From Candidatus Latescibacterota bacterium (GTDB lineage: Bacteria; Latescibacterota; UBA2968; UBA8231), in contig OZ220090.1 in NCBI GenBank assembly GCA_964291625.2, positions 256,001 through 320,000 on the forward strand: DNA of 64,000 nucleotides, in the 5' to 3' direction. Under the pieces are notes generated by a model, which did not search any database, had not been told where the DNA came from, and saw only the letters and a program-made list of their open reading frames with translations. Positions 1-64,000 of this stretch are shown piece after piece. Position numbers and translations under genes: made by a program. Numbering within the stretch: the first letter of the stretch is position 1; the number at the start of each line of letters is the position of its first letter.

Positions 1-921
1 CGGGCCCTCGTCCTCGATGCGCAGATCGACCGCCTCCGGATCGTTGCGCAACAGGCCGCACGGGGCCTCGAACTTGCCTGTTCCCGCCACCGGCGAGAGC
101 TCGGCGAGGTTGGCCAGGGCGATCAGGTCGGAGAGGGCGTGGCCGTAGAGGCGGCTCGGCTGCAGGCGGGTCTCCAGGGCGAAGGCGGCCTCCGGCAGGC
201 CCGCGGCCAGGACGTCGAGCAGGGCGCCCCCCAACAGCCGTTTGCGTTCGGCCATGGCGGCCAGGTGGCCTTCGTTGCGGCCGGTGTCGCCGCCGGCGTC
301 GATGAAGGCCCGCAGGGCCCGCCCCGACCAGGCCTCGACCTCGTCGGCCACCACCACGCACAGGACCCCCCCGGGTTTGAGGAACCGCGCCATGCGCAGC
401 AGGCCGGCGGGCAGGTCCTCGATGAAGTAGAGGATGTGGAGGGCGAGGACGAGGTCGACGCTGCCGTCGGGCGGGGGCGCCTGGTCAAGGGAGTCGATCT
501 CCTCGAAGCCGGCCAACATCGCCAGGCCCGGCCGCAGGTGGTCCTGGGTCTCCAGGAAGGCGCCGTAGTCGGCGGCATAGCCGGCGTTCGGCTCCTCGAA
601 GGAGACCGTGGTCCCCGCGGCCACGAGATCGGCGAGGAGGGCGAAGGTCTGGCCGTCGCCGGCGCCGAGGTCGAGGATGTGCCCCCCGGGGGGCACGACT
701 TGGGGGATCCGTTCGCGAAGGGCCGGGACGAAGAGGTCGCGCTGGTCGGTGCCCAGCATCCGCACGCGCCGCAACGGGTCGGCCTTGAGGAGCCGGGCGA
801 AGGTGTTGCGGTACTGCCGGTCCTTGTCGAGGCCGTGGAACTCGTTGCGCACCAGCTCCAGGGCCTCGTCGAAGCGCGGCGCCAGGTCCCGCGCCGTCTC
901 CCGGTCGATATGGATGGGCAT
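1..921 (-). CDS. Class I SAM-dependent methyltransferase, 3' end runs off the window
   Basis: My own translation (absent from the ORF track because it is open-ended): MPIHIDRETARDLAPRF...HILDLGAGDG (motif I)...VDLVLALHILYF...LKPGG. GAGGAG RBS precedes the ATG at 921. Confidence 0.85.
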   Translation of the reverse strand, partial: MPIHIDRETARDLAPRFDEALELVRNEFHGLDKDRQYRNTFARLLKADPLRRVRMLGTDQRDLFVPALRERIPQVVPPGGHILDLGAGDGQTFALLADLVAAGTTVSFEEPNAGYAADYGAFLETQDHLRPGLAMLAGFEEIDSLDQAPPPDGSVDLVLALHILYFIEDLPAGLLRMARFLKPGGVLCVVVADEVEAWSGRALRAFIDAGGDTGRNEGHLAAMAERKRLLGGALLDVLAAGLPEAAFALETRLQPSRLYGHALSDLIALANLAELSPVAGTGKFEAPCGLLRNDPEAVDLRIEDEGP

Positions 922-996
922 CTCATCTCCTCGGCGAGGGAACCGGCGCCGGACCGCTGATTGACAGCCGCCGGAGTCCCCCCGTTGAATGAAGAG

Positions 997-1026
997 GGAA
1001 TGAAACGGAGAATGTCCCTGTCCAAT
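997..1026 (+). promoter_or_regulatory. Putative ECF sigma promoter, GGAATGAA-N15-GTCCAAT, autoregulatory
   Basis: The same motif with identical spacing recurs at 3236-3265. It resembles the GGAA.../GTC ECF consensus and lies directly before the ECF sigma gene. Confidence 0.7.
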
Positions 1027-1600
1027 GAGTGTGGATCCGCCGTCCGACCTGGAGCTGACGAGGAGGGCCCGCGATGGTGACGACCACGCTTTCCGCGAGC
1101 TCGTGGACCGGTACGAATCCCGGGTGGCGGCCACCGTCGTCGGCATGCTGGGACCGGGGCCCGACGCCGAGGACGTGGGCCAGGAGACGTTCATCCGCTT
1201 CCACGCCGCCCTCGGGCGCTTCCGCGGCGAGGCGGCCCTCGGCACCTACCTCACCCGGATCGCCATCAACCTCTCCCTCAACGCCTCGAAGAGCCGGCAG
1301 AAGGCCCGGTGGAGATCGTGGAGCCTGGACAGCGAGCAGGACCCGGCGCCCGAGCCCGTCACCGACGGGGCGGGCCTGCAGGACCAGGCCGATACCCGCG
1401 CCGAGGTGCAGGCGGCCCTGCAGCAGCTCAAGCCCGATCACCGCGCCGTGGTGGTGCTGCGCATGATCCAGGGGTACTCGACCCGCGAGACGGCGCAGGC
1501 CCTGGGCCTGCCCGAGGGCACGGTGCTGTCCCGGCTGTCCCGCGGGATGGCCAACCTGAAGGAGATCCTGCAGCGGAGCATGGATCATGAAGAGAACTGA
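1025..1600 (+). CDS. ECF RNA polymerase sigma factor (sigma-70 family); true start may be GTG at 1031
   Basis: Region 2 (GDDHAFRELVDRY, DAEDVGQETF, TYLTRIAIN) and region 4 (YSTRETAQALGLPEGTVLSRLSRG). Confidence 0.95.
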   Translation: MSVDPPSDLELTRRARDGDDHAFRELVDRYESRVAATVVGMLGPGPDAEDVGQETFIRFHAALGRFRGEAALGTYLTRIAINLSLNASKSRQKARWRSWSLDSEQDPAPEPVTDGAGLQDQADTRAEVQAALQQLKPDHRAVVVLRMIQGYSTRETAQALGLPEGTVLSRLSRGMANLKEILQRSMDHEEN

Positions 1601-2003
1601 ACGCGAAGAGTGGCTGGCCCGGGCCCTGGGCGGCGATCTCGACCCGGCGCAGCAGGCCCGCTTCGAGGAGCTGCTCTCCTCGGACGAGGGCTTCCGCACC
1701 GAGTGGGAGCAGCTGCGCCAGGCGGGCGACCTGGTCTCCGAGGCCCGGGCCGAAGGCTTCGGCCCCCACTTCTCGGCGCGGGTCCTGGCCCGCCTGCGCA
1801 GCGAGAGGGCCGCGCCCGGCCTCGCCGACGGCCTCATGCGTCTCTTCCGGCCCCTGGTGCCGGTAACCCTCGCGGTGGCCCTCTTCCTCGCCGTGCTCAA
1901 CTGGCGGGACCGCGATCTCTCCGCCGAGGGCGCCTCCTTCCTGGAGATCACCTTCGCCGTGCCGCCGGTCTCGGCGGAGACCGCGGAACTCCTGGAGATG
2001 TGA
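1587..2003 (+). CDS. Putative membrane anti-sigma factor
   Basis: Overlaps the sigma gene. The N-terminus is anti-sigma-like without ZAS cysteines and is followed by one TM helix (LVPVTLAVALFLAVL). Confidence 0.75.
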   Translation: MKRTEREEWLARALGGDLDPAQQARFEELLSSDEGFRTEWEQLRQAGDLVSEARAEGFGPHFSARVLARLRSERAAPGLADGLMRLFRPLVPVTLAVALFLAVLNWRDRDLSAEGASFLEITFAVPPVSAETAELLEM

Positions 2004-2410
2004 CCGTGTCCTCCCGCACCCGCATCGCCGCCATCCTCATCGCCACCCTCGTGCTCGGAATGGTGGTGGGGTCCCTCGGTCACAGCGTCTACCAGCGCCA
2101 CCGCTTCCGCGACGCCCTGAGCCTGGCCAGACCCGCCCTCTTCACCGCCGGCATCCGGCGCGCCATCGGCCCGGTGGAGGACGAGCGGCGCGAGCGGATC
2201 GCCGAGGTCCTGCGCCGCATCGACCGGCGCATGCGCGCCAACCGCATCGCCCGGGACCAGGAGCGCCGGGCCCAGCTGGACTCCATCCGGGCGGCCCTGC
2301 ATCCGCTGCTGACGGACGCGGAGCGCCGGCGGCTGCAGCGGCACCTGGAGCGGCACAAGCGCTGGATGAAGCGCGGCCCCGCCCGCCATCACGGCGGCCG
2401 GCTGCACTAG
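2000..2410 (+). CDS. Membrane-anchored helical periplasmic protein (Spy/CpxP/heavy-metal-sensor-like)
   Basis: GTG start overlaps the previous stop. N-terminal TM segment, then an Arg-rich helical region with LLTDAERRRL (LTxxQ-like). Typical third gene of ECF triads. Confidence 0.7.
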   Translation: MTVSSRTRIAAILIATLVLGMVVGSLGHSVYQRHRFRDALSLARPALFTAGIRRAIGPVEDERRERIAEVLRRIDRRMRANRIARDQERRAQLDSIRAALHPLLTDAERRRLQRHLERHKRWMKRGPARHHGGRLH

Positions 2411-2484
2411 CAGCTCCGGATGGCTGTTCGGGGCACCCGGTGGGGCGCAGACGCGGCGGCTCCTGCTCGATCAAGCAGGCCTCG

Positions 2485-3201
2485 ATGACCAACCGCCGCT
2501 GGAACAAGGCCCAGGTCAGTGAGCGCGACTGGTGGCGGTCCCGCGCCGCCGACATGGACCTGGGGTTCTACGCCGCCTTCGCCCGGGCCCTGCGCGGCCA
2601 CGTCGAGGGCATTCTCACCCTTGGGCCCGATACCCGGATCCTGGAGATCGGCAGCGGCGCGGCGGGAATCCTCACCCACCTCGGCGAGAGCGGTCATCGC
2701 CACGCCGTCGATCCCCTGGAGGACTTCTACGCCTCGGTGCAGCGCTTCAGGGACTTCCGCGATCCCGCCGTGCACTACCATGCGGGAGCGGGTGAGCGGC
2801 TCGATTTCCCCGCGGACCACTTCGACCTGGTCATCATGGACAACGTCCTCGACCACTGCGCCGACCCCGGGCAGGTCCTGGCCGAGATGCACCGGGTCCT
2901 GAAGCCGGGGGGAACCGCCTACTTCCGCCAGAACACCTACCACCCATGGGGTCGCCTGGTGCGGGGACTGATGGAGTGCTTCCAGATCGACCGCGGGCAT
3001 CCCCACACCTTCTCCAAGGGATACCTGCAGCGGCGCTTCAGAGGGTTGGGACTGCAGGTGCGCCGCTTCGAGCGCGAAGGCTACCGGGCCACCTGGATCC
3101 GGGAGATCCGCTCGTCCCGCGCCCTGGACCGGGTCAAGGCGCTGCTCTTCGCGACCCGGGACCGCACCCTCTACATCCTTCAGAAGACCTCGGGCGCCTG
3201 A
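2485..3201 (+). CDS. Class I SAM-dependent methyltransferase (Methyltransf_11-like)
   Basis: ILEIGSG, FDLVIMDNVLDH, RVLKPGG motifs. Confidence 0.9.
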   Translation: MTNRRWNKAQVSERDWWRSRAADMDLGFYAAFARALRGHVEGILTLGPDTRILEIGSGAAGILTHLGESGHRHAVDPLEDFYASVQRFRDFRDPAVHYHAGAGERLDFPADHFDLVIMDNVLDHCADPGQVLAEMHRVLKPGGTAYFRQNTYHPWGRLVRGLMECFQIDRGHPHTFSKGYLQRRFRGLGLQVRRFEREGYRATWIREIRSSRALDRVKALLFATRDRTLYILQKTSGA

Positions 3202-3235
3202 AAGGAGCAAGACGGGGCGCCGCGCGAACAAGAGT

Positions 3236-3265
3236 GGAATGAAGCGCTCCCCGCCGTTGTCCAAT
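3236..3265 (+). promoter_or_regulatory. Second copy of the putative ECF promoter
   Basis: GGAATGAAgcg...tGTCCAAT with the same 23-nt GGAA-to-GTC offset as 997-1026. Confidence 0.7.
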
Positions 3266-3329
3266 GGCGTGAGAGCAGGACAACGGCCCGGAATCATCCG
3301 GCCGCAACCCACTCGATCGGAGGAGCCCC

Positions 3330-3803
3330 ATGAAGGCCATTCCCACCATCGCCGCCGCCGTCCTCGTCCTGGGGACGCTTCCCGCCGCCGCCGAGTCCGA
3401 AGGCGAGGACCGGAAGGCCAAGGCCGAGGAGGCTCGCGCGGCCCTCCTGGACGACCTCGGCCTCGAAGGCGACCAGAGGTCGCAGGTCGAGGAGATCCTG
3501 GAGGCGCACGCCGAGAAGGGCGGGGAGCTGTTCTCGGAGCACCGCGAGTCCCGGGGCGAAGGGCGTGAGCAGTTGCGCCAGTCGCGGCGCGAAGCGCGGG
3601 ACCAGAGGCAGGCGCTGCGGGAGGAGACGGAGGGCAGGCTGAAGGAGGTGTTGAGCGACGAGCAGTTCACCCGGCTGCAGGAACTGCGCAAGGAGAGACG
3701 GAAGGAGCGCGGCGGCGACCACCACCGCGAGGGATTCAGCCGCGGCGGCGAGGAGCGCGGCGGCAAGGGACACCGCGGCGGCAGGGGCAAGTCCCACCAC
3801 TGA
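3330..3803 (+). CDS. Secreted Spy/CpxP-like helical protein
   Basis: GGAGGAG RBS, signal peptide ending AAA-ES, LGLEGDQ and VLSDEQ (LTxxQ-like) motifs, Gly/Arg/His-rich tail. Confidence 0.75.
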   Translation: MKAIPTIAAAVLVLGTLPAAAESEGEDRKAKAEEARAALLDDLGLEGDQRSQVEEILEAHAEKGGELFSEHRESRGEGREQLRQSRREARDQRQALREETEGRLKEVLSDEQFTRLQELRKERRKERGGDHHREGFSRGGEERGGKGHRGGRGKSHH

Positions 3804-3820
3804 GCGGCGATCGAAATTCC

Positions 3821-3858
3821 ACGAGCGGCGCCGGTCCCGCGGGATCGGTGCCGCTCGT
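3821..3858 (+). terminator. GC-rich hairpin between convergent genes
   Basis: ACGAGCGGCGCCGGTCCC / GGGATCGGTGCCGCTCGT pairs over about 17 bp with two G-U pairs on the + strand. The U-tract is weak. Confidence 0.6.
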
Positions 3859-3902
3859 TCGTGTACGGCCCTCCGGCACGGGGATGGCGGGGCGGCGCCG
3901 AC

Positions 3903-5840
3903 TCAGGGCGTGTAGTACCACAGGCGCCGCTTCTCCGGCGCCGTGTTGGGCTCGTACGCCCGGACTCGCTCCTCGTTGAAGTAGAGTTCCACCATTTTCA
4001 GCGGCCTCAGGGGAAACTCCCTTTTCCACTGGCGCGCCAGGTACTTGCAGAACAGGGGGCGGTAGTCCTTCTTCGCGCTCCTGCGCAGGGACATCATGTA
4101 CTTGCGCCAGCGCTGGCCGTGGAAGGTCCGCACGATGGGGTCGGGCCGCTCCCACGAGACCGGGGCGAGCTTCTCTCCCAGGACGACGTGCCGGTAGAGG
4201 TCGACCTGGGTCCCGTCGTTCAAGGTGCCGACCACCACGTACCACCCGCTGTTGCGGGAGGGGTACGGGGCGAACATGCTCCATCGCTGGCTGACTCGCA
4301 GGAGGCGGCCGTACCACCGCAGGTCCGGGCCGGGAGCCTGCCCGGGCCGGGAGCCGGTCATCCAGCCCGCCGCCGCCGCCGAGAGCCCGGCCGCCTTCGA
4401 GTCCGCTGCGAAGACCTCCTTGGTGTGGAAGCCGCGGGCGTTCCACAGGACGACGTAGGCGAGGGTTGCGAGGAGCACGGCACTACCCGCCCAGGCCAGG
4501 GGCCGGGCCACCGGTCTCGCCGGCCGCGGGCGCATCCAGGCGGTGAGGCGCCCCATCAGCTCGCGGCGGCTCGCCGTCTGCTCGTAGAGCCAGGTGCCGG
4601 GCCTGCGGAAGACCGCCGCCCCGAGGACCGCCCCCAGGGGCCATCCCCACGGAGAGCGGGAGAGCACGTACGCCAGCGCCTCGAACTTGAAGTGCCGCTT
4701 CCCTTCGTGATCGGTGACCACCCACGAGTCGCGCCGGCGCATGGCGCGCTCGATGGCGGGGTCGTCCTGGGCCCTGGCGACGGCGGTCTCGGGCAGGAGG
4801 AAGAAGGCGCGGATCACGAGGACCATGCGCCGGCAGAACCCGCAGTCGCCGTCGTAGTGCAGGGTCATCCCGAGGCGCCGCGGGTCCCGCCGGAAGCGGG
4901 CGAAGAGGCGGTCCCAGGCCGCCGGCGGCACCAGGGCCAGCCACATGGCGCCGCACACGTAGGAGAACAGGCCCAGCTGCAGGGTCGCCGTGAAGCCCGC
5001 GTGCAGGGCGAGCATGACGGCGCAGGCTGTGAACCGCAGGGGGCCGACGAAGACGGGAATCCAGATGAGGAAGGGAGCCCAGAACTCGAGGAGCAGAGTG
5101 CCCCGGGTGGCGAGCTCGAGCAGCCCCGGGGGCCACTCGCGCATCACGGTGGCCAGGGGCAGGGCCATGTAGTCGAGCTTGAGGGCGTGCCAGACCGCGG
5201 TGCGGTCCTCGGTCCAGATGGGGTCGGTCTTGAGCAGGGCCGTGGCCCAGTAGACGATGGAGACCTGGGCCATGAAGCAGAAGGCGGCCACCGACCAGGT
5301 ACGGTGGCCGCCCTCGTCGGGCCCGTCCTCCCGCGGCTCTCTCATGGCGGCGTCGACCGAGCCGCGCGCCCCGAGAGGGAGGAAGATCGACCAGAACAGG
5401 AGCATCCGGAAGAGCACGTCGCCGGCGTTGAGGACGGCGGGGTTGCGGTTGTGCAGCGACAGCAGCAGCAGCCAACTCAGCACCGTGAACAGCCGGGTGC
5501 GGTGGCCGATGAGCAGGCAGAAGGCGCAGAAGGCGGCCACCGCGAAGAGCGCCAACTGCACCCCCGGGAGGCCGCTGATCATGTGCAGGGAGACGCTCCA
5601 GGGGGTGGCGCTGGTATCCACCCGGTCGAGCAGGTCGACGCGCGGCAGCACGCCGGAGTCGGTGTAGAACACGCCGATGTCCCCCGCTCGCGCCGCCAGG
5701 TCGACGAGGAGGATCACCCCGAGGAGGATGCGGAACAGCGCCAGGGCCCGCAGGTCGAGGCCGAAGCGCTCCGGCCAGCGGCGGAGCCATCCGCGGATCT
5801 TCGTGCTCGTGGGGGCCGGGGCCGAGGTAGACGAATCCAT
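3903..5840 (-). CDS. HTTM-domain membrane protein with inserted DCC1-like thiol-disulfide oxidoreductase domain
   Basis: DLRALALFRILLG, RNPAVLNAGD and QRWSMFAPYP are HTTM motifs. Internal LHYDGDCGFC is the DCC motif. Confidence 0.85.
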   Translation of the reverse strand: MDSSTSAPAPTSTKIRGWLRRWPERFGLDLRALALFRILLGVILLVDLAARAGDIGVFYTDSGVLPRVDLLDRVDTSATPWSVSLHMISGLPGVQLALFAVAAFCAFCLLIGHRTRLFTVLSWLLLLSLHNRNPAVLNAGDVLFRMLLFWSIFLPLGARGSVDAAMREPREDGPDEGGHRTWSVAAFCFMAQVSIVYWATALLKTDPIWTEDRTAVWHALKLDYMALPLATVMREWPPGLLELATRGTLLLEFWAPFLIWIPVFVGPLRFTACAVMLALHAGFTATLQLGLFSYVCGAMWLALVPPAAWDRLFARFRRDPRRLGMTLHYDGDCGFCRRMVLVIRAFFLLPETAVARAQDDPAIERAMRRRDSWVVTDHEGKRHFKFEALAYVLSRSPWGWPLGAVLGAAVFRRPGTWLYEQTASRRELMGRLTAWMRPRPARPVARPLAWAGSAVLLATLAYVVLWNARGFHTKEVFAADSKAAGLSAAAAGWMTGSRPGQAPGPDLRWYGRLLRVSQRWSMFAPYPSRNSGWYVVVGTLNDGTQVDLYRHVVLGEKLAPVSWERPDPIVRTFHGQRWRKYMMSLRRSAKKDYRPLFCKYLARQWKREFPLRPLKMVELYFNEERVRAYEPNTAPEKRRLWYYTP

Positions 5841-5952
5841 GCGGGGCGGCGGTCTTCAGGGCGGGGGCGGGGCGCGGGGAAGGGGGAGGCTGCGGGTCAA
5901 TAGGTAGTGCCCGTCTGGACGCGGGACAAGCCGGGGCGCGCGAGGCCCGCCG

Positions 5953-7548
5953 CTACTGGTCGTAGCGTTCCCGGTACATCGCCCGCAGCGCCTCCGCCTC
6001 CTCGGGATCGAGCCCCTTCATCCAGGCGTGCTCCTCCCGGGCGAGGAGGGCCGCCACCCGGGCGCGGTACTTCTCGCCCAGCTCCTCGCTCCGGCCCTCC
6101 GCCGCCTCCACCGCCGCCGGCAGGAACTCCAGGTAGTAGTGCTTGGCCACCTCGTACATGCCGTGCCAGTGGGTGTAGTCGGGGCCCATCATGCTGGCCC
6201 CGTGGCGGGCCCGGCGGCCTTCGTGGTGCCACAGCTCCCAGAACACCCACTGCACCTCGTGCTCGAAGGGCGCCTCCGGCTTCAGCACGCCGTCGGCGGC
6301 GAGGTCGTCCATCATCGCCTTGGCCGGCCGCGCGAACTTCTCGTTGTAGAGGACGATCAGGTCGTCGAACTGCTTGTAGAAGTTGTCCACGTAGGTGTCG
6401 CTGTGGCAGTTGAGGCAGGCGCCCTTCATCTTCTCCCGCCGCTCCTGCCAGGTGACGATCTGCGCCACCCTCCTCGGGACCGTCCGGCCGACGAGCTCCT
6501 CCCCCTCCACGAACTTCTCCTCCGTCTCCACCAGCTCTCCCGGTTCGGGCAGGGCGCGCGTGTCCGGATAGTCCTCGCGGAAGCCGTCCTCGAAGATCAC
6601 CAGGTTCTGCTTGGTGCTGATCACCGGCCTCAGGGTCCAGCTGATGCGCTCCCCCACGTCGTGGCTGTTCGCCTCGTACACCCCCTGGGGCGTCATGTAG
6701 CTGCTGATGTGGCATGTGGCGCACGTGGGGGCCGCCGAGTAGTCGCGGCCGAGGACCCAGTCGCCCTCCTTGTCGAGGGCCATGCGGTCGCGGTTGGCGT
6801 AGAAGGCGATGCCGTGCTTCGACTCGTTGTAGACCTCGATCTGCGGATGGTCGGGGCCCATGTGGCACTTGCCGCAGTTCTCGGGCGCCCGCGACAGGCT
6901 GGCCTGGAAGGCGTGGCGCGAGTGGCAGGCGTGGCACGAGCCCTTCGAGCCGTCGGGATTCAGCCGCCCCATGCCGCTATTGGGCCAGGTGTCGGCGTCG
7001 ATCACCGGCTTGCCCTCGCGGCCGTCGCGCAGGATGGCGCCGGACTCGTCGCGCTCGAAGCGCACGATGCTGCCGTGGCACTGCCAGCAGCCGTTGACGG
7101 CGTCGGCGATGTTGTCCGGGAGGCCGGCGGCGCGCTCGGCCAGGATGTTGTCGAGGCTGGCCAGGATCTCTCCCGCCCGGGCGTGGTGGCTGACGGAGAA
7201 CTGCTCGAACTCGCGCACGTGGCAGGTAGCGCAGTCCTTCGGGGTCACCAGCGCCGAGATCCAGACCCCCTCGTGCTCCCAGGCGTCGACGTCGTCGGGG
7301 CTGGCGGTGTGGCAGTCGAAGCAGCCGACGCCGAACTCGGCGTGGCGCGACGCCTCCCACTCCATCACCAGGGCCGGGCTGTCCTGGCGGTGGCAGGAGA
7401 CGCAGCCCTCGTTGGAGGCGGTCACCACCGGTCCGGGCTCCTCCTCCTGGCGGGCGAGCCTCGACTCGTGGTAAGCCACCAGCAGCAGGGACAGCAGGAA
7501 GAGGAAGGAAAGGGCCGCCACGAGGTAGCGCTTGGCCGTCAGTGTCAT
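5953..7548 (-). CDS. Membrane-anchored octaheme cytochrome c, hydroxylamine oxidoreductase (HAO) family
   Basis: Eight CxxCH motifs (CVSCH, CFDCH, CATCH, CWQCH, CHACH, CGKCH, CATCH, CLNCH). HAO-family signatures CHMGPDHPQIEVYNESKHG and MGPDYTHWHG. N-terminal TM helix. Confidence 0.92.
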   Translation of the reverse strand: MTLTAKRYLVAALSFLFLLSLLLVAYHESRLARQEEEPGPVVTASNEGCVSCHRQDSPALVMEWEASRHAEFGVGCFDCHTASPDDVDAWEHEGVWISALVTPKDCATCHVREFEQFSVSHHARAGEILASLDNILAERAAGLPDNIADAVNGCWQCHGSIVRFERDESGAILRDGREGKPVIDADTWPNSGMGRLNPDGSKGSCHACHSRHAFQASLSRAPENCGKCHMGPDHPQIEVYNESKHGIAFYANRDRMALDKEGDWVLGRDYSAAPTCATCHISSYMTPQGVYEANSHDVGERISWTLRPVISTKQNLVIFEDGFREDYPDTRALPEPGELVETEEKFVEGEELVGRTVPRRVAQIVTWQERREKMKGACLNCHSDTYVDNFYKQFDDLIVLYNEKFARPAKAMMDDLAADGVLKPEAPFEHEVQWVFWELWHHEGRRARHGASMMGPDYTHWHGMYEVAKHYYLEFLPAAVEAAEGRSEELGEKYRARVAALLAREEHAWMKGLDPEEAEALRAMYRERYDQ

Positions 7549-7570
7549 GCGAGCAATCCTCCCGGGGGTC

Positions 7571-8653
7571 TCAGGGGACGTGTCCGGTGTCGAGGCTCTC
7601 CCACACGGTCAGGGCGAGAAAGCCGAGAAAGGCGAGGGCTCCCAGAGCAACGGAGGCGGTCTCGGGCAGGCGCAGGCGCCGTTGCAGCCAGCTCTCGATG
7701 AAGGGCCAGAGCAGCACCGCCGCCAGCGCCGCCGCGGTGAGCAGCACGGTGATCCGCAGGGAGGTGAGCTTGAGGAGGCGGAAGCTGAAGTAGAAGTACC
7801 ACTCGGGCTTGATGTGGTCGGGGGTCCGGGACGGGTCGGCGGGCTCGCCGAGGCCCGCCGGCCAGACCAGGGCCAGCAGGGTCAGGACGTACATCAGCAG
7901 CACGCCGATGAGCAGCTCGGTGGTGGCGTGGTCGGGCCAGAAGGGGAAGTGCCGCTCCTCCTCGCGGACCTCCTCCCCTTCGAAGACGTGCTCGGTGACG
8001 CCCTGCATCCGCACCAGGCTGATGTGCAGTCCCAGGAGGACGAAGGCGGCGGTGGGCAGCACGCCGATGTGGAGGATGAAGAGCCGGGTCAGGGTGTTGG
8101 CGCCGATCTCCTCGCCGCCGCGCATCAGGTGCGCCGCCACGGTCCCGACCCCGGGCAGGGCTTCCACGAGGTTGGCGGCCACCGTCACCCCCCAGTAGCT
8201 CAGTTGCTCGTAGACGAGGGAGTAGCCGGTGAACCCGAAGGCGAGGGTGGTGAGCAGCAGGCCGACGCCGACCATCCAGTTGAGCTGGCGCGGGTGGCGG
8301 TACGAGCCGGTGAAGTAGACCCGCAGCATGTGCAGGAAGAGGGCGGCGATCATGAGGTGGGAGGCCCAGTGGTGCAGGGAGCGGATGTACCAGCCGAAGC
8401 GGATCTCGCGGGTGATCGTCTCGACGCTGGCGAAGGCCTGCTCGGGGGAGGGCACGTAGTAGAAGGTCAGGGCGATGCCGGTGAGGACCTGGACGACGAA
8501 GAGGTAGGCCACCGTGCCGCCGAGGCAGAACCACCACTTCTTCAGGTGACGGGGCACCGGCTCGGCGCCGGCGTGGCGTATCAGCTCCCAGTCGAGGGGG
8601 AAGAGGTCGCTCCAGCGCCGCTCGCGGGGGGCGGCCTCGCCGGGCGTCCTCAC
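7571..8653 (-). CDS. petB: Cytochrome b of a Rieske/cytochrome b complex (single-chain b6+subunit IV type)
   Basis: WWFCLGG, IRSLHHWASH, LHMLRV, FILHIGV..LHISL heme ligands and the IKPEWYF Qo motif. GTG start at 8653 overlaps the Rieske stop; the longer track ORF has a spurious N-terminus. Confidence 0.93.
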   Translation of the reverse strand: MRTPGEAAPRERRWSDLFPLDWELIRHAGAEPVPRHLKKWWFCLGGTVAYLFVVQVLTGIALTFYYVPSPEQAFASVETITREIRFGWYIRSLHHWASHLMIAALFLHMLRVYFTGSYRHPRQLNWMVGVGLLLTTLAFGFTGYSLVYEQLSYWGVTVAANLVEALPGVGTVAAHLMRGGEEIGANTLTRLFILHIGVLPTAAFVLLGLHISLVRMQGVTEHVFEGEEVREEERHFPFWPDHATTELLIGVLLMYVLTLLALVWPAGLGEPADPSRTPDHIKPEWYFYFSFRLLKLTSLRITVLLTAAALAAVLLWPFIESWLQRRLRLPETASVALGALAFLGFLALTVWESLDTGHVP

Positions 8654-9132
8654 CCGCGCCGTCTCCGGGGGGGCCTGACTTCCAGGTAGACCACCTGGCT
8701 CTCCTCGTCTATGATCAGCGGCGCCGGGTGCAGGCGCTGGCCGGCGTCGGCGGGAGGCCCGGAGAGGGCGACGCCGTCGGCGTCGAAGACGCCGTTGTGA
8801 CAGGGACAGAAGAAGCGCGCCCGCTGCGGCTGCCAGTGGACCTTGCATCCCAGGTGGGGGCAGGTCGAGCTGAAGGCCTGGAGGCCCTCCGGGGTGCGCC
8901 GCACCAGCACCTCGTTGCCCTCCAGGTCGAGGATGGTGCGCACCGTCCCGGGGGGGAAGGCCGCCACCGGCCCGACGAAGATCCGCCGCCGGGAGGCCCG
9001 GCGCGCGGGCAGGAGGAAGCCCAGGAACTGGCTCGCCAGGGTGCCGTACGCCGCCAGCAGGCCGGCGCCCATGAGCACCGACGCGAGCCACGAGCGGCGC
9101 GAGGGGCCGCCCTTGTCGCGCGTCTCCGTCAT
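8650..9132 (-). CDS. Rieske [2Fe-2S] subunit with Tat signal/anchor
   Basis: SRRSWL twin-arginine motif plus TM; CPHLGC and CPCH boxes. Confidence 0.95.
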   Translation of the reverse strand: MTETRDKGGPSRRSWLASVLMGAGLLAAYGTLASQFLGFLLPARRASRRRIFVGPVAAFPPGTVRTILDLEGNEVLVRRTPEGLQAFSSTCPHLGCKVHWQPQRARFFCPCHNGVFDADGVALSGPPADAGQRLHPAPLIIDEESQVVYLEVRPPRRRRG

Positions 9133-9167
9133 GCCATGTCCCTCGTCTCAATTAGGATGCGCAATTC

Positions 9168-10505
9168 TTGAACCGGCCGCACGTCCTCTACCTGCACTCC
9201 CACGACACCGGGCGTTACGTCGCTCCCTGCGGGTACGCCGTGCCAACGCCGCACTTGCAGCGGCTGGCCGGGGAGGGCGTCCTCTTCCGCCAGGCCTTCT
9301 GCGCCAACCCCACGTGCTCGCCGAGCCGGGCGAGCCTGCTCACCGGCCAGTGGGCCCACAGCTGCGGCATGGGCGGGCTCGTCAACCGCGGCTGGAGCCT
9401 GCCCCGGCCCGAGCGCCTGCTGCCGCGGGTCCTCGCCGCGGCGGGGTACCGCACGGTGCGCGCCGGCCTCCAGCACGTGGTCGCCGACCCCGCCGAAGGC
9501 GGGTACGAGCGCATCCTCGACGACGGCCGTCCCGTGGAGGAACGGGCCGCCGCCTTCCTGGGGGAGCGCCACGACCGCCCCTTCTTCCTCGACGTGGGCT
9601 TCACCGCCACCCATCGGCGCGGCCGGGGGTTCGACCCGCCGCCGGCAGGGGAGGAGCCCACCGACCCGCGCTTCGTGCAGCCCCCGGCGCCGCTGCCCGA
9701 CGCCCCGGAGATCCGCCGGGACATGGCGTCGTACATCGACGCGGCGCGCACCCTCGACCGGCAGATGGGGCGGGTCCTGGCGGCCCTGGAGGCCAGCGGC
9801 CTGCGCCGCGAGACGCTGGTGATCTGCACCACCGACCACGGCCTCGCCTTCCCGTGGATGAAGTGCCACCTCACCGACCACGGCCTGGGGGTGATGCTGA
9901 TCCTGCGCGGCCCCGGCGGCTTCGAGGGCGGCCGCGCCATCGACGGCCTGGCGAGCCAGATCGACCTCTTCCCGACGGTCTGCGAGGTGGCCGGCCTGGA
10001 GCGGCCGGACTGGCTCCAGGGCGTCTCCCTGCTGCCGCTGGTCGAGGGCCGGCGGCAGGTCCGGGAGGAGGTCTTCGCCGAGATCAACTACCACGTCTGC
10101 CACGAGCCCCAGCGGGCGGTGCGCACCCGCCGCTGGAAGTACATCCGCCGCCTGCACCCGCGGGCCCGTCCGCTCCTGCCCAACTGCGACGACAGCCCCA
10201 GCAAGGACTATCTCCTGGCCCGCGGCTGGGGCGAGCGCGAGGAGGCGTCCGAGAGGCTCTACGACCTGAACGCCGATCCCCTGGAGCAGCGCAACGTCGC
10301 CGCGGAGCCCGCCCACCGGCAGGCGCTGTCCGAGATGCGGGGACGCCTGCTGCGCTGGCAGCGGGAGACCGGCGATCCTCTCCTCGACCGGCCCTTCCTC
10401 GAGCCGCCGGCTTCGGCCGTCGTCGCCGACCCGGAAGCCCTGTCGCCGCGGACGGCGCCCACCTTCCCGGCGCGGGAGTTCCTGGAGGCGCGGGCCGGCG
10501 GGTGA
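9168..10505 (+). CDS. Sulfatase (Cys-type, formylglycine-dependent)
   Basis: CSPSRASLLTG signature, TTDHG, RLYDLNADPLEQRN. Confidence 0.95.
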   Translation: MNRPHVLYLHSHDTGRYVAPCGYAVPTPHLQRLAGEGVLFRQAFCANPTCSPSRASLLTGQWAHSCGMGGLVNRGWSLPRPERLLPRVLAAAGYRTVRAGLQHVVADPAEGGYERILDDGRPVEERAAAFLGERHDRPFFLDVGFTATHRRGRGFDPPPAGEEPTDPRFVQPPAPLPDAPEIRRDMASYIDAARTLDRQMGRVLAALEASGLRRETLVICTTDHGLAFPWMKCHLTDHGLGVMLILRGPGGFEGGRAIDGLASQIDLFPTVCEVAGLERPDWLQGVSLLPLVEGRRQVREEVFAEINYHVCHEPQRAVRTRRWKYIRRLHPRARPLLPNCDDSPSKDYLLARGWGEREEASERLYDLNADPLEQRNVAAEPAHRQALSEMRGRLLRWQRETGDPLLDRPFLEPPASAVVADPEALSPRTAPTFPAREFLEARAGG

Positions 10506-10690
10506 GCGGGTCGGGCGACAGACCCCCGACGGAGCGCCGGCCGGCTCGAGGCGCGGCGGGACCCTGAAGCCGGCCGTTGGCCCGTGGTCCGGTCCGGCGG
10601 GACTCGCCGACCGGTTCGCAGGGACGGCGGCCCTGGACCTATCCTTCCACAAACCAGCCTGCAATCGGCGGCATATCCAGGAGGAGTTCC

Positions 10691-11845
10691 GTGAAGATCA
10701 CCGATGTCGAAGTGATTCGTTTCCGCACGAGAAAGAGGGGCCGGGGCGCCGGGTCCCGCTGGGGCTACGGCGTCTGGAAGGGAGACGGCGGGGTCGAGAC
10801 CACCAGCTCGATCACCCGGATCTCCACCGACGAGGGAGTCAGGGGCCACATCCCGGGCGGCGACAAGAACAAGGTGGAGGGGTTCTTCAAGGGTCTGCTC
10901 GTCGGGGAGAACCCCCTGAACAGCGAGAAGATCTGGCACTGGATGGACCAGCAGTGCACCCGCAGCCACGGCCTCGGCGAGAACGAGATCGGCCAGATCG
11001 ACTGCGCCCTGTGGGACCTGAAGGGACAGATCGCCGGCGTGCCCGTCTACCAGCTCCTCGGGGGGACGCGCGAGAAGGTCGAGGCGTATGCCAGCACCGC
11101 TCCCAACCTCGGCGGGCCCGAGGACTACGCGGCCCTCGCGCGCAGCTGCGTGGAGCGCGGCTACAACGCCTTCAAGATCCACGCCAACATCTTCTGGAAC
11201 CCCCACACCCGGAAAGCAGCGCCCCAGCTGCCCGGCTTTCCCAAGGAGGACGTGGAGATCTGCCGCGCCGTGCGCGAAGCCGTGGGGGACGACATCACCC
11301 TGATGCTCGATCCCTTCGGGGTCTACACCCTGGAGGAGTCCCTGTGGGTGGCGCGGGAGCTGGAGGACCTCGACTTCTACTGGCTCGAGCACCCCATGGT
11401 GGAGACCCGGGTGGAGGCCTACCGCAAGCTGACGGAGCAGACGGAGATCGCCATCTGCTCGCCCGAGCACGTCGGCGGCGGCCCCTTCGCCCGGGCCGAG
11501 TGGCTGCTGCAGCGCGCCTGCGACATGGTGCGCATCGACGTCAACTACGGCGGCATTACCGGGTGCTGGAAGCTGATCAACCTCTGCCAGCTCTACGGCG
11601 CCCAGTGTGAGCTGCACTTCGTCGGGGCCCCGCACCTGCACCTGGCCTCGGCGGCGCCCCAGGCCACCTGCCGCTACTACGAGCGCGGCCTCCTGCGCGC
11701 CGAGCTCGACTACGAGGAGCTGCCGCCCCACCTGACGGCCCTGGCCGACCCCATGGACGAGGAGGGGTTCGTCCACGTGTCGCAGGAGCCGGGGCTGGGC
11801 ATCGCCTACGACTGGGACTTCATCGACGCGAACCGGGTTGACTGA
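10691..11845 (+). CDS. Mandelate racemase/muconate-lactonizing enzyme family (enolase superfamily), copy 1
   Basis: GGAGGAG RBS plus GTG start; IDCALWDLKG, PVYQLLGG, FKIH, MLD, WLEHP, PGLGI. Confidence 0.93.
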   Translation: MKITDVEVIRFRTRKRGRGAGSRWGYGVWKGDGGVETTSSITRISTDEGVRGHIPGGDKNKVEGFFKGLLVGENPLNSEKIWHWMDQQCTRSHGLGENEIGQIDCALWDLKGQIAGVPVYQLLGGTREKVEAYASTAPNLGGPEDYAALARSCVERGYNAFKIHANIFWNPHTRKAAPQLPGFPKEDVEICRAVREAVGDDITLMLDPFGVYTLEESLWVARELEDLDFYWLEHPMVETRVEAYRKLTEQTEIAICSPEHVGGGPFARAEWLLQRACDMVRIDVNYGGITGCWKLINLCQLYGAQCELHFVGAPHLHLASAAPQATCRYYERGLLRAELDYEELPPHLTALADPMDEEGFVHVSQEPGLGIAYDWDFIDANRVD

Positions 11846-11882
11846 CGGCGCCTGCCGTCCGCAGCCATTCCAGGAGGATCCC

Positions 11883-12992
11883 GTGAAGATCACCGACGTG
11901 GAAGTGATTCGGTTCCGCACGAGAAGGCAGGGCCGGGGAGAGACCACCAGCTCGATCATCCGGATCTCCACCGACGAAGGAGTCCGAGGTCACGTCCCCG
12001 GCGGCGACGACAAGGGCCGGGTGGAGGGGTTCTTCAAGGGTCTGCTCGTCGGGGAAGACCCCCTGAACAGCGAGAAGATCTGGCACCGGATGGACCAGCG
12101 GTGCACCACCGGCCGCGGCCTCGGGGAGCTTGACATGGGGCAGATCGACTGCGCCCTGTGGGACCTGAAGGGACAGATCGCCGGCATGCCCGTCTACCAG
12201 ATCCTCGGCGGGACCCGCGAGAAGGTCGAGGCCTACGCAAGCACCGCTCCCGACCTCGGCGGGCCCGAGGTCTACGAGGCCCTCGCCCGCAGCTGCGTGG
12301 ACCGCGGCTACCGCGCCTTCAAGATCCACGCCAACATCTTCCGGAACCCCCACACCCGGGAGTCGGTGCGCCAGCAGCCCGGCTTTCCCAAGGAGGACGT
12401 GGAGATCTGCCGCGCCGTGCGCGAGGCCGTGGGCGACGACATCACCCTGATGCTCGATCCCTTCGGGGTCTACACCCTGGAGGAGTCCCTGTGGGTGGCT
12501 CGGGAGCTGGAGGAGCTCGACTTCTACTGGCTCGAGCACCCCATGGTGGAGACCCGGGTGGAGGCCTACCGCAAGCTGACGGAGCAGACCCGGATCGCCA
12601 TCTGCTCGCCCGAGCACGTCGGCGGCGGCCCCTTCGCCCGGGCCGAGTGGCTGTTGCAGCGCGCCTGCGACATGGTGCGCATCGACGTCAACTACGGCGG
12701 CATCACCGGATGCTGGAAGCTGATCAACCTGTGTCAGCTCTACGGCGCCCAGTGCGAGCTGCACTACGTCGGGGCCCCGCACCTGCACCTGGCCGCGGCT
12801 GCGCCCCAGGCGACCTGCCGCTACTACGAGCGCGGTCTGCTGCGCGCCGAGCTCGACTACGAGTGGGTGCCGCCCCACCTGACGGCCCTGGCCGACCCCA
12901 TGGACGACGACGGGTTCGTCCACGTGTCCCAGGAGCCGGGGCTGGGCATCGCCTACGACTGGGGCTACATCGAAGCCAACTTGGTGGACTGA
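11883..12992 (+). CDS. Mandelate racemase/MLE family, tandem copy 2
   Basis: Near-identical to 10691-11845 but lacks a 16-residue N-terminal loop. Confidence 0.93.
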   Translation: MKITDVEVIRFRTRRQGRGETTSSIIRISTDEGVRGHVPGGDDKGRVEGFFKGLLVGEDPLNSEKIWHRMDQRCTTGRGLGELDMGQIDCALWDLKGQIAGMPVYQILGGTREKVEAYASTAPDLGGPEVYEALARSCVDRGYRAFKIHANIFRNPHTRESVRQQPGFPKEDVEICRAVREAVGDDITLMLDPFGVYTLEESLWVARELEELDFYWLEHPMVETRVEAYRKLTEQTRIAICSPEHVGGGPFARAEWLLQRACDMVRIDVNYGGITGCWKLINLCQLYGAQCELHYVGAPHLHLAAAAPQATCRYYERGLLRAELDYEWVPPHLTALADPMDDDGFVHVSQEPGLGIAYDWGYIEANLVD

Positions 12993-13216
12993 GGGCGCTG
13001 CACCACGCCGCCTTCGACCGGCACTTCGTCGGCATCCGGGCCGACTACCGGGTCGAGGTGCGGGCCGACATCCGCGGCGAGTCCGACGGCCCCATGCTGC
13101 GCCACGGGCTGCAGGGCCTGCACGGGCAGCGGATCCAGTTGCCGCGCCCCTCGGAGCAGAGGCCCGACCCGGAGCGTCTGGCGCGACGTTACGAGCGCTT
13201 CCGGGCGGCGGGGTGA
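12993..13216 (+). pseudogene. C-terminal fragment of an HNH restriction-type endonuclease
   Basis: LHHAAFDRHFVGIRADYRVEVRADIRGESDGPMLRHGLQGLHG...RPDPERLARRYERF-stop. No start codon; the N-terminal part is missing. Confidence 0.75.
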
Positions 13217-13360
13217 GAGCGTGAGCCGCGAAAGGGTCGAGGCGGGTCCGAACCTCGCGCTGCCGATCTCGTCCCGCAGGGAATAGCGGGGCTCCTCCCG
13301 CCCTGGGCCGAGCGCCGCGTGCGGCTCTGTCGAGCGGCTGCGTTCGGTCTCGCCCCTCCG

Positions 13361-13395
13361 TTGACAGTGCTCCCCCCGCCCTCGATCCTGGAATC
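13361..13395 (+). promoter_or_regulatory. Putative sigma70-type promoter for a leaderless transcript
   Basis: TTGACA-17nt-GATCCT-6nt-ATG with no SD; conserved in the duplicate at 15164-15198. Confidence 0.55.
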
Positions 13396-14955
13396 ATGCT
13401 CCTCGCCCTGACCCGGAAAGAGCTGCTCACCAACCTGCTCACGGCGCGGCTGGCGCTGATCCTGGTCTTCGCGGTGCTCCTCTGCGGGCTGGCCGCCCTG
13501 GCCGGCAGCCTCGATTTCTCGCAGCGGGTGAAGGACTACGAGGAGGAGGTGCGGCGGGTCGAGCAGGACCTCGAGGAAGCGACGATCTACGCCGAGGTCC
13601 GGCCTCACGTGGTCGCCCCGCCGGAGCCGCTGTCGATCTTCAGCCGCGGCGTCGACAAGGGCGCCGGCCAGCGCCTGGGCATCCAGGTGCACTGGGTCGC
13701 AGCCGAGCTGACGCGCCTCGGCAGCGCCGACAACCGGCTCATGAAGCGGTTCGTCGAGATCGACTTCGCCACCGTGGTGCGGCTCCTCGTGAGCTTCATG
13801 GCCGTCGTCCTGGGCTTCGACGCCATCTGCGGCGAGCGCGAGCGGGGCACCTTGCGCCTGATGCTGGCCAACCCCGTCTCCCGGGGCGTCGTGGTGGGGG
13901 GGAAGCTCCTCGGGGGCGCCCTCTCCCTGTGCGGCTCCATGGCCGTGGCCTTCCTCTTCGCCCTGCTCATCCTCTCCTTCAACCCGGACATCGCCTTCTC
14001 CGGCCAGGAGTGGGCGCGCCTGGCCATCCTCTTCGGCGTCAGCTGTCTCTTCCTGGTGCAGGTCTTCGCCATGAGCCTGGCCGTCTCCACCTTCGTGCGC
14101 GGCTCGGCCACCTCCCTCATGCTCTGCCTCTTCGGCTGGCTGAGCCTGAACCTGGGCTACGGCAACGTGCTGCCTTCCCTGAGCCGCTACGGCGTTCAGG
14201 AGCACACCTACCAGGACTTCCTCGACCAGAACAGCGAGGTTTGGCAGGAGTACGCGCGCGAGCTGGCGGAGTGGAGGAGCAGGAACCCGCTGCCGCCCGA
14301 GGTCTACCTGCGGGACATCACCGCCGGCGCCCGGAGACGGTACGGCCATCCCAGGGGCAACGCCTGGCGGGTGCGCTACGGCGTCCAGGTGCTGGAGCGA
14401 CAGCTCAGGAACTCGCGCCGGATCAACCAGTTCGAGCAGGCCAACTACGCGCCCCTGGCGCGCGAGGCGACCCTGGTCGACGACTGGTCGATCCTCTCGC
14501 CGTTCACCAACTACCAGGTCCTCACCAAACAGCTGGCCCGCACGACGCTGGCCCACAAGTTCCAGCTGCGCGAGGCGGGCTACCGCTACCGGGCCACCTT
14601 CATCGACTTCCTGCGCGGGCGGGAGGCGTTCGGGAGCCGCCGCTGGTTCACCGACGATCCGCCCGGGCAGGAGCCCCTGCTGCCCGACCCGGAGGCCCTG
14701 ACGCCGGAGGATCTGGCCGCCGACAGCCCCTTCATGAAGGAGCGCATGGCCTGGGTCAAACAGCAGGAGGCGATCGCCGCCCGGCAGGGGCGCCGCCTCG
14801 ACCTGTCCGACCTGCTGGCCTTCGACCCGGGCTGGCGCGAGCCCCTGTCGGCGACCCTGCGGCAGATGACGCCGGGTCTGCTGGTGATGGTGCTGACCAC
14901 GGCGGCGGCGGTGATGCTCGCCGTCCTCCGCTTCCTCCGCTACGACCCGAGTTGA
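13396..14955 (+). CDS. ABC-2 type transporter permease with large extracytoplasmic loops, copy 1
   Basis: RKELLTNL N-terminus, FDAICGERERGTLRLMLANPVSR motif, multiple TM helices, FLRYD C-terminus. Confidence 0.88.
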   Translation: MLLALTRKELLTNLLTARLALILVFAVLLCGLAALAGSLDFSQRVKDYEEEVRRVEQDLEEATIYAEVRPHVVAPPEPLSIFSRGVDKGAGQRLGIQVHWVAAELTRLGSADNRLMKRFVEIDFATVVRLLVSFMAVVLGFDAICGERERGTLRLMLANPVSRGVVVGGKLLGGALSLCGSMAVAFLFALLILSFNPDIAFSGQEWARLAILFGVSCLFLVQVFAMSLAVSTFVRGSATSLMLCLFGWLSLNLGYGNVLPSLSRYGVQEHTYQDFLDQNSEVWQEYARELAEWRSRNPLPPEVYLRDITAGARRRYGHPRGNAWRVRYGVQVLERQLRNSRRINQFEQANYAPLAREATLVDDWSILSPFTNYQVLTKQLARTTLAHKFQLREAGYRYRATFIDFLRGREAFGSRRWFTDDPPGQEPLLPDPEALTPEDLAADSPFMKERMAWVKQQEAIAARQGRRLDLSDLLAFDPGWREPLSATLRQMTPGLLVMVLTTAAAVMLAVLRFLRYDPS

Positions 14956-15163
14956 GGGATCCACGACCACCTGAAGTCGCCGCGCTTCCGGGCGGCGGGG
15001 CAGGTCCGGGGCGGACGACCGCGCCCCGGGATGAAGGGCAGGCTCGCTCCGCCAGGCCACAATCCGGCCGTCAGGAGGACGGTCTGCAGCGCGGTGTTCC
15101 TCGATGGGACAGGGATACCTCGGGCCGCGCGGTGCAACTGTCAGGGCGAGGCCTCCGCCTCTG

Positions 15164-15198
15164 TTGACAATGTTCCCCTTGCCCTCGACCCTGGAATC
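15164..15198 (+). promoter_or_regulatory. Duplicate putative leaderless promoter
   Basis: TTGACA-17nt-GACCCT-6nt-ATG. Confidence 0.5.
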
Positions 15199-16758
15199 AT
15201 GCTCCTGGCCCTGACCCGGAAAGAGCTGCTCGCCAACCTGCTCACGGCGCGGCTGGCGCTGATCCTGGTCTTCGCGGTGCTCCTCTGCGGGCTGGCGGCC
15301 CTGGCGGGCAGCCTCGACTTCTCCCAGCGGGTGAAGGACTACGAGGAGGAGGTGCGGCGGGTCGAGCAGGATCTCGAGGAGGCGACGATCTACGCCGAGG
15401 TCCGGCCCCACGTCGTCGGCCCGCCTGAGCCGCTGTCGATCTTCAGCCGCGGCGTCGACAAGGGCGCCGGCCAGCGCCTGAGCATCCAGGTGAGCTGGAT
15501 CAGCGCCAGCCTGGGCCGCCTCGGCAGCGCCGACAACCGGCTGATGAAGCGGTTCGTCGAGATCGACTTCGCCACCGTCGTGCGCCTGCTCCTGAGCTTC
15601 ATGGCCGTCATCCTCGGCTTCGACGCCATCTGCGGCGACCGCGAGCGGGGCACCCTGCGCCTGATGCTGGCCAATCCCGTCTCCCGGGGCGCCGTCGTGG
15701 GCGGCAAGCTGCTGGGGGGCGCCCTCTCCCTGTGCGGCTCCATGGGCGTGGCCTTCCTCTTCGCCCTGCTCATCCTCTCCTTCAACCCGGACGTGGCCTT
15801 CTCCGGCGCCGAGTGGGTGCGGCTGGCCCTGCTCCTCGGCGTCAGCTGTCTCTTCCTGGTGCAGGTCTTCGCCATGAGCCTGGCCGTCTCCACCTTCGTG
15901 CGCGGCTCGGCCACCTCCCTCATGCTCTGCCTCTTCGGCTGGCTGACCCTGAACCTGGGCTACGGCAACGTGCTGCCGTCCCTGAGCCGCTACGGCGTTC
16001 AGGAGCACACCTTCCAGGACTTCCTCGACCAGAACCGCCAGGTGCGGGCCGAGGTCGACCGGGAGATCCGGGAGTGGCAGGAGAAGAACCCCCCTCCTCC
16101 CGAGATCTACCTGCGCGACATCACCACCGGCGCCCGCAGCCGTTACGGGCATTCGCGCGCTTACGAGTGGCGGCAGCGCCGCAACGCCTATGCCCTGGAG
16201 CAGCACCTGGACGCCTCGCGCCGGATCAACCAGTTCCAGCAGGCCAACTACGCGCCCCTGGCGCGCGAGGCGACCCTGGTCGACGACTGGTCGATTCTCT
16301 CGCCCTTCACCAACTACCAGGTCCTCACCAAGCAGCTGGCCCGCACGACGCTGGCTCACAAGTTCCAGCTGCGCGAGGCCGGCTACCGCTACCGGGCCAC
16401 CTTCATCGACTTCCTGCGCGGGCGGGAGGCGTTCGGGAGCCGCCGCTGGTTCACCGACGATCCGCCCGGGCAGGAGCCCCTGCTGCCCGACCCGGAGGCC
16501 CTGACGCCGGAGGATCTGGCCGCCGACAGCCCCTTCATGAAGGAGCGCATGGCCTGGGTCAAACAGCAGGAGGCGATCGCCGCCCGGCAGGGGCGTGGGC
16601 CGGACCTGTCCGACCTGCCGGCCTTCGACCCGGGCTGGCGCGAGCCCCTGTCGGCGACCCTGCGAAAGATGACGCCGGGTCTGCTGGTGACGGTGCTGAC
16701 CACGGCGGCGGCGGTGATGCTCGCCGTCCTCCGCTTCCTCCGCTACGACCCGAGCTGA
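15199..16758 (+). CDS. ABC-2 type transporter permease, tandem copy 2
   Basis: Same length as 13396-14955 and near-identical to it; start assigned by alignment. Confidence 0.88.
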   Translation: MLLALTRKELLANLLTARLALILVFAVLLCGLAALAGSLDFSQRVKDYEEEVRRVEQDLEEATIYAEVRPHVVGPPEPLSIFSRGVDKGAGQRLSIQVSWISASLGRLGSADNRLMKRFVEIDFATVVRLLLSFMAVILGFDAICGDRERGTLRLMLANPVSRGAVVGGKLLGGALSLCGSMGVAFLFALLILSFNPDVAFSGAEWVRLALLLGVSCLFLVQVFAMSLAVSTFVRGSATSLMLCLFGWLTLNLGYGNVLPSLSRYGVQEHTFQDFLDQNRQVRAEVDREIREWQEKNPPPPEIYLRDITTGARSRYGHSRAYEWRQRRNAYALEQHLDASRRINQFQQANYAPLAREATLVDDWSILSPFTNYQVLTKQLARTTLAHKFQLREAGYRYRATFIDFLRGREAFGSRRWFTDDPPGQEPLLPDPEALTPEDLAADSPFMKERMAWVKQQEAIAARQGRGPDLSDLPAFDPGWREPLSATLRKMTPGLLVTVLTTAAAVMLAVLRFLRYDPS

Positions 16759-16765
16759 GGGCCCC

Positions 16766-18163
16766 ATGCTCGAGATCTACCTCCACCAGCTCCACGATCA
16801 CCTGAAGTCGCTGCGCTTCCAGCTCAGCCTGGTCCTGCTCGTCGCCTTCTTCGCCGCCAACGGCCTGGTCTACGGCTGGAAGGCGGAGCGCCTTGTCGAC
16901 GAGGTCGGCCGCGTCGAGGCCGAGAGCGCCCGGCGTTTCGACGGGGTGTCCGACCTGGGCGGGCTGCTGCGCACCTCGTACCGCATCCACATGCGGCCCC
17001 TGGAGACCGGCTTCATGGTCGAGGGAGGGGAGGACTGGAGCTCCGACACGGTCTACCTCGACATCGAGTCCGGAGACGGGATCGCCCGCACCGGCCGGGT
17101 GGTGGCGGTCAACCACTGGATGGACCGCTTCGAGATCGTCGACTGGGCCCTGATCGTGCGCATCGCCGTCTCCTTCCTGGCCATCGCCCTGGCCTACGAC
17201 ACCCTCTCCGGCGAGCGCGAGCGCGGCACCCTGGCGCTGCTGCTGATCCACCCGATCTCCCGGGCCCGGATCGTCGCCGCCAAGCTGGGGGCCCACCTGA
17301 GCGCGCTGCTGGCCGCGGTCCTCGTGGGCGCGGTCCTGAGCCTCGTCATCCTGACGCTGCAGGGCGGGGTGCAACCCGGCCTCCCGCTCCTGGCCCCCCT
17401 GGCCCTGTTCCTGCTGGGCACCCTCTGCTACGCCGCCTTCTTCCTGCTGGTGGCCATGGCCGTCTCGGCCCGGGCCCGCACCTCGGCTTCGGCCCTGGTG
17501 ACGCTCATGGTGATCTGGGCGGCCCTGGTGGTGGTCATCCCCCAGGCCGCCTACCTCGCCGGCGCAAGGGCCGTGGCCGCGCCCGACTGGAACCAGGTGT
17601 GGGACTACTGGGGCGAGGTCCGGGACAACCTGAACCTGGAGGGCCTGAACCCGAGGGGGCGCGAGGAAGGGGCCGCCGACGACTACGCCGTCGAGCGCGA
17701 GGTCGCCCGGCGCCTCGACGAGGCCGAGAAGGAGCAGCGCCAGCTCTACGAGGAAGCCCGCCTGCGCGAGGTCCGCCAGTTCGAGGTCACCCAGGGGCTG
17801 TCCCTGATCTCTCCGGGCTACGCCTTCCAGGGCACGGCCGAGGCCCTCCTCGGCACCGGCCTGGTGCGCTACCGGGCCTTCGTCAAGGCGGCCAAGGAGT
17901 ACGTGCGCACCCTGCGCACCTACGTCCGCGACCTCGACGCCGCCGACGGGGACTCTCCCCACATCCTCTACCTGCCCGACTACGTCTCCGAGAGGCCCCT
18001 CGACCACCGCGACATCCCCCGCTTCGGGGGCGTGCGGGTCTCCCTGGCGTCCGCCGTGGCCGGCAGCTACCTGCCGATCTGCATCCTGCTGCTGGAGACG
18101 GCCGCCGCCTTCCTGATCTGCCTCTGGGCCTTCCGGCGCGCTCCCGTGGTGGACCGGGAGTGA
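16766..18163 (+). CDS. ABC-2 type transporter permease (divergent partner)
   Basis: YDTLSGERERGTLALLL motif and TM pattern. Confidence 0.88.
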   Translation: MLEIYLHQLHDHLKSLRFQLSLVLLVAFFAANGLVYGWKAERLVDEVGRVEAESARRFDGVSDLGGLLRTSYRIHMRPLETGFMVEGGEDWSSDTVYLDIESGDGIARTGRVVAVNHWMDRFEIVDWALIVRIAVSFLAIALAYDTLSGERERGTLALLLIHPISRARIVAAKLGAHLSALLAAVLVGAVLSLVILTLQGGVQPGLPLLAPLALFLLGTLCYAAFFLLVAMAVSARARTSASALVTLMVIWAALVVVIPQAAYLAGARAVAAPDWNQVWDYWGEVRDNLNLEGLNPRGREEGAADDYAVEREVARRLDEAEKEQRQLYEEARLREVRQFEVTQGLSLISPGYAFQGTAEALLGTGLVRYRAFVKAAKEYVRTLRTYVRDLDAADGDSPHILYLPDYVSERPLDHRDIPRFGGVRVSLASAVAGSYLPICILLLETAAAFLICLWAFRRAPVVDRE

Positions 18164-18232
18164 GATCCGGACCCTCGGCCCCAGGATACCGCTGACCACC
18201 GTGCATCCGACCGCAAGAGAGAGGAGAAGTCC

Positions 18233-19237
18233 ATGCTGACCGTCGGCCCAGGGCCCGACCCCTACTTCGCCTACAAGATCCACCACGTCGACCGGGCCCG
18301 GACCGCCTGGGTCCTCTCCGAGGAGTTCGGTCTCTACGAAGCGCTGCGGGACGGACCGGCGACGCCCGCGCAGGTCGGCCGGCGGATCGGCCTGCAGGAG
18401 AGGCCCGCGGCCGTGCTCCTTGCGGCCAACGCCTGTCTGGGCATTCTGGGCGTAGAGGACGACCGGTACTACATCTTCGACGTGATGCGCGAGATGGTCC
18501 TGGAGGGAGGCCGGGCCCGCACCGTGCCCCGGGCCCCGGACCCGGAGGACTGGTGGTACCGGATCATGAAGCAGGCGCTGCAGACCAACGCGACCGTGCC
18601 CGAGGCTCTGCCGGACTGGCTGACCAACCCCAAGGGCGACGAGGACACCACGGCGTTCGCCCCGGACCGGCACGGCTGGCGCCTCCTGTGGGGCCACTCG
18701 CTGGCCGAGGCCGTCGACTTCCGCCCCTACCGCACGGTGGCGGACCTGGGCGGGGCTACGGGCGGCGTGCTGGTGGGCCTGACCGAGCGCTGCCCGCACC
18801 TGCAGGGCATCGTCCTCGACCTGCCCTTCAGCCGCAAGACCGCCGAGGCGGCGATCCGCCAGAGCCAGGCGCAGGAGCGGGTCCGCTTCCACGGCGCGGA
18901 CTTCTTCCGCGATCCCTTCCCGGCGGGGGTCGACGTGTTCTACATGTCCCACGTGATCCACGACTGGGACGACGAACACTGCATCCGGCTGCTGCGCCGG
19001 TGTCACGAGGCGTTGCCCGCCGGTTCGCCGGTGCTGGTGCAGGAGTACCTCCTCAACGACGACAAGACCGCCGGTCTGATCGCCGTCTTTCAGTGGTTCG
19101 GTCTGATGTACGGGACGATCGGGGACCAGCGCACCGGTCCGGAGATCGAGGCGCTCATGGCCGAGGCCGGCTTCGGCGAGACCGAGTGCCGCCCCCTCGA
19201 CCACGAGCAGGGGATCGTCATCGGCTGGAAGCGATAG
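18233..19237 (+). CDS. O-methyltransferase (Methyltransf_2/ASMT-like) with N-terminal dimerisation domain
   Basis: VADLGGATG, GADFFRDPFP, SHVIHDWDD. Confidence 0.92.
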   Translation: MLTVGPGPDPYFAYKIHHVDRARTAWVLSEEFGLYEALRDGPATPAQVGRRIGLQERPAAVLLAANACLGILGVEDDRYYIFDVMREMVLEGGRARTVPRAPDPEDWWYRIMKQALQTNATVPEALPDWLTNPKGDEDTTAFAPDRHGWRLLWGHSLAEAVDFRPYRTVADLGGATGGVLVGLTERCPHLQGIVLDLPFSRKTAEAAIRQSQAQERVRFHGADFFRDPFPAGVDVFYMSHVIHDWDDEHCIRLLRRCHEALPAGSPVLVQEYLLNDDKTAGLIAVFQWFGLMYGTIGDQRTGPEIEALMAEAGFGETECRPLDHEQGIVIGWKR

Positions 19238-19247
19238 GTCCGGACCG

Positions 19248-20252
19248 GTGATACGGATCGAGGGACTCACCAAGCGGTTCAGGAGGAACGTGGGCGACCC
19301 CGCCCTCTGGCGCAGGATCGTCGGGCGCTACGAGACCGTGCCGGTCGTCGCCATCGACGCCCTCGATCTGCGCGTCGACCAGGGCCAGTTCTTCAGCCTC
19401 CTGGGGCCCAACGGGGCCGGCAAGACCAGCACCGTCCGGGTCCTGTGCACGCTGCTGCTTCCGGACGAGGGCAGCTGCCGGGTCGCCGGCTTCGACGTGG
19501 CCACCCAGCAGCGGGAGGTGCGCCGCAACATCGGCGTGTCGATCCGGGGGGAGCGCAGCGTCTACTGGAAGATCACCGGCCGTCAGAACCTGCGGTACTT
19601 CGCCGGCCTCTACGGGATGCGCGGGCAGGAGGTGTCGCGCCGGATCGGGGAGGTGACGGAGCTGGTGGGCCTGACCGGGCGCATCGACGACTACGTGGAG
19701 CGCTACTCCATGGGCATGAAGCAGCGGCTGGCCATCGCCGTGTCGCTGCTGCACCGGCCGCCGGTGCTGCTCCTCGACGAACCGACGATCGGTCTGGACC
19801 CCAACGGCGCCAGGGCCCTGCGCGGCCTGTTGCGCGGCCTCTGCAAGGAAGAGGGCGTGACCATCTTCTACACGACCCACTACCTCCACGAGGCCGAGGA
19901 ACTGTCGGATCGCCTGGCGATCATCCACGAGGGCCGGAAGGTCCTCGAGGGATCCCCCGACGAGGTGCGCAGCGCCCTGGGCGACAACCGCATCGTCGAG
20001 GTGCAGCTGGCGCCCGGCGCCGAGACCTCGGTGGACTCGCTGCGGAACCACGCCATGGTGGAGAAGGTGATCTCGGAGAGCCGCCAGCCGACGGTGACCA
20101 CCGTGCGCCTGGAGATGCGGGAGGCGGTCGGCTCGGTGGTCGAGCTGGCCGCCATCGAAGGGTTGACCGCCAGCCGGGTCCTGGGCATGAACCTCGTGCG
20201 GCCGACCCTCGAGGACGTCTTCGCATCGGTGACCGGGGAGGCCAGCCGGTGA
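19248..20252 (+). CDS. ABC exporter ATP-binding protein (DrrA-like)
   Basis: Walker A GPNGAGKT, signature YSMGMKQR, Walker B LLLDEPT, H-loop TTH. Confidence 0.96.
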   Translation: MIRIEGLTKRFRRNVGDPALWRRIVGRYETVPVVAIDALDLRVDQGQFFSLLGPNGAGKTSTVRVLCTLLLPDEGSCRVAGFDVATQQREVRRNIGVSIRGERSVYWKITGRQNLRYFAGLYGMRGQEVSRRIGEVTELVGLTGRIDDYVERYSMGMKQRLAIAVSLLHRPPVLLLDEPTIGLDPNGARALRGLLRGLCKEEGVTIFYTTHYLHEAEELSDRLAIIHEGRKVLEGSPDEVRSALGDNRIVEVQLAPGAETSVDSLRNHAMVEKVISESRQPTVTTVRLEMREAVGSVVELAAIEGLTASRVLGMNLVRPTLEDVFASVTGEASR

Positions 20253-21112
20253 GCGGGGATCGCCACGCCCTGCCCGGCCGCGTCTCGTGGTATCTCCACG
20301 ACGCGGCCGCCACCGCGCAGCGCATGGTGCTGCGGATGCGGCGCTATCCCAGCTGGCTCCTCAATCTGGGACTCGGTCCAATCCTGATGATCCTGCCCTT
20401 CGTCTTTCTCGGTGAGACGCTCGTGGGCGAGGAGGGATCGCTGTCGGGATCGGCCTTCGGCGACTACGACTACACGGGGTACGTCGGCTACCTGGCCGTG
20501 CCCCTGATCGCCGTGGCCCTGTCGAACACGGTCTTCAGCTGGCTCGGGAATCTGCTGAGAATGGAGCGCCGCGCGGGCACCCTCGAGCGCGTGCTGGTGT
20601 CGGCGCGGTTCCCGTCCGCTCTCTTCCTGGGCACCGCCCTCGGCCACCTGTTCTACATGGGGCTCTTCGTGGCCGCCACCGTCCTGCTGCTGCAGATCTG
20701 GATCCCTCTCGACTTCCACATCGCCTGGGCGTCGGCGGCGGCGGCCATCTTCCTCCACCTGGCGGTCACCTACGGGCTCGCCTTCGCCCTGTCCAGCGCC
20801 CTGCTGCGGATCGCCGACAGCTGGGCGGTTCAGCTGGTGATCTCGAAAGGCGTTCTGGCGCTCCTGTCGGGCGCCACCTTCCCCATCGCGATCTATCCCG
20901 AGTGGCTGCAGACGATCGCCCGCATGGTGCCCTTCACCTGGGCCTTCGATCTCGAGCGCCGGTCCCTGCTGCGGGCGGAGCCCTTCGGCGAGATGGCGCC
21001 GGACCTGGCGGTGCTGGCCGGCATGACCGTGCTCTGCTGGGTCGCCGGCTTCGTCTTCCTGGGCCGGGAGCTGAACGCCGCGCGCCGGACCGGCGTCCTG
21101 GGGAGCTTCTGA
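20249..21112 (+). CDS. ABC-2 exporter permease
   Basis: GTG start overlaps the ATPase stop; ERRAGTLE, LSGATFPI, PEWLQ motifs. Confidence 0.9.
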   Translation: MSGDRHALPGRVSWYLHDAAATAQRMVLRMRRYPSWLLNLGLGPILMILPFVFLGETLVGEEGSLSGSAFGDYDYTGYVGYLAVPLIAVALSNTVFSWLGNLLRMERRAGTLERVLVSARFPSALFLGTALGHLFYMGLFVAATVLLLQIWIPLDFHIAWASAAAAIFLHLAVTYGLAFALSSALLRIADSWAVQLVISKGVLALLSGATFPIAIYPEWLQTIARMVPFTWAFDLERRSLLRAEPFGEMAPDLAVLAGMTVLCWVAGFVFLGRELNAARRTGVLGSF

Positions 21113-21113
21113 A

Positions 21114-21992
21114 GTGCCCGCGGCCATCCTCTCTTCCGCAGGCGCGCGACAGGAGCTCCGCGCCCTCTTCCTGGCGACCCTGCACCAGCTCCTGGTCGAG
21201 AGCCGCTACCGCGTCAAGTTCACCATCGATCTCCTCGGCCATCTCCTGGCGACGCTGCCCATCATCCTCACGGCCTGGGCCTTCTCCGACGGCCGCGCTT
21301 CCGAACGGCTGGCGGAGCTCACCGGCCTGCCGGATCAGTTCACCTTCATGATGCTCGGCCTGGTCGCCTTCACGGCCCTGGGCATCGGCAACATGGTCCT
21401 CCTCGAGACCCACGTCGCCGGCGGCCTGGCCACCGAGATGATGACCGGCACCCTGGAGCGGCTGTTCACCATGCCCGTCCATCGCCTCAGCCTGGTCCTG
21501 GGGATCGGCCTCTACTACCTGGTCCTGTTCTGCTGGCAGTCGATCACCCTCTTCGCCGGGGCGGCCCTGCTCGTCGGGTTCGAGCCCGCGCTGACCGCCA
21601 CCGGTCTGCTCCAGGCGGGGCTGGCCCTGGCCCTGCTGCTGGCGCTGAACCTGTTCCTGGGAATCGCGGCGGCCGGCCTCGTCATGGCCTTCAAGGACCA
21701 CACCGTCTCCGTCCTGCTATTTCACCGCCCCATGGCCATGGTGAGCGGCGCCTACTTCCTTGTCGAGCTGATCCCGAATCCCTTCAAGTGGCTGGCCTGG
21801 GCGAACCCCGTCGCCTACGCCATCGACCTCTTCCGCGGCACCCTCACCGGAACGACGCTCCTGGCCCCATCGGTGGAGGCGGGGATGGCCATCGTCGCCG
21901 GCATGGTGGCGGGCGTCGGCCTCGTCTCCGTGCTCCTCTTCCGCCGCATGATCGTCAGGCTCGAACGGACGGGCTCGCTGGCCCTGTTCTGA
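21114..21992 (+). CDS. ABC-2 exporter permease
   Basis: EMMTGTLE, SGAYF, NPVAYAIDLFR. Confidence 0.9.
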   Translation: MPAAILSSAGARQELRALFLATLHQLLVESRYRVKFTIDLLGHLLATLPIILTAWAFSDGRASERLAELTGLPDQFTFMMLGLVAFTALGIGNMVLLETHVAGGLATEMMTGTLERLFTMPVHRLSLVLGIGLYYLVLFCWQSITLFAGAALLVGFEPALTATGLLQAGLALALLLALNLFLGIAAAGLVMAFKDHTVSVLLFHRPMAMVSGAYFLVELIPNPFKWLAWANPVAYAIDLFRGTLTGTTLLAPSVEAGMAIVAGMVAGVGLVSVLLFRRMIVRLERTGSLALF

Positions 21993-22009
21993 GATCGGAC
22001 CGCGACGGA

Positions 22010-22417
22010 GTGACGGCACTCCATCACCTGAGACTCAACGTCTCCGACCTCTCCCGTTCGAGAGCCTTCTACGGGCCCATGCTGCGGTGGCTCGGATTTC
22101 ACGAGCTCGATCCACACTCGGCGGCGGACGGAGGCGTCGATCGTTACAGGTGGGAGAATGAGGGCTTCGTCTTCCTGTTGAGTCAGGCAGAATCAAGATC
22201 AAGGCACGACCGAACTGCCGTGGGCCTGCACCATCTGGCGTTTGCCGTGCCCAGTCGCGGCCATGTGGACGGCTTCTACCGGGAGATACTCCTCGAGCTC
22301 CCCGATGCGGTGATCGAGGATCCCCCGGTGGACTGTCCCGAGTACAGGGCCGGCTACTACGCCACGTACTTTCTCGACCCTGACGGGATCAAGCTGGAAG
22401 TCGCCTATACCCCGTGA
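22010..22417 (+). CDS. VOC/glyoxalase family protein
   Basis: LHHLRLNVSDLSRSRAFY, GLHHLAF, FLDPDGIKLEV. Confidence 0.9.
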   Translation: MTALHHLRLNVSDLSRSRAFYGPMLRWLGFHELDPHSAADGGVDRYRWENEGFVFLLSQAESRSRHDRTAVGLHHLAFAVPSRGHVDGFYREILLELPDAVIEDPPVDCPEYRAGYYATYFLDPDGIKLEVAYTP

Positions 22418-22431
22418 AGCGTGAGGTCTCC

Positions 22432-22776
22432 ATGAGCATCAAGCGGTATCCCGGAAAGGCGGTAGGCCGAAGCGAGTCGGTCGAGCATGGTGGCATCGTC
22501 TACACCGCCGTCATTGCGCCCGACTTGTCGTTGGACCTCAAGGGTCAGACCGAGCAGGCTCTGGAGCAGCTGGACAGGAACCTCGCCGAGGCCGGGACCG
22601 ATCGGACCCGCCTGCTCTCCGTGACCGTCTACCTGACCGACATCGCGAAGAAGCCGGTTCTCAATCAGGTGTGGGACGCCTGGATCGGTGGGGAGAACTG
22701 GCCGCAACGAGCCTGCGTGCAGGTCAGGCTCGAAGGCGATACCGAGGTCGAGATCGTCGCCGTGGCGGCGAAGTAG
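22432..22776 (+). CDS. RidA/YjgF family protein (YoaB-like)
   Basis: QTEQAL, LLSVTVYLTDI, NQVWDAW, PQRACVQ, VEIVAVAA. Confidence 0.92.
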   Translation: MSIKRYPGKAVGRSESVEHGGIVYTAVIAPDLSLDLKGQTEQALEQLDRNLAEAGTDRTRLLSVTVYLTDIAKKPVLNQVWDAWIGGENWPQRACVQVRLEGDTEVEIVAVAAK

Positions 22777-22966
22777 CGGCGGGACCAGAGAGAGGGGAGG
22801 GCTCCGAACCTCCGACGGTTGCTCCGGCCGCCCGGCCGCCGCACCTTCCCCTGCATGTGCCGCTTAGGCGCCGCAGGGTCCAAGCCCCGGGGTGCGCAGC
22901 AGATGCGCCTGGCGAACGGCGTGTGCGCCTTCGTGGCGGAGTCGCCCTGAACACGGGGTCTGCACC

Positions 22967-25900
22967 GTGCGGACTCGAGCAATCGCCCTGACTCTCCTCC
23001 TGTCGACTCAGTCCGCCACGGGGGCCCCCTTGCCCCTGGGCTACTGGCTGCTGGTTCAGCCGGACGGAACCAGCTTTACGGTGCGCAAATGGGCGGACGA
23101 ATTCGGGCGCTACCAGGCAGCCCTGGAAGACCACGGGTATGTAGTCCAGGATTCGAGCACCGGGTACCACTACTACGCCCGCTACCACTACGATGAATCC
23201 CGGCACCGTCTGGTCAGGACCCCGACCTCGCTGCGCGTCGGCCGCGACGATGCTTCCGGCGACAGGAGGCGAGTCGAATCCGCAAACCTGTCGGCATTCG
23301 GGGCAATACGCTGGAGAAGCTGGCATGGGAGTGAGGCCGGCGAGGGGCTGGGAACAGGCCAGGATCCCGCCGAGTCGTGCGCCAACGGTCTCGCCGTGCC
23401 GGATCCGGAAACCAACGGTGGCCTGCTGAAGGACTGCGAAGCGCTCCTGGCCGCAGCCGATACCCTCGCCGGGGCCAGGCCCTTCACCTTGAACTGGGGC
23501 CCGGACATACCGGTCAGCGAGTGGACAGGAGTCACGGTAAGCCATGGACGGGTCACGGGGTTGGACCTGCGGGGCTGGTACCTGATGGGTTCGATTCCGC
23601 CCGAGTTGGCCCGACTGGGGGAGTTGAAGGAGTTGTCCCTCGGCTACAACGCGCTGACCGGTGCGATTCCGCCCGAGTTGGGTGAGTTGCCCCACCTGGA
23701 GAGCCTGTCCCTCAACCGCAACGCCTTGAGCGGTGAGATTCCCCCGGAGCTGGCTCGACTGACACGCCTCAGGACGCTGGACCTCGAACTCAACGCGCTG
23801 ACCGGATCGATTCCGCCCGAGTTGGGTCGGCTCAAAGAGCTGAAGTGGCTTCTCCTCGGATACAATGAGCTGACCGGTGAGATCCCGGAGGAGTTGGGCA
23901 AACTCGTCGGCCTGGAAGGTCTGCTTCTCAACGACAACGATCTGACCAGTCCCATACCTCCCGAGCTCGGCCAGTTGGTCGGCCTGGAAAGACTGGCCCT
24001 CCATGGCAACGCCCTGTCGGGGCGGATACCCCAGGAGTTGGGGGGACTGACTCACCTGAAGCGGTTGCTGCTCAACGACAACTCTCTGACGGGGTCGATC
24101 CCGAGGACGTTGGGCGAATTGACAGGACTGGTGAAGCTGAGTCTGGACTCCAACCAGCTCACCGGTGCGATTCCCCCGGAACTGGGCCGGCTCGTCGAGC
24201 TGGAAGAGCTGTGGCTCGGTGACAATTCGCTCTCCGGCTCGATTCCCCCGGACTTGGGCGCGTTGATGCGGCTCAGGGGATTCAGCCTTCACAACAACAT
24301 GGTTTCGGGATCGGTTCCCTCCTGGCTGGCTCAACTCGAAGATCTCCAAGTGCTCATCCTCGGCCACAACGCGCTGGCCGGCGGGATCCCACCGGAGCTG
24401 GGCGAGCTGGCCCATCTGAAGGGCCTGTGTCTGCAGGGAAATGAGCTGACGGGTGCGATTCCGTCCATGCTGGGCCAGTTGACAGGCTTGGGGGACTTGT
24501 CTCTGGAGGACAACGCTCTGACGGGGCCGATTCCGCCCGAGTTGGGAAGACTGACGCTGCTGCGGTCCTTGGATCTGTCGGGCAACGCGTTGACAGGGCC
24601 GATTCCACGGGAACTGGGCCAGTTGCAGGGGCTCTGGCAGATGGACCTCCGCAACAACGGGCTGACTGGCACGGTACCATCCGATCTGGGCTGGTTGGCA
24701 CACCTCAAGGATGTCTGGCTTGGCGGCAACGCATTGACGGGATGCGTACCGGTGGGATTGGCCAAGTGGATCGACGAGTTGCCGGTCTGTCCGGAAGATC
24801 CGGAACTGTGTGGCAATGGCATCGCTGTGCCGGACCCGGCGGAGAATCCCGGTCTGGTGGCCGATTGCGAGGTGCTTCTGGCGCTACGCGATTGGTTTGC
24901 CGGTTCGAAGGCTCTCAGTTGGAGCGGGTACCTGCCAATCCATGAGTGGGAAGGTGTCAGGCTCGACGACTCTCGCGTCACGGAGTTGAAGCTCGGTGGC
25001 AGGGGAGTGACCGGCCCCATCCCCTCCGAATTGAGCGAGTTGACACAACTCAGGAGCCTGGCCCTGCCGCGCAACAAGCTGACCGATCCAATACCGCCCG
25101 AGTTGGGTGAGTTGATCCACCTGAAGGAGCTGTCCCTCCACGTCAACGCATTGAGCGGTGAGATGCCCCTGGAGCTGGCTGAACTCACCCAACTCGAGGA
25201 GTTGTCCCTCTCTTCCAACGAGTTGGTCGGATCGATACCGTCGGAACTGGGTCGATTGACAGAACTGGGGGTTTTGTACCTCAGCGACAACCAGCTGACA
25301 GGATCCATCCCGGCAGAGCTGGGGGAACTGACTCAGCTGAGGAGGCTGTACCTCCGGGAGAACCAGTTGACGGGTCGGATTCCGGAAGAGTTGGGCGAAT
25401 TGGTCCAGGTCAGCGTACTCGACCTCTCCAGCAACCGGCTGGCCGGGACGATTCCTCCGGAGATGGGCCAGTTGAGGAAGCTCAAGGTCCTGCATCTGCA
25501 GAAGAATCAGCTCGCGGGATCGATCCCGTCGGAGTTGGGCCATTTGACAGAGCTTCGGGAGTTGTACCTCAGCGATAACCAGCTGACAGGGCCCATCCCG
25601 GCAGAGCTGGGGGAACTGGCTCAGTTGAGGTGGTTCCACCTTCAGGACAACCGGTTGACTGGGTCGATCCCTTCGGAGTTTGGCGGGTTGATGGGGCTCG
25701 AGAATCTGCACCTCAGCGGCAACCAGTTGACGGGGCCGATCCCCCCGGAGTTGGGCCAATTGACGGGGCTCTATCGGTTGCAGCTCGAGGAAAACAGCTT
25801 GACGGGCCGGATTCCTCCGGAGTTGGGCGGGTTGACGAGGCTCTGGGAGTTGCACCTGCATGGCAATCTGCTGACCGGTCCAATCCCGGCCGAACTGGCA

Positions 25901-26521
25901 CAACTGAGGGTCAGGGGTCTGTACCTCCACGACAACAGCCTGACCTGCATACCGGAGATCCTGGCAAGTGCCCAGGGCCGGATGGATCTTCGGCTGGACG
26001 ACCTTCCCCTCTGTGCGACGGCAACCGATTCGACCGCGGCGGCCGATTTCGACGGCGACGGCGTGGTCGGTCTCTCGGACTTCTCTCTCTTTGCCGAGGC
26101 CTTCGGCGGCAGCGATCCCCGCTTCGACCTCGATGACAGCGGGGTGGTTGACTTCGCCGATTTCTTCCTGTTTGCAGAGAGCTTCGGAGAGCCGGCACGG
26201 GACAAGCTGCTGGCGCTGGCCAGGGAGATGATCGGGCTCCCCGAGGGTCCCGAGAGGCTCCGGAATGCGCCCAATCCGTTCAACGGCGGGACCGTCCTCT
26301 CGTACTTCCTCTTCGACTCGGGACCGGTGCGGCTGCGGATCTACAATGCCCTGGGCCAGCCGGCGCGCACCTTGGTGGACGGGTTCCAGGCAGCTGACTC
26401 CCACCAGGTCTACTGGGACGGCCGGGATCAGCGGGGCGATGCGGTGGCGGCAGGGGTGTACATCGCCCGCCTCAGTTACCCGGGCGGGGTGCTGACGCGG
26501 CGCCTGCTCCACGTCAAGTAG
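22967..26521 (+). CDS. Secreted leucine-rich repeat protein (about 31 plant-type 24-aa LRRs) with C-terminal dockerin/EF-hand and FlgD-Ig-like tail
   Basis: Two blocks (about 17 and 14 repeats) of LxxLxLxxNxLTGxIPxELG, each preceded by a CxNGxAVPDP...DCE cap. DFDGDGVVGLSDF pair and NAPNPFN...AAGVY tail. Signal-like N-terminus; start uncertain. Confidence 0.92.
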   Translation: MRTRAIALTLLLSTQSATGAPLPLGYWLLVQPDGTSFTVRKWADEFGRYQAALEDHGYVVQDSSTGYHYYARYHYDESRHRLVRTPTSLRVGRDDASGDRRRVESANLSAFGAIRWRSWHGSEAGEGLGTGQDPAESCANGLAVPDPETNGGLLKDCEALLAAADTLAGARPFTLNWGPDIPVSEWTGVTVSHGRVTGLDLRGWYLMGSIPPELARLGELKELSLGYNALTGAIPPELGELPHLESLSLNRNALSGEIPPELARLTRLRTLDLELNALTGSIPPELGRLKELKWLLLGYNELTGEIPEELGKLVGLEGLLLNDNDLTSPIPPELGQLVGLERLALHGNALSGRIPQELGGLTHLKRLLLNDNSLTGSIPRTLGELTGLVKLSLDSNQLTGAIPPELGRLVELEELWLGDNSLSGSIPPDLGALMRLRGFSLHNNMVSGSVPSWLAQLEDLQVLILGHNALAGGIPPELGELAHLKGLCLQGNELTGAIPSMLGQLTGLGDLSLEDNALTGPIPPELGRLTLLRSLDLSGNALTGPIPRELGQLQGLWQMDLRNNGLTGTVPSDLGWLAHLKDVWLGGNALTGCVPVGLAKWIDELPVCPEDPELCGNGIAVPDPAENPGLVADCEVLLALRDWFAGSKALSWSGYLPIHEWEGVRLDDSRVTELKLGGRGVTGPIPSELSELTQLRSLALPRNKLTDPIPPELGELIHLKELSLHVNALSGEMPLELAELTQLEELSLSSNELVGSIPSELGRLTELGVLYLSDNQLTGSIPAELGELTQLRRLYLRENQLTGRIPEELGELVQVSVLDLSSNRLAGTIPPEMGQLRKLKVLHLQKNQLAGSIPSELGHLTELRELYLSDNQLTGPIPAELGELAQLRWFHLQDNRLTGSIPSEFGGLMGLENLHLSGNQLTGPIPPELGQLTGLYRLQLEENSLTGRIPPELGGLTRLWELHLHGNLLTGPIPAELAQLRVRGLYLHDNSLTCIPEILASAQGRMDLRLDDLPLCATATDSTAAADFDGDGVVGLSDFSLFAEAFGGSDPRFDLDDSGVVDFADFFLFAESFGEPARDKLLALAREMIGLPEGPERLRNAPNPFNGGTVLSYFLFDSGPVRLRIYNALGQPARTLVDGFQAADSHQVYWDGRDQRGDAVAAGVYIARLSYPGGVLTRRLLHVK

Positions 26522-26542
26522 GGGACGGACTCGCGAAGCGAG

Positions 26543-26632
26543 GCCTTCGAACCCGGAGTCGGTGCCGACGCACGGCGGCGCGAGCGACGTGCCCGACCAC
26601 CACCATCGACTCGCCCGGAGAACCGGGGATCC
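26543..26632 (-). pseudogene. Deletion-collapsed copy of the lipoprotein gene at 27756-28604
   Basis: Three short segments match 27918-27945, 28048-28080 and 28185-28207 in the same order. Confidence 0.75.
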
Positions 26633-26638
26633 CCTGGC

Positions 26639-27745
26639 TCATTCGGCAACCCCGATCCACGCGGACCCGTAGTCGTTCCCGGGGTCTCGATACACGCTGT
26701 GCACGTGATCCACGGGGTCCTCGCCGTTCTGGGGCGAGTACTCGAGCACCAGGGACGGGCCGGTGACACGGAAGTACGCGGCGCCCGGCACACCCTGCGG
26801 TCCCCACCAACCGAAGTATGTGTCGTCGATCTCGGCCGTCACGGTCTCCATCTTCGCGGCATGGTCGTCATCGTTCATGAAGCCCAACCGCGCCGTGATC
26901 ACGCCGAGGAGCAGCTCTCTCTGGGCGTCCGTCAGATCGCTGCCCTTGATGCCTTCCCGTTCGACGACTCTCCCATGCTGCCCGGGCCCGAGCAACAGGT
27001 CGATGGCTCGATCTCCGCGTATGGCCAGTCTTCTCTGGTCCTCCGTGAGGCTGTCCATGAAGCTCTGCGCGGCGGCCGCTTCCTCATGGGTGATGAAGAT
27101 CTCCTCCCCCTTGTGGCTCACGTGTAGTGGCTGGCCGCCGGTGAGCATCGGCGAGAAGGAAACCCTCGGGCCGAAGACGGTGGCGTTGATCGCGAGGTGG
27201 TGACCGCCGAACTGAAACATCCAGGGCTCTGTCGTCGAAGGCGCACCAAGAAAGGCAAAGCAGAAGAACTCGCCGCCGTACTTCATGAGGCCCAACCGGT
27301 CGCCTGGGACCAGCGTCTCTTCGGCAGCCAGTTGATGGACGACATTCCTGACGCCCTCCTCGCTCAGGATCTCGGCGAGGAGCTTCTCCAGATTCGCCCG
27401 CTGCGAGTCAGAGAGTGCACCGAGCTGCAGGCCACCTCGCGGAACCATGCTCTCGGGAAAGTTGGACCAGTTCGAACGCTGGGCGTTGTCGGCAAACGCG
27501 TAGGTTGCTGCTTCTCTCTGGTCGTCGTTCAGCGACCCGAGGAGGTGAGTCGCGGCCCCCACGATAGCCACGGTCTTCTCGTCCGCGGGGGGCACGCGGT
27601 ACGAGCCTTTGAGCGCGATCTCTACGGGCGAGGGATCCACTCCAAAGAACATCCGCGCCCCGGTAGCGGGATTCAGAAGCAGGTAGAGACAGGCTGCCGC
27701 AACCAGGACGACCACCCCGAGAATGCAGATCAAGACGCGCTTCAT
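26639..27745 (-). CDS. DUF3500 domain protein with N-terminal membrane anchor
   Basis: WSNFP...RGGL, PWMFQFGGHHLAIN, YFRVTGP, HVHSVYRDPGNDYG. Confidence 0.88.
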   Translation of the reverse strand: MKRVLICILGVVVLVAAACLYLLLNPATGARMFFGVDPSPVEIALKGSYRVPPADEKTVAIVGAATHLLGSLNDDQREAATYAFADNAQRSNWSNFPESMVPRGGLQLGALSDSQRANLEKLLAEILSEEGVRNVVHQLAAEETLVPGDRLGLMKYGGEFFCFAFLGAPSTTEPWMFQFGGHHLAINATVFGPRVSFSPMLTGGQPLHVSHKGEEIFITHEEAAAAQSFMDSLTEDQRRLAIRGDRAIDLLLGPGQHGRVVEREGIKGSDLTDAQRELLLGVITARLGFMNDDDHAAKMETVTAEIDDTYFGWWGPQGVPGAAYFRVTGPSLVLEYSPQNGEDPVDHVHSVYRDPGNDYGSAWIGVAE

Positions 27746-27755
27746 GCGATTCAGA

Positions 27756-28604
27756 TCAGCCCTTCCTGCCATCGGGGGATTCGCCGGTACGCCATGTGGC
27801 TGGATTGCCCCCGCGCCTCGGCGGACTCCGGTCGAGGCCGAGGAGTGAAGCCTCCGAGTCCTGGTGCCCTGCGGGCGTGAGGGTGCAGGCGATGCGGGCG
27901 TAGTAGAGGGCGCTCAGCCCTTCGAAGCCGGAGTCGGTGCCGACGACCAGCCACAGCCGGCCCTCGCCGTCGGCGGTGACGTGCACCGGACTGGCGGAGT
28001 TGTCCAGGGTCTTGATCCGGTACTCCTCGCCGGTCACCGCGGGGTGGGCGACGTGCCCCACGACCACCATCGACTCGCCCCCGTTGGACTGGTTCCCCTT
28101 GTCGATGTTCATCCGGAAGTACCCGCTGTCGTCCTCGGGCGCCAGGGGCTCGGCGGTGGAGGCCCCCGCCTTCACGAAGACGCTCTCGCCGGGAGAGCCG
28201 CCGATGCCGACGAGGCCGGCGGCGACGTTGGTGGCCAGGTCCAGGGTGAGGACGGCGGAGTACTCCGCTTCGGGCTCGAGGCCGCCGACCGGCCTCTTGA
28301 AGAACATGAACAGGTCGTCGCTGCGGTTGTGTCCCTGGATGTAGAGGCCGTGGCCCTCGAGCCCGGCCGGCAGCGGGCGGTGACCGGCGTCGAGCTCGTA
28401 GATCGACGGGTCGAAGTCCACGGGATAGTCCGCGAAGCCGGCGGTCCAGCCCTCGGCGCCGTCCTCGAAGGTGAAGCTGAACTCTGTCTCGGCGGCCTCC
28501 TGCTCCTCCTCCTCAGTGGAGGCGCAGGAGGCGGTCAACGCACAGGCCAGGAGCAGGGCCGCATGGATGCGGGTGGGGCGCGGGTTCGATCTCTTGCGAG
28601 TCAC
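27756..28604 (-). CDS. Conserved hypothetical lipoprotein
   Basis: Lipobox-like LTASC; GWTAGFADYP, HNRSDDLFMF, NIDKGNQS, VGTDSGFEG. Confidence 0.75.
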   Translation of the reverse strand: MTRKRSNPRPTRIHAALLLACALTASCASTEEEEQEAAETEFSFTFEDGAEGWTAGFADYPVDFDPSIYELDAGHRPLPAGLEGHGLYIQGHNRSDDLFMFFKRPVGGLEPEAEYSAVLTLDLATNVAAGLVGIGGSPGESVFVKAGASTAEPLAPEDDSGYFRMNIDKGNQSNGGESMVVVGHVAHPAVTGEEYRIKTLDNSASPVHVTADGEGRLWLVVGTDSGFEGLSALYYARIACTLTPAGHQDSEASLLGLDRSPPRRGGNPATWRTGESPDGRKG

Positions 28605-28813
28605 GGGCCTTCCTCCATCAGGCTGCCCAAGTGGTGCGCGTAAGATACCCCGCCGTGGCCCATGCGACCGAGGATCGGGGCCGGCAGCGAGCGTTCGTGA
28701 GCTCCGGATCCAGCGGGCGCAGCCCCGCTCTGTCAGCTTGACCCGGTGCCGAAGCCCCTTTCATCTTGACGGACGCCCCATCGCCGCCCCCTCCACCCGC
28801 CAGAAGGTCTTCG

Positions 28814-30700
28814 ATGAGCTCCATCCAGATTCGTGAAGGACTGCAGGGCGCCTATCCCGACGTGTACACCCCCGACGCCCTGGCCGCCCTCGAGGCGTTG
28901 GCTCCCTTCAACAAGGAGCAGAAAGCGGTCATGGCGGTCCGGATGGAGCGGCGGGCGGCGCGGGCCCGGTACCGGGAGCGTATCGCCTTCCTCGACGAGG
29001 ACGACTGCATACCCCGGACCCCCATCCGCGTGGGCGAGGCCCGGCGGGGGGACTTCATCGGCTCCGAGATCCCCGCCGACCTGCGGCGCCAGTGGATCCA
29101 GGGGACCGGCCCCGCCTGCAAGCCGCGGGCCCCGGTGGAGCGCAGCATCCGCAACGTCGCCTACGCCCTGCTCTCGGGTGCCGACGGCTGGATGTTCGAC
29201 GGCGAGGACGCCCTCGGCCAGATCACCACCATGTCCCTCGACAACCAGAGGAACCTGGCCCTGGCCGTCCGCCGCGACCCCGTCTTCCTGAAGGCGGCCG
29301 AGCAGGTGGCGGGGGAGATGAACGAGTGGGCCGCGGGCTTCTTCGGCCGCGCCATCGTCGACGACTGGGAGGGGCAGCTGGGCTTCACCACGAAGATCTT
29401 CCGCGCCCGGGGGCTGCACCTTGACGACCGCCACACCCGGGACTCGCAGGGGGCGGCCCTGTCCGCCTCGATCGTCGACCTCGGTCTGTACGTGGCCAAC
29501 AACCACGAGCAGCTGCGGCAGGCCGGCTCCTCCATCGTCCTCTACCTGCCGAAGATCCAGACCGCCGAGGAGGCGGCCCTGTGGGCGGAGATGCTCGACG
29601 CCCTGGAGGCCCACCTCGGGCTGCCGGAGGGCGCCGTCAAGGTCTACGTCCTCGTGGAGCAGCTCGAGGCGACCTTCCAGCTCATGGAGATCCGCGCCGC
29701 CTTGGGCCGCCACTTCGTCGGCTTCAACACCGGCCGCTGGGACTACATCAACAGCGTCTCCGACGCCATGGCCTGGGACCCGGGGTTCGTCAACCCCGAC
29801 ATCGAAGCGATCACCATGACCTACGGGTACATGCGCAACTACGAGGACCGCGTCCGCCGGGCCGTCAACACCGCCGACCGGGCCGGCGGCTTCGCCCTCT
29901 GGCAGGGGGGCATGGAGCCGAACATCCCGGTGGGGTCGGAGGAGGGCGTGGCCCTCAGCATGGAGAAGGCCGTGGCCGGCGCCGAGCGCGAGCAGCGCGA
30001 GGGGGCCAGCGGCAAGTGGGTGGCCCACTGGAAGATGGTCCACATCGTCCGCCCCGTGTGGGAGAGGGCGGGGGAGGAGAACCAACTCGGGCGGCGTTTC
30101 CCGCCCCTCACCTACACGGAGGAGGACGCCGACGGGCTGACGGTGCTGGAGCCGGCGCCGCGCACGGTCCGGGGCGCCCGCAACCTGATCAGCGTCGCCG
30201 CCCAGTACGGCAACGCCTTCGGCCAGGGGTTGCAGGCGGCGGCGTGCAAGCCGGCCGACTTCTTCGGCGACGACGATGTGCTCTACCTGATGGAGGACAT
30301 GGCCACCGGCGAGATCCGCCTGAGCATCCTCTGGGAGTGGCTCCACAAGGGCGGACACCTCACCGAGGGCGACGGCGAGACCGGCGCGGGGGAGGGGGAC
30401 GTCTTCGCGCTGGAGCTGTTCCGAAGGCTGCTGGAGGAGGAGTACGGGAAGCTGCAGGAGGCGGGGGACCGCGACGTGCACGACGACTCCAAAGAGACGA
30501 CCCTGCCCATCGCCCGGGAGATCGTCGAGAGCTACGTGCTGTGGGAGACCAAGACGCCCTGGTACATCGACCTGCTGAACATCAACCTGAACAACCACGA
30601 CCTGGAGAAGGCGAAGGAACGGATCCGGCTCTACTCCGCCGCCCTGTCCGGGCAAGGCCGAAGGATCACCGAGAACCTTGACTTCGAGCCGGCCCGATAG
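28814..30700 (+). CDS. aceB: Malate synthase
   Basis: GADGWMFDGED, LYLPKIQ, VYVLVE, GFNTGRWDYINS, GKWVAH, LMEDMATGEIR. Confidence 0.93.
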   Translation: MSSIQIREGLQGAYPDVYTPDALAALEALAPFNKEQKAVMAVRMERRAARARYRERIAFLDEDDCIPRTPIRVGEARRGDFIGSEIPADLRRQWIQGTGPACKPRAPVERSIRNVAYALLSGADGWMFDGEDALGQITTMSLDNQRNLALAVRRDPVFLKAAEQVAGEMNEWAAGFFGRAIVDDWEGQLGFTTKIFRARGLHLDDRHTRDSQGAALSASIVDLGLYVANNHEQLRQAGSSIVLYLPKIQTAEEAALWAEMLDALEAHLGLPEGAVKVYVLVEQLEATFQLMEIRAALGRHFVGFNTGRWDYINSVSDAMAWDPGFVNPDIEAITMTYGYMRNYEDRVRRAVNTADRAGGFALWQGGMEPNIPVGSEEGVALSMEKAVAGAEREQREGASGKWVAHWKMVHIVRPVWERAGEENQLGRRFPPLTYTEEDADGLTVLEPAPRTVRGARNLISVAAQYGNAFGQGLQAAACKPADFFGDDDVLYLMEDMATGEIRLSILWEWLHKGGHLTEGDGETGAGEGDVFALELFRRLLEEEYGKLQEAGDRDVHDDSKETTLPIAREIVESYVLWETKTPWYIDLLNINLNNHDLEKAKERIRLYSAALSGQGRRITENLDFEPAR

Positions 30701-30746
30701 AGCCCGGCGAGGCCGCCCGTCGTGCGCCATCGCGGCGACCAGTACG

Positions 30747-31091
30747 TCAAGCGGCGCTCTGGCGCTTGATGCGCGCCTCCGTCTCCGGGCTGAGGCCCAG
30801 GCGGGCCTGCTTCAGGTCGTAGCAGGCCTGCAGGTTGAGCCAGTATTCCGCGGAGTTCCCGAAGTAAAGGGACAGCCGCAGGGCCGTGTCCGCGGTAATC
30901 CGGCGCCGGTTGTTGACGATGTCGGCGATCCGGTTCGGGGAGACGCCGATGGCGTGGGCGAGCTGGTTCTGGGACAGCTCGTACTCGGCGAGGAACTCCT
31001 CCTTCAGGATCTCCCCGGGAGTGACAGGAGAGAATTCGGGGTCGCCCTCGAACAGCCGTTGGGTCTGTCTGTCGCCGAAGGAAGCGATCAC
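30747..31091 (-). CDS. higA: HigA-family antitoxin carrying the first ~16 residues of a HigB toxin
   Basis: PVTPGEILKEEFL...RITADTALRLSLYFGNSAEYWLNLQ is HigA. MIASFGDRQTQRLFEG resembles a HigB N-terminus. Confidence 0.85.
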   Translation of the reverse strand: MIASFGDRQTQRLFEGDPEFSPVTPGEILKEEFLAEYELSQNQLAHAIGVSPNRIADIVNNRRRITADTALRLSLYFGNSAEYWLNLQACYDLKQARLGLSPETEARIKRQSAA

Positions 31092-31147
31092 ATGGGCAAG
31101 AGAACACCGCGTACCGGGATGCGGTCAAATGGATTCCGCAAGCAAGG

Positions 31148-31310
31148 CAAGGCCAAGGCCTCGGCCCTGGCGGCGCCCAAGGAGCGCTTGTTCCAGGGGT
31201 CGACTCGTATGCTCCTGGCTCGCCTGGTGGAGGATGAGGCAATCAGCGTCGAGGAGCTGGAAGGGCTGCGGCATGAGGTGCGGGCGGGGCGCGACGGAGG
31301 CGGACGGTGA
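31148..31310 (+). pseudogene. C-terminal remnant of a BlaI/MecI/CopY repressor
   Basis: KASALAAPKERLFQGSTRMLLARLVEDEAISVEELEGLR matches the BlaI dimerisation region. The winged HTH is absent. The stop overlaps the next start (GTGA). Confidence 0.7.
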
Positions 31311-34300
31311 GCATGCTCTCGACGGTGATGGCCGAGGCGCCGCGAATCGGCCGGGTCGCGGGCTCGGTGTTCGTGCTGGCCATGGCCGCGGGTTCCGCCC
31401 TGGTCGCCAGCGGATCCCTGCGGGCCGAGGCTGAGCCGGCGGCCTGGGGGGGACAGCGGGCGCTGGCCGTCCCCATGTCCGGAATCACCGTCGACGGCCG
31501 CCTCGACGACTGGCCGTCGGGGATCCCCGTCTACCCGATCCGCAGCAACACCAACGCCTACGGCGAGACCGACATCAGCGGCGCCGACCTGGACGCGAGC
31601 CTGGACTTCTCCCCCTCCTTCCGCGCCGGGTACAGCCTCGAGGAGCAGCGGATCTACGTGGCCGTCGAGGTGCGGGACGACAGCGTCCACGCGAGGGAGA
31701 CAGGCTATCAGGACACGGACGCCCTGGAGATCTACCTCGCCGCGCGGCCGGAGGCCGAGCCGGTCTACTATGTGCTCTGCCCGCCCGGGGGCGCCTACGG
31801 CCCCGGCCGGCCGAACCCCTCCGTCCTCGTCCCCGGCCTCGGCGAGATGCCGCTGGACCGTTCCGGCTCCCGGGCCGCGGTCGGCCGGGAGGGCGGGACC
31901 ACCATCTACGAGTGGGCCCTGGAGCCTGTCGGCGATTCCCTCGAGGACCTGGTCGAGCTGCGTGCGGGGATGGTCCTCGGCTTCGACGTGGCGGCCGTCG
32001 ACCAGGACTCGGAGACCGACACCGCCGCCTGGATCTCCTGGACCCCGCCGACCCGCAAGTTCTCCGGCGGCGGCCGCATCGGCGGGCTGGTGCTGGGCCG
32101 CGCCGGCGGCGACCTCGGCCCGGTGGCCGTGCGGGTCGAGGACGAGTCCGGGGAGGCCCTGGCCGGCGCCTGGTTCGAGCTCTGGCAGGACGGACTCAAG
32201 CTGACGGCCGCTCTCACCGATGGCCTGGGCCGCGCTTCCGCAGCCGTCCCGGAGGGGACGTATGAGATCCGGGTGGCCGCCCACGGCTTCCGCACGCGGG
32301 TCCTGGAGCGCCGCATCGCCGGCGATGCTCCCCTGGATCTCGATCTGGTCCTGGAGGACCTGGGGACCCGCTTCCACGTGGACGACGACGCGCCCCCGGG
32401 AGGCGACGCCGGCGAGGCCCGCCCCTTCGCGACGATCGCGGAGGCCCTGGCCATCTGCAGCCCCGGGGACACGGTGCAGCTCGCCCCCGGCACCTACGAC
32501 CAGCCCCTGGAGCTGATCCCTCACGTCACCATCCTCGGGGCCGGCGCCGGCCGCACCCGGGTCGCCGGCGAAGCCCATTGGGGCCTGGGCCTGCGCCCCT
32601 TCATCACCTACTACGGGGGCCGCGGCGAGGACATGTGGGCCGTGCACCGGCCCGGCGTGATCATGGCCGGCTTCACCTTCGACGGCGGCGGCGAGTACCC
32701 CGACCGCCCGGCGGCGGAGGTCTCCGACCTGCTCGCCGTGGTGACCGCCATCGGACACCGCACCCTGGGGACCTACGCCACGGCCGAGGGCGCGGCCACG
32801 GTGAGGGACCTGCTGGAAGCCCGTCCCGGTCTCGCTTCGGCGCGGATCCAGGCGCCCGGCGCCTGGCCGGGGGGCAGCACCCTGCTGCACCGCGTGGTCA
32901 GCATCTACGACGACGCCAGCGACGCCGAGTACGAGATCGCCCGGCTGCTCATCGAGCACGGCGCCGACGTCAACGCCCTCGGCGGCCAGGCCCGCGGCCG
33001 GGGCGAGACCGCCGTCGGCTATGCCGGCTTCTTCGGCGACTCCCGCCTGGTCCGGCTCTACCTCGCCCACGGCGGGGATCCCAACGGGGTCGGCGCGTCG
33101 GGGCTGACGCCCCTGGACGTCACCGCCCACGAGGGATCCCACGTGCAGGGGAGCACCACCCACATACCGGCCCTGGAAGCCCTGATCGCGGCCGGGGGCC
33201 GCCACGACCCGGGCCATCTCGTCCTTCTGCGCCACGTCCGCCGTCTCGAGGCCGAGCTGGACGCGGACCCGGCTCTCGTCAACGCCGCCATCCCCCTCCG
33301 GCACGCGCGGGACGAGCGGGGGACGCCGCTGCACGAGGCCGCCGACGGCTGCGACTCCGAGATCGCCCGGCTGCTGCTGGACCGGGGAGCCGACGTGAAC
33401 GCCCGGGACACGATGGGACAGACGCCCCTGCAGAGAGCCGCGCGCCGGGGCTGCGGCCGGGAGCTGCGAGAGGGAGGACGCGAGTTCCTGGAGCTGCTCT
33501 TCGAGCGGGGCGCCGTCGACCTGACCGCCGCCGTGGTCCTGGGCGACGCCGCGCGGGTGGCGGCGATCCTCGAGGACGACCCGGGGTCGGTCGCCGCCGC
33601 CGATCCGGACGGGTGGACGCCGCTGGATGTCGCCGTGGACAAGGGACACGGGGAGATCGAGGCCCTCCTGCGCGGCGCCGGGGCTCCCTTCGGCCAGAAC
33701 GTGGAGGCCATGCTCCGCGAGGCCCCCTCCGGCCACGGCGTCCGCCGGGTGCTGGCCCGCTCCGACATGGAGAGCGAGGAGCCGGCGTACCTCCACGTCG
33801 AGCCTTCGGAGTCCCTCGACATCCGCGGCGCGATCACCCTCGCCGCCTGGGTCTACCGGGTCGCCGACGGCGGCACCGCCATCGGCAAGTGGCGGCAGCT
33901 TGGCGAGGCCTGGTCCTACGTCCTCCACCTGTCCGCGGACGACGGCTTCCACCTGCACTGGGAGGACGGCACCCAGTCGAACCTCACCGACTTCGCCATC
34001 CCCTACCACGAGTGGGCCCACGTGGCGGCCACCTGGGACGGGAGCCGCATGTCGGTCTACGTCAACGGCGAGCTGGAGACGCAGATGCGCGTCGCCGCCG
34101 GCAAGCGCATCGCCTCCACGGACAACCCCGTCTGGATCGGTTCCAGCGGCTACGAGGACCGCACGCCGGGGCTGATCGACGACGTGCAGATCTGGAACGT
34201 GGCGCGCACGGCGGAGCAGATCCGGGAATCGATGCTCCACGGCCTGCGCGGCGACGAGCCGGGGCTCGCGGGCTGGTGGCCCATGGACGCGCCCCGGCCC

Positions 34301-37300
34301 TGGGCGGACGGATCGCCCCACGGCAACCACGGGCGGCTGGAGGGCGTGGCCCGGGCGCAGGCGGACGGAGTCCCCGTCGGCGAGTTGCACGCGCCGGCGC
34401 AGGCCCTGTGGCTGCTGCCGCCGCCGGCACCCGCCGGCGCCAGGGGAGGAGGCGACCAGCCGCGGGAGCCCGTGGTCGGCCGCACCGCCTTCGCCGTTCC
34501 CCTGTCGGGGATCACCGTCGACGGCCGTCTCGACGACTGGCCCGCCGACATGCCGGTCTACCGGGTGCGCGAGATCACCGACGCCTACGGCTCGACCGAC
34601 CTGACGGACACCGATCTCGACTCCAGCCTCGACTTCAGCCCCTCCTTCCGGGTCGGGTACAGCCTCGAGGAGGAGCGAGTCTACGTGGCCATCCAGGCGC
34701 GGGACGACCGCGTCCACGTGACCCACCGCAACGTGCGGTCCACCGACGCCGGCGAGATCTACCTCGGCGGCCGCCTGGGCACGGAGCCGTTCTGCTACAG
34801 CCTGGTCCCGCCCGGGGGCAGCTATCGTCCGGCCGGCAACCCGCTGGTCAGCTTCTACGACTGGGACATGGAGTGGCCGGCCGGCCGCGTGGGGGCCGAG
34901 ATCGTCTTCGGGCGCTCCGGAGACGTGAGCGTGTACGAGTGGTCGCTGCCGGCGCTCGGGGCCACGCCGGAGGACGTGGTCCCTCTCGCCCCGGCCAACA
35001 TCCTGCCCTTCGACGTGGTCGCCGTCGACAGCGACGAGCCGGGCGACACCTCGTCCTGGATCGCCTGGGGCCGGGGCCGGCCCAAGAGCCGGTCCGAGCG
35101 CGTGGGCCGGCTGATCCTGGCCGAGCCCGGGCTGGGGATCCTCGACGTGCGGGCCCTCTCCTCCGGCGCCCCCGTGGCCGGAGCCCGCCTGGAGCTGTGG
35201 CGCCACGGCAGGCTGGTGCTGGCCGACGAGACCGACGACAGCGGCCTGGCGCGGCACTGGCTGCCTCCGGGGCGCTACACCCTCGCCGCCGCTCCCCGCG
35301 GATACGAGTCCTTCCGGCGCCAGGTGAAGGTCCCCGCTGGCGGCTCGGTGCGGGTGGACGCGCCCCTCGTTGACAGGGGCACGCGGTTCCACGTGGACGA
35401 CGACGCGCCACCCGGCGGCGACGGCAGCGGCGGCCATCCCCTCGGGACGATCCAGGAGGCCCTGAACGCCGTCAGCTACGGCGACACCGTACAGCTGGCG
35501 CCCGGCGTCTACCGCGGGCCCCTGGAGCTGATCAGCGGCGTCACCATCCTCGGCGCCGGCCCCGATCGGACGCGGGTCACGGGGGAGGCCCACTGGGGAC
35601 TGGCCCGGCGCCCCTTCATCGGGTACTACAACGGCCTGTGGAGCGTGAAGCTGCGCGACGTGGTCATGGACGGCTTCACCCTCGAGGAGGGGGAGAGGTA
35701 TCCGGCGCGCCCGGCGCGGGAGGTCTCGGACGGGCTCGCCCTGGCCATGGCCGTGGACGCCGCCGACCCGGCCGCCGTGAGGGACATCCTCGAGCGCTCT
35801 CCCCAAACGGCCGCCGCCCGCATCCTGTCACCCGACGCCGACCCCCGGGGCAGCACCTTCCTGCACCGCATCGTCAGCGTCTACGCCGACGCCACCGACG
35901 CCGAGCACGAGATCGCCCGGCTGCTGATCGAGCACGGCGCCGACGTCAACGCCCTCGGCGGCCAGGCCCGGGGCCGCGGCGAGACCGCCCTCGGCTACGC
36001 CGGCTTCTTCGCCGACTCCCGCCTCGTGGAGCTCTACCTCGCCCACGGCGCCGACCCCAACCGCGTCAACCCGACGGGTGGGACGCCCGTGGACGCCACG
36101 GCCCGCGAGGGGTCGCACCAGCGCAACCGGCCCACCTTCATCCCCGCCTTCGAGGCCCTGGTCCGGGGGGGAGGCCGCTACCACCTGGGGCACCTCGTCC
36201 TGCTGGGCCACACGGAGCGCCTCGTGGCCGATCTCGACGGGGATCCCGACCTCGTCCACCAGCCGATCCCCCTCCGCTACGAGCCGGACGTGCGCGTCAC
36301 TCCCCTCCATCAGGCCGTCAACACCCACGACGAGGAGATCGCCCGGCTCCTGCTCGACCGCGGGGCCCGCGTCGACGCCGCCGACAGCCGGGGGCGGACA
36401 CCCCTGCTCCTGGCCGCCGGCAACGGCTCGGCCCCCGGGTTCGTCGAGCTGCTCCTCGGGAGGGGCGCCGACCTCGAGGCCCTCGACGCCGACGGCCGCT
36501 CTCCCCTGGCGCGGGCCGTCCACAACCGGCGCCAGGAGAAGGTGGACCTGCTCATGGAGCGGGGGGCCCGGGTCGACCTGTTCTCCGCCGCCGCCCTCGG
36601 GGACGAGGAGCGGGTGCGGGCCCTGCTCGCCGAGGACCCGCAGCGGATCCACGCCCGGGACGCGGACGCGAAATCGGTCCTCGGAGTCGCCCTCGATCAC
36701 GGGCAGGAAGGGCTCATCGACCTGCTCCGCGGGCATGGGCTGGACGACCCCGACGCCGAGCGCCGGATCCTGGCCCGCGCCGCTCTGACGGGGGGCGCGA
36801 GTCTGACCGAGGCGATGGCGGCGGGCGACGCGGAAGGGGTGCGGGGCCTCATCGGGGAAGGCGACTGGCTGACCGTCGGGCCCGGCGGCGCCCAGCTGTT
36901 CGAAGGGGAGACGCTGCAGGGGTGGTGGCCGCTCACCGGCGGGTGGCGCGTCGAGGGAGGACGCCTCCAGGCGGCGACCTCTCGCCGCATCCAGTTCCTG
37001 CTGTCCCAGTGGATCGCGCCCGGACCCTTCGAGCTGCGGGCGCAGGTGCAGCTGCTGGAGCGCGGCCTGAACGACGGCAAGATGCTGGGGTTCCTGGACG
37101 CCGCCGGCCGCTATGTGCAGATCACCCTCGACGACGAGCCGGACCGGCTCACCCTCCTGACCGGGCACAAGCATTTCGACGCCGACGGAGTGTATGGCAC
37201 ATGGAACGTGGAGAGCTCGGCGGAGCTGCCCATGGAGGAGGGCGCCTGGTACGAGGTGGTCTGCCGGATCGACGGCTCCACCTTCACGGCCTCGGTCGGG

Positions 37301-37408
37301 GAGGCGCGGCTGAGTCACCCCTTCGAGGTGGAGTTCCCGGTCTTCCTCTGGCTGGAGGTGCAGCGCACCGGCGGGGCCTTCCGGGGGCTGGGGGTTTCGA
37401 GGCTGTGA
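31307..37408 (+). CDS. 2033-aa multidomain protein: [CBM9-like, carboxypeptidase-regulatory, DUF1565-like, ankyrin] x2 with central LamG and C-terminal DUF1080-like domain
   Basis: ITVDGRLDDWP x2, RFHVDDDAPPGGD x2, GADVNA/TPLH ankyrins, ITLAAWVY...WAHVAATWDG...IDDVQIWN LamG, LFEGETLQGW...GGWRVEGG; hydrophobic N-terminus. Confidence 0.88.
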   Translation: MSMLSTVMAEAPRIGRVAGSVFVLAMAAGSALVASGSLRAEAEPAAWGGQRALAVPMSGITVDGRLDDWPSGIPVYPIRSNTNAYGETDISGADLDASLDFSPSFRAGYSLEEQRIYVAVEVRDDSVHARETGYQDTDALEIYLAARPEAEPVYYVLCPPGGAYGPGRPNPSVLVPGLGEMPLDRSGSRAAVGREGGTTIYEWALEPVGDSLEDLVELRAGMVLGFDVAAVDQDSETDTAAWISWTPPTRKFSGGGRIGGLVLGRAGGDLGPVAVRVEDESGEALAGAWFELWQDGLKLTAALTDGLGRASAAVPEGTYEIRVAAHGFRTRVLERRIAGDAPLDLDLVLEDLGTRFHVDDDAPPGGDAGEARPFATIAEALAICSPGDTVQLAPGTYDQPLELIPHVTILGAGAGRTRVAGEAHWGLGLRPFITYYGGRGEDMWAVHRPGVIMAGFTFDGGGEYPDRPAAEVSDLLAVVTAIGHRTLGTYATAEGAATVRDLLEARPGLASARIQAPGAWPGGSTLLHRVVSIYDDASDAEYEIARLLIEHGADVNALGGQARGRGETAVGYAGFFGDSRLVRLYLAHGGDPNGVGASGLTPLDVTAHEGSHVQGSTTHIPALEALIAAGGRHDPGHLVLLRHVRRLEAELDADPALVNAAIPLRHARDERGTPLHEAADGCDSEIARLLLDRGADVNARDTMGQTPLQRAARRGCGRELREGGREFLELLFERGAVDLTAAVVLGDAARVAAILEDDPGSVAAADPDGWTPLDVAVDKGHGEIEALLRGAGAPFGQNVEAMLREAPSGHGVRRVLARSDMESEEPAYLHVEPSESLDIRGAITLAAWVYRVADGGTAIGKWRQLGEAWSYVLHLSADDGFHLHWEDGTQSNLTDFAIPYHEWAHVAATWDGSRMSVYVNGELETQMRVAAGKRIASTDNPVWIGSSGYEDRTPGLIDDVQIWNVARTAEQIRESMLHGLRGDEPGLAGWWPMDAPRPWADGSPHGNHGRLEGVARAQADGVPVGELHAPAQALWLLPPPAPAGARGGGDQPREPVVGRTAFAVPLSGITVDGRLDDWPADMPVYRVREITDAYGSTDLTDTDLDSSLDFSPSFRVGYSLEEERVYVAIQARDDRVHVTHRNVRSTDAGEIYLGGRLGTEPFCYSLVPPGGSYRPAGNPLVSFYDWDMEWPAGRVGAEIVFGRSGDVSVYEWSLPALGATPEDVVPLAPANILPFDVVAVDSDEPGDTSSWIAWGRGRPKSRSERVGRLILAEPGLGILDVRALSSGAPVAGARLELWRHGRLVLADETDDSGLARHWLPPGRYTLAAAPRGYESFRRQVKVPAGGSVRVDAPLVDRGTRFHVDDDAPPGGDGSGGHPLGTIQEALNAVSYGDTVQLAPGVYRGPLELISGVTILGAGPDRTRVTGEAHWGLARRPFIGYYNGLWSVKLRDVVMDGFTLEEGERYPARPAREVSDGLALAMAVDAADPAAVRDILERSPQTAAARILSPDADPRGSTFLHRIVSVYADATDAEHEIARLLIEHGADVNALGGQARGRGETALGYAGFFADSRLVELYLAHGADPNRVNPTGGTPVDATAREGSHQRNRPTFIPAFEALVRGGGRYHLGHLVLLGHTERLVADLDGDPDLVHQPIPLRYEPDVRVTPLHQAVNTHDEEIARLLLDRGARVDAADSRGRTPLLLAAGNGSAPGFVELLLGRGADLEALDADGRSPLARAVHNRRQEKVDLLMERGARVDLFSAAALGDEERVRALLAEDPQRIHARDADAKSVLGVALDHGQEGLIDLLRGHGLDDPDAERRILARAALTGGASLTEAMAAGDAEGVRGLIGEGDWLTVGPGGAQLFEGETLQGWWPLTGGWRVEGGRLQAATSRRIQFLLSQWIAPGPFELRAQVQLLERGLNDGKMLGFLDAAGRYVQITLDDEPDRLTLLTGHKHFDADGVYGTWNVESSAELPMEEGAWYEVVCRIDGSTFTASVGEARLSHPFEVEFPVFLWLEVQRTGGAFRGLGVSRL

Positions 37409-37450
37409 ACGCGGTCTCGGGGGCGGGGTGGCTGGTGCCAGGATCCGGCT

Positions 37451-37615
37451 TCACGGCGGCGCCTGGCGCTCGCGGGCCCTTGCCTTGACTTGCCGGGCCA
37501 GTTGCTCGAGATCGCCCTCCTCGTACGCGGAGAAGCTCCCGCGCCCGATGGCGTCGATGCCTCGCTGCGCCTCCGCACGGAGCACCCGGAGCTTCGATTC
37601 GTTCATCACTTGCAT
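37451..37615 (-). pseudogene. C-terminal half of a ParD-type antitoxin
   Basis: My own translation: MQVMNESKLRVLRAEAQRGIDAIGRGSFSAYEEGDLEQLARQVKARARERQAPP. The RHH N-terminus and the parE toxin are absent. Confidence 0.6.
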
Positions 37616-37780
37616 TGCGTGCCTCTTCGCGCGACGGGCCTGACTGAAAGGGCGGGAGCGGAGCCCATGAAGAAGATCCCGGGGGGGAACCTCGGCAACA
37701 ATTATCGCAGGTACACAGCCCTGGCCGCCGCAGCCCTCGCGCTGAACGGCCCCTTGGCAGCCGACACCGTGGAGGACGAC

Positions 37781-38803
37781 ATGGCATCGGAAGTGACGAG
37801 CGCGGACTCGGCGTCAGGACCAGGCCGCGTGCAGCTCGACCTGCGGGCCCGCACCACCGGCAGCTTCGCCGGCTGCCTCGAGCCGGCCCTGCACGCCGCC
37901 GGCGTCGACTGGTCGCTGGAGCACCTGCGCGGCTACCTCGGCCCCGCCTTCGCCTTCAGCATGGAACCCGGCGGCGGCCACCTGCACCAGGCCGAGAACT
38001 ACGAGTGGCACCACTTCTACGGCATGCTCGACTTCCTCGAGCACGAGAGCATCAGCGTCGCCCTCAAGGGGGTCATTGCGGTCCCGCCGGAGGAGCACGA
38101 CGCCGCCAAGGCCCGGGGCTGGGAGATGGCCCGGCGCGCCCTCGACGACGGGTACCCCGCCATCGTCTGGCAGGCCATGACCGTGGAGACGAAACAGTCC
38201 GGCCGGCGTCCCATCCCCTTCCTGTGGAGCCTGATCACCGGCTACGACGAGGAGGCCGGGACCTACAGCGTCCACCACGGCGGGGCCGGGCACTTCACCA
38301 TCGGCTGGGACGCCTTCGGCCACTCCGACCCGGTGAACTGGTTCTGCGTCATGGTCTTCCGGCCGCTGACGGAACCCTTCGACGGCGCCGCCGCCGGCCG
38401 CCAGGCCCTCGAGCGCGCCCTCGAGGCCTCCCGGGGGGAGCGTCCCGGCGTCCGGGCGCCGGCCCACGGTCTGGCCGCCTGGGAGATGTGGCTCCAGGCC
38501 TTCCGCGACGGCACCGTCGATGTCGACGCCGTCGAGGGCCACGCCGCCTTCCTGGTCAACGCCCGCAGGGCCGCGGCCGTCTACCTGCGGGAGATCGAGC
38601 CCCACTTCCCGGAGGCGGCCCGCCCGGCGCTGCTCTCGGCGGCCGACAGCTACGACCAGGTGGCGGCCCGGATCTCGGATCTGCGCGTCCTGTGCGCGGC
38701 GGGTGATCCGGACCTGCAGCGGGCGGCCGAAGTCCTCGCCGCCGCCCTCGAAGCGGAGCGCGCCGCCCTGGCGTCGCTGCAGGAGGCCCTGGAGGCCGGG
38801 TAG
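37781..38803 (+). CDS. Hypothetical protein, possible BtrH-N/papain-like fold; start may be ~37667 with a signal peptide
   Basis: GGAGG RBS before 37781; high-GC codon pattern; SFAGCL...GPAFAF, GYPAIVW, LITGYDE. Confidence 0.65.
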   Translation: MASEVTSADSASGPGRVQLDLRARTTGSFAGCLEPALHAAGVDWSLEHLRGYLGPAFAFSMEPGGGHLHQAENYEWHHFYGMLDFLEHESISVALKGVIAVPPEEHDAAKARGWEMARRALDDGYPAIVWQAMTVETKQSGRRPIPFLWSLITGYDEEAGTYSVHHGGAGHFTIGWDAFGHSDPVNWFCVMVFRPLTEPFDGAAAGRQALERALEASRGERPGVRAPAHGLAAWEMWLQAFRDGTVDVDAVEGHAAFLVNARRAAAVYLREIEPHFPEAARPALLSAADSYDQVAARISDLRVLCAAGDPDLQRAAEVLAAALEAERAALASLQEALEAG

Positions 38804-38808
38804 CGGCG

Positions 38809-40345
38809 ATGAAGCTGCAGGAGTCCATGGAGCTGGGCGGCCGCCACCTGCTGGGGTGGCTCGACCCGGAGCGGGACCACCTGCCGGCCGGCAGCTGGGC
38901 GATCACCCACGACCTCGGCCGGTGGTGGGACGCCATGCTGCGCCTGGAGGCGGCCACCGGGTTCGTCATCCCCGGCCACCTGGAGGGCGCCAGCCTGCGC
39001 AACCTGCACTGGCTCACCGACAACCCGGACGGCCTGCTGTGGGTGCCCCGGGGGCTCGACTGGCAGAAGATGAAGTTCGAGTTCCACAGCTTCCGCGAGG
39101 GCATCCTGGCCTTCGCCGCCCTGGCCCACTTCCGCGGCAGCGCCTGGGCGAGGCAGGCCGGCCGCCGCTACCTCGAGTCGATCGACCGGGGCCTCCGGCC
39201 CGACGGCTCGTGGGACGTGAACGCCTTCGCCTACATCGACGAGTACCGGCGCGGCGACAACCTGGAACCGGGCCACACCCCGGAGAACGAGACCCGCTTT
39301 CAGCTGACCGTCTCCCACGGCCGCTGCATCGAGGCGCTGATCTGGTATCACCGGTGGACGGGGGACCCCCTGGCCATGGACCTGGCCCACCGCCTGGCGG
39401 CGTTCCACCTGTCGTACTCCACCAACGACGAGGGCACCGTCCCGGACCATCTCGCGGCGGCGGACAGCGCCCAGGGCGACCGGCAGTCCTACCTCTACAC
39501 CCTGTGCGGCCTGCTGCTCTACGGCGTCACCACCGGTCAGGCGGAGTACGTCGACGCCGTGGTCCGCACCTATGCCACCGGCGTGCCGCGGATCGTCAAC
39601 GAGTGCGGCTGGGTGGCCCACGACCTCGGGCGCCTGGTCTTCCCGGACCAGACCGGCAATCCCCTGGCCAACACCGAGTCGACGGGGGCCGCGGCGCGGC
39701 TGGCCCTTTGGATGGCCATCCACCACGACGCCCGCTGCTACGACGACGTGGAGCGCCTGGTGCGGGCCCGCCTCTTTCCCGGACAGACCACCCAGGCGGA
39801 CCAGCGGGACCTGCCCGAGGAGGCCCGGGATGCAAAGGCGATCGGCGGGTGGGGGGGCAACGACTACCCCCACGCCGGCAAGGGCTACAACCCCAGCGGC
39901 ACCTCCGAGGTCGTGCACACCCTGAGCGCCATCTACCGGAACGTGGCGACCCGCGGTCAGAACGGGCTCTCCGTCAACCTGCACTTCGACTACGAGGACA
40001 AGGGCCTGCGGGTGGCCGTGGAGCGAGGCGTCACCTCCCGGCTCACGGTCGTGCCCAGGGGCCGCGACGACGTGCGGCTGCGCCTGCCGGGCTGGGCGCC
40101 CCCCGCGAGTGTGCGCATCACCGTCGACGGCGAGGCCGTTCCCGTGCGCCGGGTCGGCGCCTACGCCTGCCTGACGCGGGAGCAGTCCGGGCCGGCAGCG
40201 AGATCGTCCTGAGCCACGACTTGCCGGTGCGGCGGACCCGGGAGACGATGCCGGCGGGGGAGACCTACGAGTTCGCCTGGAAGGGCGACGAGATCACGGG
40301 CGTCCATCCGAACGAGCAGCCCCTGCCGTTCTATCCCACCCTGGA
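38809..40345 (+). CDS. GH127/beta-L-arabinofuranosidase-like protein, frameshifted near 40184
   Basis: HDLGRWWDAM helical domain and a C-terminal beta region (LSVNLHFD, VRLRLPGW). The natural tail EIVLSHDLPVRRTRE...WKGDEITG...LPFYP continues in a shifted frame. Confidence 0.65.
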
Positions 40346-41405
40346 CGATCCCCAGGGGACCGGGGACGGGTTCCGCGGGCAAAGCGGGACACCCGGGATC
40401 GAAGCCTGGTTCGAGGCGGTCCGTTCCAGGGACCTCGACCGGGTGCGGGCGGTCCTCGACGCGGACCCCTCCCTCGTGGACCGGCGCATCGCCGACGGCT
40501 TCGCCGAGCCCTGGACGGAGGCCGCTCCCGGGGACCGCAAGAGCAACACGGCCCTCCATTGGGCCGCGGTCCGCGGCTGGGGCAAGTCGTCCCTCGCCGG
40601 CCTCGCGCAGACCCTCATCGACTACGGGGCCGACGTCGACGCCATGGGCTACAACGGCAACAAGGGCGTGGCCCCGGCCGTGGTCCTGGCCGCCTGGGAG
40701 GGCGACCTCGAGGTCCTGCGGGTGCTGCTGGAGAACGGCGCCGACCCCAACCGCCCGGCCTCGGCTGAATCGGCCCTCTACGCCGCCATCGAGCACACGG
40801 ACCCGGACGCGCCCGAGCCCAACAAGGTGAGCCTGCTGCTGGAGCACGGCGCCGAGCACGATGTCTTCACCGCGGCCATGACCGGCCGCTCCGACCTGGT
40901 GGAGTCGCTGCTGGACGAGTACGACCCGCTCCTCGAGCGCCGCAGCCTCAAGCGCCACCGCACGCCCCTGGAGGAGGCGGTCCACTTCGGGCGCTGGGAG
41001 ACGGCGGAGCGGCTCGTCGAGAGGGGGGCCGCCGTCTCCGTGCACGCGGCCTCGGCCCTGGGCCGCACAGACCTGCTGGCGCGGATCCTCGACGCCGACG
41101 CGGAGCAGCTGGAGGCGCGGGACGACAGCCAGGAGACGCCCCTGCTCATGGCCGCCCGCCACGGCCGCGCCGAGGCCGTCGAGCTGCTGCTGCGCAGGGG
41201 AGCCGATCCCGACACGGAGAACCGCTGGCAGATCGGCGCCCTGCGCGAGGCGGTCGGAGGAGGATACGCGCGGACGGCGGAGCTGCTGCTGGCGGCCGGC
41301 GCCGATCCGGCGAAGGTCGACCGCGCCGGAAGGACCGCCGGCGAGCGGGCCGATCCCGGGGACCGGGCGCTGATCGAGGTGCTCGACCGGTACGACGCGC
41401 GATGA
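40346..41405 (+). CDS. Ankyrin repeat region, in frame with the GH127-like C-terminal tail (boundary approximate)
   Basis: NTALHWAA, GADVDA, GADPN, RTPLEEA, ETPLLMAA repeats; no independent start is evident. Confidence 0.8.
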
Positions 41406-42502
41406 CACCGGGACAGACCAAGGGGTTCTGGCAGCGGGCCTTCCTCCCCGAGGAGCAGCGGCCGCTCACGCCCGCCGAGTCGGCGCTGGTCATCGCCGCC
41501 ACCTACGGGAAGGCCTGGTCGCCGGAGAAGAGCCTCCACAGCTACACCCTGAGGGCCCATCACCTGTCTCCCGACGTCGGCCGGATGACGGAGCTCATCG
41601 AAGCGGATCCCGGCCTCCTCGAGTCGATCGGCCCGGCCCTCGCCTGCCTGACCACGACCCTCCCCGGATGCGCGGCGAGCCTGAAGCTCCTGCTGGAGCG
41701 CGGCGTGCCCCTGCGCATCGACCCGGGGGAGTACAACGTCCTCCACGAGGCCAGGGCCGAGACGGCGCGGGTCGTCTTTGAGGCGGGCGCCACGGACGCA
41801 ACCGGCGTGGCGCCCACGGTCCACACGGGCTGGCCGAACAACGTCACCCTGCTCTACTGGCCTGCCGTCTTCGGCGGCAGCGACGACGCGGTGGAGCACG
41901 TCGAGGTCCTCCTCGACTACGGCGCCGATCCCGAGGTCGGGATCCAGGGCAACGGCGAGCGCGGCAACACGGTCCTTCAGGAGGCCGTCTCCCCCTACGG
42001 TCCCGGGCAGGAGGGGAAACGGCGCGTCGCCCGCAAGCTGATCGAGCGCGGCGCCTTCTACGACGTGCTCTCCGCCTGCGGCCTGGACGACCTGCAGCGC
42101 GTGCGCGAGTGCGCGCGCGAGGCCGACGTCATCACCTTCCGTGGCGAGGCCGACATGACGCCCCTCCACTGGGCGGCTCGATCGAATGCCCTGGCCTGCA
42201 CCAAGTGGCTGCTGGACCGGGGCGCCGGGATCGAGGCGCTCACCAGGGCGCACAACACGCCCCTGCACTTGGCGGCGGAGCGGGGCGCGGCCGAGGCCGT
42301 GTGGCTGCTCGTCGGCCACGGCGCCGACATGAGCGCCCAGGACAGGAAGGGCCGCACACCCCTGCACCGGGCGACCTACAACGGCCACGTCGACGCCGCC
42401 GAGGCGCTGATCGTCTGCGGTGCCGACACGAGGATCGAGACGAGGACGGGCAAGACGCCCCTGCAGCTGGCCCAGATGGACTGCCGGTTCCTGCGGGGCT
42501 GA
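41402..42502 (+). CDS. Ankyrin repeat protein
   Basis: MTPLHWAA, NTPLHLAA, RTPLHRA, KTPLQLA; ATGA overlap with the previous stop. Confidence 0.9.
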   Translation: MTPGQTKGFWQRAFLPEEQRPLTPAESALVIAATYGKAWSPEKSLHSYTLRAHHLSPDVGRMTELIEADPGLLESIGPALACLTTTLPGCAASLKLLLERGVPLRIDPGEYNVLHEARAETARVVFEAGATDATGVAPTVHTGWPNNVTLLYWPAVFGGSDDAVEHVEVLLDYGADPEVGIQGNGERGNTVLQEAVSPYGPGQEGKRRVARKLIERGAFYDVLSACGLDDLQRVRECAREADVITFRGEADMTPLHWAARSNALACTKWLLDRGAGIEALTRAHNTPLHLAAERGAAEAVWLLVGHGADMSAQDRKGRTPLHRATYNGHVDAAEALIVCGADTRIETRTGKTPLQLAQMDCRFLRG

Positions 42503-42521
42503 TGGTTAGGGGAACCATCCT

Positions 42522-45065
42522 GTGAGCGGACCCTTGATACCCAGGGCGGTCCTCCTGCCGGCGCTCCTGGCCGCTGCAGGGATCTGGCCGGCTCTACCGG
42601 CCCATTCCGTTGGGGTGCTGCTCAAGGGAACTGACGGACCTCCCGTGGAACTGAGCGAGATCGAGGCCCTGTTCATCGTCGGGGAGGACGGCACGACGGT
42701 TCACCTGAGGGGGTACTTCGACGGTCCCTTGCGGGAGTTCGTCTGGCTCGTGCCGGTTCCCGCCGGCTCGAAGATCCAGCTCAGCCACAACGACATTTTC
42801 CGGTGGGTGAACGAGAGGACACAGCCCCGCTTCCAACTGTTTGCGGAAGGGGATGCTACTCCGGAATACCTCGAGGAGAAGACCGGATTCCTCCCGGACC
42901 TCCCTGTGCTCACCTATGTGAACGAGCACAGCGAGAGGTGTGACGTCCTGGCAGACGAGGTGGTCAATCCGATCGTCGACTTCTTCCCCTGTCCCATCCG
43001 GCTGTGTGAGACCGTACTGCTGGAGTACGTAGGGGAAAGGGAGACGCAGGCTCTCACCATCATCGATGCACGGTCCCACGCCGAGGTCTCCGACTGGGCC
43101 TTGGCGCGGGGCTACCGGGCGGCAGCGATGGACGGGGAGGTCGTGCAATCCTATCTGGATGGGGGCCAGGCCATCCTGGCCGTGGAAACCGCCCCGCCGG
43201 AGTACCTGTATCACCTCAAGCGCGTGAACCGGATACAGCCGCTGGCCTTCACCTACGGGGTGGACGGGATCACCGTACCGCTGAAGTCGGCGACCAGTGA
43301 AGGAACCGACAGGCAGGGACTGACCGTCTGGATCGCCGCGGAGAGCCGGGCGATTCCCGAGAACTACCTGAACGTCCACCTCAACCCGGCGCGGCTGACC
43401 TGGCCGCACGCCTATGGCCTGTTCTCCGGAAAGCCCGGCAACTACCATCAGGTCCTTTCGAACGCCATTGCGGAGACGGAACATCCGGCTCTGGTCACCG
43501 AGTACGCGGTGGAAGGAACAGGACCGGGGGACTGGGAGGAACCGCATGCGGACCTCGATGCCCTGCGCGACCCGGAAAGCCTCGACGCCTTCCTGACCGA
43601 CCTCTGGCATGGTGGAATCACCCCCAAGAGCCCTTGGGGCGAAGTTTCCACCGAGTTCGAGCTGAGGTTCCTTCAACTGCTCAGGAAGCACATACCCATA
43701 CCCGAGTCCGTGCTCGAAGCCATCAGGCAGGGTTACAACGGGAGGGAGGAGAGGTTCCGCGAGTACGCGGAGTCGCAGTTCTACAGCTTTCCCAATGAGT
43801 ACGAAGATCACTACGAAGACGAGTGGTTCAACTTCTCCGGCTTCGTCGACGACTGGATGGCCCGGATCCAGGAGCCGAAGGCCAGGGCCCATGAAGCTCT
43901 GGCCGGCCGCCCCTACCTGACTCGGCTGACCACCTTCTACTTCGGCGACGCCGAGACGGTCGATCCCGTGTTGGGATTCAATGCCGACCTTGGTCAGGTC
44001 AATGACCGTCCCGGCTACGGCAAGGTCGGTTTCGAGTGCAGGGAAGGGGGGGAGTACGGGTTCTGGGACGTCTCGAATCTCATGGCCGTCGTCGGCCTGG
44101 AAGGGGGCACCATACTCCGCTTTGGCTTCGATTGGGGCAACCCCTTCCTGTGGAGGATCCTGCGCGGAGCCTCCGAGATCCCCCCGGCCGCTTCGGAGAG
44201 CATCGAGCAGTTGAGTACGTCAGGCAGTCCGGTGGTCGTCCCCAGGCAGATGACCACCACGGTGGTGGCGGGCACCATCCCGGACAGCGGGTTCCGCACG
44301 GTGGAATTCTCCCGCATGGTCCCCGGCCGCCACCCCCGGTACCAGTGGAGCACCACCGCCAGCCGGTCAGGGGAGTTCGAAGCGATCATCTCGAGTGGAG
44401 CCCCGGCCGGCGTCCAGGGATCCTACCAGGTTCGGGTGCGCAACCGGGATGGCGAGATCCTGGATGTGTGGTACGACATTCCCCTCGAGCGCAACCGGCG
44501 TCAGATCCTGGAGCTGATCCCGGGGGAGAGGGCACGCGTGACAGCCGTGGAGCAGCTGAAGGGAGCCGTGGAAACGGGGCCCGCGGAAGCGGACTTCGAC
44601 GGCGACGGCACGGTCGGCTTCGAGGACTTCTTTCTCTTTGCCGAGGCCTTCGGCGGCAGCGACTCCCGCTTCGACCTCGATGGCAGCGGCACCGTCGACA
44701 TCGACGACTTCTTCCTCTTCGCCGACCACTTCGGCCAGCCGGCGCGGGGCAAGCTGCTGGCGCTGGCCCGGCGGATGATCGGCCTGCCCGAGATTCCCCA
44801 ACTGCGGAACGCGCCCAACCCCTTCAACACCAGCACGGCCATCTCCTGGTTCCAGCTCTCTCCCGGACCGGTGCGGCTGGAGATCTACAATGCCCTGGGG
44901 CAGCGGGTGCGCACCCTGGTGGACGAGGTCCAGGCCGCGGGAAGGCACCGGGTCTCCTGGAACGTCCGCGACGAGGCTGGTGCCTCGGTGGCGTCCGGGG
45001 TCTACCTGTCGCGGCTGCATTACCCCGGCGGGGTGCAGACCCAACGGCTGCTCTACCTCAAGTAA
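42522..45065 (+). CDS. Secreted DUF2330-domain protein with dockerin/EF-hand and FlgD-Ig-like tail
   Basis: Signal peptide; FVWLVPVP, IQPLAFTY, VTEYA, PYLTRLTT, DPV (DUF2330-like); DFDGDGTVGFEDF and NAPNPFN...ASGVY tail. Confidence 0.82.
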   Translation: MSGPLIPRAVLLPALLAAAGIWPALPAHSVGVLLKGTDGPPVELSEIEALFIVGEDGTTVHLRGYFDGPLREFVWLVPVPAGSKIQLSHNDIFRWVNERTQPRFQLFAEGDATPEYLEEKTGFLPDLPVLTYVNEHSERCDVLADEVVNPIVDFFPCPIRLCETVLLEYVGERETQALTIIDARSHAEVSDWALARGYRAAAMDGEVVQSYLDGGQAILAVETAPPEYLYHLKRVNRIQPLAFTYGVDGITVPLKSATSEGTDRQGLTVWIAAESRAIPENYLNVHLNPARLTWPHAYGLFSGKPGNYHQVLSNAIAETEHPALVTEYAVEGTGPGDWEEPHADLDALRDPESLDAFLTDLWHGGITPKSPWGEVSTEFELRFLQLLRKHIPIPESVLEAIRQGYNGREERFREYAESQFYSFPNEYEDHYEDEWFNFSGFVDDWMARIQEPKARAHEALAGRPYLTRLTTFYFGDAETVDPVLGFNADLGQVNDRPGYGKVGFECREGGEYGFWDVSNLMAVVGLEGGTILRFGFDWGNPFLWRILRGASEIPPAASESIEQLSTSGSPVVVPRQMTTTVVAGTIPDSGFRTVEFSRMVPGRHPRYQWSTTASRSGEFEAIISSGAPAGVQGSYQVRVRNRDGEILDVWYDIPLERNRRQILELIPGERARVTAVEQLKGAVETGPAEADFDGDGTVGFEDFFLFAEAFGGSDSRFDLDGSGTVDIDDFFLFADHFGQPARGKLLALARRMIGLPEIPQLRNAPNPFNTSTAISWFQLSPGPVRLEIYNALGQRVRTLVDEVQAAGRHRVSWNVRDEAGASVASGVYLSRLHYPGGVQTQRLLYLK

Positions 45066-45105
45066 GTCGTCCGGCTGCTCGAACCAGGAATCCCGCGCAG
45101 GGGGA

Positions 45106-46632
45106 TCACATCCGCGCCGGCGCCAGGGTCCATGCCTGCAGCGACCTCACCCTCGCCTCGCCCCCGCGCGCGAACAGGCCGATGCCGGTGCTGTCGGTCC
45201 GCGTCGGATAGATGCGCTGGGTCACGCACTGCCGGCGGTTGGCGAAGACCTCGAGGATCGAGCGGTCGAGAAAGATGCGCAGGGTCAGCGGCTCCCCCCG
45301 GGCCAGCTCCAACGGCCCTTCCTGGGCGGTGACGTACTGCCCGCTCCCGGCCAGGTGCGGCTGCGGCTTGCGGTAGCGGGTGTAGCGGATCTCCCGGTCG
45401 AGGGTCGACCGGCTCACGTCGACCCGAAGCACCGCCGCGGCCGAGTCCCAGGAGACCGAGGTCTCCTCCTCGCCCCCCGGCGAGCGCCGCAGCTTCAGGC
45501 CCACCTCTCTCGCCTCCCGCGGATCGAACTCGACCGCCAGCTCCAGGCAGTCACCGCCGATCCCCTCGACGTGCATCTCGGAATCGGCGGCCAGGTCGAT
45601 GGACCCCAGTCGGCGGGGATCGAGCCGCAACACCTCCAGCTCCGGGACGGGGTCGATCTGCAGGCGGCGGCCCGGTCCCAGGGACAACAGCCGCGGAGCG
45701 GTCATGACCCCGGACCAACCGGATGCGCGCTCCCGCTCGACGCCGCGCAGCTCGCGGACCCAGTCGAAGAAGATCCGCCGGCCTTCTGCGTCCAGCAGGG
45801 TTCGAGGACCGCCGAGATGACCCCCCTCCCAGCTCATGCGTCCGTGGACGTCCGGGTGGAAGCGTTCCCCCCGGAGCCGGCCGATGTAGTACTGGGTTCC
45901 CTGCAGGTGGCTGCAGAAGACCAGCATGTGCCGGTCGCCGAGGGGGAAGAAGTCGGGCACGGCGCAGTCCTCACCCCCGTCCGTCCACTCCCGCCGCGAC
46001 TCGTAGAGCTGGCCGGCGAACTCCCAGGTTCGCAGGTCCTCGGACCTGAAGAGGTACGCCGCGTCCCCCTGGCCTTCCGGGTCGCGTTTGTTGACAGCGG
46101 CGTAGTAGAGGCCCCCCTCCAGCCAGCCGCAGGGGTCGTGGATGGTGTAGCGGCCGAAGTCGGGGCTGCCTTCCTGCGGCTGGGGAATCACCGGATTGTC
46201 CGGGTCCCTGGTCCACTCGATCAGCAGATCGTCGCGGCTGCGGGCGAGACACAGGCCGCCGGGGTTGCCGTAGTAGATCAGCGTCGGCACCCCTTCCGCA
46301 TCGATCAGGGCCCCGCCGCTGAAGCAGCCGATGCGATCCGGTCCGTCCGCTTCCGGCGTCAGCGCCACCGGATGGTGGACCCAGTGCACGAGATCGGCGC
46401 TGGAGGCGTGGCCCCACTGGATCCGGTTCCAGTAGGCGCCCTCGGGATTGAGCTGGTAGAAGATGTGGTGGCGCCCCTTCCAGTAGAGGGCCCCGTTGAT
46501 GTCGTTCATCCAGGCCGCCGGCGGTGTGAAGTGCCAGGCCGGCCGGTGGGGATCGCGGGCGAAGTCGGAAGCGAGCTCGCCCGCCTCCCGGATGCGCGCT
46601 TCCATCCGCTCGATCCGATTCCGGGGAGTCAT
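45106..46632 (-). CDS. Glycoside hydrolase family 32 protein
   Basis: RPAWHFTP, WMNDING, HHIFYQ, WGHASSADLVHW, CFSG, HDP, LRIFLDRSILEVF. Confidence 0.93.
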   Translation of the reverse strand: MTPRNRIERMEARIREAGELASDFARDPHRPAWHFTPPAAWMNDINGALYWKGRHHIFYQLNPEGAYWNRIQWGHASSADLVHWVHHPVALTPEADGPDRIGCFSGGALIDAEGVPTLIYYGNPGGLCLARSRDDLLIEWTRDPDNPVIPQPQEGSPDFGRYTIHDPCGWLEGGLYYAAVNKRDPEGQGDAAYLFRSEDLRTWEFAGQLYESRREWTDGGEDCAVPDFFPLGDRHMLVFCSHLQGTQYYIGRLRGERFHPDVHGRMSWEGGHLGGPRTLLDAEGRRIFFDWVRELRGVERERASGWSGVMTAPRLLSLGPGRRLQIDPVPELEVLRLDPRRLGSIDLAADSEMHVEGIGGDCLELAVEFDPREAREVGLKLRRSPGGEEETSVSWDSAAAVLRVDVSRSTLDREIRYTRYRKPQPHLAGSGQYVTAQEGPLELARGEPLTLRIFLDRSILEVFANRRQCVTQRIYPTRTDSTGIGLFARGGEARVRSLQAWTLAPARM

Positions 46633-46702
46633 GTCACCTCTCGTGGGTTGTCCGGAGTTCCAGGCATGTCGTGGCTGTCGTCCCGGTTGAGGATAGCCCA
46701 CG

Positions 46703-46830
46703 ATGAGAGCCTTCACTATTCGGGGGAACGTTCCGCCGAAGTCCTCCGTCACTTGAGGGGAAGGGCCACCTGTCGACGAGGTAGTCACGGCACGGAGAAG
46801 GAGATACGGATCCGACGACTGAACGAGGAC
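46703..46830 (+). pseudogene. Possible degenerate FitA-like RHH antitoxin
   Basis: GAGG upstream; MRAFTIR-(G)NVP then, after a frameshift, AEVLRHLRGRA...EKEI. Confidence 0.35.
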
Positions 46831-47002
46831 CTCGCCGGGGAGCAGATCCACGGCCGGTGCCCGGCCAACAAGGTCGCAGCTCTCGGGGGGAGGCGACCCG
46901 GCGCCCGGTCGTGGTGCCCCACGCAAAGACAGACAGGGAGATGCCGGCAGCGGTGCCCGCCGCCTCGAGCGCGGTCGCCAGCATCCCGCGGGATCGGCCG
47001 TT

Positions 47003-48367
47003 GTGACGATCCGTGGCCCCCTGGACGGGGACGGCCTCGAAGGGCGGATCGCCGAGTGGCGCGCCAATGTGGGGGGAGGCATCTCCGCCTCCGAGCTGGA
47101 GGAGCACGAGCGCCGCCTGCGGGAGGAAGTATCCGCCCTCGGGCAGGCCGGCCTCGACCCGGACGAAGCGTTCCTGGTGGCGGTCCGGCGCGTCGGCCGC
47201 CCCGACCCGCAGTCGGGCCGGTTCACCCCGGCCGATGCGGGCGGCCTGTGGAAGCAGCTGGTCGCCCGCGGTTCGGCCGGGGAATCGCAGACCTCCAGAC
47301 GCGAGATCCTGGTCGTCCTGGGGTTCGCCGCGGCGTCGGCGGTTGCGGTGAAGGTCCCGGAGCTGTTCGGCTGCCGGATGTTCGGGGGCTGCGAGAGCTT
47401 CTACACCCGCAACCTCAGCCTGTTCTGCCTGCCCCTGCTGGCCGGCTACTTCGCCTGGAAACGCGGGATCGGCGCCCGCGGCTGTCTCCGGCTGGCCCTG
47501 CCCTTCCTGGCGGCGGCTCTCTTCGCCAACATCTACCCCTTCTCTCCGGGCGGCTCCACCGAGGGGCTCACGGCCCTGCACCTGCCGATCGCCCTGTGGC
47601 TGGCCGTCGGGGTCGCCCATGCCGGGGGGCGCTGGGGGTCTTCCACCCGGCGCATGGAGTTCGTGCGCTTCTCGGGGGAGCTGTTCATCCTCTACGTGCT
47701 CATCGCTCTCGGCGGCGGCGTGCTGACCGGGGTCACGGGAATGATGTTCGCCGCCATCGGTCTCGACGTGGAGAGGCTGGGGCCGCAACTGATGCCGAGC
47801 GCGGCCCTGGGGGCGGTCGTGGTCGCCGCCTGGCTGGCCGATGCCAGGCACGGGGCCGCGGCGAGCATCGCCCCCCTGCTGACCCGCATCTTCACCCCGC
47901 TCCTCGCCGTGGTCCTGCTCGCCTTCCTCGGTGCGATGGTCTGGACCGGCAGCGGCATCGTCCAGGCGCGGGAAGTACTCATCGGCTTCGACCTGCTGCT
48001 GGTGCTGGTCCTCGGCCTGTTGCTCTACGGGGTCTCGTCCCGGGAGCCCGGGGCGCCCCCCGGCCTCTTCGACCGGCTCCAGCTCCTGCTGCTGCTGGCC
48101 GCCCTCGCGGCCGACGCGGCGGCCCTGGCGGCGATCGCGGCGCGCATCTCCGAGTTCGGATTCAGCGCCAACAAGGCGGCGGCCCTCGGGGAGAACCTCG
48201 TCCTCCTCGTCAACCTGGCCTGGTCCGCGTGGCTCTACGTGCGGTTCCTGCGAGGCCGCGGCCCCTTCTCCGCCCTGGAGCGCTGGCAGACCGCCTACCT
48301 GCCGGTCTACGCGGTCTGGGCGGGAATCGTCGCCGTCCTCTTCCCGCCGCTCTTCGGCTACGCCTGA
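47003..48367 (+). CDS. Permease-prefix-domain membrane protein
   Basis: ELEEHERRL...GLDPDEAFLVAVRRVG prefix, many TM helices, GFSANKAAALGENL. Confidence 0.85.
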   Translation: MTIRGPLDGDGLEGRIAEWRANVGGGISASELEEHERRLREEVSALGQAGLDPDEAFLVAVRRVGRPDPQSGRFTPADAGGLWKQLVARGSAGESQTSRREILVVLGFAAASAVAVKVPELFGCRMFGGCESFYTRNLSLFCLPLLAGYFAWKRGIGARGCLRLALPFLAAALFANIYPFSPGGSTEGLTALHLPIALWLAVGVAHAGGRWGSSTRRMEFVRFSGELFILYVLIALGGGVLTGVTGMMFAAIGLDVERLGPQLMPSAALGAVVVAAWLADARHGAAASIAPLLTRIFTPLLAVVLLAFLGAMVWTGSGIVQAREVLIGFDLLLVLVLGLLLYGVSSREPGAPPGLFDRLQLLLLLAALAADAAALAAIAARISEFGFSANKAAALGENLVLLVNLAWSAWLYVRFLRGRGPFSALERWQTAYLPVYAVWAGIVAVLFPPLFGYA

Positions 48368-48459
48368 GACAGGACCCGCCGCGCTGAAGCGATTTGGCGG
48401 CGGCCGCCGATGGCACCATCCTCTGTGCCCACACCAACAGCAGGCAGAAAGGGCAGACC

Positions 48460-49299
48460 GTGAGCGACATCAACGAAATCGGCGCGACCGCATTCGTCAT
48501 CGCCTCCATCCGGTCCATGGAGGCCGAGCATTCCCCGCCCCTCTTCAGCGCCCCGTACGCGGAGTGGTTCTCCAACGAGCCGGCCCTGGCCGCCGCCCGG
48601 CAGCTGGACGCCGCCTTCCCGCCCTCCACGACCATGGTCCGCTTCCGCACCCGTTTCTTCAACGGTTTCATCGAAAGCGGCATCGAGGCGGGGGCCCGCC
48701 AGGTCATCCTCCTCGGGGGCGGCTTCGACATGCGCGCCCATCACTACGAGGACACCGGCGCCGCCTTCTTCGAGGTCGACCAGAAGGCCGTCCTCGACTT
48801 CAAGGGCGCCGTCCTGGGCCGGCACGGCCTCGAGCCGCCGCCGTCGCTGCCCGGCAACTACCTGGAGGTCGACGTCCCCGGCGGCCTGGCCGGAGCCGGC
48901 TTCGATCCCGCGGCCCCCACCTTGATCGTCTGGGAAGGCAACACCATGTACCTGCCCCCCGAGACGATCCTGCCCTTCCTCAACCGGCTGGCCGGCGCCA
49001 TCTCCTCCTTCCGCATCGCCTTCGACTACTTCGCCGTCGACCTGCAGAGCCGCGACTTCGATACCGAGGAGGACCGGCGCAGGCTGGAGGGCGTGGAGAA
49101 GGCGATGGGCGCATCTTTCCCCACGGGGTTCCCGGACCTCGGTCTCTTCGAGAGAGAGACGCCGCTCTCGGTGGCCGATTCCGGCACCTTCGCCGACCTG
49201 GGCGAGGAATACGGACTGGGCGCCATGGTGGCCGCCTACCCGGAGGACTGGCGGGAGACGCTCAAGCTCTACCGGTACTGCGTGTTGGCGAAGGGATAG
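48460..49299 (+). CDS. SAM-dependent methyltransferase, leucine carboxyl methyltransferase-like family
   Basis: TAFVIASIR, RTRFF, QVILLGGGFDMRA, FEVDQ, WEGNTMYL. Confidence 0.9.
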   Translation: MSDINEIGATAFVIASIRSMEAEHSPPLFSAPYAEWFSNEPALAAARQLDAAFPPSTTMVRFRTRFFNGFIESGIEAGARQVILLGGGFDMRAHHYEDTGAAFFEVDQKAVLDFKGAVLGRHGLEPPPSLPGNYLEVDVPGGLAGAGFDPAAPTLIVWEGNTMYLPPETILPFLNRLAGAISSFRIAFDYFAVDLQSRDFDTEEDRRRLEGVEKAMGASFPTGFPDLGLFERETPLSVADSGTFADLGEEYGLGAMVAAYPEDWRETLKLYRYCVLAKG

Positions 49300-49303
49300 C
49301 CGA

Positions 49304-50080
49304 TCACCCCGGCTGCACGATGAAGCGGGCCAGCTCCCTGCCGCGCGGGGACAGGGTCTCGTAGAGATCTCGCGGCAGCGAGGGACCCAGGTCGGGCAGG
49401 CGGAACCACGGCGCCAGGTACCCGACGCTGGTCATGGGCCGGATCTCGTCGGAGTCGTTGGCCGTGCCGCCGTGCCAGCATCGCACGTCCCGGATGACCG
49501 CCGTTCCGGCCGGGGCGCAAAGGATCGACTCCTTCATGCGCGCCGGCTCCTCCTCCATCTTCGGCGCCGGCTGGCGGGTGCGGTGGGTTCCCGGCACGAA
49601 GCGGATGGCGCCGTTGATCTTCCTGAACTCGACCATCAGGAAGTTCACGACGATGTACGGCGTCGGCACGTCGTGGAGCGTCACCTGTCCCAGCGGATCG
49701 TTGAGGACGTCCCGGATATCGGCGTGCAGGTGCTGCTCCCTGGCGCCGGGAGCGGAGTAATCCCCGCCGCCGCCGGAACAGATGAAGCCGGGGCTTCCCC
49801 AGATCGCCTCCAGGATCGGAAGGATGGCCGGCAGGTCGATGAGCTGCACCCACTCCGGGTGGTGCAGTTGGGGCCCGAAGGAGTAGCGGGCATGGCCCCG
49901 GTTGGCGCTCTCGAGGGGGATCTCCGCCATCTGCTGCGCCATGACGCGGGAGGCGCCCGCCCGGGCGAACTCGAGCTGTTCGGGGCTGAGGGCATCTCCG
50001 ATGGGGACGAACCCGTCCCGATGGAAGATGGCCGCCGCCCTGTCGACTTCGCTGGGAGAGAGGATTTCGACGTCGAGCAT
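49304..50080 (-). CDS. Phytanoyl-CoA dioxygenase (PhyH) family Fe(II)/2OG oxygenase
   Basis: FHRDGF, QHLHAD, NGAIRFVPGTH, WHGGTAN, R. Confidence 0.92.
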   Translation of the reverse strand: MLDVEILSPSEVDRAAAIFHRDGFVPIGDALSPEQLEFARAGASRVMAQQMAEIPLESANRGHARYSFGPQLHHPEWVQLIDLPAILPILEAIWGSPGFICSGGGGDYSAPGAREQHLHADIRDVLNDPLGQVTLHDVPTPYIVVNFLMVEFRKINGAIRFVPGTHRTRQPAPKMEEEPARMKESILCAPAGTAVIRDVRCWHGGTANDSDEIRPMTSVGYLAPWFRLPDLGPSLPRDLYETLSPRGRELARFIVQPG

Positions 50081-50117
50081 GGCGGATCGGCGGCTTGGTG
50101 GCAGGCTTGGCTGGGCC

Positions 50118-50306
50118 TCAGTCCTCGTCGAGGATCCCCTGGATCATCCCGTCCAGGTGGCCCCTCCGGCCGAAAGAGATGTCCCTGAGGACACCCTCCC
50201 GGTCGACCAGGAGGGTCGACGGGGTTCCGCGCAGGGTGGTGGGGACTCCCTGCACCCAACTCGAGACGCCGAAGTTGGGCACGACCTGTCCTGACTCGAT
50301 GGCCAT
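50118..50306 (-). pseudogene. C-terminal fragment of a TlpA/thioredoxin-like protein
   Basis: GTPSTLLVDREGVLR cis-Pro motif; no CxxC present. Confidence 0.5.
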
Positions 50307-50378
50307 GAGATATAGTATAGCTTGAGCAGCGATTCCCCGGCGCCGGTCCGCGCCTGTCGATCATCATTGGAGGACCAC

Positions 50379-51642
50379 ATGTCCAACCACGAGCGGGTAG
50401 GCGCCAACGTCACCCGCGAGACCCACATCGCCCACGACGGGCGCCACGCCTTCTACGCCGGAGGGCAGACCTACGCCGGCGCCGGGGGTACCGCTCTCCT
50501 GGAGATGGTCACCACGGAGATGCTCCACTGGGTGACCCACGACGATGGCCGCACCACCCTCGACGCCTGCTACGACGGCACCTGGGTCCGCCGTTCCGAG
50601 GACGACGGCGCCACCTGGAGCGACGTGGAGGCCAAGGCGGCCTTCGACACCACCCTGGGGGGGAGCAGCTCCTGCCCTGCGGCATGAGCCTCGACGAGAG
50701 GACCGACACGCTGGTGCGGTTCTACCGGGGCCAGAAGGCCGACAAGAGCTGCTACGGGTACATCAACCAGGGCGCCTACCGGGTGTTCTACGCGATATCG
50801 AAGGACCAGGGAATCAGCTGGAGCGAGCCGGTGCCGATCGTCGACCGCCGCGGCGGGTTCGACGAGCGCCGGTGGGGGCCGGAACTCGACTATGGGACCC
50901 GGGGCGCCATCCTCAACGGCGCCGCCTGCCGCTGGATGGACGACGGCTCCCTCATGGCCCCCTTCACCGGGTACGAGCGCCTCGACGGGACCCGGCCCTG
51001 GGACTTCCGCGTCGTCTGCGCCCGGGGGGAGTGGAACGCCGGCCGCACCGCCCTCGAGTGGGAGTTCGGCAGCTACTTCGAGGTCGGCCCCGACCGGTCG
51101 ACCGCGGGCTGCTGCGAGCCCTCCATCGCCTCCCTCGGCGGCGACCGGCTGTTCATGACCACCCGCTGCCAGGGGGGCGAGGCCCAGGGCCTCCATTCCG
51201 TCCGCTACACCGCCCTCTCCGAGGACGGGGGCATGACCTGGTCGGAGCCAGCGCCCCTGCTCTACGACGACGGCTCCCCGGTGCACACGCCGGCTTCCTC
51301 CTCCGACTTCGTCACCACCTCCACGGGCCGGACCTGGTGGCTGGGCAACATCCTCGAGGCGCCGGTCTTCGCCCAGACGCCCCGGTACCCCTCAAGCTGG
51401 CCCTCTTCGACCCCGGCCGCGCCTGCCTCGTGAGGGACTCGGTGCGCCTGATCCAGGACCGGCCCGAGGGGGCCCACGAGCTGGTGAGGTACACCAACTT
51501 CGGCAGCTACGAGGAGCGCGGGACCGGCCGCCTCGTCATCACCCTGCCCGAGCAGTACCGCTACAAGGGCTGGGACGAGATGGATCGGCCGGAGGACTTC
51601 GCCGCCGACTGCATCAAGTACACGGTGGAGTTGGACAGGTGA
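50379..51642 (+). CDS. Sialidase/BNR beta-propeller protein split by two single-base frameshifts
   Basis: Asp-boxes SEDDGATW, SKDQGISW, SEDGGMTW; CCEPS; GGAGG RBS. Frame breaks at the G7 run 50657-50663 and the C4 run 51388-51391. Confidence 0.8.
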
Positions 51643-51668
51643 CGGCCGGTAGTGGGCGACGGTGCCAC

Positions 51669-51715
51669 TTGCCGTCGATATACCAATAGGTTATAAACCA
51701 TATGGTTTTACAACC
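51669..51715 (+). promoter_or_regulatory. Sigma70-like promoter overlapped by an AT-rich palindrome
   Basis: TTGCCG-17nt-TATAAA; GGTTATAAACCATATGGTTTTACAACC contains the perfect 14-bp palindrome AAACCATATGGTTT. Confidence 0.6.
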
Positions 51716-52862
51716 AGGCCTGCCTATCCAGAGACTGAATTCGATGCTGCCCTTCCGTACGGGCATGAAGGTGACGGGCAGGGAGTTCTGCGGCCGCCGC
51801 AACGAGGTCGCCCAGCTGCGGCAGTACATGCAGTCCGCCGGCCGTGTGTACGTCGTCGGCGACCGGCGCATCGGCAAGACCTCGCTGATCTTCGAGGCCG
51901 CGCGCTCTCTCCACCGCCGGCGCCTGGTCTATGCCGACCTGATGGCGATCAAGTCGGTGTCGGACCTCTCACAGCGCCTGGCCCAGGCCGTGATCCAGGC
52001 GGAACGGCAGGAGTCCGGTGTCATGACCCTCCTCCGATCCCTGGCAGCGCTGCGACCCACGATCTCGGTGGATCCCGCCACGAACCTGCCCACGGTCGGC
52101 TTCGAGGCCGGCAGCGGAGATCGGCCCGAGACGCTGGACGGCATCTTCGCCCTTCTGGGCTCGCGCGAGGCCCCCGTCGTCGTCCTCGACGAGTTCCAGG
52201 ACATCCTCTCCCTTCCCGCGGAGGAAGCGGTGGTGGCGAGACTTCGCGGACTCGTGCAACAGCAGGAGGGCTCGGCCTTCGTGTTCTGCGGCAGTCAGCG
52301 GGGGGCCATGGAGACGATCTTCACGGAGCGCGGTTCTCCGTTCTTCAACGCCGCCATGCGCCTGCACGTCGGGCCCATCGAGCGGCGCAGCTTCCGCCGT
52401 TTCCTGGAGCGCAAGTTCCTCGCGGCGGAGCGCCGCCTGGAGGCCGGCCTGCTGGACATCATCCTCGACGCATGCCACGACAACCCGGGGGACACACAGC
52501 GATTCTGCACCGCCCTCTGGCAGGTGACGGGCGCCGGGCAGGTCATCTCCCAGGACGACCTGGCGGCGGCCTGGAGCGCGATCTACGCCATGCAGAGCGA
52601 CCAGTACGAGCTGGTGATGCAGAGCCTGAGCCGCCAGCAGGCCGATGTCCTGCGAGCCCTGAGCCGGGCCGGTGGCGAGTCGAACCTGAACCGGGACTTC
52701 GTGGAGAGCACTGGCATACCTCTGCTTCCGTCCGTGGCAAAGGCCATGCAGGGCCTCGTGAGCAAGCGCATCGTGTCGAAGGTGGGTACGAGATACCGCG
52801 TCTCCGACCCCTTCCTTGGCGCCTGGCTCGCGCGCGCCGGCCAGGCGCCCTACACCCAGTAG
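51702..52862 (+). CDS. AAA+ archaeal-type ATPase with C-terminal winged helix
   Basis: FCGRRNE, Walker A GDRRIGKT, Walker B VVLDEFQ, FCGS, C-terminal YRVSDPF; start may be 51744. Confidence 0.88.
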   Translation: MVLQPGLPIQRLNSMLPFRTGMKVTGREFCGRRNEVAQLRQYMQSAGRVYVVGDRRIGKTSLIFEAARSLHRRRLVYADLMAIKSVSDLSQRLAQAVIQAERQESGVMTLLRSLAALRPTISVDPATNLPTVGFEAGSGDRPETLDGIFALLGSREAPVVVLDEFQDILSLPAEEAVVARLRGLVQQQEGSAFVFCGSQRGAMETIFTERGSPFFNAAMRLHVGPIERRSFRRFLERKFLAAERRLEAGLLDIILDACHDNPGDTQRFCTALWQVTGAGQVISQDDLAAAWSAIYAMQSDQYELVMQSLSRQQADVLRALSRAGGESNLNRDFVESTGIPLLPSVAKAMQGLVSKRIVSKVGTRYRVSDPFLGAWLARAGQAPYTQ

Positions 52863-54850
52863 AGGCCGTGGCCCTGGGCGCCGGTGATGACGTCGATGGC
52901 CAGCCAGAAGGCGATGACGGCGAACTGGCCGAGGATGAAGCCGAGGAAGAAGGGCCGCACCCGCCGCAGCAGGTTGGGGCCGCCGTAGCGGATCAGGCAC
53001 GCCTTCACCACCCACACCAGGAAGACGCTGAACCACATGTGACGGGTGAGCATCATCTGCGACACCGCCAGCCCCATGGGGTGGACGGGGAAGGAGAGCA
53101 GGTGGGCCCGCACCCAGTAGAGGGCGAGCATGACCGCCCCGCCGGTGCCGATCAGGGCCAGGCCGGGCAGGTCCGGGCCGACGGGCTCGCGCAGGTACCT
53201 GGCGGCGAAGTCGATGGTGTACCGGGGGCCGCTGAGGAAGAACCAGGCGTTGGCGTTGTTGGCGCCCGACTGGTAGGCGTAGTAGAGGGTGGTCCACACC
53301 GAGATCCCCAGCCCGAGGATCACGGCCAGGATCATGCTCCAGAGCAGGACGCCCCGGCGGGTCACCGACTCGGCCACCTTCAGGCCGTTGGCCGCCGAGG
53401 CCATGACGAAGGTGCGCACGTCGCTCATCCACACCTGCCCCAGGGCGAGGACGGTCACCGCCCCGGGAGCGCCCAGCCAGGCGGTGCCGTAGGCGGTGCG
53501 CACCACCGTGGGCGTGATCAGCTGGGCCCGCGTCGCCGCCAGCCCCGACTCGCAGAGGATGCGGGTGATCCCCAGGAAGGTGGCCGCCGCCACCAGCACG
53601 AAGGTCACCGCCGCCCACCAGGGCACGCCCGCGGCGATGAACCACCCCGTCATCAGCACCAGCCCCAGGATCAGCTGTCCGTAGACGCTGCGCATGGAGA
53701 ACTCGCCGGGGTCCCCGCCGCGCCGGAAGGCCGAGCGCCAGGTCCGCGCCAGGTACCCCCGCGCCGTCCACAGGGTGTAGCCGGTGAGGGCCATGAGAGC
53801 GCCGAACTGCAGGTACGAGAGGATCGGGCCGCCGTCGCTCTGGGCGTAGATGTCGAGGTTGAGGGTGCGTGTCATGCCGATGTAGGTGAGGTACCCCTTG
53901 AGGGCGTATCCCAGCAGGTAGAACAGCCAGATGCTCAGGGTCACCTCCTGGTGGGTCAGGTAGGCGAAGCCCATCATGGGGAAGCTGACGACCACGGAGA
54001 GGGACTCGAGGTTGGGCAGGATGGGGATGCCCGTCGACAGGCTGACGCCAGGGATGAAGTGGAAGTAGGCGTGGAGCCCGTTCATGGAGGTGACCAGGAA
54101 GGGCACGGCGAAGCCCGCCCACATGACGGGGTTGCGGAAGAAGGCGTTGAGGGCCCGGCCCCGCTCCTGGGAGCACATGACCAGGGGCAGCGCGGCCAGC
54201 GGGTAGGCGAGGCGCTCGTGCTCCATCCACTGGCGGCGGAAGAGCACGGCCAGGGAGATCATCACGAGGTATAGGCCGAGGAGCACGGGGACCCAGGCCA
54301 GCAGCGGCTTGATCCACACCATCCACGGGATCGCCTCGCCCCGCGCCACCCCCTCGTAGAAGCCTTGGATGGCGTCCTCGCCCTGGGGCACGAGCCAGTG
54401 GGGCACGTAGGGCTGGATGTCCTGGGCCCACTCGTTCTCCGGGGTGGCCAGGTAGTAGATGGCGGGCAGGATGGGGATCAGGTAGAGGGTCAGCCCCATG
54501 GTGCAGATCGAGCAGGCGATCGCCGCCATCAGGTAGGTGATGGACAGCTCCCCCGTGGTCAGGGAGAGGGAGGGGAGCAGTCGCCGCAGGGCGGTGTTGA
54601 CGACCAGGGCCAGGAGAAAGAGGAGGAGGATGGCGGCGGCGGTGGTGAAGTCGATGGTCAGGTACGAGCCGCGCACCATCAGGCTGTTGTAGGGCCCCCA
54701 GAAAGCGACGGCGGCGCTCAGCAGCGAACCCGCCAGCAGGGCCCGCGCCGGGCGCACGTACCCCGGGGAATCGGGGCCGGCCTCCGGCGCCTGTCCCGTG
54801 CGCCGGCGGAAGGCTTCCACCGCGGCGGCGGCGGTGGCCCCGGTGGTCAC
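52850..54850 (-). CDS. Large polytopic membrane protein (DUF6785/DUF6784 putative peptide transporter)
   Basis: RRQWMEHERLAYPL, HPMGL, RYGG...PFFLGFILG and many TM helices. Confidence 0.8.
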   Translation of the reverse strand: MTTGATAAAAVEAFRRRTGQAPEAGPDSPGYVRPARALLAGSLLSAAVAFWGPYNSLMVRGSYLTIDFTTAAAILLLFLLALVVNTALRRLLPSLSLTTGELSITYLMAAIACSICTMGLTLYLIPILPAIYYLATPENEWAQDIQPYVPHWLVPQGEDAIQGFYEGVARGEAIPWMVWIKPLLAWVPVLLGLYLVMISLAVLFRRQWMEHERLAYPLAALPLVMCSQERGRALNAFFRNPVMWAGFAVPFLVTSMNGLHAYFHFIPGVSLSTGIPILPNLESLSVVVSFPMMGFAYLTHQEVTLSIWLFYLLGYALKGYLTYIGMTRTLNLDIYAQSDGGPILSYLQFGALMALTGYTLWTARGYLARTWRSAFRRGGDPGEFSMRSVYGQLILGLVLMTGWFIAAGVPWWAAVTFVLVAAATFLGITRILCESGLAATRAQLITPTVVRTAYGTAWLGAPGAVTVLALGQVWMSDVRTFVMASAANGLKVAESVTRRGVLLWSMILAVILGLGISVWTTLYYAYQSGANNANAWFFLSGPRYTIDFAARYLREPVGPDLPGLALIGTGGAVMLALYWVRAHLLSFPVHPMGLAVSQMMLTRHMWFSVFLVWVVKACLIRYGGPNLLRRVRPFFLGFILGQFAVIAFWLAIDVITGAQGHGLYWV

Positions 54851-54883
54851 GGCTGCACCCGCGAGGGGAGGGCCGGCGCTTCA

Positions 54884-54947
54884 GGACCGGATCTGGAGGT
54901 CATAGCTCCAAATCTGGACCGAAATTGGAGGTGACAGCTCCAAAATC
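54884..54947. repeat. Two tandem 32-bp units, each containing the palindrome TGGAG-N7-CTCCA
   Basis: GGACCGGATCTGGAGGTCATAGCTCCAAATCT / GGACCGAAATTGGAGGTGACAGCTCCAAAATC. Confidence 0.8.
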
Positions 54948-54950
54948 CCC

Positions 54951-55972
54951 TCAGAACCCGAGGACCATCACCCAGAAGGGGGCGTCGCCCACCTCGCGCT
55001 CGTCGAACTCCTCCAGGGCGCCGGAGTCCTGGTCGACGCGGAAGGAGCGCATGCGGCCGGCGGTCTCGCCGGCGCCGTAGCAGAAGCGCCCTGTGGGATC
55101 GATGTTGAAGGAGCGCGGGCTCGACGGCACGGGGAAGTGGCCGAAGGGGTCAGGCCGCCGTCGGCGGCGATCTCGAAGCCGGCGATGCTGTCCCCGGGGC
55201 CGCGGTTGGAGGCGTAGGCCCAGCGGCCGTTGGGGTGGACCTCCACGTGGGCCGTGTGGCTCACCTCGCCGTAGCCCTCGGGCAAAGTGGAGACCTCCTG
55301 CACCGGCTCGAGGGTCCCGGCGCCGCGGTCGTAGCGGTGCACGGTGACGGTGTTGCCCTGCTCGTTGACGGTGTAGACGACCTCGCCGCCGGGGCCGAAG
55401 CACATGTGCCGGGGGCCGGTGTATTCCTCGGCGGGGACCACCTCGAAGGGGTCGTTGGGGGTCAGCCGGCCCGAGGCGGCGTCGTAGCGGAACTGGGAGG
55501 TCTTGTTGTTGGGGCAGACGTGGGGGATGAAGACGAAGCGGTCGCGGTCGATGAGCACGGCGTGGGCCTTCGGACCGGTGTCGACATACTCCACCTGCTC
55601 GCCGATGGAGCCGTCCTCGGCGACGCGGTGCACGGTGACGCCGCCGCCGGTGTAGTAGCTGGCGATCAGGTGGCGCCCGCCCCCGTCGGTGACCGCCAGG
55701 GCCGGCGTGGCCAGGCCCGTGTCGACGGTGTTGACGTGTTCCAGGGCGCCGGTGGCGGTGTCGAGGCGGTAGCTGGACAGCTCCGTCGACTGCACGTGGG
55801 CGCCGTAGACCATGCTCGTGGACCGGTGCAGGTGCAGGGAGCCGATGGGCCCGTGGGCGTCGCTGGAGGCGCTCAGCTCCAGGGCGCCCGTGGCCGGGTC
55901 CATCGACCAGGCCTGGATCTGCCGGTCGCCGGTGAGGGCGACGAAGACGAAGTACCGGGATGCGTCCGCCAT
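54951..55972 (-). CDS. pgl: 6-phosphogluconolactonase/cycloisomerase family beta-propeller, frameshifted near 55147
   Basis: KAHAV, GPRHM, YTVNEQ, HPNGRWAYASNRG; PRSFNIDP continues in a shifted frame. Confidence 0.85.
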
Positions 55973-56247
55973 GGGAAGGCCTTTCGGGTTGGGTTGCTCG
56001 CGGTGGCTGAGTTCGTTTGTGGCGGTCCCCAAACTACGACGACCCCGGAGTTCTCCGCCACGGCGGGCCGGGTGACGCGAGGAGACCCGGAGACCGTGAA
56101 CGGAGACCTGCCACCTGGCGCCGACCTGTCCCGCCTCGAGGACCAGGTCCGCGCAACGAAGTACGACGAGGTGGCGGTCGAAGTGTACCTTCTACCAGTC
56201 CACCACGACGGACGTAGGTTTGAAGATCGCAGAGAGGAGAGCTGCCG

Positions 56248-56505
56248 ATGGACAATTCAGGACGGAGCGACATTGTGCTGGACAAGGTCATCCAGCGCGA
56301 TCCGGAAATCCACAGTGGCGATCTGGTCTTCGCCGGCACGAGAGTCCCGGTAGACAGCCTGGTGAGCTATCTCAAGGGAGGACACTCCATCGAGGAGTTT
56401 CTCCAGGACTATCCCACCGTCGAGCGCTGGCAACTGGAGTCATATCTCGACCTCTCTTCGGATGGACTGGATCACCTGAGGACGCGGGATGCGAGTGCTT
56501 CTTGA
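56248..56505 (+). CDS. DUF433 antitoxin
   Basis: IQRDPEIHSGDLVFAGTRVPV...EEFLQDYPTV. Confidence 0.92.
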   Translation: MDNSGRSDIVLDKVIQRDPEIHSGDLVFAGTRVPVDSLVSYLKGGHSIEEFLQDYPTVERWQLESYLDLSSDGLDHLRTRDASAS

Positions 56506-56818
56506 TGAGGATATACCGATCCGGCTCAGGCTGCACTTCAGGGCGGAAGCGACGGTGGAGACGGTGGAGTATCGCGGTTGGAAGGGTTTCAGGAACGGGG
56601 CGCTTCTGCGCGTCGCCCAGGAAGAGTTCGATGTTCTTGTGACCATGGACAACAGTCTCCCCGACCAGCAACCGGTTGGGCAATTCGATCTGGGTGTTGC
56701 AGTCTTGCGCCCTTCCAGCAGAACCCTCGAGGACCTCGTGGCGTTGGTGCCTGTACTGGAGCGACACCTCGCCAAGATCAGGCCGGGGGATGTGGTCCGG
56801 ATCCATCCTTCCAGGTAA
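56489..56818 (+). CDS. DUF5615 PIN-like toxin (VapC45-like)
   Basis: MRVLLDEDIP, GWKGFRNGALL, FDVLVTMD; overlaps the DUF433 gene. Confidence 0.9.
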   Translation: MRVLLDEDIPIRLRLHFRAEATVETVEYRGWKGFRNGALLRVAQEEFDVLVTMDNSLPDQQPVGQFDLGVAVLRPSSRTLEDLVALVPVLERHLAKIRPGDVVRIHPSR

Positions 56819-56845
56819 CGCCGACCGCTGACGGAAGCAGGTCCC

Positions 56846-57703
56846 TCACCCCTTCAGCGCCCCCACCGTGATCCCCTTCGTGAGGTACTGCTGCAGGAAG
56901 GCGTAGACCAGCATGGTCGGCGCCATGATCAGCACCAGCCCGGCGAAGGCCATGCCCCAGTCGCTGCGGTACTGGCTGACGATGGTGATGTTGGCCAGGC
57001 CCAGGGGCAGGGTGCGCAGCTCCTGGGATCCCTCTCCCGAGAGGAACATGAAGGCCATGAAGAACTCGTTCCACGTGGCCAGGAAGGAGAAGATCCCCAC
57101 CGTGATCAGCCCCGGGCGGGCCAGGGGCAGCATGATCGACCAGAAGGCCCGGAACTCGCCGGCGCCGTCCATCAGGGCCGATTCGTGCAGGCTCGAGGGC
57201 AGGGACTTGAAGAAGCCGGTGAGGATGAAGACGGCGAAGGGCATGCCGAAGGCGACGTAGACGATGAGGATGCCGAGGCGCGAGTTGAGGAGGCCGAAGT
57301 CCTTCATCTGGAAGAACAGGGGCACGATCGACAGCTGCAGGGGGATCATCAGTCCGGCGAGGAAGTAGAAGAACAGGGGGCGCACGCCGGGAAAGGTGAA
57401 CCGCGCCAGGGCGTAGGCGGCCATCGCCGCCAGCAGCATCGACGCCGCCACCGTGGTCACCGTGAGCAGGACGCTGTTGAAGAAGTAGTCGCCGAAGAAT
57501 CCCTTGGTCCAGGCGTTGGTGAAGTTGACCCACTGCAGGTCGCCGAGCTCGGGCAGGCTGAAGGGGTCGAGGAAGATCTCGCGGTCCGTCTTCAGCGACG
57601 TGTAGAGCAGCCAGAGCATGGGGTAGACGACGATCGCCAGGTAGCCGAAGAGGGCCGAGTAGAGGAAGGGCTTGATGAGGGTGTTGGTGCGTCGCTCGGC
57701 CAC
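56846..57703 (-). CDS. Carbohydrate ABC transporter permease (CUT1, MalG-like)
   Basis: ESALMDGA EAA loop, WNEFF, LQQYLTKGITVGALKG. Confidence 0.95.
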   Translation of the reverse strand: MAERRTNTLIKPFLYSALFGYLAIVVYPMLWLLYTSLKTDREIFLDPFSLPELGDLQWVNFTNAWTKGFFGDYFFNSVLLTVTTVAASMLLAAMAAYALARFTFPGVRPLFFYFLAGLMIPLQLSIVPLFFQMKDFGLLNSRLGILIVYVAFGMPFAVFILTGFFKSLPSSLHESALMDGAGEFRAFWSIMLPLARPGLITVGIFSFLATWNEFFMAFMFLSGEGSQELRTLPLGLANITIVSQYRSDWGMAFAGLVLIMAPTMLVYAFLQQYLTKGITVGALKG

Positions 57704-57705
57704 GG

Positions 57706-60003
57706 TCAGAACTCCACGGCTTCGCGCTTCATGGCGCGCAGGGTGGCGGTGGTGCCGAAGAACACGATCAGGAAGAGGAGAACGGCGATCGCCGTCGCCT
57801 CTCCCACCTTGAACTCGGTGAACATGGCCTGAACCATCCTCGTGCCGATGACGTGGTTGTCGGTGGTGGGCCGCTGGTTGGTGAGCAGCCAGATCACCTC
57901 GAAGGCCTTCATGCCGCCGATGATCATGAAGACGATGGAGATCGACAGCACTTCCCAGATGAGGGGGATGGTGATCGACCGGAACTGGCGCCACGCCGAG
58001 GCGCCGTCGATGTCGGCCGCCTCGTACATGGTCTGGGGGATGCTCTCCATGGCCGCCAGGAAGAGGATCATGTTGAACCCGGCGGCGCCCCAGATCGACA
58101 TGGGGATGAGCGCCCAGTAGAGGTTGTCCTGGGCCAGCCAGGCGAAGCCTGCGAACTGGTCGAAGCCGAGGGCCGTGAGCACCGTGTTCACCGGGCCGCC
58201 CTGGGGGTTGTAGAGGTGCATCCACAACAGGGTGGCGGCCACCCCGCCGAGGATGTTGGGGAAGAAGAAGGCGATGCGGAAGAGCTTGGCCCCCACTACG
58301 CCGCGGCTGATGCAGACCGCCAGGAACAGCGCAAGGGGCAGCACGCAGGCGGGGATGACGAACATGATGAAGAGGTTGTTCGACAGGGCGACCCAGAACT
58401 CGTCGCTCTCGAAGAGCAGGCGGTGGAAGTGGAGCAGCCCCACGAAGGACATCTCGGTGAGTCCGTCCCAGCGCATGGTGCTCCACAGGAAGGACTTGAC
58501 ACTCGGGACGATGACGAAGAGGGAGTAGAACACGGCCGCCGGCCCGACGAAGAAGGCGACGCCGCGCCAGTTCATGCGCACGGTGCTGTTGGGTTTCGGC
58601 GCCTCGCCGGCGCGCTTCTCCCGCCACTGGCGGATCGTGGTGTAGAGCCAGAAGCCCATGGCCAGCCCCAGCAGCCCCAGCAGCAGGGCCGGCTTCCACA
58701 AGTGGCGCACGGTGACGTCCTCGGGGTGGGTGGCGCGGTTGCGCACCGCCAGCGCCGCCGACTCCAGCTCCCGGGCCCCTTCCTCGGGGGTGATCTCGCC
58801 GTTGACGATCTTGAAGCGCGTGTCGTTGAGGAACTGGTCCATCTCCGGGAAGCCCTCGCCGGGGGCGGTGCCGTAGGTCGTGGTCGCCCGCCGGGCCATC
58901 TCCACCAGGTCCTGCAGGTCGGCGCTGGTGCGGCCCTCCATCGACCCCTCGACGGCGACCAGGATGTCGCGCATCTCGGCGAAGGTGCCGGCCTGCTCCC
59001 GGGAGGTCATGAAGCGCAGGAAGTCGACGCCCAGCTCCGGGCGCGCGCTCTCGCGGAAGACGAAGTAGTAGCCGGCGCCGGTGTACACGGCGTTCGGGTC
59101 GCCCACGCCGCCCTCGACGGCGGGGAAGTTGAACGCCCCCAGGCGGAAGCCCTCGGGGATCTTGCCGAGCATCTCGCTCTTCAGCCACGAGCCGCAGAAC
59201 ACCATCGCCGTGTGGCCGAGGAAGAACTCGAGCTGCGCCTCGGTGTGGCTCATGCCGAGGGCGCCGGGCTGGAAGTAGTTCACGGCGGTGCGCTGGATCA
59301 GGCCGAGGGCGGTGACGAACTCGGGGTTGTCGAAGCTGCCCGGCACCAGGTCCTTCTGCTCGTAGTAGCGGTCGCGGCCGGCCAGGTGGTAGTAGGCGTT
59401 GTCGGTGACGCCCCCGATGTAGCCGGGGTACCGCCCCTGGAAGGCCAGCGGCGCGATGCCGGCCTGCTGGATCGTCTCGCAGAGGGCGAAGAACTCGTCC
59501 CACGTCCGCGGCGGCGTCCAGCCGTGCTCCTCGAACATCCCCTTGTTGTACCAGATGGCGTAGATCGAGTAGAGGAAGGGGATGCCGTAGGTCCGGCCCT
59601 CGTGCTGGTAGCGCTCCAGGCTGCCGGGCAGGAAGGAGTCGCGCCAGGTGCGGTCGCCCTCCCAGCTCGGCCCGTCGAGATAGTCGTCGAGGGGCAGGAT
59701 CTCGCCGTTGCGGATCAGGGCCCAGTAGTTGAGGCCGGCGTTGCTGACCTCGGGGAAGGTCCCTTCGAGGATGCGCACCCGCACCTTGTCGGCGATGCGG
59801 GGATCGCCGTAGAGATCGACCTCGACGTCGGGGCGGACCTTCTCGTACTCGCGGGCGGCGTGGAAGAAGAAGCTCAGCCCCTCGCCGCCCTCGAAGACGG
59901 GCACCTCGATGCGGGTCCGCTCCTCGGCGGCGGCCGGGGCCAGCAGGGCGGCGAGCGGGAGCAGCCCGCTCAGCATCCGTCGAGGGAGTGCGCCCGTCAG
60001 CAA
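57706..60003 (-). CDS. Fusion of an extracellular solute-binding protein and a CUT1 permease (MalF-like)
   Basis: N-terminal SBP (YGIPF, WYNKGMFEEHG, PRTWDEF, GSWL) in one frame with a permease (YEAADIDGA, ITIPL). Confidence 0.9.
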   Translation of the reverse strand: MLTGALPRRMLSGLLPLAALLAPAAAEERTRIEVPVFEGGEGLSFFFHAAREYEKVRPDVEVDLYGDPRIADKVRVRILEGTFPEVSNAGLNYWALIRNGEILPLDDYLDGPSWEGDRTWRDSFLPGSLERYQHEGRTYGIPFLYSIYAIWYNKGMFEEHGWTPPRTWDEFFALCETIQQAGIAPLAFQGRYPGYIGGVTDNAYYHLAGRDRYYEQKDLVPGSFDNPEFVTALGLIQRTAVNYFQPGALGMSHTEAQLEFFLGHTAMVFCGSWLKSEMLGKIPEGFRLGAFNFPAVEGGVGDPNAVYTGAGYYFVFRESARPELGVDFLRFMTSREQAGTFAEMRDILVAVEGSMEGRTSADLQDLVEMARRATTTYGTAPGEGFPEMDQFLNDTRFKIVNGEITPEEGARELESAALAVRNRATHPEDVTVRHLWKPALLLGLLGLAMGFWLYTTIRQWREKRAGEAPKPNSTVRMNWRGVAFFVGPAAVFYSLFVIVPSVKSFLWSTMRWDGLTEMSFVGLLHFHRLLFESDEFWVALSNNLFIMFVIPACVLPLALFLAVCISRGVVGAKLFRIAFFFPNILGGVAATLLWMHLYNPQGGPVNTVLTALGFDQFAGFAWLAQDNLYWALIPMSIWGAAGFNMILFLAAMESIPQTMYEAADIDGASAWRQFRSITIPLIWEVLSISIVFMIIGGMKAFEVIWLLTNQRPTTDNHVIGTRMVQAMFTEFKVGEATAIAVLLFLIVFFGTTATLRAMKREAVEF

Positions 60004-60007
60004 GGGG

Positions 60008-60433
60008 TCAGGGAAGCTCCACGACCACGTACTGTTCCTCCACCGAGACCGGGTAGGTCTCGACCACGTACGGCCCCTTGCGCGGGCCGGCCACCTCCTC
60101 GCCCGCCACCACCTCCACGTCGTAGCTCCGGGTGCGGGTGCGGGCCGGGTCCCACCAGGACTGGCCGGTCCGCACGTCGAACTCCCAGCCGTGCCAGGGG
60201 CAGCGCAGGATCTCCCCCTGGCGGGTGTAGGTGTAGTCCCCCGGGCCCCGCGACTGCAGGAAGCCGGTGAGCCGCCCCTTGCACAGGGGGCCTCCCTGGT
60301 GGGCGCAGCGGTTGCGCAGGGCGAAGAACTCCCCCTCGAGGTTGAAGACGCCGATGGAGCGGCCCTCGATCTCCACGATCTTGCGGCCCCCCGGCGGGAT
60401 CTCCGCCAACGTGCCGACCACGTGCCGCGCCAT
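60008..60433 (-). CDS. Soluble Rieske (2Fe-2S) ferredoxin
   Basis: NRCAHQGGPL and RCPWHGWEFD; own ATG (MARHVV) at 60433. Confidence 0.92.
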   Translation of the reverse strand: MARHVVGTLAEIPPGGRKIVEIEGRSIGVFNLEGEFFALRNRCAHQGGPLCKGRLTGFLQSRGPGDYTYTRQGEILRCPWHGWEFDVRTGQSWWDPARTRTRSYDVEVVAGEEVAGPRKGPYVVETYPVSVEEQYVVVELP

Positions 60434-60444
60434 GCGTGTTCCGC

Positions 60445-61549
60445 TCAGTCCAGCCCGTAGAGCCGGCGGGCGTTCCCGGCCAGGATCGACCTTGCGCAGC
60501 TCCCGGTCGAGCCGCGCCGGCAGTGCCTGCGCCGGCGAGTCGAAGTCCCAGTGGGGGTAGTCGGTGGCGAACATGAGATGGTCGTCCATCTCCATCCACC
60601 CGAGCATCTGCTCGAAGTACTCCGGGTCGGGGGGCTCCTCCATGGGCTGGGTGGTCACCCAGAAGTGGTCGCGCACGTACTCCGAGGGCGGCCGGCGCAG
60701 GCGGCCCAGCTCGGCGCCCATGCGCTTCCAGCAGTGGTCGAGGCGCCACATGAGCGGCGCCAGCCACGAGAACCCCCCTTCGATGAGGACCACCTTCAGG
60801 GTGGGGAAGCGCTCGAAGACGCCTTCGTACACGAGGCTGGCCACCTGGGGCTGGAAGGACTGGGGCATGCCGCCGTGGTCCTCCACGTAGTGGGAGGGCC
60901 AGCCGGCGCCGGTGATCGGCCCGCCCCCGGCGCCGCCGAAGTGGATGGCCACCGGCAGGTCGTGGCGCGCGGCGGCCTCGTACATCTTCCAGTACTTGCG
61001 GTGGCCCAGGGGCTCGCGGGTGCGCACCAGCAGCAGCAGCTGCAGAAAGCCGGGGTGGCCGCCCATGCGGTCGACCTCGGCCGCGGCCAGCTCGCCGTCC
61101 TCGTAGGGCACCACGATGGAGCCGCGCATCCGCGGCTCCGGCTCGATCCACTCGGCGAGCTGCCAGTCGTTCATCGCCCGGCAGAGGGCGGCGCCGTACT
61201 CCAGGTTGACGTCCCCGCCGGCGCGGATGAGGGGGGTCATGATGCCGTAGTCGATCTCCCACTCGTCCAGCAGCTGCATCCGCAGGAAGTCCAGGTCCGA
61301 CCCCGGCGGCCCTCCCGAGGGCGGCCAGGAGTCGTGGCGCGCCGCGTTCGGCGCGATCCGCGGGTACGCCGAGCCGACGTGGCCGCGCATGCCGATGGTG
61401 CGGTGGTGCTCCCGCCACTCCGCCGGCAGGAACCGCTCCATCGTCCCGTCCTCGGGCATGGTCACGTGGATGTCGGCGTCGATCACGGCCAGCTTCTGCG
61501 GCCGTTCCGCCGCGGCGGGGGCCGGTTCGACGAGCGTGGTCGTTCCCAT
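60445..61549 (-). CDS. Amidohydrolase_2-fold protein (probable dinuclear oxygenase catalytic subunit), frameshifted near 60490
   Basis: IDADIH, PVAIHFGG, IEGG, TTQPMEEP, FATDYPHWD; the natural end ILAGNARRLYGLD-stop is in a shifted frame. Confidence 0.88.
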
Positions 61550-61563
61550 CTGCAGGTCCTCCT

Positions 61564-62628
61564 TCACAGCCGGTAGAAGGCGCGGGCGTTCTCCGACCAG
61601 ATCCGTTCCGTCAGGGCCTCGTCCAGGCGCACCGGCCAGGCCTCCGCGGGCGAGTCGAACCACCCGTGGGGGTAGTCCGTGGCGAAGAGGAGCATCTCGT
61701 CCGAGTCCATCTGCCCGATGATCTGCCCCAGCGGCTCCGGGTCCGCCGGCGCGTCCCAGGGCTGCACGGTGAGGCGGATGTGCTCGCGCATGTACTCCGA
61801 CGGCGGGCGCCTCACCCACGGCGTGTCGCTGCGCAGGCCCTTCCACTCCTTGTCGAGGCGCCACATGAGCGACGGCATCCAGGTGAACCCGCCCTCGACG
61901 AGGGCGACGCGCAGCCCCGGGAAGCGGTCGAAGGCGCCCTCCATGATCAGGCTGTTCACCTGGGACTGGAAGAGGGCGGCCATGCCCGCGTACTCCTCGA
62001 CGAAGCTCGTGGGCCATCCCGAGGGGGTCGACGGGTGGCCAGCGGCGCCGCCGTAGTGGATGGCCACGGCCAGGCCGTGGCGCACCGCCGCCTCGTAGAT
62101 CGGGTCGTGGCGCCGGTTGCCGTAGGGGACCAGGGAGCGCACCGGCAGGATCACCTGCACGAAGCCGGGGACGCCGCCGACGCGGTCGATCTCGGCGGCG
62201 GCCAGCACCGGGTCCTGGGACGGGACCACCACCGAGGCCCGCAGCCTCGGCTCCGGCTGCAGCCACTCCTCGATCTGCCAGGTGTTGACGGCCGCCGCCA
62301 GGGCCGCCCCGAGGTCGGCGTTGTGCACCGACGAGGCCTGGTAGTTGCAGGTCAGGACCCCGCGCTCCAGCTCCCAGGGGTCGAGGACGTGGTTCCGCAC
62401 TTGTTCCAGGGTGGACCCCGGTCCGTCGCCTTCGCCCCGGAAGTCGGGCCGGGCCGTCAGCGGCAGACCCGGCGGATAGTCGGAGGCGTCGGGTCCGCGG
62501 AAGCCCGAGTGGGTGGTGTAGTCGACCCAGTGGTCGGGCAGGTACGCCTGCAGGCCCTCGAGGGTGGGCGCGTTGTGGATGTCGCAGTCGATGAGGGGGC
62601 GGCCCCCGCGGTCGCCGAGGGTCTGCAC
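61564..62628 (-). CDS. Amidohydrolase_2-fold protein (partner subunit)
   Basis: IDCDIH, VAIHYGG, VEGG, FATDYPHGW, ENARAFYRL. Confidence 0.9.
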   Translation of the reverse strand: MQTLGDRGGRPLIDCDIHNAPTLEGLQAYLPDHWVDYTTHSGFRGPDASDYPPGLPLTARPDFRGEGDGPGSTLEQVRNHVLDPWELERGVLTCNYQASSVHNADLGAALAAAVNTWQIEEWLQPEPRLRASVVVPSQDPVLAAAEIDRVGGVPGFVQVILPVRSLVPYGNRRHDPIYEAAVRHGLAVAIHYGGAAGHPSTPSGWPTSFVEEYAGMAALFQSQVNSLIMEGAFDRFPGLRVALVEGGFTWMPSLMWRLDKEWKGLRSDTPWVRRPPSEYMREHIRLTVQPWDAPADPEPLGQIIGQMDSDEMLLFATDYPHGWFDSPAEAWPVRLDEALTERIWSENARAFYRL

Positions 62629-62630
62629 CG

Positions 62631-63383
62631 TCAGAACCGCTCCAGCAGCAGGCCGGTGATGGCGTTGGGCCGCTGGTAGTAGCGGCGCGTGGCCTCGTCC
62701 GCCTCAGCCCAGAGCCGCCGCGGGAAGATCGTGTAGTTGCTGATCGGCGGCGCCGAGCGGCGACCGCAGTAGATGTGGATGGTGCGCCGCTCCACCGGGC
62801 TGCGGCGCACGTTGCCGGCGTGGAACATGCCGGCGTTGAAGAGGATCGCCGTGCCCTTCTCCCCCTCGACGTGGTGGGCCGTGTCCAGGTCGTAGTGGTC
62901 CAGGGGCGGCAGCTCGTCGCCCTGGGCCGAGCCGGGGATGAGGCTGAAGGTGTGGGCGGTGGCGTCCACGTCGCTCAGGTAGTAGGCCACGGAGAGGTAG
63001 TGGGTGGAGTACGGAGGCCGGGAGCCGAGTTGCGGCCAGCCGCCGCCGTCCCGGTGCCAGTTGCAGTAGGGCTCGCCGTCGTGGGGCCGGCGGATGCGCA
63101 CCGAGTGTTCCTCGGCGCACAGCTCGGGCCCGAGGATCGCCTCCAGCAGCGGCAGCAGGGACGGGGGCCGCATGGTGACGTCCATCTCCTCGTGGGCCAG
63201 GAGCATGTGCACGTTGAGGGTGACGTGGCCCTCCTCGCGCTCGGTCCAGAACGGCGAGCCGGCGGCCAGGTCGCGGTCGATGGCGTCGTTGGCGGCCTCC
63301 ACCTGGGCGGCGTCGAGGGCGCCGGGCACCACGAGGTACCCGGTGCGGGCATAGCGCTCCAGCTGGTCTGCAAACGCGTTCAT
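62631..63383 (-). CDS. PhyH family Fe(II)/2OG dioxygenase
   Basis: GYLVVPGAL, WHRD, IPGS, FHAG, RRTIH. Confidence 0.88.
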   Translation of the reverse strand: MNAFADQLERYARTGYLVVPGALDAAQVEAANDAIDRDLAAGSPFWTEREEGHVTLNVHMLLAHEEMDVTMRPPSLLPLLEAILGPELCAEEHSVRIRRPHDGEPYCNWHRDGGGWPQLGSRPPYSTHYLSVAYYLSDVDATAHTFSLIPGSAQGDELPPLDHYDLDTAHHVEGEKGTAILFNAGMFHAGNVRRSPVERRTIHIYCGRRSAPPISNYTIFPRRLWAEADEATRRYYQRPNAITGLLLERF

Positions 63384-63442
63384 GGCAGCCGGGGACGATA
63401 GTCCCGGGGGACCGCCGCCGTCCACATGGACCGGGGGGCGGC

Positions 63443-64000
63443 TCACGCGGTCCAGGGCTCCGGGTCGGCGAAGAGGCAGCGGGCCTCCGGACCCAGGCGG
63501 GCGGCCGCTTCCGGGCTCAGGGCGCTGGAGAACACCATGTGCGGGTCGTCGCGCCGGCAGAAGAAGCTGGTGAGGCTGTGTCGCGCCTCGCCGCTGTCGT
63601 TGCGGGTCGTGCCGTGCCACATGTGGCTGTTGATGACGACCACGGTGCCGGCCTCGCCGGGCACCAGCCTCTCCTCCGGGTGGGGCGCGGCCGGGTCCTC
63701 GAGGACGTCCGGAGCCTGCCCCCGGAGGTGGGTGCCGGGGATCACCCGGGTGGCGCCGTTGGCTTCGGTGAAGTCGGAGAGCATCCAGATCGAGTTGCCG
63801 ACCGCGCAGCGCCCGGGCGGCGGCGGCGGGCCGTTGTAGTCGACGTGGAGCTTCTGCTGCTCCGCGCCGGGGGGATGGGGCCGGCCGTGGACGCCAAAGG
63901 ACTTGATGTGCCCGTCGAGGAGGTGGCAGACGGCGGCCAGCACCCGGGGATGGGTGAAGCAGATGTCGAAGCCGGCCGACTTGTTCTGCATGTAGCTGGA
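63443..64000 (-). CDS. PhyH family Fe(II)/2OG dioxygenase, 5' end outside the window
   Basis: LHVD, NGATRVIPGTH, WHGTTRN. Confidence 0.88.
   Translation of the reverse strand, partial: SSYMQNKSAGFDICFTHPRVLAAVCHLLDGHIKSFGVHGRPHPPGAEQQKLHVDYNGPPPPPGRCAVGNSIWMLSDFTEANGATRVIPGTHLRGQAPDVLEDPAAPHPEERLVPGEAGTVVVINSHMWHGTTRNDSGEARHSLTSFFCRRDDPHMVFSSALSPEAAARLGPEARCLFADPEPWTA

Follow-up and report, generated by a model that had tools for sequence, protein, structure and literature searches.

Seven co-directional genes were encoded at the end of the window (the whole 64-kb stretch analysed here), as the first-pass annotation had reported, all of them on the minus strand; ORF translations, Pfam matches and a GC3 of about 0.9 to 1.0 in the coding frames agreed on this. 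In gene order, the features are:

PhyH1: 63443 to beyond 64000 (5' end outside the window), minus strand; Fe(II)/2-oxoglutarate dioxygenase (Pfam PhyH, 8.7e-18)
PhyH2: 62631-63383, minus strand; Fe(II)/2-oxoglutarate dioxygenase, 250 aa (Pfam PhyH, 2.2e-16)
AH1: 61564-62628, minus strand; Amidohydro_2 protein, 354 aa, motif FATDYPHGW; predicted AibH1-type partner subunit
AH2: 60445..61549, minus strand; Amidohydro_2 protein, motif FATDYPHWD; predicted AibH2-type catalytic subunit, with the shifted-frame stop at 60445-60447
Rieske: 60008-60433, minus strand; soluble [2Fe-2S] ferredoxin, AibG-like, 141 aa (Pfam Rieske, 7.7e-16)
SBP_bac_1 + BPD_transp_1 fusion: 57706-59976, minus strand; CUT1 SBP plus MalF-type permease, 756 aa
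BPD_transp_1 permease: 56846-57703, minus strand; second CUT1 permease, MalG type, 285 aa

The successive intergenic gaps were 59, 2, 14, 11, 31 and 2 nt. The 11-nt gap between AH2 and Rieske is valid only once a frameshift is allowed for, and the 31-nt gap between Rieske and the SBP fusion depends on the ATG common to relatives (an upstream TTG would leave 4 nt), so that the 2 to 14 nt originally given for the last six genes was roughly right. Gene order was conserved in three of the closest loci (L001-L003), with protein identities of 88 to 98%. PhyH1 is probably the first gene of the operon: 800 to 1200 nt upstream of it were devoid of called genes in these three loci. A promoter and terminator scan of L001 gave no signal above shuffled sequence. 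As also noted initially, neither a ferredoxin reductase nor an importer ATPase was present in the operon; no reductase matched anywhere in the window, whose sole UgpC-like match (at 19311) was an exporter-type ATPase. None of the seven genes was named by NCBIfam above cut-off.

As written, AH2 lacks a stop codon and reads in frame into the Rieske gene, forming an ORF of 513 aa that the first-pass annotation overlooked. Compared with all four closest relatives, the window displayed one extra base near 60489, shifting the last ~13 codons of AH2; in these four relatives, AH2 ends in ILxGNARRLYGLD followed by a stop, and Rieske is a separate gene. The join is very likely an assembly error. A true fusion, or a mutation actually carried by the strain, would agree with the read-through in the given sequence and with nine protein-collection matches combining an amidohydrolase domain with Rieske-like sequence, but it is improbable given the relatives: none of the 78 related loci having a Rieske gene encoded a fused ORF, the join would destroy the conserved C-terminal helix of AH2, and two other shared window genes showed single-base frame-breaking indels relative to L001 (55150 and 51391). 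All nine matches, the longer Rieske relatives among 768 candidates searched, belonged to single-member, single-contig clusters with stretches that looked frameshifted by eye; a natural fusion of Rieske with an amidohydrolase-related dinuclear oxygenase (ARO) was therefore rejected.

For AH1 and AH2, Pfam yielded Amidohydro_2 only and NCBIfam no name, consistent with the pipeline label of hydrolases or mononuclear decarboxylases (ACMSD/LigW type). This label is highly improbable, and the pair almost certainly belongs to the AROs of the AibH1H2 kind, as the first-pass annotation had proposed. The best PDB match of AH2 was AibH2 (323 bits) and that of AH1 was 8SM7 (262 bits); low-potential AROs scored 159 to 323 bits vs at most 48 bits for decarboxylases, with which neither protein clustered. 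The AH1 structure model had chain A of AibH1H2 as its top fold match (TM 0.87), decarboxylases reaching a TM of about 0.7. The profile of AH2 separated AibH2 (387 bits) from AibH1 (235 bits), while that of AH1 scored AibH1 at 317 and AibH2 at 295 bits and rated three homomeric AROs (324 to 344 bits) over AibH1. The initial view that a paired arrangement defines AROs did not hold, because four of them, including SfbO, form homodimers (PMC10811679).

The ARO signature comprises the PF04909 fold, an N-terminal D-x-H and a C-terminal D-x-P-H-x-[D/E] (PMC13154177). ACMSD/LigW decarboxylases and hydratases have an N-terminal site other than D-x-H and lack the C-terminal motif. The N-terminal motif was present in both proteins (AH2 D26-I-H28, AH1 D16-I-H18), as were the internal His and bridging Glu ligands (AH2 H203/E257, AH1 H191/E245). 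The site of AH2 (D26-I27-H28, T105, H203, E257, D330, H333, W334, D335, F336) held all six metal ligands plus the C-terminal motif as DYPHWD, and seven of its residues were invariant in 81 of 81 AH2-type copies. Mn-dependent low-potential AROs are characterised by a hydrophobic gamma1, a hydrophilic gamma2 and an aromatic gamma4 position (PMC13154177). In AH2, these are I27, T105 (assigned by alignment to a SfbO Thr, not from the residue number in the paper) and W334, with an aromatic F336 at gamma5. Judged by these residues, the dinuclear site of AH2 probably contains Mn.

Eighty related loci were surveyed, phylogenetically clumped as they include about 21 near-identical Caldilineaceae. The linkage to Rieske, whose lack had been named at the outset as a possible refutation, was conserved within 10 kb of the core in 78 of them (within 700 nt in 56), which argues, together with the ARO motifs, against the hydrolase label. 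AH1 lay immediately upstream of AH2 in 64 loci; AH2 occurred without any AH1 in ten loci with the full 10 kb upstream, and two more had too little flank to decide. Two reductase queries found no reductase in any of the 80 loci. Clustering of 1133 neighbour genes, delimited with a rough ORF caller, revealed nothing beyond the triad that was common across lineages; the neighbours leaned to sugar and sugar-acid catabolism (GFO, DHDPS, enolase, aldolase, AKR, TPP enzyme) and differed by lineage.

The motifs FATDYPHWD and FATDYPHGW, whose significance was missed at first, are the key difference between the paralogs. As a correction to the first reading, the full dimetal motif is present in AH2 alone; AH1 (D16-I-H18, H191, E245, D318, H321) breaks it in the manner of AibH1, with G322-W323 where AH2 has W-D. 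Its DYPHGW departs from D-x-P-H-x-[D/E], and the final Asp was found in none of 70 AH1-type rows. The second His ligand is retained in the window AH1 (H191), but 35 of 68 AH1-type relatives have Gln or Asn there. AibH1 also retains the last His, lacks the Asp and is mononuclear (PMC7782822). AH1 is likely to be non-catalytic and is not classed here as a catalytic ARO. The two proteins might instead both be catalytic dinuclear enzymes, performing two oxidation steps or acting as two homomers that share one ferredoxin. All six direct ligands are present in the window AH1, and AibH2 D342A retains its metals with activity merely diminished (PMC10401708), so a dinuclear AH1 of weak activity is conceivable; the ten fully flanked loci having AH2 alone point the same way. 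This reading is nonetheless unlikely in view of the Asp missing from every AH1-type row, the second His lost from about half of the relatives, the mononuclear state of AibH1 and the lack of product from AibH1GF or AibH2GF alone (PMC7782822). A six-ligand filter would score AH1 as catalytic, while a DxPHx[D/E] census leaves it out.

We thus favour, with a probability of roughly 0.78, an AibH1H2-type heteromeric monooxygenase formed by AH1 and AH2, with Rieske as its electron donor. A reciprocal pattern of motifs distinguished the two subunits. AH1 bears a surface patch, D259-K-x-W-K-G-L-R-x3-P270-W271, of which R-x3-P-W was displayed by 68 of 70 AH1-type and none of 81 AH2-type proteins, whereas homomeric ARO relatives retain both the Asp and the patch. 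By clade, the patch was found in 18/19 H1, 0/13 H2 and 44/47 other representatives, and the motif Asp in 1/19, 13/13 and 44/47, respectively; Glu occupies the motif position in one representative of the H1 clade, and three of the 47 others have neither Asp nor Glu. The tree was built with FastTree from the two window proteins, 24 locus copies and those 79 of 150 representatives that were full length and covered both motifs. H1 and H2 formed separate clades (support of 1.00 each), sisters under midpoint rooting (0.98); the tree had neither outgroup nor clade-rejection test, so the direction of motif loss is read from the midpoint root. Clade members came from uncultured Latescibacterota, Poribacteria, Chloroflexota and Acidobacteriota. 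Among out-of-sample plasmids (12 of 86 records), all seven annotated pairs split likewise, the unannotated pair of L090 being left out of the motif test. Three of four solo plasmid genes retained both features, and the other was H2-type and lay directly after an IS5 transposase.

From this reciprocal loss, we infer that H1 and H2 divided the functions of a homomeric ancestor. There is about an even chance that H1 is a ferredoxin-docking subunit arisen by subfunctionalisation, the homomer patch serving the neighbouring chain, the heteromer being obligate after duplication, the two motifs sorting AROs, and the H1-H2 clade having an invariant pocket and no linked reductase. If so, the sequence of two short motifs would suffice to assign any ARO to the homomer, H1 or H2 type. 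A literature search of open text (figures excluded) returned no statement of the reciprocal-loss pattern.

The Rieske protein harbors the cluster motifs C43-x-H45 and C78-P-W-H81 and, at about residues 57-70, an insertion loop that dioxygenase ferredoxins lack. In a three-chain model with AH1 and the AH2 of L001, it docked across the catalytic loop of AH2 and the AH1 patch, with a score of 0.66 vs 0.01 for the best control (AH1 unchanged in all controls), at least 69% of contacts common to runs and a partner pLDDT of at least 74. Of 157 solved complexes, 116 attained the score mark, as did 2 of the 215 mismatched pairs. The model is consistent with a heteromer, the score covering Rieske placement only; the AH1-AH2 arrangement may derive from the similar AibH1H2 heterodimer already solved. 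Docking across both subunits is slightly favoured on this model. In the solved AibH1H2, AibH1 K282 and Y287 contact AibH2 D342 and F341 (PMC12141560); by alignment (counted by hand) they correspond to AH1 K260 and L265, the Lys being retained in 69 of the 70 AH1-type rows. The role of AibH1 has been called elusive (PMC10401708, PMC12141560), and its help in electron transfer was speculation only (PMC7782822); the docking model suggests a role for the H1 subunit.

In the proposed mechanism, a reductase encoded elsewhere would reduce the Rieske cluster. The ferredoxin would then dock with its two cluster His facing the D330-F336 loop of AH2 and its insertion loop on the AH1 R-x3-P-W patch, as modelled. 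The AH2 dinuclear site, predicted to prefer Mn/Fe, would activate O2 and hydroxylate a C-H bond by analogy with AibH2 and SfbO, while non-catalytic AH1 would clamp the AH2 catalytic loop and provide half of the ferredoxin site. Tentatively, and with low confidence, the substrate might be a small, polar compound of amino or sugar type, taken up via the CUT1 importer and unblocked by hydroxylation or oxidative N/O-dealkylation.

The accessory genes bear on this last step. PhyH1 (251 aa in L001) displayed an H-V-D...H triad and a distal Arg, and PhyH2 an H-R-D...H triad and an Arg (both by eye); they were 26% identical over 111 aa, and their PDB matches were weak (at most 36 bits). The two PhyH proteins could conceivably act as demethylases of 2'-O-methylnucleosides (PMC12709175). 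The transporter fusion comprises an SBP (residues ~1-425) and membrane helices from residue 430, and SBP_bac_1 with two BPD_transp_1 permeases matches the composition of a CUT1 importer. The SBP had no PDB match, and its closest NCBIfam model was the GlcNAc/chitobiose SBP NgcE (219 bits, under the cut-off of 400). The SBPs beside ARO pairs of cultured bacteria shared at most 30% identity with it over at most 128 aa. Cultured environmental bacteria with annotated pairs include Microvirga terrae, which also has DhaKL and a PDR reductase, and Mesorhizobium B2-1-8. A MalK-type ATPase was absent from the operon and from the loci L001-L004; CUT1 systems commonly share a distant ATPase.

A single pathway, with CUT1 import feeding two oxygenase classes, had been proposed at first sight. 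It was not established, as the transporter link was restricted to the four closest and the PhyH link to three of the 80 loci, and membership of the ARO, the PhyH pair and the importer in one pathway is rather doubtful. The chances are about equal that the ARO triad, two of the numerous PhyH genes in the genome and a widespread fused sugar importer are merely co-transcribed in one lineage with no common substrate, a possibility that concerns solely the substrate and pathway step of our explanation. Such accretion would fit the rarity of PhyH and SBP orthologs, the MlrC-SurE-DHDPS genes found downstream of Rieske instead of the importer in other Latescibacterota, and the wide occurrence of the SBP-permease fusion as a large separate family (444 matches among 8000 candidates scored, with Armatimonadota and Planctomycetota among the names). 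PhyH-like genes also lay within 10 kb in 40 of the 80 loci, in varying position and strand, and in Poribacteria more than 1.9% of genes are PhyH genes (PMC3909097). Conversely, the tight gaps and the order conserved in L001-L003 argue against it, as do the CUT1 importers flanking four of seven annotated ARO pairs of cultured bacteria and, in L005 and L066, a different PhyH gene that adjoins the core in the same orientation.

At the family level, the system is an ordinary new member of a catalogued group: about 17,000 AROs, 3,307 of them Rieske-linked, have been listed (PMC13154177), and a catabolic function was predicted in 2023 for operons combining an ARO, a Rieske protein and a permease (PMC10401708). 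This locus suggests a widespread subfamily of predicted Mn/Fe C-H hydroxylases in uncultured aquatic and sponge-type lineages. Motif loss and docking model together name specific residues, making the role of AibH1 testable in the AibH1H2 system.

Among known systems, the high-potential diiron AROs PtmU3 and DitZ share the TIM barrel dimetal oxygenase scaffold with the pair, but matched at 45 to 58 bits only and have a hydrophilic gamma1, mostly no Rieske partner, and biosynthetic or diterpenoid substrates. The importer (NgcE-like SBP) and the PhyH Fe/2OG dioxygenases are standard domains, with metal triads intact at the locus; compared with other CUT1 importers, the SBP is fused to a permease (common in its fusion family), the ATPase is unlinked, and no close relative has been characterised. 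SfbO and the homodimeric low-potential AROs D3EI84, W7L2Y2 and B6JH23 (PMC10811679, PMC13154177; PDB 8SM6-8SM9) have the same ligands as AH2, its gamma1/2/4/5 pattern and a Rieske neighbour, but are homomers, the alignments of 8SM6, 8SM7 and 8SM9 showing a single chain that carries the Asp as well as the PW patch. The sulfate-binding R232 and R235 of SfbO align with H225 and M228 of AH2; as both Arg are missing, an SfbO-type sulfonate pocket was rejected.

The closest system is AibH1H2-AibG-AibF, the 2-aminoisobutyrate (AIB) monooxygenase of Rhodococcus wratislaviensis (PMC7782822, PMC10401708; PDB 6M1W, 8FUN). It differs in its linked aibF reductase, and the aib dehydrogenase, decarboxylase and APC permease genes are replaced at our locus by a CUT1 importer and two PhyH genes; with neither AibF nor aibD1/E/C/T/A among the seven genes, the enzyme is not classed as an AIB hydroxylase, and its most likely substrate would be neither AIB nor an SfbO-type sulfonate. 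The pocket segment also differs (YVEDHGGM vs YHTEYHTGH), and sequence identity is 49% between AH1 and AH2 but 28% between AibH1 and AibH2. Both systems share the order H1-H2-Rieske, an H2 with the full site and an H1 that keeps the last His without the Asp342 equivalent.

Both Amidohydro_2 paralogs of the operon, the upstream AH1 and the downstream AH2, resembled amidohydrolase-related dinuclear oxygenases (AROs). AH2 matched AibH2 of the 2-aminoisobutyrate monooxygenase at 323 bits, and AH1 matched 8SM7, AibH2 and AibH1 at 262, 237 and 222 bits, whereas decarboxylases reached at most 48 bits with either. The earlier reading of the pair as oxygenases rather than hydrolases was right. AROs are defined by D-x-H plus D-x-P-H-x-[D/E], and Mn use is predicted from a hydrophobic gamma1, a hydrophilic gamma2 and an aromatic gamma4 residue (accessible part of PMC13154177). 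AH2 carried both motifs and the corresponding residues (I27, T105, W334; gamma5 F336), its seven site residues were invariant in 81/81 copies from the 80 GTDB loci, and it belongs to the low-potential AROs. When ligands were compared with AibH1/AibH2, the sequence motif of the dimetal site suggested in the first-pass annotation was complete in AH2 but not in AH1, which kept the six direct ligands but had G-W at the position of W-D. The motif Asp was found in 0/70 AH1-type rows (fragments included), and the second His ligand was also gone in 35/68. Departing from the ARO motif, AH1 was filed as an AibH1-type partner. Profiles sorted reciprocally (AH1: AibH1 317, AibH2 295 bits; AH2: AibH2 387, AibH1 235 bits), homomeric AROs outscoring AibH1 with the AH1 profile, and the AH1 structure model (pLDDT 81) best matched chain A of AibH1H2 (TM 0.87).

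The motif Asp and a surface segment ending in R-x3-P-W (PW patch) showed reciprocal loss. In a midpoint-rooted FastTree phylogeny of 105 sequences, AH1-type (H1) and AH2-type (H2) subunits formed separate clades (support 1.00 each) that were sisters (0.98) under this root. The patch was present in 68/70 AH1-type and 0/81 AH2-type rows. Among 50%-identity representatives, the H1 clade displayed PW in 18/19 and Asp in 1/19, the H2 clade 0/13 and 13/13, and the remainder, outside both clades, 44/47 for each. Annotated plasmid pairs (Alphaproteobacteria and Rhodococcus) showed the same split in 7/7 cases, while 3/4 solo plasmid genes kept both features, the fourth being H2-type and downstream of an IS5 transposase. 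Alignments of 8SM6, 8SM7 and 8SM9, homodimers according to the accessible part of PMC10811679, also contained both.

A three-chain prediction with window AH1, AH2 from the closely related locus L001 and the window Rieske protein as partner scored 0.66 (best control 0.01), with partner pLDDT of at least 74 and at least 69% of contacts common to runs; this score mark was reached by 116/157 solved complexes and 2/215 mismatched pairs. The score was abolished on AH2 replacement, the subunit swap covered by the controls. In the predicted complex, Rieske H81 and H45 pointed toward AH1 G264 and toward the W-D-F loop of AH2 (333-337, L001 numbering), and insertion loop 59-67 of the Rieske protein rested on AH1 P270/W271. 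The model supports Rieske binding to a putative AH1-AH2 heteromer, whose modelled geometry may derive from solved AibH1H2; the literature examined in part contained only an AlphaFold3 model of an ARO-Rieske complex. The accessible part of a review (PMC12141560) describes AibH1 K282 and Y287 packing against AibH2 D342 and F341. Their equivalents by hand count on the alignment, AH1 K260 (present in 69/70 AH1-type rows) and L265, lie in the same segment as the PW patch. This packing means that, in a solved structure, the H1 segment adjoins the loop that carries the catalytic residues, an independent support for its placement.

In the proposed cycle, a distant reductase would reduce the Rieske protein, which would pass electrons to a Mn/Fe site in AH2 for O2 activation and then C-H hydroxylation, AH1 serving as clamp and half of the docking site. 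The ligands, the motifs, the gene linkage and the reciprocal loss were observed directly; the identity of the metals, heteromer formation, docking and the chemistry are inferred. Counted against this cycle were the six ligands retained in window AH1, the metals retained in AibH2 D342A (accessible part of PMC10401708) and the occurrence of AH2 without AH1 inside 10 kb in 10 fully flanked loci of 80. This residue-level hypothesis for the H1 subunit was the most useful outcome of the analysis, and no earlier statement of it was found in the literature searched, figures, subscription papers and remaining supplements lying outside that search.

AH1 was immediately upstream of AH2 in 64/80 loci, and the expected Rieske linkage was conserved, with a Rieske gene inside 10 kb in 78/80, both counts coming from loci clumped by lineage. 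Two tandem H1-H2 pairs shared a single Rieske gene in L066 (3-4295), followed by PhyH, MlrC, SurE, ornithine cyclodeaminase-like and DHDPS-like genes. For L020 and L022, a single contig harbored the triad twice, in opposite orientation and with the same layout, either a real duplication or an assembly artefact.

As first annotated, the seven genes were co-directional (minus strand), with a strong GC3 signal and the same Pfam domains. Gaps along the operon were 59, 2, 14, 11, 31 (4 if a TTG start is used) and 2 nt. Overlooked earlier, the AH2 stop was absent before the Rieske gene, giving a single 513-aa ORF in the window as written. The four loci nearest in sequence, at 91-95% nucleotide identity, lacked an extra base found near 60489 and had separate genes, no fusion occurred among the 78 loci having a Rieske gene, all nine of the ARO-Rieske "fusions" found among database proteins were singletons that looked frameshifted by eye, and single-base frame-breaking indels relative to L001 at 55150 (lactonase) and 51391 (BNR-repeat gene) pointed to error-prone assembly of the window; the in-frame join is therefore very probably an assembly error. 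Since PhyH1 was preceded by an 800-1200 nt gap in L001-L003, the seven genes are probably the entire operon. A DUF433 + DUF5615 pair, presumably toxin-antitoxin-like, lay immediately beyond it on the opposite strand (56248-56818, plus), where L002 and L003 had a different gene of ~1100 aa.

Other features of the window were:
5953-9132, minus strand: genes for an alternative complex of the bc type, comprising a Rieske protein, cytochrome b and multihaem cytochrome c
10691-12992 and 13396-18163, plus strand: tandem duplicated enolase-superfamily genes; three tandem ABC-2 membrane genes, two being similar 519-aa copies
31307-37408 and 40227-42502, plus strand: a 2033-aa ankyrin/LamG protein and two more ankyrin-repeat proteins, which we take to be of the eukaryote-like kind common in sponge symbionts

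Two reductase queries had no match in the window, as previously noted, nor in any of the 80 GTDB loci, unlike annotated plasmid loci (6/11 with a reductase). Natural fusions that join the same kind of Rieske protein with a PDR-type reductase, uniting AibG and AibF in a single chain, were recurrent among database proteins (P0002, P0004, P0005, P0007-P0009, P0011, P0015, P0021). Protoglobin domains (PF11563) were also recurrently joined to Rieske domains (P0016, P0017, P0019, P0020, P0023-P0027, P0029).

The single pathway proposed earlier, combining two oxygenase classes and an importer, was left unproven, as the SBP was linked in only 4/80 loci and the two PhyH orthologs in 3/80. PhyH presence is weak evidence, because other PhyH-like genes occurred inside 10 kb in 40/80 loci in varied arrangements and the family makes up more than 1.9% of poribacterial genes (accessible part of PMC3909097). 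A third, unlinked PhyH gene (49304-50080, minus) fits an expanded family. The SBP-permease fusion belonged to a large ordinary family (nearest model NgcE, below cut-off). In cultured bacteria, CUT1 importers beside 4/7 annotated ARO pairs, one pair accompanied by a glycosidase and another by DhaKL, gave some support to a sugar-type link; their SBPs were only distant relatives of the window SBP. Beside its H1-H2 pair and importer, the Microvirga terrae plasmid locus L083 had DhaK/DhaL and a PDR reductase downstream, and the Roseomonas gilardii plasmid locus L081 a trehalase-family glycosidase upstream. A small polar amino- or sugar-type compound, hydroxylated or dealkylated, is the best, though tentative and rather doubtful, guess at the substrate. 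In 21 Caldilineaceae loci (L046-L080; e.g., L046 12023-13536 and downstream), AH1-AH2 and, mostly, an MscS gene were followed by a third ARO keeping both motif Asp and PW patch (21/21), a different Rieske gene and, in the usual case, genes for a class III aminotransferase and a kinase of the APH family. The kinase and PLP enzyme are reminiscent of hydroxylysine kinase/phospho-lyase; a hydroxylate-phosphorylate-eliminate route is possible, and for the substrate this set offers a better lead than does the window.

AH1-type proteins resembled AibH1 in missing the motif Asp (Asp342 equivalent); AibH1 retains the His and is mononuclear, non-catalytic but essential (accessible part of PMC7782822). 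AH2 differed from SfbO, a homodimeric low-potential ARO, in missing its sulfonate arginines from the pocket segment, which was invariant in the clade (Y220, E222-D-H-x-G-M227, A2 numbering). The operon locus is not an aib system; by analogy, AH1-AH2-Rieske would work like AibH1H2-AibG.
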